Below are positions 1 through 30,968 of a stretch of 30,968 bases of DNA, one piece after another. The notes beneath the pieces are model-generated. The model was given only the letters and a program-made list of their open reading frames with translations. It had not been told where the DNA came from and did not search any database. Position 1 is the stretch's first letter, and the number at the start of each line of letters is the position of its first letter. The stretch is from a bacterium. GTDB lineage: Bacteria; Krumholzibacteriota; Krumholzibacteriia; G020349025. The stretch spans positions 1 to 30,968 of the forward strand of contig JANLSU010000117.1 in the NCBI GenBank assembly GCA_031362565.1, given 5' to 3'. The position numbers and the translations under genes were made by a program.

Positions 1-16
1 CGAGGAGGCGAGAACA

Positions 17-517
17 ATGTTCCGGAAAGCATTCACGACTCTAGCGTTCGCGATGGTGGTTGGCTCGGCAGCTTGCAACAACTCGATCGTGGGTCCGAAG
101 GACATCACGAGCGTCGGCGACTCACCGGCACCGCGTACGCCCGCCGAACACGACGTCAACCGGGTTTGCATCGACGATCTGCGCGGCGTCGACCTCGTGA
201 GCCCGTCGGAAAGCCAGTTTGTACGGGTCGGCGACAACGTCGGAGTCAGTTGGGCAGCGCGCGAATTCTGCACCGGCTTCTACGTGAAGGCTCGCGTGTC
301 GTACGACGACGGTGCGACCTGGACGATGCTGCTCGACTCGAAGAACACACTCTCCACCACGTGGCGCGTCCCGAATAAGGCTCACATCCGCCCCGTGTTC
401 GAAGTCACGCTGGAAGACATGGCGTATCAGCAGTACACGACCACGCGGGCACTGGCGAACGGCATTCTCGAAGCGATTCCGACCCCCGGCCACCAGCCGC
501 CCGTGGACCACGACTGA
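17..517 (+). CDS. Putative lipoprotein, hypothetical
   Basis: GAGGAGG RBS at 2-8; signal peptide ending in lipobox-like SAAC; beta-rich mature part including 'SYDDGATW'. Confidence 0.75.
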   Translation: MFRKAFTTLAFAMVVGSAACNNSIVGPKDITSVGDSPAPRTPAEHDVNRVCIDDLRGVDLVSPSESQFVRVGDNVGVSWAAREFCTGFYVKARVSYDDGATWTMLLDSKNTLSTTWRVPNKAHIRPVFEVTLEDMAYQQYTTTRALANGILEAIPTPGHQPPVDHD

Positions 518-581
518 ACGACCGCACTCCACATCGAAAGGAGTCGCGAACTGAACGAAGAAAAAAATCGACTCGTGACAA

Positions 582-613
582 CGAAGGGCCGGTGAATCAC
601 CACCGGCCCTTCG
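582..613. terminator. Probable bidirectional intrinsic terminator between convergent lipoprotein genes
   Basis: Perfect 13-bp stem CGAAGGGCCGGTG (582-594) / CACCGGCCCTTCG (601-613) with 6-nt loop; A7 tract at 561-567 reads as a U tract on the minus strand. Confidence 0.7.
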
Positions 614-647
614 CGCATTCGGAGCGAACTGGGGAGGGCGCCCGAAC

Positions 648-1814
648 TTACTGGGGTTCCACCGGGTCGGTGCAGTGCAACGACCAGCGGCCTTCGATGA
701 AGCCATGCGCACCCGGACGGCCGCGGCGGGCGTCGCCACCGGGCGGATCCGCGGGGCGCGGTTCGTGGTTCGGGCCGTTTTCGGACCCGAGACGGCCGGG
801 CAGGAAGTGACCTTCGACGTGGCCACTCACGAGTTCGTTGTCGGTCAGAATGTCGCCCGTGAACGTGCCGCCCGCTTGCGTCGTATCCGGGTTGGCAGCG
901 TAGGTTCCGCGCGCGATGCCGAGTGCTTCGCCGCGGCGGCCGATGATCTTGCCGAACCAGACGTGCTCGCCGCTGTCATTGGTGCCGAAGTGGCCGCGGA
1001 TCGTGCCCATGGGCCGGCCGAGATCCGTCACCCACAGGCCACGAAACAGGCCGCGGTCGCCGGTGCTGTCCGATTCACTGCCGGAGCGATGCATCCACTC
1101 GCCGCGCACGAATCCACGCGTGCATTCGGTGGGGTTCGGCCGCGCCGACATGCCGGTGATCGACACGGCGTTGCCTTCGGAATCGACTGGAATCACGAGG
1201 TTGGCAGTACGAAGTTCCGTGTAGGTGAAAACGCGGTTCAGCGGCGGGGTCGCAAAAGTCAGCGAGCCCTCGGCCGCAATGCCCTCGCCGGTTGCCGGCG
1301 CTTCCGGGCGCACCACGAGCAGGAGGCCATCGACGCGCGTCGACGTATGCGACACGAAGGCGAGCGTCTGCCGGTCATGGCGCGGCAGAACCAGATGGTC
1401 GCCTTGCTCGCGTTCGAAACCGATCGGCCGCAGAACATGGAATGCACCCTGATCGATGCCGATCGAGCCGCTCCAGTCGAGCGCCGACGTCGCATTCGGA
1501 TTGCCTTCGAGCTGGCCCCAGACGACGCGGACGAGAAACGCGGTGCCGGTGCTGTCGCTCGGCATCGAGTCGGCACCGGCGGTCTGCGGTGCATCGAGCG
1601 CTTCCATCTGCTGGAGCGCCGGATCGCCAAAGGCCACCTTCTCACTCGAGAAGTTGTAACCGCCGAGTGGATCCGTGAAGTTGCTCTGCTGCTCCCAAGC
1701 GGTCGGGCTCGTCGGTGCAGCGTTCTGAGGATCGGTCGCGAGGTTGCACCCCGCGAGCAGCGCGACGGATGTACTCAGTGCGAAAATTTTGGAAAACGGG
1801 TCGACGGGTCGCAT
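648..1814 (-). CDS. Putative lipoprotein (388 aa) with C-terminal repeated Gly/aromatic beta-strand region
   Basis: ATG at 1814 preceded by AGGAAGGA; lipobox LLAGC; the ORF-track start at 1928 is probably too far upstream. Confidence 0.75.
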   Translation of the reverse strand: MRPVDPFSKIFALSTSVALLAGCNLATDPQNAAPTSPTAWEQQSNFTDPLGGYNFSSEKVAFGDPALQQMEALDAPQTAGADSMPSDSTGTAFLVRVVWGQLEGNPNATSALDWSGSIGIDQGAFHVLRPIGFEREQGDHLVLPRHDRQTLAFVSHTSTRVDGLLLVVRPEAPATGEGIAAEGSLTFATPPLNRVFTYTELRTANLVIPVDSEGNAVSITGMSARPNPTECTRGFVRGEWMHRSGSESDSTGDRGLFRGLWVTDLGRPMGTIRGHFGTNDSGEHVWFGKIIGRRGEALGIARGTYAANPDTTQAGGTFTGDILTDNELVSGHVEGHFLPGRLGSENGPNHEPRPADPPGGDARRGRPGAHGFIEGRWSLHCTDPVEPQ

Positions 1815-1903
1815 GGCGCGGTTCCTTCCTGTCCAATGGTGTCCGTAGGTTGCGGCGCCGCGGCCCGTTCGTTGGAGCTTTGCGGCACTCAGGACAGGTC
1901 CTC

Positions 1904-1919
1904 TGCAGCGTCGATGCCT
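1904..1919 (-). promoter_or_regulatory. Possible sigma54 -24/-12 promoter for the 648-1814 lipoprotein
   Basis: Minus strand AGGCATCGACGCTGCA: GG-N10-GC spacing, partial match to TGGCACG-N4-TTGC, about 90 bp upstream of the ATG. Confidence 0.3.
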
Positions 1920-2119
1920 AAAAGTCACGGCCGGCCCGCCGCCGCCGCCAACGCATTGAATTGAAACGGATTCCAGTCACGGCGCGGGTCGGCCGTCGGG
2001 GTGGGGTTGGGCCCGGCGCCTGTACCCCCCGGGACACCTGCACCGTCACGTCCGTCCCTCCGCGAGCGGACCAAGGCAATTTGCTGTCTGGAAGATCTCG
2101 ACTTCAAACCGGCGGGCGG

Positions 2120-2203
2120 GAAAAAGGCGCGGCCCGGTGGAGGGGAACAACCGGGCCGCGAGAGGCGCTGTAGCGAAAGACCTGTGGGGACGCTACAGCC
2201 GCC
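2120..2203 (-). ncRNA. Candidate small RNA: two tandem hairpins with C-rich loops and a terminal U tract
   Basis: Stems 2167-2175/2191-2199 (9 bp) and 2128-2138/2150-2160 (11 bp); minus-strand loops UCCCCACAGGUCUUU and UGUUCCCCUCC; followed by CCUUUUU; no credible CDS upstream on that strand. Confidence 0.5.
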
Positions 2204-2537
2204 GTATGTCGAAAACCCGCGGGGTCCCCAGCACGCAACCCGTCCTCGCCGCTCCGGTGGCGCACCAAAGAGCCCCGCGGGAATCTTGTGTCCGTCGTTG
2301 CGAAAGCGAGCGGCCTTGGGGGGAACGTCTCGCGTTCATCGGTTGGACGCACATGCGGGGGAAAAAGTTGCAGAAAATTGCGCCACGCGGTTCGGCGCTC
2401 CGCATCGGTACTGATTCAGCGGCGGCCGTTCGCATTTTCTGCGGCCAACATGTCACTCACACCCACCCCGCGCTCGACGCAGAGCGTCAAGTCTGGATTA
2501 GCTCCGCGCCGGCCCGCCGGGGGAGGGGTGCGGGCTG

Positions 2538-2546
2538 TGATACGCT
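2538..2546 (+). promoter_or_regulatory. Possible extended -10 promoter for the GT gene
   Basis: TG-A-TACGCT about 80 bp upstream of the CDS. Confidence 0.35.
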
Positions 2547-2624
2547 ACGGAAGTCGGGGCGGACGGGTTCCCGATCGCTTGTTCACGGGCGCCATCGAGG
2601 CCCCCTATTCACGGAGGCGATAGG

Positions 2625-3875
2625 GTGGCGGCCCGCAAGCGGATGCTTTTCCTCTGCCAGATGTTTCCGCTGCCCCTGCAGAGCGGTACGCAGATACGCA
2701 CCTTCCAATTGCTCGTGCGGATGGCGCGGCGTTTCGACATCACCTTCTTGACGCTGGCGGCCGATCCGGGCTGGGAGAAGCACATCCCGGAACTGGAGCG
2801 CCACGCGGGCCGCGTCATCACGATCGTGCCCGACAACAAACGCAGCCGCGCGCATCGCGCCTTCTACAAAGTCCTGTACTGGATCCGGCGTCTGACGATC
2901 GCCGAGTCCTCCGACCGGTTCTACAACTCGATTCCCAACGTCACCCGGGCGATTCGGCAGGAATTGGCGAGCGGCGCCTACGACGTGCTGTTCTGCGAAT
3001 ACTGGTTTTGGGACGCGCGCATCTTCGACACGCCGGCGCTCAAGGTCATCGATGCGAACGATGTACAGTCGATGCGCGTCGAACGCCTGCTGGAGCGCAC
3101 CCCGAACCATCTCGAGCGTTGGCTCAAACCGTGGCTGGTGCGGCGCTACCGGGCCATGGAGGCGGCCGGGCTGCGGCGGGCCGACGTCGTCGTCGCGACG
3201 ACGACGCGGGATTGCGGCGTCTTTGCCGCCTGGGCGCCCAATGTGCACGACGCGATCACCATTCCGACCGGGCTCGATACCGACTACTTCGTACCGCAAC
3301 CGCAAGTGCAGCCCGATCTCGACAGCATTGCCTTCTATGGCGCGCTCTCGAATCCGATGAACCGCGATGCCGTGCAGTATCTGGTGCACGATCTTTTGCC
3401 GCGCATCCGGGCCCGCCGGCCGGGCACGCGGCTGGTCATCGTCGGCGCGTTCGCCGGGCCCGAGATTCACGCCATGGCGGCGGCGGATCCGTTGATCACC
3501 GTCACGGGCTATCTCGAGGACGTACGCGCGCCGCTCGCGGCAGCCGGCGCCGTCTTGTGTCCGTTGCGATTCGGCTACGGCATTCGCGGCCGGATTTACG
3601 AACTGCTGGCAATGGGCGTTCCGGTGGTCGCAACGCCCATTGCGGTGGAAGGCATGGAGCTGCCGTCCGGCGACGGCCTACTGCTCGCCGCCGATCCGGA
3701 AGCGTTTGCCGACGCCGTGGTGCGGGTGCTCTCCGAAACGGCGCTGCGCGCCGAACTGGCGCGGCGCGGCCGCGACATCGCCGTCGAGCGCATGTCGATC
3801 GGCGCCACCTACGATCGCCTTACCGAATTCCTCGTCCGCCGGCTCGAACCCACGGCTGCGGCAACGCGTTCCTGA
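2625..3875 (+). CDS. GT4 (GT-B) glycosyltransferase, polysaccharide-associated
   Basis: N-terminal 'FPLPLQSGTQIRTF'; 'IPTGLD', 'FYGALSNPMNRDA', 'PLRFGYGIRGRIYELLAMGVPVVAT'; GGAGG before the GTG (alternative ATG at 2643). Confidence 0.9.
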   Translation: MAARKRMLFLCQMFPLPLQSGTQIRTFQLLVRMARRFDITFLTLAADPGWEKHIPELERHAGRVITIVPDNKRSRAHRAFYKVLYWIRRLTIAESSDRFYNSIPNVTRAIRQELASGAYDVLFCEYWFWDARIFDTPALKVIDANDVQSMRVERLLERTPNHLERWLKPWLVRRYRAMEAAGLRRADVVVATTTRDCGVFAAWAPNVHDAITIPTGLDTDYFVPQPQVQPDLDSIAFYGALSNPMNRDAVQYLVHDLLPRIRARRPGTRLVIVGAFAGPEIHAMAAADPLITVTGYLEDVRAPLAAAGAVLCPLRFGYGIRGRIYELLAMGVPVVATPIAVEGMELPSGDGLLLAADPEAFADAVVRVLSETALRAELARRGRDIAVERMSIGATYDRLTEFLVRRLEPTAAATRS

Positions 3876-3989
3876 CGAACGGCGCCATCACCGGCGTGGG
3901 CAAAACTCGTGGACCCGAAGGTCGAACGAGCGGCATGATCGCGGCCGCGTGTTGCCGCGGTGCGTCGGGGTGGAGGAGGGGAGACGATC

Positions 3990-4775
3990 GTGCTCGTCGT
4001 CGTGCTGGTACTGGGAATCGTCGAAGGTTTGACCGAGTTCCTGCCGGTGTCATCGACCGGACACCTCATTCTCGTCGGCCATTGGCTCGGATATCGTGGC
4101 GATCATGCGTCGATTTTCGAGGTCGTCATTCAGCTCGGTGCCATGCTCGCCGTGGTGATCGAGTACCGCGCCAAACTCTTCGCCATCGTTCTGCAGCCGG
4201 GCAAGGCGAGTTCACAACGCCTGCTGCTCAATTTAATCGTCGGTTTCCTGCCGGCAGCCGTGCTGGGTGTGCTGTTTCACGATGCGATCAAGGCCAGACT
4301 GTTCGGCCCGCGGCCGGTCGCAGTGGCGCTGATTGTGGGCGCCGTCGCGATGCTCGTCGTCGAGCGTTTGCGGCGCTCCGAACGCAGCCGTTCGCTCGAC
4401 GAGATCCGCGTTCCGCAAGCCTTGGCGATTGGCGTCGCGCAGTGCTTGGCGCTCTTCCCGGGATTCAGCCGCGCCGCCGCCACCATTCTCGGTGGTCTAG
4501 TGTTCGGGCTCGATCGCGCCACGGCCGCCGAGTACTCGTTCTTGCTCGCGATTCCGACTCTGGCCGGCGCGGCGGCGCTGGACCTCATCAAAGGCATGCA
4601 TGGCCTCGAACGCGCCGAACTGCAGTGGATGGGGCTTGGACTGGTGGTGTCGTTCGTGGCGGCGTGGATGGCCGTGCGCTGGTTCGTGCGCTACGTGAGC
4701 CACCATTCACTCGATGTGTTCGCGTGGTATCGCATCGCCTTGGGCGTCGCCGTGCTGTTCCTGGTGCGCGGCTGA
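3990..4775 (+). CDS. uppP: Undecaprenyl-diphosphate phosphatase
   Basis: Motifs 'GIVEGLTEFLPVSSTGH', 'IQLGA', 'PGFSRAAATI', 'AAEYSFLLAIP', 'FAWYRI'; GGAGGAGG at 3972-3979 supports a GTG start at 3990. Confidence 0.95.
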   Translation: MLVVVLVLGIVEGLTEFLPVSSTGHLILVGHWLGYRGDHASIFEVVIQLGAMLAVVIEYRAKLFAIVLQPGKASSQRLLLNLIVGFLPAAVLGVLFHDAIKARLFGPRPVAVALIVGAVAMLVVERLRRSERSRSLDEIRVPQALAIGVAQCLALFPGFSRAAATILGGLVFGLDRATAAEYSFLLAIPTLAGAAALDLIKGMHGLERAELQWMGLGLVVSFVAAWMAVRWFVRYVSHHSLDVFAWYRIALGVAVLFLVRG

Positions 4776-4798
4776 CGGCGCGCCGGTCGTGAAGCAAG

Positions 4799-5191
4799 TT
4801 ACGGATGCAGCGTTCTGCTCACGAGGTGCCTCAAGCGCGGATAAACTCTCGGGGATGACATGGCGCCCTCTTGGGCGCAGAGGAGCAATTCCGGCGAGAG
4901 GGGCTCGACGGGTACCAGCATGTGCTTTTCAACGTATTCGCACACCCAGTTGACGGTTCGAATTTGCCCATAACCGTATGCCACGTGGCTCTCATGCAAG
5001 ATCCGTGGATGCTTATGCGCAGGCACAACGAGTGTCCGGTCGCTGTTGGGCCGCAACGTGCTGAAAGAAAGGATGGCGATTTCGCCTGCATCGTTTGGGG
5101 CGGAAGCTACAAAGTGGACATGTCGCAGATTTGGGTCAGGAGCAAAGCAATCTCGGAATGCAAACCCCGGCACAACGTCATCTGGATTCAA
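4799..5191 (-). CDS. Putative toxin (PanT candidate), possibly PemK/MazF-like SH3 fold
   Basis: TTG start overlaps the Panacea gene end by 14 nt, with GAAGGTGG RBS; pattern 'HVHFV...IAILSFST...DRTLVV..HKHP.I.HES.V.Y' recalls PemK-like proteins; lower GC than flanks. Confidence 0.6.
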   Translation of the reverse strand: MNPDDVVPGFAFRDCFAPDPNLRHVHFVASAPNDAGEIAILSFSTLRPNSDRTLVVPAHKHPRILHESHVAYGYGQIRTVNWVCEYVEKHMLVPVEPLSPELLLCAQEGAMSSPRVYPRLRHLVSRTLHP

Positions 5192-5738
5192 TCGCCACCT
5201 TCATTGCGCGATGACCTTCCGCATCCTCAACCATTCCTCGAATGTCTGCATCGCTAAAGCCGGCATACCTTAGAATGTCCGCCGGCTCGATAGGGCAGGA
5301 GGAATTCCCAGGATCTTTGAATTCCGGCAACGTTTTGTGAAGCAAGTCTACGAGGTCCCACCGGTCGATATGGCCATACTGAGAATAGACATTGCTTAGA
5401 ATCGAGGTTTCAAACTCTGATAGATCGTCGTCCCCTGGGTCCACTTCGACCTTCAAAATGCGCCCGGGCCCAAGTTCTGCAATGGCGTTGCACCACGGAG
5501 AATCATGGTCCGGTGGAGAGCCGTAGTTCACCAGATCAAGAACGCCGCTCAGGACAGGTCCTTTCGGCATCGATACCAGGGAATCACCCGTAATCGTAAG
5601 ACCACCCTCGACTAGGGCCTGCCGATCAGCCAGGTAGAGGAGCTTCATCAGCTTGAGCAGATAATCCTGGCCGCCGGCCTTCTTGAGAAGGAATGCCGCC
5701 GCCTGGGTCGCTTTAGTTTCGTCAAAGACGAATCGCAC
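5178..5738 (-). CDS. Panacea-domain (DUF4065/SocA/GepA-like) antitoxin
   Basis: 'KATQAAAFLL...LKLMKLLYLADR...ITGD.LVSMPKGPVLS', later 'LS.FE..IL..VY.QYG' and 'LH..LPE..DP'; GGAGG RBS. Confidence 0.88.
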   Translation of the reverse strand: MRFVFDETKATQAAAFLLKKAGGQDYLLKLMKLLYLADRQALVEGGLTITGDSLVSMPKGPVLSGVLDLVNYGSPPDHDSPWCNAIAELGPGRILKVEVDPGDDDLSEFETSILSNVYSQYGHIDRWDLVDLLHKTLPEFKDPGNSSCPIEPADILRYAGFSDADIRGMVEDAEGHRAMKVAIESR

Positions 5739-5759
5739 GGTTTCGAGCCTCCAGCACGG

Positions 5760-5768
5760 AGAATAGCA
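5760..5768 (-). promoter_or_regulatory. Extended -10 promoter of the toxin-antitoxin operon
   Basis: Minus strand TG-C-TATTCT, then ccgtgct-GGAGG-9 nt-GTG start. Confidence 0.5.
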
Positions 5769-5959
5769 TTTAGCTGGCCACGTCGGAAGGACCTAGACAT
5801 CGGTTCAGTGTAATTTCTGGGCGTACTTGCCAGAAGACGAAGTCCGCCTGGTTCCTCGAACGTGGGCCGGTTTTCAAGACCGATCACCACCCGAGGCCGC
5901 GGGACTTGGCCCGCTGCGGGCCCGCGTGCTAGGGTGCCCCGACTCTCGAGGAGGCGAAG

Positions 5960-6550
5960 ATGCAGGCCGTTCGACGTGCGACTCTGGCGGACTTTGCTGG
6001 AACGACGACTTGGACTCGCGATCTCGTGCTGGTCGGGCTCGCCAGTCTGGCCACCGGCCTCTTGGCCCAGGCCGAAGTTCGTTTGCCTTTCACACCGGTG
6101 CCGGTGACCCTGCAGCCGCTCGCGGTCTTTCTCGTTGGTGCGGCGCTCGGCAGCCGGCGCGGCGCGTTGGCGATGCTGGCCTACTTGGCGGAGGGTGCCG
6201 CAGGCCTGCCGTTCTTTGCCGGTGGCGCGGCCGGACTGCACCATCTCGCCGGCCCGACCGGTGGATACTTGTTGGGATTCGTGCCGGCAGCATTCGTCAT
6301 CGGCCTTGGCGCCGAGCGCGGCTGGGATCGAACCCCGGTCCGCGCCTTCGCCGCCATGCTTCTGGGATCGGTCGTTCTCTTCGCCTGCGGCCTCGCGCAG
6401 CTCGGGTTCTTCGTCGGCCGCAGTCAAGTCCTCGCGCTTGGCCTCTATCCGTTCCTGATCGGCGACGTGCTCAAGATCGCCGTTGCCGCCACCAGCCTGC
6501 CGCTCGTTTGGAAGTTGCTCGAGCGCAGCGGTCTCACGCCGCGCGAGTAA
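5960..6550 (+). CDS. bioY: Biotin transporter BioY (ECF S component)
   Basis: 'LPFTPVPVTLQ', 'LG.RRG....LAYLAEGAAGLPFF', 'GPTGGYLLGF', 'PFLIGDVLK'; GAGGAGG RBS. Confidence 0.95.
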   Translation: MQAVRRATLADFAGTTTWTRDLVLVGLASLATGLLAQAEVRLPFTPVPVTLQPLAVFLVGAALGSRRGALAMLAYLAEGAAGLPFFAGGAAGLHHLAGPTGGYLLGFVPAAFVIGLGAERGWDRTPVRAFAAMLLGSVVLFACGLAQLGFFVGRSQVLALGLYPFLIGDVLKIAVAATSLPLVWKLLERSGLTPRE

Positions 6551-6557
6551 TTTTCGG

Positions 6558-8423
6558 CTACGGCTTCCAGCGCCGCCACCACAGGCGGAACACCAGCAAT
6601 GGATACAGGTGGGCGCTCCAGTCGTGGGCGCCGGCCATGTGTTCGCGCAGCATGCGTTCCACGAAGGCACGGTCGAAGAATTGCTCGCCGCCGTCATCGC
6701 GCGCCAGAATTTCATCGTGCAACATGTCGCGCAGCTCGTGCATGAACCACTTCTCGATCGGCACGCCGAAACCCTGCTTCTTGCGGTAGACGATCTCGTG
6801 CGGCACGAACGATTCCACCGTCCGCTTCAAGATGTACTTCGACACGCCATTGCGGCGTTTGAACTCGGACGGAATGCGGGCCACGAATTCGAGCAGCGGG
6901 TGGTCCACGAGCGGCGCGCGGACTTCCAGCGAACAGGCCATGCTGGCGCGATCCACCTTCACCAGGATGTCGCTCGTCATGTACGACTTGGTGTCGGCAT
7001 ACAGCACGCGCGACAGGAAATCCGGGAACGGCTGGGAATCCATATAGGCCGCGAAAACCCGCTCGACGTTGGCGCCCGCCAGGTGCCGGCGGGTTTCGGG
7101 CGCAAACAACCGCTGGCGCTGTTCGGCGTCGAAAATCTTGTAGAAACGGCCGGCGAGCGGCCGGTTCGCACGCCGCACGGCGCCGGCGACGCGCGTCAGC
7201 TTGCGGTGTCCGGTGAGGCGCGCCGCGGCGCCGAGACCGGCCGCCGCCAGTGACCGCACCGGGTGCGGCACCCGGCGGTGGAATCGTTCGTCACGCTCGT
7301 GCACGGCGTGCGAGTCGTACCCCGCGAACGCTTCATCGCCGCCATCGCCGGACAGCACGACCGTCACGTGCCGGCGCGCCATCTGCGACACCATGAAAGT
7401 GGGCAGCGCCGACGGGTCGCCGAAGGGCTCGTCGAAGTGGTACACCAGCTTGGCGAGCAGTTCGGCGGCGTTGGGCCGCAGGATTTCTTCGTGATGATCG
7501 GTGTGGAACGTCTTCGCCGCCAAGCGCGCGAAGTGCAGTTCGTCATGGCTTTCTTCCTCGAAACCAATCGAAAACGTCTTGACCGGCTCGTCGATGAGCT
7601 GGCTCATGAGCCCGACGACGGTCGCGGAATCGACGCCGCCGCTCAAGAAGGCGCCGAGCGGCACGTCGCTCACCAGGCGGCAACGCACCGCATCGGTCAG
7701 CAGCTCACGCAAGTTCTCGATATAGAAGCGTTCGTCGGTTTCGCGGAACGGTTCATCGAAGCGCAGGTCCCAATACGGACGCACGTCGACCCTGCCACGT
7801 TCGAGCTTCAAGAAATGCCCGGCCGGCAGCTTGCGAATTTCACGGAAGATGCACAGTGGATCGGGGATGTACAAATACCCGAAATAGTGTTCGAGCGCCT
7901 CCCAGTCGAGCGACAACTGGAGCCCTGGGACCTGTCGCAGGGCCTTGATCTCGGACCCGAAGGCGAGGTTCTTGCCGTCCCAAGCGTAATACAGCGGTTT
8001 CTTGCCGACCCGGTCCCGGCCCAAAAGCAGGATGTCGCGCTTGCGATCCCAGAGCGCGATGGCGAACATGCCGCGCAAACGCTCGAACATCGCGTCGCCG
8101 GCCTCTTCGTAGAGGTGGACCAGCACTTCGGTGTCCGTATGGGTCGTGAAGCGATGCCCCTTCGCCTCGAGTTCAGCCCGGATGGCGCGGAAGTTGTAGA
8201 TTTCACCGTTCTGAACGACCCACACCGATTCGTCCTCGTTGTGGATCGGCATGCGGCCGCTCGTCAAGTCGATGATGGCGAGACGCCGCGAGGCGAGCCC
8301 GACGCGCTCGTCGGTGTAGAATCCTTCGTCGTCGGGGCCCCGGTGCACGATGGTATCGTTCATGCGCTGGAGCACGCCGCGGTCGATGCTCCCCGGTGCA
8401 TACAGGCCGCAAATACCGCACAT
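6558..8423 (-). CDS. asnB: Asparagine synthase (glutamine-hydrolysing) family amidotransferase, probably glycan-amidating
   Basis: True start MCGICG (Ntn Cys) at 8423; 'HRGPD', 'RRLAIID', 'NGEIYN', 'LSGGVDS', 'VLSGDGGDE', 'KVDRASMACSLEVRAP', 'RKKQGF'. Confidence 0.93.
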   Translation of the reverse strand: MCGICGLYAPGSIDRGVLQRMNDTIVHRGPDDEGFYTDERVGLASRRLAIIDLTSGRMPIHNEDESVWVVQNGEIYNFRAIRAELEAKGHRFTTHTDTEVLVHLYEEAGDAMFERLRGMFAIALWDRKRDILLLGRDRVGKKPLYYAWDGKNLAFGSEIKALRQVPGLQLSLDWEALEHYFGYLYIPDPLCIFREIRKLPAGHFLKLERGRVDVRPYWDLRFDEPFRETDERFYIENLRELLTDAVRCRLVSDVPLGAFLSGGVDSATVVGLMSQLIDEPVKTFSIGFEEESHDELHFARLAAKTFHTDHHEEILRPNAAELLAKLVYHFDEPFGDPSALPTFMVSQMARRHVTVVLSGDGGDEAFAGYDSHAVHERDERFHRRVPHPVRSLAAAGLGAAARLTGHRKLTRVAGAVRRANRPLAGRFYKIFDAEQRQRLFAPETRRHLAGANVERVFAAYMDSQPFPDFLSRVLYADTKSYMTSDILVKVDRASMACSLEVRAPLVDHPLLEFVARIPSEFKRRNGVSKYILKRTVESFVPHEIVYRKKQGFGVPIEKWFMHELRDMLHDEILARDDGGEQFFDRAFVERMLREHMAGAHDWSAHLYPLLVFRLWWRRWKP

Positions 8424-8585
8424 GTCGTCCGAGGCTCCAGGGTGAGGGGCGGGGCTTGGCCGGTGCCGATCGTATCGGACCACCGGCGCGGCCCACAAGG
8501 GCGCGCTTGACCCACGCCGCGCGCTGCGGCGATGCTCGGCGTGCGTCGTTCGGGTGAATGCCTTCGACAGGTGAGCGGAGAAACC

Positions 8586-9734
8586 GTGCAGACGGAGCGT
8601 AGCGCGGCGGGTGACCGCCTCGACATCGGGATCTTCATCGCCTTGCTGCCACCCGAGCACCTTGGCGGTGCCGAGTTGCAAGCCGACCGTTTGGGACGCG
8701 AACTCGCCGCCCGTGGGCACCGCGTCCACATCTTCACCCGCGCCCAGGCGGGGCGCCGAAACAACGAAGAAATCGCTGGTGTCACGGTGCATCGCCGTCC
8801 GGTGGTGCCGATTCCGGGTCTGCGCTTGGCGGGTGAAATCGTCTTTGCGACCGTGCAAGCGGCGCGCGTCCACCCGGATGTTTTCTTGTGCTATATGACC
8901 ATGAACAGCGGCCTTCTCGGGGCCTTCGCATCGGCGCGCTGTGGGGCTCCGTTCATCATCTGGCAACGGGCCGACGGCGAATCGCTGGTCGGTGTGACGG
9001 CACTGCGGCGCCGGCTGGCGTTCGCGTTGAATCGCCGTGCGGCAGGTGTTTGGGTGCAGTCGCAGACGTTCGTCGCGACGATCGAGAAAGCGTACGCGGC
9101 GGCGCGCCGCGGCGCCGCCTGGCAAGACCTCGCCGGACGTGTGCGCATCCTCGGCAATGGCCTCGATGTGCCGGACGCTCGCACCGAGAGCCAGCCGCCG
9201 CCCTGGCGCCTGGTGTTTGTCGGGCGGCTGACGCCGGAAAAGGATCTGCCGACGTTGATCGCCGCGGCGCGTCTCGTGCCCGAATGCGAGATTTGGATCG
9301 TCGGGGCTGGGCCGCTGCGTCTGGAGTTGGAAGAGAGCGCCCGCGGTACGCGGGTGCAATTCTTGGGCGCCCAGGATCACGCCCGCATCGGCGAGTTGAT
9401 CCGTGAATCGCGTGCTCTGGTGCTCTGCTCCGTCGAAGAAGGCATTCCGAACGTCGTGCTCGAGGCCTTCGCCGCCGGCCGCCCGGTGATCGCGACCCCG
9501 GTGGGCGCGGTGCCGGACTTGGTGCAGGACGGCGTCAATGGTCTGATCGTTCCGAGGCGCGATCCGGTGCGCCTTGCAGCCGCGATGCGCGAACTGTGCA
9601 ACGACGCACGCTGGCGCCGGCTCGCCGCCGGCGCGCGTCCGACCGCACTCGCGTTTGCATGGCCGGAACTCGTGACCCGTGTCGAAGCTGAACTGGCGGC
9701 GGTCGTCGCGGCGCGTCCGGGGCGGCGGCCATGA
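8586..9734 (+). CDS. GT4 glycosyltransferase
   Basis: 'PEHLGGAE', 'LARGHRV', 'FVGRLTPEKD', 'EGIPNVVLEAFAAGRPVIAT.VG'; start uncertain (8532, 8571 or 8586; GGAG precedes 8586). Confidence 0.9.
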   Translation: MQTERSAAGDRLDIGIFIALLPPEHLGGAELQADRLGRELAARGHRVHIFTRAQAGRRNNEEIAGVTVHRRPVVPIPGLRLAGEIVFATVQAARVHPDVFLCYMTMNSGLLGAFASARCGAPFIIWQRADGESLVGVTALRRRLAFALNRRAAGVWVQSQTFVATIEKAYAAARRGAAWQDLAGRVRILGNGLDVPDARTESQPPPWRLVFVGRLTPEKDLPTLIAAARLVPECEIWIVGAGPLRLELEESARGTRVQFLGAQDHARIGELIRESRALVLCSVEEGIPNVVLEAFAAGRPVIATPVGAVPDLVQDGVNGLIVPRRDPVRLAAAMRELCNDARWRRLAAGARPTALAFAWPELVTRVEAELAAVVAARPGRRP

Positions 9735-10969
9735 CGCCGCGCGCCGCGCCGCCACTCCATGATCCCGAAACCGAATTGGCCGCCGATGAACTCGCGACGC
9801 CGCACGGCCTCGTCTGGCGCGCCCGCGCTCGCTATCCCGATCTCTACCGGCACGGCGGGGTGTACGTCGCCGCCGGCCGCGAATGGCAGCCGCACGATTT
9901 GGCGCGCGTGACGCGCGAACCGCGCGCCGCGGGGTTGGCTGCGGAGCGTTGGTTGGTTCTCGACGTCGAGACCACCGGCCTTGGGGCGCGCGCCGGCACC
10001 TATGCGTTCCTCGTCGGGCTCGGATGGTGGGAGAAGGACGCGTTCATGGTCGAGCAACTTCTGATGCGCGACCCGTCCGACGAACCCGCGCTCTTGTCGG
10101 CGGTCACCGAACGGCTGGCCGGATTTGCCGGACTCGTAACCTTCAACGGCAAGGCGTTCGACGCGCCGCTGCTCGCAACGCGGTTCGCGATGTCGCGCCA
10201 GCCGGCGCCGCACGCCGGGCTCGTGCATTGCGACATGCTGCACGCGGCGCGCCGCGTCACGATCGAAGGTGAACGCGGTGGATCGCGGCTAGCGGCGCTC
10301 GAGAAGCGCTGGCTCGGGGTGTGGCGCCACGCCGATATCGCTGGGCGTGACGTGCCGGACGTCTACTTGGACTATTTGCGTACCGGCAATTCCGTCGTGC
10401 TGGACGGGGTGCTGCGCCACAACCGCGTCGACATTCTGAGTTTGGCGCTCCTCACGGCCGAGGTTGCGCGCTTCCCGCCCCGAACCCTGGCGGCGCTGGC
10501 GGACCCCGGCGGCGTTGCCGCCGAACGGCTCGCGGTGGCGCGCATCTACGACGCGGCCGGCGAGCGAGACACGGCCGAGTCGTTGTACGAAGCCTGCCTC
10601 GGTGCCGCGGCGCCGCTTCCGGTGCGTCGGGGTGCGCACCAAGCGTTGGCGAAGTCCCGGAAGCGTCGTGGCGATCTCCTGGGGGCCTGCGCGCTCTGGG
10701 AGCGCATGCTCGAGGCCGAACCCGACCTCGTCGAACCTTGCGAGGAGCTGGCCAAGGCGCTCGAGCACCGCTTGGCGGCGCCCGGACGCGCCTTAGAGCG
10801 AGTTGCGGCGCGGCTCGAGGGCGCGGCCCTGGGGGAGGGCGAGCGCCAGCAGCTCGTGCACCGGCAGCAACGCCTCGAGCGCAAGGTCGGCAACTTGCGA
10901 CTGGCACAGCTCGAAACGGCGCCTGCCGAGGGCCCCTTGGACCCCGCCGCTTCGCAACCGTGCCCTTGA
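9731..10969 (+). CDS. YprB/MrfB-like RNase H-like (DEDDh) exonuclease with C-terminal TPR-like helices
   Basis: 'LDVETTGL', 'AFLVGLG', 'LVTFNGKAFDAP', 'HCDMLH', 'HNRVD'; C-terminal 'EELAKALEH'; ATGA overlap with the upstream GT. Confidence 0.85.
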   Translation: MTPRAAPPLHDPETELAADELATPHGLVWRARARYPDLYRHGGVYVAAGREWQPHDLARVTREPRAAGLAAERWLVLDVETTGLGARAGTYAFLVGLGWWEKDAFMVEQLLMRDPSDEPALLSAVTERLAGFAGLVTFNGKAFDAPLLATRFAMSRQPAPHAGLVHCDMLHAARRVTIEGERGGSRLAALEKRWLGVWRHADIAGRDVPDVYLDYLRTGNSVVLDGVLRHNRVDILSLALLTAEVARFPPRTLAALADPGGVAAERLAVARIYDAAGERDTAESLYEACLGAAAPLPVRRGAHQALAKSRKRRGDLLGACALWERMLEAEPDLVEPCEELAKALEHRLAAPGRALERVAARLEGAALGEGERQQLVHRQQRLERKVGNLRLAQLETAPAEGPLDPAASQPCP

Positions 10970-10986
10970 GGCAAAGTCCCGATCCA

Positions 10987-10995
10987 TGCTAGGCT
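10987..10995 (+). promoter_or_regulatory. Possible extended -10 promoter for the S8 protease
   Basis: TG-C-TAGGCT about 65 bp before the ATG at 11059. Confidence 0.35.
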
Positions 10996-11058
10996 TCCCT
11001 TCTCCGATGAACGTGCGTGTCCGCCATCCCGACGCGCCATGAGGAGGTCACGCAAGGC

Positions 11059-14000
11059 ATGCCCGCGACCCGTCCGCGACCCGCGAGGACGATGCGACCC
11101 ATTGCGCTATGGGCGGTTTCCGCCATGGTGGCGCTCTGCTTCTTCGGTGCCCCCGTGGCGCATGCATTTGTCGGGCGTCCCGCGCTGGGACGGCTCGTCG
11201 TCAAACTGCGTGACGAAGTTAGTGTGCAGCCGGCGCCCGGCAAGGCGGGCCAGGCAGCGACCACCGGCAACCGCAGCCTCGATGCTTTGAACGCCACGTT
11301 CGGCGTGCAGCAGTTCGCGCCGGAGTTCGTGGGCGCGTCGCACGCCAGCAAAGCGATCGCCGGACACGATCTCGCCAGCTACTTCATCCTCCAGTTCTCG
11401 GACGGCGTCGATCTGAACGCGATTCGCGCCGCCTACGCCGCCGATGCCGCTGTTGAGAACGCCGAGTTCGACATGCTGATGCCGGTGTCACACGAGCCCA
11501 ACGATCTCGGCTCGCAGTGGCATTTGGAGAGCGTGACGGGAAGTGATGCGCATCTCACCGGTGGTTGGAATCACACCAAGGGTAGTTCGAGCGTCCTGCT
11601 CGCGATCGCCGACACGGGCGTCGACTGGCAACACCCGGACTTGGCCGCCAACATTTGGTCGAACCCGGGTGAGATCGCCGGCAACGGCATCGATGACGAT
11701 GCAGATGGTCTCATCGATGACGTACGGGGTTGGGATTTCGTGTCGACTCTGACCGGCGCCTGGCCGGGCGAGGACGCCGTCGGGGAAGACAACGACCCGA
11801 GCGATTTCAACGGCCACGGAACGCATTGTGCCGGCATCGCCGCCGCGGTCACCAACAACAACCTCGGGGTGTGTGGCGTCGCCTACAACTGCAAGATTCT
11901 GCCGCTCCGCATCGGTGGTTCGATCAATGATAACCAGGCGGAGCAAGGCGTCGTCCTGATGAGCGCCGCGGCCCAGGCGATCGACTTCGCGCGCCGCAAG
12001 GGCGCCGTCGCCATCAATTGTAGCTGGGGTTCCAGCAATGCGTCCGGCCTTGGCGCTGCCTGCTCGACGGCGATTGCGGCGGGCATGGTCGTGTGCGTGG
12101 CGGCCGGCAACGACAACGCCAATGCGCCCGCCTACTTGAACTCGCGCGGCGACTGCATGGACGTCGGCGCGACCGGTTCCGGCGATGCCCGGGCAAGTTT
12201 CTCGAACTTTGGCGCGTGGGTGGACGTCTGCGCGCCGGGTGTTTCGATCTACAGCACGTACTTTTTCCACGGCGCTTCCGGCGCCGCCCAGCACGGCTAC
12301 ACGGCTCTGTCGGGCACTTCCATGGCGACGCCGGTCGTCACCGGGCTCGTCGGGCTCGTCCGCACCTTGAACCCCGGCTTCACGGCGCTCCAAACGCGCA
12401 ACTATATCAAAGCGGGTTGCGACAATATCGACATGCAAAACCCGGGATTCGTCGGCCAACTGGGAGCAGGACGCGTCAACGCGCTGCGGATGTTCAAGGA
12501 CTACAATCTGACGATCCCGGCCGATTATCCGAGTTTCGACAAGGCACTGACGGCCAGTGGCGCCGGTGACACCTTGGCGCTTCGCGGTGGCGACGTGTAC
12601 ACGAACGGCTGGTTCGTGACCCGCACTCAACGGCTCGTCCAGGGCGGCTGGAACTCGGACTTTACGGGGCGCGATCCGATCAACAACCCGACGATCGTGC
12701 AACGCACCGGTGTCGGCCCGGTGCTCGAGTTTACGCCGATCGTCGACAACACGCTCATCATCGACGGGGTCAGTTTCTCGGGTGGCGTCGGGCGGAATCT
12801 CTCGTCACCGCTTCCCGGCACATTCGGCGGGGGCGTGTTGTGCATCGACGCATCGCCGGTGCTGCGGAATTGCCGCATCATCTCCAATAGCGCCGGCGAC
12901 GCTTTCACGACCGGCGGCGGCGGTGGGGCGTTTTTCGCGAATTCCTCGGCGCTGCTGCAGAATTGCACCATTTCCGGCAACAGTGCGTCGCAGGGCGCCG
13001 GCCTGTACGTGCTCAATTCCACCCTCAGCATTCAAGGCGGCTCGATCGCGTCGAATACCGGCGTGGGTGGCGGGTCGACGACCGCCGGGGCCGGTCTTTA
13101 TCTCGACGGCGGCACTCTGACCCTGAACGGCCTGACGATCGACGCCAACAATGCGGTGCAGGACGGCGGCGGCATCTACCTCAAGACGGGGTCCCTCGAC
13201 GCGACGGGAGTCGTCTGTTCGAACAACGGCGCGACGGGCTCGGGCGGCAACCTGCGTATTGCCGGCGGCAGTGCGGTGCTCCGGGGCTCGGAACTGCGGA
13301 ACGGCGCGGCGACGTTCGGTGCCGGCGTGGCGCTTGCGAGCGGCACCTCCATTGCGCTCCAGTCCTGCCTCGTGAGCGGCAATCAGGCGTCGCTTCTCGG
13401 CGGCGGGATCTACGCCACGGCGGCGAATGGCGCGCTCGCCAACGTCACCTTCGATGCGAACCGCGGCGTTGCCGGCGGCGGTGACGCGGTATTTGCCAGT
13501 GGGTGTCCAGCGCCGTGGACGGTGCGCAATGGGCTCATCACCAACCATACGACGGCGGTCAACGCGGCTTGCAGCTTCAACGGTGCGGCACCGCAACTGG
13601 ACTACAACACGTTTTGGAACAATGCCCTGAATGTTGCGGGCGGATCGTTGGGGGCGCATGACACGATCGAGAACCCGTTGTACGTCAATCAAGCTGGTGG
13701 CGTCTTAGCGCTGGCGATGAATTCGCCGGCACTCGACAGCGGTGATCCGCTGATTGCGTTCAACGATCCGGATGGGACGCGCGCCAATCGGGGTGCGTTC
13801 GGCGGTCCGAATGCCGTGAGTGCGGCGCCGGTGCCGCCGGGCGGTTTGCACGCCCAACGCCTGTCGAATCCGGTGCGCAATGCCGTGACCTGGCTCGCCG
13901 TGCCACCGGCCGGCTTGCAACTATATGCGCTCTACCGTGGAGCCAACGCGCAGTTCGTGCCGTCGGCGTCGACGCTCGTCACGACGGTTCCGGCCGGCAC

Positions 14001-14415
14001 GCTGGCGTTCAACGATCCGGCCGGCGCGGCCGCCGACTGGTACAAGATCGCGGCGGTTTCGACGACCGGTGCGTCGTCGGGATTCGGGCCGGCGTCGCCG
14101 GTCACTGCCGCCACCGATGCGCCGCCGCAGTTGCCGCAGCGCTTCGCGTTACATAGCAACGTGCCGAATCCCTTCAATCCGACGACGACTCTGCAGTTCG
14201 ATCTGCCGGTGGATGCGTGGGTGCGCGTCGATGTCGTGGACTCGAAGGGCCGCGTCGTGCGGCAACTGGTGGACGGGCCGCGAGCGGCCGGCGTGCACCA
14301 TGCCAACTGGAATGGCCGCGACACCGCCGGCCGCGAAGTGGCATCCGGAATCTACTTCGCCCGTTTCTCCACCGCGTCCGAACACGCGGTCCGCAAGATG
14401 ATCCTGGTGCGCTGA
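11059..14415 (+). CDS. Secreted S8 subtilase with parallel beta-helix region and C-terminal FlgD-Ig/T9SS-like sorting domain
   Basis: Catalytic motifs 'IADTG', 'GHGTHCAG', 'AAGN', 'GTSMATP'; GG(A/G)(I/L)Y...N repeats; tail 'NVPNPFNPTT...GIYF...RKMILVR'; GAGGAGG at 11041 supports ATG 11059. Confidence 0.9.
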   Translation: MPATRPRPARTMRPIALWAVSAMVALCFFGAPVAHAFVGRPALGRLVVKLRDEVSVQPAPGKAGQAATTGNRSLDALNATFGVQQFAPEFVGASHASKAIAGHDLASYFILQFSDGVDLNAIRAAYAADAAVENAEFDMLMPVSHEPNDLGSQWHLESVTGSDAHLTGGWNHTKGSSSVLLAIADTGVDWQHPDLAANIWSNPGEIAGNGIDDDADGLIDDVRGWDFVSTLTGAWPGEDAVGEDNDPSDFNGHGTHCAGIAAAVTNNNLGVCGVAYNCKILPLRIGGSINDNQAEQGVVLMSAAAQAIDFARRKGAVAINCSWGSSNASGLGAACSTAIAAGMVVCVAAGNDNANAPAYLNSRGDCMDVGATGSGDARASFSNFGAWVDVCAPGVSIYSTYFFHGASGAAQHGYTALSGTSMATPVVTGLVGLVRTLNPGFTALQTRNYIKAGCDNIDMQNPGFVGQLGAGRVNALRMFKDYNLTIPADYPSFDKALTASGAGDTLALRGGDVYTNGWFVTRTQRLVQGGWNSDFTGRDPINNPTIVQRTGVGPVLEFTPIVDNTLIIDGVSFSGGVGRNLSSPLPGTFGGGVLCIDASPVLRNCRIISNSAGDAFTTGGGGGAFFANSSALLQNCTISGNSASQGAGLYVLNSTLSIQGGSIASNTGVGGGSTTAGAGLYLDGGTLTLNGLTIDANNAVQDGGGIYLKTGSLDATGVVCSNNGATGSGGNLRIAGGSAVLRGSELRNGAATFGAGVALASGTSIALQSCLVSGNQASLLGGGIYATAANGALANVTFDANRGVAGGGDAVFASGCPAPWTVRNGLITNHTTAVNAACSFNGAAPQLDYNTFWNNALNVAGGSLGAHDTIENPLYVNQAGGVLALAMNSPALDSGDPLIAFNDPDGTRANRGAFGGPNAVSAAPVPPGGLHAQRLSNPVRNAVTWLAVPPAGLQLYALYRGANAQFVPSASTLVTTVPAGTLAFNDPAGAAADWYKIAAVSTTGASSGFGPASPVTAATDAPPQLPQRFALHSNVPNPFNPTTTLQFDLPVDAWVRVDVVDSKGRVVRQLVDGPRAAGVHHANWNGRDTAGREVASGIYFARFSTASEHAVRKMILVR

Positions 14416-14425
14416 AGGGCGGCAC

Positions 14426-15127
14426 GTGGCGTACGACGTCGTGGTCTTCGGGGCGCACCCGGATGACGCTGAAATGGGTATGGGCGGCACGATCGCGAAG
14501 CTGTGCCGGGCCGGGCGTTCGGTGCTCATCGTGGCGCTGACGCGCGGCGAGCAAGGGACGCACGGCACTCTCGAGTCGCGCCAGGCCGAAGCCGCCGCCG
14601 CCGCCCGCGTGCTGGGCTGCGATCACCGGCTGCTCGACTTCCCCGACACCCGCGTCGAGAACAACATCGAGGGCCGGACGCGATTGATGCGCCTGGTGCG
14701 CGAACTCGCACCGCAAATCGTCTTTGCGCCCTACCACACGAATCGCTTCGGCCACCACGACGGGGCCGCGCACGTCGATCATCTGGCGGCGGGTGCGCTG
14801 GTCAAGGACGCGCTGAAACTGGCGCGGCTGCGCGGCCTGGAACCCGAGCGCCCGGCGCACGACGTCCGGCGCCTGTTCCATTATATGGTGCCGCGCGACC
14901 GCTACCCGTCGTTCCTCATCGACGTGAGCGATGAGATGGAGACGCTGGTGCGCGCTCTGCAAGCCTACGAGACCCAGATGCGCATCGAGCGGCAAGGCAA
15001 CGCCATCCTCGCCATCCTGGAGACCTACCGGCGCTACAACGGCATTGCCGCCGGGTGCACGCACGCCGAGCCCTTTCTCTGCGACGAGGCGCTGCGGGTC
15101 GACCCCGAGACCCTGTTCCGGATTTGA
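14426..15127 (+). CDS. bshB1: PIG-L/LmbE family N-acetylglucosaminyl deacetylase, BshB1-like
   Basis: 'FGAHPDDAEMGMGGTI', 'LTRGEQGTHGT...R..EA..AA.VLG', 'HVDH', 'AYETQ', 'AEPF'. Confidence 0.7.
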   Translation: MAYDVVVFGAHPDDAEMGMGGTIAKLCRAGRSVLIVALTRGEQGTHGTLESRQAEAAAAARVLGCDHRLLDFPDTRVENNIEGRTRLMRLVRELAPQIVFAPYHTNRFGHHDGAAHVDHLAAGALVKDALKLARLRGLEPERPAHDVRRLFHYMVPRDRYPSFLIDVSDEMETLVRALQAYETQMRIERQGNAILAILETYRRYNGIAAGCTHAEPFLCDEALRVDPETLFRI

Positions 15128-15186
15128 TGCCTCCGGCCCGCGCCAGATGCGGCCAAGGGGCCCCCTCGGACCGCGCCGGGGGACTG

Positions 15187-15195
15187 TGCTATGAT
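15187..15195 (+). promoter_or_regulatory. Extended -10 promoter of the carbamoyltransferase operon
   Basis: TG-C-TATGAT about 75 bp upstream of the SxtJ-like gene. Confidence 0.5.
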
Positions 15196-15269
15196 CGGTT
15201 GTACCTTGTCGGAAAGGGCAACCGGCCTGCGGCCGGTGGCTGCCACCCGTAGTCCTGCCGGGGTCCCCG

Positions 15270-15509
15270 TTGCACGCCATCGTCTCGATCTTCAAAGGGT
15301 TCTACCGCCTGTGGATGCGGTTCGCGCATCTGCTGGGGACCGTGAACCGGTTCGTCTTCCTGACGCTCTTCTACTGGATCATCATCGACATCTCGAACCT
15401 TGGTGTGCGCCTGGGGCGCCAGGACCTCCTCGACCGGCGCATGGTGCCGCGGGCGAGCTACTGGCACCGCCGGCTCACGCAGTCCAACACGCACAAGCAG
15501 CAGTTCTGA
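15270..15509 (+). CDS. SxtJ-family small membrane protein (short form)
   Basis: 'YRLWMRFAHLLG.VN...LTLFY....GRQDLL.RR....SYW.......QQF' matches the SxtJ C-terminal pattern; adjacent to the carbamoyltransferase; exact start uncertain. Confidence 0.8.
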   Translation: MHAIVSIFKGFYRLWMRFAHLLGTVNRFVFLTLFYWIIIDISNLGVRLGRQDLLDRRMVPRASYWHRRLTQSNTHKQQF

Positions 15510-15564
15510 ACCCCGCCTCGCCGCGCCCCGAAGCGCTGGCGTGGTGCTTCGGAGAGCGAATTCC

Positions 15565-17301
15565 ATGAACATCCTCGGGATCTCAGCTCTGTATCACGAT
15601 TCGGCGGCCTGTCTCATTCAGGACGGCAAAATCGTCGCGGCGGCGTCCGAGGAGCGGTTCACGCGCAAGAAGCACGACCACGATTTTCCGGTCAATGCCG
15701 TCCAGTACTGCTTGAAGGAGGGCGGCATCGAGGTCAAGGACCTCGACTACGTCGGCTTCTACGACAAGCCGCTCATCAAGTTCGAACGGATCCTCTACAC
15801 GTACCTGGCGACGTTCCCGAAGTCGTTCCCGTCCTTCATGAAGGCCATTCCGCTGTGGCTCACCGAGAAGCTGTGGATCCCCAACCAGATCCACAAGAAG
15901 CTGCAGTACAAGGGTCCGATCCTGTTCGCCGAGCACCATGAATCGCACGCGGCGAGTTCGTTCCTGGTGTCGCCGTTCAAAGAGGCGGCGATCCTGACCG
16001 TCGACGGGGTCGGCGAATGGGCGACCTCGACGATGGGTGTCGGACGCGGCAACAAGATCGAGATTCTGAACGAGATCCGGTTCCCGCACTCGCTCGGGCT
16101 CCTGTACAGCGCCTTCACGTACTACCTGGGCTTCAAGGTGAACAGCGCCGAGTACAAAGTCATGGGCTTGGCGCCCTACGGCACGCCGAAGTACATGAAA
16201 GAGATGGAAGAGCTCATCACCATCGCCGACGATGGCAGTTTCAAGATGAACATGCAGTACTTCGCCTACGACTATGGGCTCACCATGACGAACAAGAAAT
16301 TCGACAAGTTGTTCGGTGCACCGCCACGGCCGCCGGAGTCCCCGGTCACGCAGCGCGAAATGGACCTGGCGGCGACCGTCCAAAAGGTGACCGAAGACGT
16401 GGTTCTCAAGATGTGCCGCAACCTGCACGCGCAGACCGGCCTGGATTCCTTGTGCATGGCGGGCGGCGTGGCGTTGAACTGCGTCGCGAACGGCAAGATT
16501 ATTCGCGAGACACCGTTCAAGAACATCTTCGTCCAGCCTGCCGCCGGTGATGCCGGTGGCGCGCTCGGAGTTGCGGCGCTCATCTGGTATTCGATCCTCG
16601 ACAACCCGCGTACGACGCCGATGCCGAATTCGTACCTCGGGCCCGAGTACTCGCGTGACGATATCCGCAAGTACTTGACCGAGAACGGCGTCCAGTATCA
16701 CGAACTGCCGTACGACGACTTGCTCGACCGGACCGCACAATTGATCGACGAGCAGGCGGTGGTCGGCTGGTTCCAGGGCCGCATGGAATTCGGGCCGCGG
16801 GCGCTCGGCAACCGCAGCATTCTCGCCGACGCGCGCAACCCGGCGAACAAAGACGTCGTCAACATGAAGATCAAATTTCGCGAGAGCTTCCGGCCGTTCG
16901 CGCCGTCGGTGCTCGCTGAACGGGCGTCCGATTGGTTCGAACTCGACCAGCCGAGCCCCTACATGCTGCTCGTGGCACCGGTGCGGGAAGACCATCGGAC
17001 GATTCCGTCGGTCACCCACATCGATGGCAGCGCCCGTATTCAGACCGTGACCCGCGACCAGAACGCCATCTACTACGACCTCATCAAGCGTTTCGAGGCG
17101 CGCACCGGCTGCCCGGTCATCATCAATACGTCGTTCAACGTGCGTGGCGAGCCGATCGTCATGACGCCGCACGACGCCTACATGTGCTTCATGCGCACCA
17201 ACATGGAGTACCTGGTGATGGACCATTTTCTGCTCGACAAGCGCGAGATGAAGCCGCTGCAGGATGACGTGGACTGGCGCAATCTCTTCGAGCTGGACTG
17301 A
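15565..17301 (+). CDS. NodU/CmcH/TobZ-family O-carbamoyltransferase (SxtI-like)
   Basis: Start MNILGISALYHDSAA with GGAG RBS; 'EERFTRKKH', 'EHHESHAAS', 'DGVGE', 'EYKVMGLAPYG', 'AGGVALNC', 'GRMEFGPRALGNRS', 'KFRESFRPFAP', 'NTSFNVRGEP'. Confidence 0.96.
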   Translation: MNILGISALYHDSAACLIQDGKIVAAASEERFTRKKHDHDFPVNAVQYCLKEGGIEVKDLDYVGFYDKPLIKFERILYTYLATFPKSFPSFMKAIPLWLTEKLWIPNQIHKKLQYKGPILFAEHHESHAASSFLVSPFKEAAILTVDGVGEWATSTMGVGRGNKIEILNEIRFPHSLGLLYSAFTYYLGFKVNSAEYKVMGLAPYGTPKYMKEMEELITIADDGSFKMNMQYFAYDYGLTMTNKKFDKLFGAPPRPPESPVTQREMDLAATVQKVTEDVVLKMCRNLHAQTGLDSLCMAGGVALNCVANGKIIRETPFKNIFVQPAAGDAGGALGVAALIWYSILDNPRTTPMPNSYLGPEYSRDDIRKYLTENGVQYHELPYDDLLDRTAQLIDEQAVVGWFQGRMEFGPRALGNRSILADARNPANKDVVNMKIKFRESFRPFAPSVLAERASDWFELDQPSPYMLLVAPVREDHRTIPSVTHIDGSARIQTVTRDQNAIYYDLIKRFEARTGCPVIINTSFNVRGEPIVMTPHDAYMCFMRTNMEYLVMDHFLLDKREMKPLQDDVDWRNLFELD

Positions 17302-17309
17302 GGGCATCC

Positions 17310-18521
17310 GTGGCTCGCGGGCGAGTGGCAGGCGCGGCGGCAAACGTCGCGCTACTAGCCGGCAGCGCGCTCCTGATGCTGCTCGTTCTCGAAGCCGGGG
17401 TCCGGATCCTGCGCCCGCAACCCATGGCGGCCGTCGCACGTTCGCCACGCCTCGGCTGGACCCACAAGGTGAATGCCGACATCGTCTACGAGCGGCAGGA
17501 GTTCCGCACTCCGGTACATTTCTCGAGCGCCGGGTTGCGCGACCGCGAATATCCCCTGGGGAAGCCGGCCGGAACGACACGCATCGCCATACTCGGTGAT
17601 TCGTTCGTCGAGGCACTGCAGGTGCCGCTCGACTCGTGCATGGCTAAACGCCTCGAAGCGCGCCTCAATGCCGGTTCGACTGGTGGACACCGGTATGAGG
17701 TTCTCAATTTCGGCGTCAGCGGTTACGGCACCTGCCAGCAACTGCTCTTGCTCGAGGAAACGGCGCGCCGGTTCCATCCGGATCTCGTCATCGCCCAGTA
17801 CTGCACGAATGATTTGGACGATGACCGGCGCTACAGCGTGTGCTCCTTGGCACCGGACGGCACGCTGCGCGTGGCGCCGGCGGTCGATCTGTCGTTCGCA
17901 GAACGTGTCAAGGCGGCGGGCAAATCGTTTCTGTTGCAACACAGCCACTTGTGGATGTTCGTGTCGACTCGTAAACCGCGCGTTGTGCAATTGGGTAGCC
18001 CGGCCGAGACGGCGGCGGCGCCCGGCGCGCCGGTGCTGGCGGTTTCGAACGAAACGGGTGGCCCCGCGGTGCCGAGTTGTCCCGGGCACCACCGCACTTT
18101 GGAGTGGCGCCTGACGCTGCGCGACGAGCTGGCGGATGCCGCCACGGCGGTCGAACAGCACGCGGCAATTTGGGCCCGCATGCAGGACGAATGCCGCGCC
18201 GACGGAGCGCAGTTCCTCGGCGTCATCGGCGTGTCTCGGACCCAAGTCGAGCCCGAGCTCTACGCGGCTTCGATCGCGCGCGCCGAGTGCCAGGCCGCAG
18301 CGCACGACGTCGACCTACCGCCCGAGCGGCTCGCTGCCGCAGCCGCCGCGCATGGGGTCGAGGTCGTGGACCTTCTGGCCGCCTTTCGCGCCGCGGCCGC
18401 CCAGGCGCCGCTGCATTTCCGGATCGACGGCCACTGGAACGCCGCCGGGCACCGGGTCGCGGCGGCCGCCCTCTACCAAGCGCTCGAGGCGCGTGGTATC
18501 CTCAAAAAAGACGCACCCTGA
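17310..18521 (+). CDS. Membrane-anchored SGNH-family protein (AlgX/AlgJ/DltD-like, DxH type)
   Basis: N-terminal TM; block I 'LGDSF', block II 'NFGVSGYG', block III 'TND', block V 'DGHWN..GH'. Confidence 0.85.
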   Translation: MARGRVAGAAANVALLAGSALLMLLVLEAGVRILRPQPMAAVARSPRLGWTHKVNADIVYERQEFRTPVHFSSAGLRDREYPLGKPAGTTRIAILGDSFVEALQVPLDSCMAKRLEARLNAGSTGGHRYEVLNFGVSGYGTCQQLLLLEETARRFHPDLVIAQYCTNDLDDDRRYSVCSLAPDGTLRVAPAVDLSFAERVKAAGKSFLLQHSHLWMFVSTRKPRVVQLGSPAETAAAPGAPVLAVSNETGGPAVPSCPGHHRTLEWRLTLRDELADAATAVEQHAAIWARMQDECRADGAQFLGVIGVSRTQVEPELYAASIARAECQAAAHDVDLPPERLAAAAAAHGVEVVDLLAAFRAAAAQAPLHFRIDGHWNAAGHRVAAAALYQALEARGILKKDAP

Positions 18522-18532
18522 GAAGGGACCCC

Positions 18533-18724
18533 ATGAGTTTCCTGTCCAACGCCCGCGAAAACGCCCGCGACAAAGTCAGCATCTTTGGCGAGCTGTGGCG
18601 TTTCATGCGCGTCCGCAAGAAGTTCTGGCTGGGGCCGATCCTGCTCATGCTGGTGCTCTTGGGCCTGCTGATCGTTTTCACGCAGGGCTCGGCACTCGCG
18701 CCGTTCATCTACGCGCTGTTCTGA
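18533..18724 (+). CDS. DUF5989/SxtK-family membrane peptide (63 aa) ending in FIYALF
   Basis: ATG 18533 with AAGGGA RBS; 'ELWRFMRVRKKFWLGPI...QGSALAPFIYALF*'; hidden at the end of ORF-track entry 18077..18724. Confidence 0.9.
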   Translation: MSFLSNARENARDKVSIFGELWRFMRVRKKFWLGPILLMLVLLGLLIVFTQGSALAPFIYALF

Positions 18725-18733
18725 TTCATCATC

Positions 18734-19894
18734 GTGGCGACTCGTCTCAAGGTCGTCGTCTGCTCTGAAGTGCAGTGGCACTATGTGCGCACGCGTAAGC
18801 AGCAGCTCGTGCGGCGTTTCCCGGCCGACTGGCCGGTCTTGTTCCTGCAGTCCTACGTGCGGGGGCGGCCCAATGCCTGGCGGCCGCAACGTGACGGCAA
18901 CGTGACCTTCGTCACGGTGCCGGTGTTCAAGAGTGTGCCCAACCCGTTCCTGCGCCGGCTACTCGACCTGGGACTCGTGCGCGGCATCATCAACCTGGCC
19001 CTCGCGGTGTGGGTGTGGGCGGTGCGCGCCGCGACCGGATTCGGCGGCCGGGATACGGCGCTTCTGGTTTCGAATATTTTCTATGGCCGCATCCTCGGCT
19101 GGATGCCACGGCGCGTGGCGATTTACGATTGCAACGACAATCACCTGGCGTTTCCCGGCACACCCGCTTGGGCGCGGGGCTATCTCGAGCGCATTGTGCG
19201 CGGTGTCGACGCGGTCGTAGTCAGCTCGAATGTCTTGCGTGAGGAAATCGATCCGCTCGGTCCGCGCCGGGTCGTCGAGATCGGCAACGGCGTCGACTTC
19301 GAATTGTTCGACGCGGCATTTCGAGCCCCGCGGCGCGTCGAGGACATGGCGAATTTGCCCCGCCCGTGCATCGGCTACGCCGGCGCACTCGCCGAGTGGA
19401 TCGACCTCGAATTGTTGGTGGCGACGGCGCAGGCGATTCCCAACGGCACCATGGTGCTCGTGGGCCCAGCGGTGGGCCCCTCGGTTCGCCCGGCGGAACT
19501 CGCGGCCACGACGCCCAACCTGGTGTGGCTCGGCGCCAAGCCGCACGAGGACCTGCCGCACTATCTGGCCGCCATGGATGTGTGCCTCATCCCGTTTCGC
19601 AGCAACGCGCTGACGCGCGGCGTGAATCCCAACAAACTCTGGGAATACTTGGCGATGGGCAAAGCGGTCGTGTCGACCGACTTCTCGCCCTTCGTGCACG
19701 ACTATGCGGCGGTCGTGCGGGTTGGAGCTACAGCGGAGGCGTTCGTCGGGGAAGTGCGTGCGGCATTGGCAGAGACGGCGACGGCGGCGTCGGCTGCGAT
19801 CGAGGCGCGGCGTGACGTTGCTCGCGGCCACGGCTGGGACGAATCGGCGGCGCGGATGGTGAGTCTGATCCGCGAACTTGCGGTGACGGGCTAG
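18734..19894 (+). CDS. GT4 glycosyltransferase (TuaH-like)
   Basis: 'W...RTRKQQL', 'IYDCND', 'GNGVDF', 'IGYAGAL.EWID', 'DVCLIPF......NPNKLWEYLAMGK.VVST'. Confidence 0.88.
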   Translation: MATRLKVVVCSEVQWHYVRTRKQQLVRRFPADWPVLFLQSYVRGRPNAWRPQRDGNVTFVTVPVFKSVPNPFLRRLLDLGLVRGIINLALAVWVWAVRAATGFGGRDTALLVSNIFYGRILGWMPRRVAIYDCNDNHLAFPGTPAWARGYLERIVRGVDAVVVSSNVLREEIDPLGPRRVVEIGNGVDFELFDAAFRAPRRVEDMANLPRPCIGYAGALAEWIDLELLVATAQAIPNGTMVLVGPAVGPSVRPAELAATTPNLVWLGAKPHEDLPHYLAAMDVCLIPFRSNALTRGVNPNKLWEYLAMGKAVVSTDFSPFVHDYAAVVRVGATAEAFVGEVRAALAETATAASAAIEARRDVARGHGWDESAARMVSLIRELAVTG

Positions 19895-19910
19895 CAGTGT
19901 ATTCGTGGCG

Positions 19911-20033
19911 GTCTTCGGGGGCGTGCGACCCCCCGCCGGCTCAGACAGAACGGACCGCGCCGCGCGCTTCGCGCGCAAATTCGATGCGCGCGCCCTTTAA
20001 CTCGCCGTCGGGGGGTCGCACACCCCCGAAGAC
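19911..20033. repeat. REPIN/MITE-like element: two inverted 30-bp arms
   Basis: 19911-19940 matches the reverse complement of 20004-20033 at 28/30; each arm holds a GGGGG-N7-CCCCC hairpin; internal GCGCGC-TTC-GCGCGC hairpin. Confidence 0.75.
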
Positions 20034-20153
20034 GTGCGACTAGCCGGAAGCCAGCATGGGCTCCAAAGCGGCTCTAGGGTCGGCTATACTGGGCCGGTTG
20101 TTGGAATCGATCATCGCAACTACGTAATGGCGCACGCCTGGGGGAGTCTCGTC

Positions 20154-21845
20154 GTGGAGAAGACGGTTCGTTTGCTGGTTGGGCTCTTGCGTTCGCAGGA
20201 CACTTCGTTGCGCCTTGCCGCCATGCGTGTTGTTGCGGCGCTGGAAATCGATTCGAAGGCGGCTATTGACGCGCTGGCTGAAAGCTTGGAGACCGATGAT
20301 GAGTCGGTGCAGGTGCAGGCGCTGCGGGCGTTGGCGCAACTCGGTCCGGCGGATGCTTTGCACTTGGTGGCACCGAAGATTTTGGCGCCGGGCGCGGTGC
20401 GCCAGCAGGCGGTGCAGGTGCTGACCCTGGCGGGGGCGGCGTCGGTGGCGCCGCTGCGCAAGCTGTTTCCCAGCGCGGATCATCATGGCAAGCGCGCCAT
20501 CGCGACGACGCTCGCGGCGATCGGTGGCACGGCGAGCCTGCAGTTTCTGTTGAAGGCAATTCCCGGTGCGGATCTCGAGTTCATCAAACACCTGACGGCT
20601 TGTGCGCGGCAGGTCATCGAGGGGCTGCCGCCGGGGGGGCGGGCGGCGGCAGTGCGTGAGCTCAGGACGTTCTTGCGCGACAAGGCGACACTCGCCAACC
20701 CGCATGCGGTCATTTCGGGACTGATTCTGCTGGGCGGGATCAGCGATGCGCGCGGCGCCGACGAAGCGCAAGCGTTGCTGTTGCAGTACATGGATCGCAA
20801 ACAGCCGGAGCCCGTGCGCCGCAATGCGGCGGTGTCGCTGGCGCGCCTGCCGGTGCAGACGGCACGCATCGCCACGCTGTTGCCGAAGATCGTCCCGTTC
20901 CTGTGCGAATCCGATTGGGCGCCGGTGCCGCAGAACATCCTGCCGCTCTTGCAAAAGCTCGAGTTGCAGCCGGCGGCCGCGGTGTCGCTGGTGCCGCTCT
21001 TGAAGAAGAGCCCGCATCCTTCGGTGCAGGGACACGTGCTGGAACGGCTCCGGGGCCTCGACAAGCCGGCGGTTGCCAAGGAAGTGCTGCCGTTCCTGGC
21101 GTCCTCGCATCCACGCCTGCGCGATGCTGCCGAGGCCGCGCTCAAGACGATGCCGAGCGCCGCGGAGGCGCTTCTCGATGTGTGGATGCAAGGCGGCGAT
21201 CCCGACGTCGCGCGCCGCGCCGATGCCGTGCTCCGCGCCTTCCCCGAACCGGTCCGCAAACGCGGCGCCGCGCGGGCCGTCGAGCGTTTGCTCGCGCTGC
21301 ACGAAAAAGGTGACGCCCGCTGGCAGTCGTTCCTGGGATTCGTGCGCGGCACCGACCCCGCGGCGCTCCAAAAGCAGATCGACAAACGCCTGGCGGCGTT
21401 GCGCAAGAGCACGTCGGTGAAGCGCTTCGAAGCGATGGAGCGTCTCTTGCAGTTGCTGTGGGATCAGAACCTGCTGCAGCCGGCGCAGCGCTATGAGTAT
21501 GGTGTGCTGCTGTTGCGGAAGAGCCGCAAAGACCTGGGCCGCGAAGCGCGCCTGGCCGATCCGGCGCTCCGGGTACTGGGCGGCGTCGCGCGGCACGATG
21601 GTGCCAAGCTCGTGACCCAGCTCGGCAAGGAACGCGCCGTCGGCGCCGAAGAGCTGTATTACATGGGGTTCCATTGGTCGGAGGGCAGTGACGACGTGCG
21701 CGGCGTGGCGCGCACTCTCTTGGCGGAGGTCGTCAAGAAATATCCCCGTCACAAGTTGCGCAAGGCGGCGGAACATAAGCTGACGTTGCTCGATCGCAAC
21801 GTCGCTTCAGCGGCCGCGGCGCCTGGCACGGAGACGGCACGTTGA
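20154..21845 (+). CDS. HEAT/armadillo-repeat protein
   Basis: Repeated 'LR.AA...L..L', 'VQVQALRALAQLG', 'VRRNAAVSLARL', 'LRDAAEAAL'; GGGGAG before GTG 20154 (alternative ATG 20127). Confidence 0.8.
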   Translation: MEKTVRLLVGLLRSQDTSLRLAAMRVVAALEIDSKAAIDALAESLETDDESVQVQALRALAQLGPADALHLVAPKILAPGAVRQQAVQVLTLAGAASVAPLRKLFPSADHHGKRAIATTLAAIGGTASLQFLLKAIPGADLEFIKHLTACARQVIEGLPPGGRAAAVRELRTFLRDKATLANPHAVISGLILLGGISDARGADEAQALLLQYMDRKQPEPVRRNAAVSLARLPVQTARIATLLPKIVPFLCESDWAPVPQNILPLLQKLELQPAAAVSLVPLLKKSPHPSVQGHVLERLRGLDKPAVAKEVLPFLASSHPRLRDAAEAALKTMPSAAEALLDVWMQGGDPDVARRADAVLRAFPEPVRKRGAARAVERLLALHEKGDARWQSFLGFVRGTDPAALQKQIDKRLAALRKSTSVKRFEAMERLLQLLWDQNLLQPAQRYEYGVLLLRKSRKDLGREARLADPALRVLGGVARHDGAKLVTQLGKERAVGAEELYYMGFHWSEGSDDVRGVARTLLAEVVKKYPRHKLRKAAEHKLTLLDRNVASAAAAPGTETAR

Positions 21846-22492
21846 CCGACCTCAAACCTGGTTTACCGCCGGACGAAGTCGAAAAAATGCGCTGGCAAGC
21901 GTTTGGCCAGAAGCGCGCTTGCATGTTGAAGTCCGCCGACGAACTCGTGCTGTTCGTGGAACGGCGCGGCATCGTGCTCTTGGGACCGGCGCCGGGGCTG
22001 CACTATCCGAGCGCCGTCGAGGCCGCTGTCGGCAGGCCACTCCTCGAATTCGTGCAGGACGAACGCAGTGCGCAAGTCCGGGTGTGGTTCGAGACCTTGG
22101 TGAAGGCCAACAAGCTGGCGCGCGGCGCGTTGCAAGACCGGTTCGAGGCGGCGCTCGCTCCGGCCATCGTCGTGGATGTCCTGGCGGCAGGCGCGGGGCG
22201 GCCCTTGGATGCAGCGCTCCGCGCCCTCGCCGAAGCCCGCCCCAAGGATGCCAAGAAAGCGTTGAAGACGGATCCCGCCCAGGCCCGGGCCCGGCTCGCG
22301 GCGCGTGTCCTGCAAAACGTGTTGGTCGTGGCCTCGCACGAACTCGCCCGTCTGTTTGCGTGGCGCGAAGCGGATGCGAGTCTCGCGCTCCGCGCCGTCG
22401 TCGAGTCCGGTGAAGCCGCACTCCATCCCGCCTCGCGCCCGCGGCGTGAGACGTTTCAGACCCGCGCCACCCATCTGCTCGACGAAGTGTGA
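21842..22492 (+). CDS. Hypothetical protein, possibly a degenerate AlkZ/YcaQ-related winged-helix protein
   Basis: TTGA overlap with the HEAT gene; 'SADELVLFVERRGIVLL......PS...A' and 'ELARLFAW' resemble AlkZ-related segments. Confidence 0.55.
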   Translation: MTDLKPGLPPDEVEKMRWQAFGQKRACMLKSADELVLFVERRGIVLLGPAPGLHYPSAVEAAVGRPLLEFVQDERSAQVRVWFETLVKANKLARGALQDRFEAALAPAIVVDVLAAGAGRPLDAALRALAEARPKDAKKALKTDPAQARARLAARVLQNVLVVASHELARLFAWREADASLALRAVVESGEAALHPASRPRRETFQTRATHLLDEV

Positions 22493-22516
22493 CCTCGGCA
22501 TGCAGCGCCCGGCGTA

Positions 22517-24190
22517 CTAACGGATCCCGACGCGGGCTCCAAAGCGCCGCAACATGCGGAGTCCCTGGTGGGTTTCTTCGACACGCAAGAGCCATGCGAG
22601 CCCGAGGTAGAGGACGACGCCCAGCGCGACAGGCGGCAACGTCACCAGAATCTCGCGCATGAACCCGGCGCCGGCACCGAGCCGCGCATCCAGTGCGTGC
22701 GACATGAGACGGCACGCCACACCCATTGCCGCCGAGGCGATCGCGACGCGGACGATTTGGCTGCCCAGGCCGAGGCCGCGGAGACCCCCATACCGGCGCG
22801 CAAACACCACGAACAGCAACCCGAAGTTGGCAAGTGCGCCGATCGAGGTACCGAGCGCCAGCCCCGGCGCGCCCATCGAATGGTAGAGCGCCAGGTTCGC
22901 GACGATGTTGCAGGCGACGGCCAGGAGGCTCGCGAACAGCGGAATCCGCGACGCCTGCAGCGCGTAATACGCCGGCGCCATCACTTTCACCGATGCGTAG
23001 GCGTACAAGCCCAGGGCGTACGCGGACAAGACGGCTGCCGTGTGTTCGGTATCGCGCGCCGTGAACCGCCCGTGCTCGTAAAGCAGCGCGATGATAGGCT
23101 CACGCAGCGCCACCAAGCCGGCGGTCGCGGGCAGGGTCAGGAACGCCACCAGCTTGAGTGATGACGCCAGGTTGCGGCGGAAGCTCCCCATGTCACCCGC
23201 GGCGGCGTCGCGGCTCACTGCCGCTAAGTTCACGGTGGCAACCGCGACGCCGAAGACGCCGATCGGTAGCTGCATCAAGCGAAACGCGTAGTTGATCCAC
23301 GACGGTGAGCCTTGCTCGAGTTGGCTCGCGAGCACGTTGTTGATGAGGATATTGAGCTGCGTCGCCGACAGGCCGATGAAGGCCGGCACCATCAGGCGCA
23401 AGATCTGTCGCAGACCGGGGTCGTCGAAGCGCGGCCGGAAAACCGGCCGGTAACGCCATCCGGCGCGAAACAGCGGCGGGATTTGGATCGCGAACTGCAC
23501 GAGTCCACCCGCCAGCACGGCGAACGTCCACCACAGGACGGCCTGCGGCGCCGGGGTGTGGAAGACGAAGAGCACCGCACCGACCGCGATCGCCGCCAAG
23601 TTGAACAGCGCCGGCGCGAGCGCCGGGACGAAGAACTTCTGCTGCGCGTTCAGCATGCCCATCAGGACCGCGGCGAGCGCGATCATCGGCAGAAACGGGA
23701 ACAGAGTCCGCGTCAGTTGGACCGTGAGAGGCAACTTGCCGGCCGTGGCCGCAAAGCCCGGCGCGATGAGTGAGACGATGGGGTGGGCGAACAGCATGCC
23801 GGCGAGCGCGATGCCGCCGGTCACGACGAGCAGCGTCGTCAGCACCAGGTTGCCGAGCGCATACGCGTCGCGTTTGCCGCCCTGCAGCAGGCGCTGGGTG
23901 AAGGTCGGCACGAACGCGGTCGACAGCGCGCCCTCCGCCAACAGATCGCGCAGCAGGTTGGGGATGCGGAACGCGACCACGAAGGCGTCGCTATAAAATC
24001 CGGCGCCCATCAAGGACGCGAAGAGCTGTTCGCGCACGAGGCCGCCGATACGCGACAGGAACGTGGCGATGCTGACGAGGCCGGCCGAAGCGGCGATACC
24101 GGCGCGCTTCAGCCGGTGCGGGGCGCCCGACTCGGAGCCGCCATCCGGGCGCGGCGCTTGCGGCGCCTGGGTGGAGTCCAACCTGGTCAT
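22517..24190 (-). CDS. murJ: Lipid II flippase MurJ (MviN)
   Basis: 'SRIGGLVRE', 'DAFVVAFRIPNLLRDLLAEGALSTAFVP', 'YAFRLMQLPIGVFG', 'LYEHGRFT'; GGAAGGA RBS before ATG 24190. Confidence 0.95.
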   Translation of the reverse strand: MTRLDSTQAPQAPRPDGGSESGAPHRLKRAGIAASAGLVSIATFLSRIGGLVREQLFASLMGAGFYSDAFVVAFRIPNLLRDLLAEGALSTAFVPTFTQRLLQGGKRDAYALGNLVLTTLLVVTGGIALAGMLFAHPIVSLIAPGFAATAGKLPLTVQLTRTLFPFLPMIALAAVLMGMLNAQQKFFVPALAPALFNLAAIAVGAVLFVFHTPAPQAVLWWTFAVLAGGLVQFAIQIPPLFRAGWRYRPVFRPRFDDPGLRQILRLMVPAFIGLSATQLNILINNVLASQLEQGSPSWINYAFRLMQLPIGVFGVAVATVNLAAVSRDAAAGDMGSFRRNLASSLKLVAFLTLPATAGLVALREPIIALLYEHGRFTARDTEHTAAVLSAYALGLYAYASVKVMAPAYYALQASRIPLFASLLAVACNIVANLALYHSMGAPGLALGTSIGALANFGLLFVVFARRYGGLRGLGLGSQIVRVAIASAAMGVACRLMSHALDARLGAGAGFMREILVTLPPVALGVVLYLGLAWLLRVEETHQGLRMLRRFGARVGIR

Positions 24191-24370
24191 TCCTTCCATC
24201 GTTGCGGCGTCCGTCATTCGCCTTCCGCAGCCGGCCATTCTCCAACGGTCCGCGCCTGGACGTCCAGCGCTCGGACCCCAGGCCCCACGCGGGTGCGCGC
24301 CCGGCTCGTTGCTCGGCGGTTCGGTGTGGGGTATCGTCCTGGGGTTCTTGGAACCCATCTGGAGGCATGC

Positions 24371-25591
24371 ATGGCCCGCACCGTTCCGCTGTCCGAGCCC
24401 CACACCGGCGCGCCGGAGTCGCACGACACCATGTGGGCGCTCGTCGTGGATCGCGACGCCTGGGATCGCACTCGCGGCTTCCGCAAGACGCGTGTCGCGC
24501 GCCCGCATCTCGACGAGCAGCACGTGCCGCAGGACGGCCAGAGTGTCATCGTCCAGGTGGCGTATGCGGGGGTGTGCGGCACCGACCGCAACATCTACGA
24601 GCGGCGCAGCCTGCGCGACACCATCTTGCGCTCGCTCGACCTCGAATCGAAGACCGAACGGGTGCTCGGACACGAACTCGTGGGACACATCGTCGAAGCC
24701 GGCTCGGAAGTCGGCCCGGTGTTCGGGTACCGGATCGGCCAGATCGTGTCGACCGAATCGCACATCTTTTGCGGCAGCTGCTACCAGTGCCGGATCGGGC
24801 AGACGCACATTTGCGGCGACGACCGGATCATCGGCGTGTCGCGCGATGGCGGCTTCGCCGAATATATCAAGCTGCCGGCGCGCGTTCTCTGGCCCACGGA
24901 CACAGAGAAGATCGGGCTCGAAGTCGCCGCCATTCAGGAACCGTTCGGGAATGCAGTGCATGCGTGTACGCGGATCGATTTGCGCGGCAAGACGGTCGGG
25001 ATCTTCGGCACCGGTACGATCGGCCTTTTTGCCACCATGATTGCCAAGCCGCTCGGCGCGGCGCGGGTCATCGGCATCGATCCGGCCGCCGACAAGCGTG
25101 ACTTGGCGCTGCAAGCCAGCGCGGATCTCGTGCTGCCGGTATCGGTGGCGGGACACGACCACCCGGGCGCGGATCCGGAACTCGTCGCTGCGATCCAACG
25201 GGCCACGAACGGCGTCGGCCTGGACGTCGCACTCGAAATGGCCGGCTTCAACGCCTCGGTGAACAACGCCATCCAGAGCACGCGGCGCGGCGGCGATGTG
25301 GTGCTCTTCGGCCTGCATTCCGGTGACTTCACCATCGAGCGCTTCGAGCGCGTCATCATGAACGGCCTGACGCTGACCAGCGTCATCGGGCGCGAGATCT
25401 TCCGCACCTGGACGTTCACCCAACGCCTGTTGGAAGACCGCAGTAACGGGATTCAAGACAAGATCCTGAAACTGGTGTTGAACGGCGGCCGCGACACGAT
25501 TCTCGACATTCGCGACTTCGAGCCCGAGAAGTTCGAGACGATGTTGCGCGCCCATCCCAAGATTCTGCTGCGCCTCGCGAACGAAGGGTAG
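24371..25591 (+). CDS. tdh: Zn-dependent L-threonine 3-dehydrogenase-like protein
   Basis: GGAGG then ATG 24371; 'GVCGTD', 'LGHE', '[12 protein letters not shown]......HIC', 'QEPFGNAVH', 'GTGTIG', 'LEMAG'; directly upstream of kbl. Confidence 0.8.
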
Positions 25592-25599
25592 AGCACGCC

Positions 25600-26790
25600 A
25601 TGTATGGTGACGTTCAGAACGGGATTCGCAAGACGCTCGACGAGATCCGCGCCGCGGGGCTCTACAAGGAAGAGCGGGTCATCGAGTCGCCGCAGCAGGC
25701 GTCGATTGCGGTGCGCGGGCGCGAAGTCCTCAATTTTTGCGCCAACAACTATCTCGGCCTCGCGAACCATCCGGAGATCATCGCGGCGGCGCGGGCGGCG
25801 CTCGACACGCATGGCTTCGGACTCGCATCGGTGCGCTTCATTTGCGGCACCCAAGACCTGCACAAGCAACTCGAAGCGCGCGCCGCGCAGTTTCTCGGCT
25901 TCGAAGACGTCATTCTCTATACGTCGTGTTTCGACGCCAACGGCGGCCTTTTCGAGACGCTACTCGGCGAGCAAGATGCGGTCATTTCCGACGAGCTGAA
26001 CCATGCGAGCATCATCGACGGCATCCGCCTGTGCAAGGCGGAGCGCCGGCGTTACAAGCACGCCGACATGGCGGATCTCGAAGCGCAGTTGCAGGCGAGT
26101 GCGCCCAACCCGCGCAAGATCGTCGCCACCGACGGGGTCTTCAGCATGGATGGCGACATCGCGCCCTTGGCAGCCATCTGTGATTTGGCCGAGAAATACG
26201 GCGCGCTGGTCATGGTCGACGATTCACATGCGACGGGTTTCATGGGCCGCACCGGCCGCGGCACCCCCGAGCATTGTGGCGTGCAAGGCCGCGTCGACAT
26301 CTTGACGACGACCCTCGGCAAGGCCTTGGGCGGCGCCACAGGCGGCCTCACCGCCGCCCGCCGCGAAGTCGTCGATCTTCTCCGCCAGCGGTCGCGCCCA
26401 TACTTGTTCTCGAACACCATGCCGCCCGCCGTCGTCGCCGCCGGCATCAAGGCCTTCGACTTAATTGATTCCTCCACTCAACTACGCGACAAGCTCGAAG
26501 CCAGTACAAAGTCCTTCCGCGCCAGAATGACCACCGCGGGCTTCGACCTCAAGCCCGGCGTCCATCCCATCTGCCCGATCATGCTCTACGACGCCAAACT
26601 GGCCCACGCCGTCGCCCGCGACCTGCTGGAAGAAGGCATCTACGTGATCGGCTTCAGCTACCCCGTCGTCGCCCACAACCAAGCCCGAATCCGGGTCCAA
26701 ATCTCCGCCGCCCACGACCCCGCGCACCTGGATCAAGCCGTCGCCGCCTTCACCAAGGTCGCCCGCGCCCACGGCGTCCTGAAGAACTAG
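25600..26790 (+). CDS. kbl: Glycine C-acetyltransferase (2-amino-3-ketobutyrate CoA ligase)
   Basis: '[10 protein letters not shown]', '[10 protein letters not shown]', '[11 protein letters not shown]', 'NHASIIDG', 'TLGKALGG' (PLP Lys), '[10 protein letters not shown]', 'ARIRVQISA'. Confidence 0.97.
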
Positions 26791-26895
26791 CCCTACTGCT
26801 GCGTTTGTCCACTCGGTCGCGAGGGTCGAGTTGGGTCAATCAGTTATCAGCAGGGAGAGGTCATTGATCTCGAAAACCCCGAGGCCGGCTGGTAC

Positions 26896-27177
26896 ATGAA
26901 GATTCCTCTACCTCGGTTCGTTGCAGTGCTCATCGGGATCGTGCTCTGCGGCGCTGCGTGCGACGGCACTCACCCGACGGCGCCGTTAACGGCGCCTATC
27001 CAAATCCCAGCCGTGTCACTTGCGGGCCATGGATTTGCGGCTGTAGGCGCGATGGTTTTTCGAAACGGCGTCGGTACCTGCGAGGTGAATGGTGTCGAGG
27101 TGCCGGCGGTTGTCGATGACGTATCTCGCTGGCTAGACTCGAAATCGCACCGTCACCGCAGCAAGACCAGCTTCTGA
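26896..27177 (+). CDS. Small putative lipoprotein (possibly truncated or spurious)
   Basis: Signal-like N-terminus ending 'LCGAAC'; 3' end overlaps the convergent gene by 25 nt; weak RBS. Confidence 0.35.
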   Translation: MKIPLPRFVAVLIGIVLCGAACDGTHPTAPLTAPIQIPAVSLAGHGFAAVGAMVFRNGVGTCEVNGVEVPAVVDDVSRWLDSKSHRHRSKTSF

Positions 27178-29009
27178 GTCCGCATTTCATCATCGAATGT
27201 GAGACGTGCGAAGTACACACCCGACGCCAGTTTTTTCCCGTGAACGTCGAGCCCATCCCAGACTGATCGATGCTCGCCCGCATCTCGCAAAGCATCCACG
27301 AGCGTCGTGACGACACGGCCGCGCACATCGTGCACGACGAGACGCGCCCGACCTCTCCGCGGCAGTGCGAAGCGAATCGTGACTGATGGATTGAACGGGT
27401 TTGGCATCGCCGATCGCAGGACCAAAACCGCCGGCGCCAGCACCGGTCTCGCATCAGTAGGAATCGTCTGCTCGTCGCGGAACACGTCGTTGTGGTCTTC
27501 CGGATCCCCGACCGCGTAGTCGAAGTGCCATCCCACCACTTCGTACGTCTGCGTCAAGAGCGTCGCGGGAATCCCCAAGCGTGCGTAGCGGATCGGCATG
27601 GTGAGCGTCGCCGGGAACGCAACCGGCACCGGTACGACTTCCGCCGGCAGCGCTGGTGCGCTGGGCGTCGCGAATACTGTTCGCACGTGCGGCTGCCCCG
27701 AGCCGTTCGCCCACCAGACTTCGAACACCGGCGGCACTTTGCCGTTCTTCCACTGGATTACGACTCCGCGCACCGGATAGGGATGCTCGGCGCGCAGGTC
27801 GACGTTCACGAACACCGGGTTGACGGGATACGAACCGGCGGGGAACACCCAAGTCGCACCGGCGCCTGGGATCGTGCCGCCGGTCGACACGAGAGACGAA
27901 TTGGTGGTCACCGTGACTTGCCCGTGCGTCGTATGCGCGAAGTTCAACAGTTTTGAGACCCGGAAGAATCCGCTTGTATCCGCCCCGACGGGAATCGGCG
28001 TAGGGAAGAACAACGGCACAATGACCGTGCGGATGCGATCCGGGTCGTAGTCCACCGCTCCATTCGACTTCAAGTGGATCCCCCAGCCACGGATCTTCTT
28101 GGCCCCGATCCAGTTGGACCCGAGCGTCGTCAGGCTGCCGATGTCCGTGTAGCGGTGATCGTTGCTGATGCGCGATTGCGAAAATGTCGTATCGTCGGCT
28201 GCGATGCGACGCGGCTTGCCGAGATCGGGATCGCACTCTTCGATCGTCTCGCTGCCGCTGTTGCCCTCGACCATCGTCAAGTCGATGCGAACGACATTGC
28301 CGGCGGTATTCTCGAAGCGATACACGATCATCGAGTCCACCAACTGGCTGTGTGCATTGCCCGAACCGAGCCATGTCAACGTCGAATCGTTCCACCCTTC
28401 GAGCTGTTGGTACGCGCCCGGGCACGGACCGTTGATCCCGGGCTCGAAATCGGCTTGGTCCAACTCACTGCCGTCGATCCAACGACCGCGCGCCGTGAAG
28501 AGCTGGAATCCAGCCAGCGCCTCTTCGGTTTGGAACCACTCGCGTAGTTCGGTGGTGTACTTGACGTAGGAACTCGTGTGGTGCCACAGCGTCGCGTAGC
28601 CGCCAGGATACGGCAGATTCGACGCATTGGCCCAGTACGCGATGGTCTCGGTGCACCAGGCTTCCGCCGGACTCTCTACCGTCACGCTCGGGTACAACTG
28701 CTGCAGCAGTCGCGCGAGGGCTGGACTCGAGATCTGCTGCTGAACTTGCCAATACGGTTGCCCGCGGTGCCGGAAGCACGAACTCTTCGCACCCACGGTG
28801 CGAAGGGCGGTCGCCACAATGTCGCCGACGACCGGAACCAGCGGCCAGTCGCCGCCGCCGTCGACGTAGCAGGTGCAATTGGGAAGATCGACAGGTCCCG
28901 GGGCGGGGCAAGTGCAGACAGGATAGTCGGCGCTGGCCGGCACCGAGAACAGGAGCAACCAAGCGCCCAAACAACGCACCCACGTGCCCGTCGCACTTGC
29001 TGCTTTCAT
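27153..29009 (-). CDS. Secreted protein with divergent CHAP-like domain and C-terminal FlgD-Ig/T9SS-like domain
   Basis: GGAGGAG RBS; signal peptide ending ASA; 'AWCTETIAYW', 'HSQLV', 'MVEGNSG'; tail 'PNPFNPS...WDG....LASGVYF...KLVLLR'. Confidence 0.75.
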   Translation of the reverse strand: MKAASATGTWVRCLGAWLLLFSVPASADYPVCTCPAPGPVDLPNCTCYVDGGGDWPLVPVVGDIVATALRTVGAKSSCFRHRGQPYWQVQQQISSPALARLLQQLYPSVTVESPAEAWCTETIAYWANASNLPYPGGYATLWHHTSSYVKYTTELREWFQTEEALAGFQLFTARGRWIDGSELDQADFEPGINGPCPGAYQQLEGWNDSTLTWLGSGNAHSQLVDSMIVYRFENTAGNVVRIDLTMVEGNSGSETIEECDPDLGKPRRIAADDTTFSQSRISNDHRYTDIGSLTTLGSNWIGAKKIRGWGIHLKSNGAVDYDPDRIRTVIVPLFFPTPIPVGADTSGFFRVSKLLNFAHTTHGQVTVTTNSSLVSTGGTIPGAGATWVFPAGSYPVNPVFVNVDLRAEHPYPVRGVVIQWKNGKVPPVFEVWWANGSGQPHVRTVFATPSAPALPAEVVPVPVAFPATLTMPIRYARLGIPATLLTQTYEVVGWHFDYAVGDPEDHNDVFRDEQTIPTDARPVLAPAVLVLRSAMPNPFNPSVTIRFALPRRGRARLVVHDVRGRVVTTLVDALRDAGEHRSVWDGLDVHGKKLASGVYFARLTFDDEMRTQKLVLLR

Positions 29010-29157
29010 TTCGAATCTCCTCCGAAGTGCCCTGCGCGCTGGAGCTGTGCGACCTGGCCCCGACTATGGAAGCGCGGCGCCGATCACGGGAGCGGAGAGT
29101 CATTGCAGGCATGATGGCCCATCCGAAGGCGGATCGCAAGTGCCGTAGAGCGTGATC

Positions 29158-29172
29158 GCATCACGCGTGCCA
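29158..29172 (-). promoter_or_regulatory. Possible sigma54 promoter for the CHAP-like gene
   Basis: Minus strand TGGCACG-CGTG-ATGC, one mismatch to TGGCACG-N4-TTGC, about 150 bp upstream of the ATG. Confidence 0.45.
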
Positions 29173-29374
29173 CGACGAGGGCAAGAACAGACGAACTGCA
29201 TGCGCAACGTGATGCCTGCCGATGCGAGTGTTTCACCACCCCGGCTGAGTGGCCGCTCGGCGCTTCCAATGCCCCGGCGTCAGCGGTTGGAAAACCAGCC
29301 CTCGACGATGCGCCTCCCAGACGTTCGAACGGAGCGGATTCGACGCCGCGCCAGACGCGCCCCGAGCGTCCGTA

Positions 29375-29418
29375 GCGGCACCCCAGCAGCACCCCAGAGG
29401 CACCCCTCTGGAACCCCG
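29375..29418. repeat. Four degenerate 11-bp tandem repeats (ACCCC core)
   Basis: GCGGCACCCCA / GCAGCACCCCA / GAGGCACCCCT / CTGGAACCCCG; ACCCC at 29380, 29391, 29402 and 29413. Confidence 0.7.
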
Positions 29419-29687
29419 CAACGACGCGTAACTACCGGAAACAACGCGATTTGCGACGGCGGCATGGTACGTCGCTTGCTGTTTCTATCCCCGACGCAGT
29501 GTGTCCATGCTCGGACCTCCACGGATGGAGCTTCGCGGCCGGTCGTCGTCACCGTGCCAAAACGGTTGCGGCCGTCGAAGGTGTGGCTGCCGGCGGTGGG
29601 TCCTTCGGTCTTGTCGGAAACGAGCACCACCGGTCGATGACGCGCACGGCATCCTGCAACTCGCCCGCTACGCCGCCCGAGCGCCTC

Positions 29688-30823
29688 GTGTAGTGTCTCT
29701 AAAATAAATTGACAGAGCCAGGGAATCGTCTTATTGTGCAGCCATGTGGGATTCTGCTGCAGCAATTGAAGTCTCCTCCGACCAGCGGCGCATCCTCGAT
29801 GCGTGGGTGCGCGCCGGGAGTACGCCGCAGAGCGTCGCTCTGCGATCACGCATCATCCTACTGGCTGTCGAGGGTCTTTCCAACCGTCAGATCGCTCGGC
29901 AACTCGGCACATCGAGGCCCACGGTTCTACTCTGGCGAGAGCGCTTCCAACAGGGCGGCACGGACGCGCTGACTCAGATCGAAAAGGGCCGCGGCCGCAA
30001 ACGGAAGATCTCGGCCAAGAAAGTGAAGCAGATTATCGATGCGACGCTTCAGACCAAACCGATTGCGGCGACGCACTGGAGCTGCCGGACGATGGCCAAA
30101 GCCCAGGGCGTGAGTTCCGCGACGGTGCAGCGCATCTGGGATGCCCATGGCCTGCAGCCTCACCGAGTCAAGACGTTCAAGCTCTCACGCGATCCGCAAT
30201 TCGTCGAGAAACTGACCGACGTTGTCGGACTCTACTTGAATCCGCCAGACAAGGCGGTCGTGCTCTGCGTCGATGAGAAGAGCCAGATTCAAGCCCTGGA
30301 CCGGACCCAGCCCGGATTGCCGATGAAGAAGGGGCGCTGCGGAACGATGACGCACGACTACAAGCGCAACGGCACAACGACGCTCTTTGCGGCGCTCGAT
30401 ATGCTCGAAGGCAAAGTCATCGGCCAGTGTTTGCCGCGGCATCGGCACCAGGAATTCCTCAAGTTCCTACGTCGGCTCGATCGCGAGTTCCCCAAGCACC
30501 TCGATCTCCACCTAATCGTAGACAATTACGGGACGCACAAGCACGAGAATGTGCAGCACTGGCTGGCAAAGCACCCGCGATTCCATCTGCATTTCACTCC
30601 GACCAGTTCGTCGTGGCTCAATCTCGTCGAACGATGGTTTCGTGAGATCACCGGCAAACGCATTCGCCGCAGCGTGTTTCATAGCGTCAAGGAACTGATC
30701 GGTGCGATTGACGAGTACCTCGACAACTATAACCGCGATCCGCGACCCTTCGTGTGGACCGCGTCCGTCGACGCAATCCTTCGCAAGGTCGGTCGTTGTA
30801 AAGGCGTTTTGGAGACACTACAC
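29688..30823 (+). mobile_element. IS630-family insertion sequence
   Basis: 17-bp terminal inverted repeats matching 16/17 (GTGTAGTGTCTCTAAAA 29688-29704; TTTTGGAGACACTACAC 30807-30823); right flank TA supplies part of the transposase stop codon. Confidence 0.9.
29709..29737 (+). promoter_or_regulatory. Sigma70 promoter of the IS630 transposase
   Basis: TTGACA (29709-29714), 17-nt spacer, TATTGT (29732-29737); ATG 6 nt later with no SD sequence. Confidence 0.6.
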
Positions 30824-30826
30824 TAG
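29744..30826 (+). CDS. IS630-family DDE transposase, intact
   Basis: N-terminal HTH regions; 'LCVDEKSQIQALDR', 'THDYKRNGTTTLFAAL', 'IVDNYGTH', 'FTPTSSSWLNLVERWF'. Confidence 0.96.
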   Translation: MWDSAAAIEVSSDQRRILDAWVRAGSTPQSVALRSRIILLAVEGLSNRQIARQLGTSRPTVLLWRERFQQGGTDALTQIEKGRGRKRKISAKKVKQIIDATLQTKPIAATHWSCRTMAKAQGVSSATVQRIWDAHGLQPHRVKTFKLSRDPQFVEKLTDVVGLYLNPPDKAVVLCVDEKSQIQALDRTQPGLPMKKGRCGTMTHDYKRNGTTTLFAALDMLEGKVIGQCLPRHRHQEFLKFLRRLDREFPKHLDLHLIVDNYGTHKHENVQHWLAKHPRFHLHFTPTSSSWLNLVERWFREITGKRIRRSVFHSVKELIGAIDEYLDNYNRDPRPFVWTASVDAILRKVGRCKGVLETLH

Positions 30827-30827
30827 A

Positions 30828-30968
30828 CCCTGAACAAGCGTGATTCGCGGGCGCAAATAGTAGAAAGAACTCGAAATGCCCTGTCTGAGGGGATATGAAG
30901 GAGGTAGCAAACAACCCCACATCTCCATCAGGAGGGCATTTCAAGTGAAGAGAGAAAACCACAGGCGG
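30828..30968 (+). mobile_element. Probable left end of a second IS (IS1380-like guess), truncated by the window edge
   Basis: Lower-GC segment beginning CCCTGA; 10-bp stem 30873-30882/30933-30942 overlapping the AGGAGG before GTG 30945 (MKRENHRR... open to the edge). Confidence 0.3.

What the first reader, a model, noticed from the sequence alone, without database searches (positions are those of the whole stretch)
15270..19894. Candidate tyrosine carbamoyl-shuttle pathway for envelope glycan O-carbamoylation, with no MBOAT in the operon
Seen: an apparent operon (extended -10 at 15187; gaps of 55, 8, 11 and 9 bp) encoding SxtJ-like membrane protein, signal-less carbamoyltransferase, membrane-anchored SGNH with DxH, a 63-aa single-TM peptide ending FIYALF, and a GT4. 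Known: in Dlt and Alg/Pat-type systems an MBOAT loads an acyl group onto the Tyr of a C-terminal FIYxxF-like motif, and an SGNH protein (DltD, AlgJ, PatB) moves it to the polymer. TobZ/NodU enzymes form carbamoyl-adenylate from carbamoyl phosphate and ATP. Inference: the carbamoyltransferase plus SxtJ replaces the MBOAT, carbamoylates the peptide Tyr, and the SGNH transfers the group to an extracytoplasmic glycan. This would give a function to sxtIJK-like cassettes outside saxitoxin producers. How the group crosses the membrane is unexplained.
Basis: partly seen in the sequence, partly recalled or inferred. Interest (0 to 1): 0.9.

Follow-up and report, generated by a model that had tools for sequence, protein, structure and literature searches.

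The report
Tyrosine microprotein relay for envelope carbamoylation
A tiny membrane protein that travels with a carbamoyl-adding enzyme in many bacterial phyla ends in the tyrosine tail that other bacteria use to pass acyl groups across the membrane, so this gene set likely passes carbamoyl groups outward to esterase-fold enzymes that would decorate surface sugars, without the usual membrane acyltransferase.

Summary
In detail: five genes, four gaps, the promoter-like motif and the FIYALF tail are where stated.

The conserved unit is a triad: one carbamoyltransferase clade, SxtJ and DUF5989 (called SxtK in UniRef). In 61 genomes of the host phylum the same 36 carry all three. Tyr60 is invariant in 138 aligned peptides, after one N-in membrane helix, as in MBOAT shuttle tails.

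All 19 peptide-positive, MBOAT-free genomes hold the membrane-anchored SGNH family, against 3 of 12 with neither. Complete MBOATs in peptide-positive genomes bring their own tail (18 of 18). A natural carbamoyltransferase–SxtJ fusion exists.

Against: the SGNH is adjacent in only 26 of 57 loci and is not in this operon in the two closest relatives. Its nearest solved fold is a peptidase. Nothing tested shows a carbamoyl-tyrosine, the acceptor or the membrane crossing.

Best reading (0.6): an MBOAT-free carbamoyl-tyrosine relay feeding several outward SGNH transferases. It was not found in nine literature searches. This scan proposed it six times before on other DNA, which is not independent support.

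The parts
15187..15195 (+). Extended -10-like motif TGCTATGAT (weak; 12 of 100 shuffles give one match)
15270..15509 (+). Short SxtJ-family membrane protein, 79 aa: amphipathic helix, hydrophobic segment 28-46 with basic residues on both sides, SYW and terminal QF
15565..17301 (+). NodU/TobZ-type O-carbamoyltransferase, 578 aa, no membrane segment; member of the SxtI-like clade (KPxxKFER segment at 68-75, terminal FELD)
17310..18521 (+). SGNH protein, 403 aa, N-terminal membrane anchor 13-31, S98 / N167 / D373-x-H375
18533..18724 (+). DUF5989 (SxtK) microprotein, 63 aa, one membrane helix 31-49 after RVRKK, C-terminal FIYALF
18704..18721 (+). F-x-Y-x-x-F hexapeptide; Tyr60 codon at 18710-18712
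   Evidence: invariant
18734..19894 (+). GT4 glycosyltransferase (best NCBIfam TuaH, under cut-off); also follows the peptide gene in G007 and G015

Best explanation
A carbamoyltransferase, SxtJ and a tyrosine-tailed microprotein form a conserved gene set that likely loads a carbamoyl group onto the microprotein's tyrosine and would hand it to membrane-anchored SGNH enzymes predicted to face outward, which would transfer it to an envelope acceptor, here probably a surface polysaccharide. Steps: (1) The cytoplasmic enzyme makes carbamoyl-AMP from carbamoyl phosphate and ATP (family knowledge, recalled for TobZ; family membership shown). (2) SxtJ holds the enzyme at the inner face (inferred from a natural fusion and co-occurrence). 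(3) The uncharged 13-residue tail dips back through a thinned patch formed by SxtJ, the peptide and amphipathic helices of the enzyme, and Tyr60 is carbamoylated (speculative; weakest step). (4) The aryl carbamate acylates SGNH Ser98 (inferred from DltX/DltD and PatA/PatB). (5) The SGNH transfers the group to a sugar hydroxyl (inferred from gene context). One triad per genome would serve several dispersed SGNH paralogues.
For: Motif and geometry: Tyr60 invariant and 3 residues from the end in 138 of 138; one helix in 138 of 138; Tyr 9-11 residues after it; net positive charge before it in 137 of 138. 17 of 19 further copies (18 low-scoring, one unlinked) keep FIYxxF although their N-terminal part diverges; the other 2 are broken before the tail. 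FXYXXF with acyl-Tyr is shown for DltX and PatA (PMC12148441). Triad: the same 36 of 61 phylum genomes carry the peptide and the strong enzyme clade, and all 36 carry SxtJ. In Alphaproteobacteria 19 of 21 peptide-positive genomes have the enzyme beside it. SGNH link: 36 of 36 peptide-positive against 11 of 25 negative; without any MBOAT, 19 of 19 (mean 4.1 matches) against 3 of 12 (mean 0.25). An SGNH lies within 2.5 kb in 26 of 57 well-flanked GTDB loci and 33 of 47 cyanobacterial loci, against 7 of 611 8-kb windows of the own genome. Clade enzymes have an SGNH within 4 kb in 19 of 36, other carbamoyltransferases in 1 of 12. Of 95 neighbouring SGNHs, 90 keep Ser and His and 88 have an anchor. 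MBOAT independence: of 19 MBOATs fetched from peptide-positive genomes, 15 have a fused tail, 3 have their own small FxYxxF ORF and 1 is cut. Enzyme-SxtJ fusion in L156. Glycan context: Ensifer locus within Wzx/Wza genes; the G007 orthologue of the window's SGNH lies beside a Wzx flippase in a Wzy cluster; 29 of 219 neighbours, in 18 of 80 loci, are glycosyltransferases (no background computed).
Against: No SGNH within the fetched flanks in 29 of 57 well-flanked loci. In G007 and G015 the operon is SxtJ-enzyme-peptide-GT4 without the SGNH. The best solved fold is CgnD (Z 22.0, rmsd 4.3, 236 aligned; next Z 15.8), reported as a slow leader peptidase. The block II Gly is kept in 131 of 143, a hydrolase trait according to PMC12148441, although several MBOAT-linked SGNHs here keep it too. 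The literature assigns the sxt-cluster GDSL protein to decarbamoylation, untested in the passages read. PMC5834425 reports saxitoxin producers annotated without sxtK or sxtJ (not checked here). G029 and G618 hold the clade enzyme with no peptide found, and G643 the peptide with no clade enzyme. No multi-pass protein is present to bring a bound carbamoyl-AMP to an outward Tyr. Kin are not independent, so the contingency counts overstate significance.
Confidence: 0.6

Rival explanations
1. Inner-face complex: SxtJ and SxtK only anchor or activate the carbamoyltransferase, which acts directly on a lipid-linked glycan or small molecule before export. The Tyr tail is structural, and the SGNH proteins are decarbamoylases, editors or unrelated acylhydrolases.
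For: The triad is far tighter than the SGNH link (51 against 26 of 57). An enzyme-SxtJ fusion fits plain anchoring. It needs no membrane crossing. It matches the published proposals for SxtI/J/K and SxtL. CgnD is a hydrolase, and the block II Gly is kept. The module occurs in NRPS and MATE clusters.
Against: It does not explain a stop-terminal FxYxxF on the predicted outer side with MBOAT-tail spacing, retention of the tail where the rest diverges, the presence and expansion of anchored SGNHs in all 19 MBOAT-free peptide-positive genomes, or DUF5989-like peptides inside an MBOAT-SGNH operon (L198).
Confidence: 0.24
2. The relay is real, but at this locus the acceptor is an exported small molecule, lipid or secreted protein, not a polysaccharide.
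For: Enzyme-peptide-SGNH-like genes lie inside an NRPS cluster (L136) and beside MATE exporters (L156, L157). 62 of 80 loci have no glycosyltransferase among the neighbours scanned.
Against: A GT4 follows the peptide gene here and in G007 and G015, and the SGNH orthologue in G007 sits in a Wzx/Wzy cluster.
Confidence: 0.1
3. The peptide and SGNH serve an MBOAT encoded elsewhere (a DltX-like acetyl or aminoacyl shuttle), and the carbamoyltransferase is a neighbour by chance.
For: The genome has one MBOAT. In G620 two divergent DUF5989-like peptides lie in an MBOAT-SGNH operon with no clade enzyme found.
Against: 19 of 36 peptide-positive phylum genomes (94-100% complete) have no MBOAT match, and the two features are not associated (p 0.80). 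The own MBOAT has its own FIYFQF tail and SGNH. 0 of 39 peptide copies lie within 8 kb of an MBOAT in the phylum.
Confidence: 0.03

Closest known systems
DltX with DltB (MBOAT) and DltD (SGNH); PatA-PatB; AlgI-AlgJ/AlgX (PMC12148441)
   Same: Single-pass microprotein or last helix ending in FXYXXF; membrane-anchored SGNH partner with Ser and DxH; a cytoplasmic activated donor.
   Different: No MBOAT; the predicted loader is a soluble carbamoyltransferase plus SxtJ; the group would be a carbamate, not a carboxylic ester; the peptide is DUF5989 with no DltX family match; SGNH partners are often unlinked and many.
sxtI-sxtJ-sxtK-sxtL of cyanobacterial saxitoxin clusters (PMC2679770, PMC3037375)
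   Same: Carbamoyltransferase, SxtJ, SxtK/DUF5989 and a GDSL/SGNH gene; cyanobacterial loci fetched here match in order and size (612, 134, 54 aa).
   Different: No other saxitoxin gene is seen in the window; gene order differs; SxtJ is a short form; the true SxtL was not aligned and may belong to another SGNH subfamily; published work reads SxtL as a decarbamoylase.
NodU/TobZ/GdmN O-carbamoyltransferases
   Same: Both Pfam domains, the GPRALG motif, PDB relatives at E 4e-106 to 5e-88.
   Different: A separate clade with a conserved amphipathic segment and terminal FELD, tied to two membrane microproteins. The known enzymes act directly on soluble acceptors (recalled).
CgnD of the crocagin cluster (PDB 8a2n; PMC10070186)
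   Same: Closest solved fold to the SGNH model (Z 22.0); encoded in a cluster with an O-carbamoyltransferase.
   Different: 18% identity; DxxH rather than DxH; reported as a slow leader peptidase; whether that cluster has SxtJ/SxtK was not tested.

Membership tests
MBOAT-SGNH tyrosine-shuttle systems (Dlt, Pat, Alg) | C-terminal FXYXXF after a membrane helix, predicted outside | tested here: met
   topology from hydropathy and the positive-inside rule only
MBOAT-SGNH tyrosine-shuttle systems (Dlt, Pat, Alg) | An MBOAT partner that loads the Tyr | tested here: not met
   none in the window; 19 of 36 peptide-positive genomes have no MBOAT match; MBOATs present carry their own tails
MBOAT-SGNH tyrosine-shuttle systems (Dlt, Pat, Alg) | Membrane-anchored SGNH partner with catalytic Ser and His | tested here: met
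   S98 in 143 of 143, H375 in 140 of 143; anchor 13-31
MBOAT-SGNH tyrosine-shuttle systems (Dlt, Pat, Alg) | Covalent acyl-Tyr and acyl-Ser intermediates | not testable with these tools
   needs biochemistry
DltX family | Match to the DltX profile | tested here: not met
   Pfam returned only PF19451 at E up to 0.01; no DltX alignment was compared directly
AT3-SGNH (OatA-type) systems | AT3 membrane domain fused or linked to the SGNH | tested here: not met
   no AT3 match among the operon's five proteins
NodU/CmcH/TobZ carbamoyltransferases | Kae1-like plus YrdC-like domains with the GPRALG motif | tested here: met
   PF02543 E 7e-98, PF16861 E 3e-74; motif at 410; PDB relatives
NodU/CmcH/TobZ carbamoyltransferases | Carbamoyl transfer activity and acceptor | not testable with these tools
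   needs an assay
sxtIJK(L)-type cassette | SxtK = DUF5989 | tested here: met
   UniRef names 54-aa PF19451 proteins SxtK; these come from cyanobacteria such as Trichodesmium and Planktothrix, not from a sequenced sxt cluster
sxtIJK(L)-type cassette | SxtJ family member | tested here: met
   PF19588 under cut-off, but E 7e-15 with an independent profile
sxtIJK(L)-type cassette | SGNH is an SxtL orthologue | tested here: inconclusive
   same position and similar size in cyanobacterial loci; none of the 47 loci fetched was recognised as a saxitoxin cluster, so SxtL itself was not aligned
Saxitoxin biosynthesis cluster | Other sxt core genes nearby | tested here: not met
   none among the window proteins scanned; not searched genome-wide
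AlgJ/AlgX-type SGNH transferases | PF16822 match and DxH spacing | tested here: met
   PF16822 38.7 bits over cut-off 26.5; profile hits AlgJ 4o8v and AlgX 4knc in the C-terminal part
AlgJ/AlgX-type SGNH transferases | Closest fold is AlgJ, AlgX, DltD or PatB | tested here: inconclusive
   CgnD leads (Z 22.0); PatB 7tjb at Z 13.0, among many SGNH hydrolases

The most novel reading that the evidence does not exclude
A third class of trans-membrane acyl relay beside MBOAT-SGNH and AT3-SGNH: a soluble carbamoyltransferase and two microproteins (SxtJ, SxtK) replace the polytopic membrane acyltransferase. SxtK flips a carbamoyl-tyrosine across the membrane, and one such hub supplies a genome-wide family of SGNH carbamoyltransferases acting on surface glycans and exported metabolites. 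This would also recast the GDSL gene of sxtIJKL-type cassettes as a transferase, not a hydrolase.
Probability: 0.45. Interest if true: 0.9.

Novelty: new variant of a known kind. Interest (0 to 1): 0.74.

Why it matters
If true, it gives a function to a very common family of unknown function (about 13,000 stored stretches estimated in the GTDB collection; 96 of 401 genomes in one cyanobacterial order) and to SxtJ/SxtK, listed as unknown or hypothetical in the sxt tables read. It shows that the tyrosine shuttle can be loaded without an MBOAT or AT3 and can carry a carbamate. It predicts overlooked carbamoylated surface glycans in many phyla, and it offers a role for many orphan membrane-anchored SGNH proteins (109 of 138 listed matches in peptide-positive phylum genomes are near neither the triad nor an MBOAT). 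It can be tested in harmless laboratory bacteria: Sinorhizobium meliloti 1021 carries the triad on pSymB.

Tried and rejected
Complex prediction of enzyme 1-350, SxtJ, SGNH 8-400 and the peptide gave no answer (0.24 and 0.30, mark 0.32).

No RNA holder was listed for the operon. No DUF5989 match in the phage collection. No sigma-70 -35/-10 promoter.

My first gene-calling script had a frame error and was discarded (redone). The regex count of DxH/DxxH missed variants and was replaced by an alignment. The profile comparison is circular because the query is in the alignment; one search replaces it. The SxtJ model (pTM 0.48) is one long helix and was not used in a fold search. AlgJ, AlgX and DltD were not among the 50 fold rows; that is no evidence of difference.

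The A6 profile under-detects divergent SGNHs. Of four peptide-positive alphaproteobacterial genomes without a strong match, three have one beside the triad and the fourth lies on a 2.9-kb contig. A broader profile added none in the 80 + 47 loci.

I looked for a true saxitoxin cluster among 47 cyanobacterial loci and recognised none. The primary DltX paper is not held.

Rejected: a chance motif; an MBOAT-serving peptide as the general case; treating the five-gene operon as the conserved unit.
Full report
OBSERVATION. The five genes, their gaps (55, 8, 11, 9 bp) and the FIYALF end are as described. Pfam gives carbamoyltransferase N and C domains, SGNH (PF13472, PF16822), DUF5989 and GT4. The SxtJ-like gene is under the Pfam cut-off but is the best genome hit of a profile built without it (E 7e-15). 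The extended -10 motif exists but is weak. The best peptide relatives that carry a name are from Krumholzibacteria.

THE PEPTIDE. DUF5989 is common: 5,113 clusters matched, and about 13,000 stored GTDB stretches were estimated from 3 of 64 parts. 245 of 268 database proteins end in xxYxxF; 3 of the others end FIYxxI and most of the rest run on past the motif. In an alignment of 138 (79 of 80 locus copies, 58 database proteins that I picked, and the window's), W32, P35 and Y60 are invariant. All 138 have one hydrophobic helix, 137 a net positive charge before it and 127 no Lys or Arg after it, and the Tyr lies 9-11 residues after the helix and 3 from the end. That predicts N-in, tail-out. One of the two scan patterns contained the Tyr, so I also checked sets found by profile: 47 of 47 cyanobacterial copies and 17 of 19 further copies keep FIYxxF; the other 2 are broken before the tail. 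In 12 of 16 MBOAT tails the Tyr is 7-11 residues after the last helix (one search lists 16; 13 fall at 7-11 by its rough helix call, 3 at 1-4). UniRef names DUF5989 members SxtK.

THE CONSERVED UNIT IS A TRIAD. Enzyme plus SxtJ occur in 65 of 80 GTDB loci and 51 of 57 with at least 2.5 kb on both sides. In 61 genomes of the own phylum, the 36 with the peptide are the 36 with a carbamoyltransferase above 300 bits, and all have SxtJ. 11 of 39 copies are not within 8 kb of the enzyme, some because of contig breaks. Exceptions: G029 has a clade-like enzyme and a weak SxtJ without a peptide; G044 has only an SxtJ-like match. Among 121 alphaproteobacterial genomes, 19 of 21 peptide-positive ones have the enzyme beside it (one cut by a contig end), 18 of 19 clade enzymes have the peptide, and 8 genomes with only other carbamoyltransferases have none. 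G602, flagged unpublished, is one of those 121 and enters only the totals. The linked enzymes form one clade against four paralogues (support 0.98, 56 ingroup sequences, about half of those held). A KPxxKxxR motif is in 75 of 105 and a terminal F/Y-x-LD in 88 of 105; the motif region is amphipathic (rank 4 of 568 windows). L156 encodes a natural enzyme-SxtJ fusion. SxtJ's conserved hydrophobic segment has net positive charge on both sides in 57 of 64, which suggests a re-entrant element (inference).

THE SGNH LINK IS REAL BUT LOOSE. An SGNH lies within 2.5 kb in 31 of 80 loci (26 of 57 well flanked) and 33 of 47 cyanobacterial loci, against 7 of 611 8-kb windows in the own genome. At genome level the family is in 36 of 36 peptide-positive and 11 of 25 negative genomes; without an MBOAT it is 19 of 19 against 3 of 12. 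In peptide-negative genomes 8 of 12 matches sit beside an MBOAT. In Alphaproteobacteria, using E up to 1e-15 to exclude short generic hits (my threshold), it is 17 of 21 against 7 of 100, and three of the four misses have a divergent SGNH beside the triad. Kin are not independent, so p values overstate. 90 of 95 neighbours keep Ser and His and 88 have an anchor. In the two same-family genomes the operon lacks the SGNH. In G007 its orthologue (56% identical, best reciprocal hit) lies about 20 kb away beside a Wzx flippase in a Wzy cluster; in G015 no equally close match was found.

NO MBOAT IS NEEDED. The own MBOAT ends FIYFQF and has its own SGNH. Of 19 MBOATs from 16 other peptide-positive genomes, 15 have a fused tail, 3 a separate small FxYxxF ORF and 1 is cut. 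3 of 80 GTDB loci contain an MBOAT, each with its own tail or tail ORF. One divergent case puts DUF5989-like peptides in an MBOAT operon (L198); it links the family to shuttle function and shows that MBOAT use may occur.

STRUCTURE. The SGNH model is confident (pLDDT 92), with a long N-terminal helix. Its best solved match is CgnD (Z 22.0, rmsd 4.3, 236 aligned), ahead of general SGNH hydrolases; PatB scores Z 13.0. CgnD is reported as a slow leader peptidase from a cluster with a carbamoyltransferase (PMC10070186). The fold does not decide transferase against hydrolase.

MECHANISM. Shown: gene content, family membership, conservation, co-occurrence and the fusion. From the literature: acyl-Tyr shuttling by FXYXXF to an SGNH serine (PMC12148441). 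Recalled, not from a call: carbamoyl-AMP chemistry of TobZ, and that aryl carbamates carbamoylate serine hydrolases and turn over slowly. Inferred: loading of Tyr60 by the enzyme, transfer through Ser98 and a polysaccharide acceptor. Speculative: the tail dipping through a locally thinned membrane. I give this 0.6, an inner-face complex with hydrolytic SGNHs 0.24, a non-glycan acceptor here 0.10, and an MBOAT-serving peptide 0.03.

WHAT IS KNOWN. It works like Dlt/Pat/Alg but is not a member, since the MBOAT is missing. It is a homologue of the sxtIJK cassette, for which reviews say only that SxtI acts with SxtJ and SxtK and propose SxtL as a decarbamoylase; Lyngbya wollei has a truncated sxtI and no sxtL, which fits either reading. 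One paper reports producers lacking sxtJ or sxtK by annotation. Nine searches of the held library found no paper naming DUF5989 (0 hits), and none of the listed titles or the passages read ties the motif to carbamoylation. Subscription papers, including the primary DltX paper, were not searched.

PAPERS SEEN. PMC12148441: passages and the Discussion. PMC10070186: abstract, passages, sections 4 and 9; its supplements, which may list the cluster's small genes, were not read. Passages only: PMC2684587, PMC3037375, PMC2679770, 10.64898/2026.06.11.731795 (39), PMC5132012 (supplement list only), 10.1101/2020.05.27.113977 (113), PMC12300590, PMC5834425.

EARLIER SCAN NOTES. Six notes on other genomes give the same reading. 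I saw them after most analyses were done, did not check their loci, and count them as no support.

VERDICT. A real, widespread module with a specific and testable mechanism; a new variant of a known kind; interest 0.74.

Noticed in passing
L004:16789-16989 (-) = G000:C56:68788-68988: A second DUF5989 copy (FIYALF) in the own genome, tail to tail with a membrane-anchored SGNH-TPR protein, about 340 bp from the contig end.
   Followed up: partly
L156:3644-5887: Natural 747-aa carbamoyltransferase-SxtJ fusion, followed by an anchored SGNH-like gene and the peptide, beside a MATE exporter and a PhyH dioxygenase.
   Followed up: partly
L136:5135-8408: Enzyme, peptide and SGNH-like gene inside an NRPS cluster, with no SxtJ detected in 14 kb.
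   Followed up: partly
L198:6075-11186: Two divergent DUF5989-like peptides ending FLYAVF in an SGNH-MBOAT-SGNH operon whose MBOAT has its own tail; no clade carbamoyltransferase found in that genome.
   Followed up: partly
L158, L159, L163, L026: Tail-less MBOATs each with an unannotated small ORF ending FxYxxF nearby: DltX-like microproteins outside Dlt operons. PMC12148441 says other MBOAT pathways lack such a microprotein.
   Followed up: partly
L140, L141, L142, L149: Tandem arrays of 3-5 SGNH paralogues directly after the peptide gene in cyanobacteria.
   Followed up: no
L032, L052, L087: Carbamoyl-phosphate synthase subunits next to the module in 3 of 80 loci.
   Followed up: no
L022, L024, L035: Exosortase or DUF3485 (EpsI-type) genes directly after the peptide gene.
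   Followed up: no
L116 (G000:C36), L113, L114: A second carbamoyltransferase type without SxtJ/SxtK beside GT4 and asparagine-synthase-like genes in polysaccharide clusters of this family; a third type at G000:C60.
   Followed up: partly
window 11017-14415 and 27153-29009: An S8 protease and a second protein, both with a C-terminal FlgD-Ig / secretion sorting-like domain.
   Followed up: no
window 14426-15127: BshB1-type deacetylase just over the NCBIfam cut-off, upstream of the operon here and in G007.
   Followed up: no
window 29744-30826: IS630-family transposase at the contig end.
   Followed up: no
window 2643-9755: Two GT4 genes, BacA, BioY and an asparagine-synthase-like gene on the minus strand overlapping ORF predictions on the plus strand; 648-1814 (-) and 21842-22492 have no Pfam match at the limits used.
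   Followed up: no
L121, L128, L129: SxtJ and peptide without the enzyme in 14 kb, near a GT4 and an ORF that looks like HypF by its N-terminus (recalled, not scanned).
   Followed up: no
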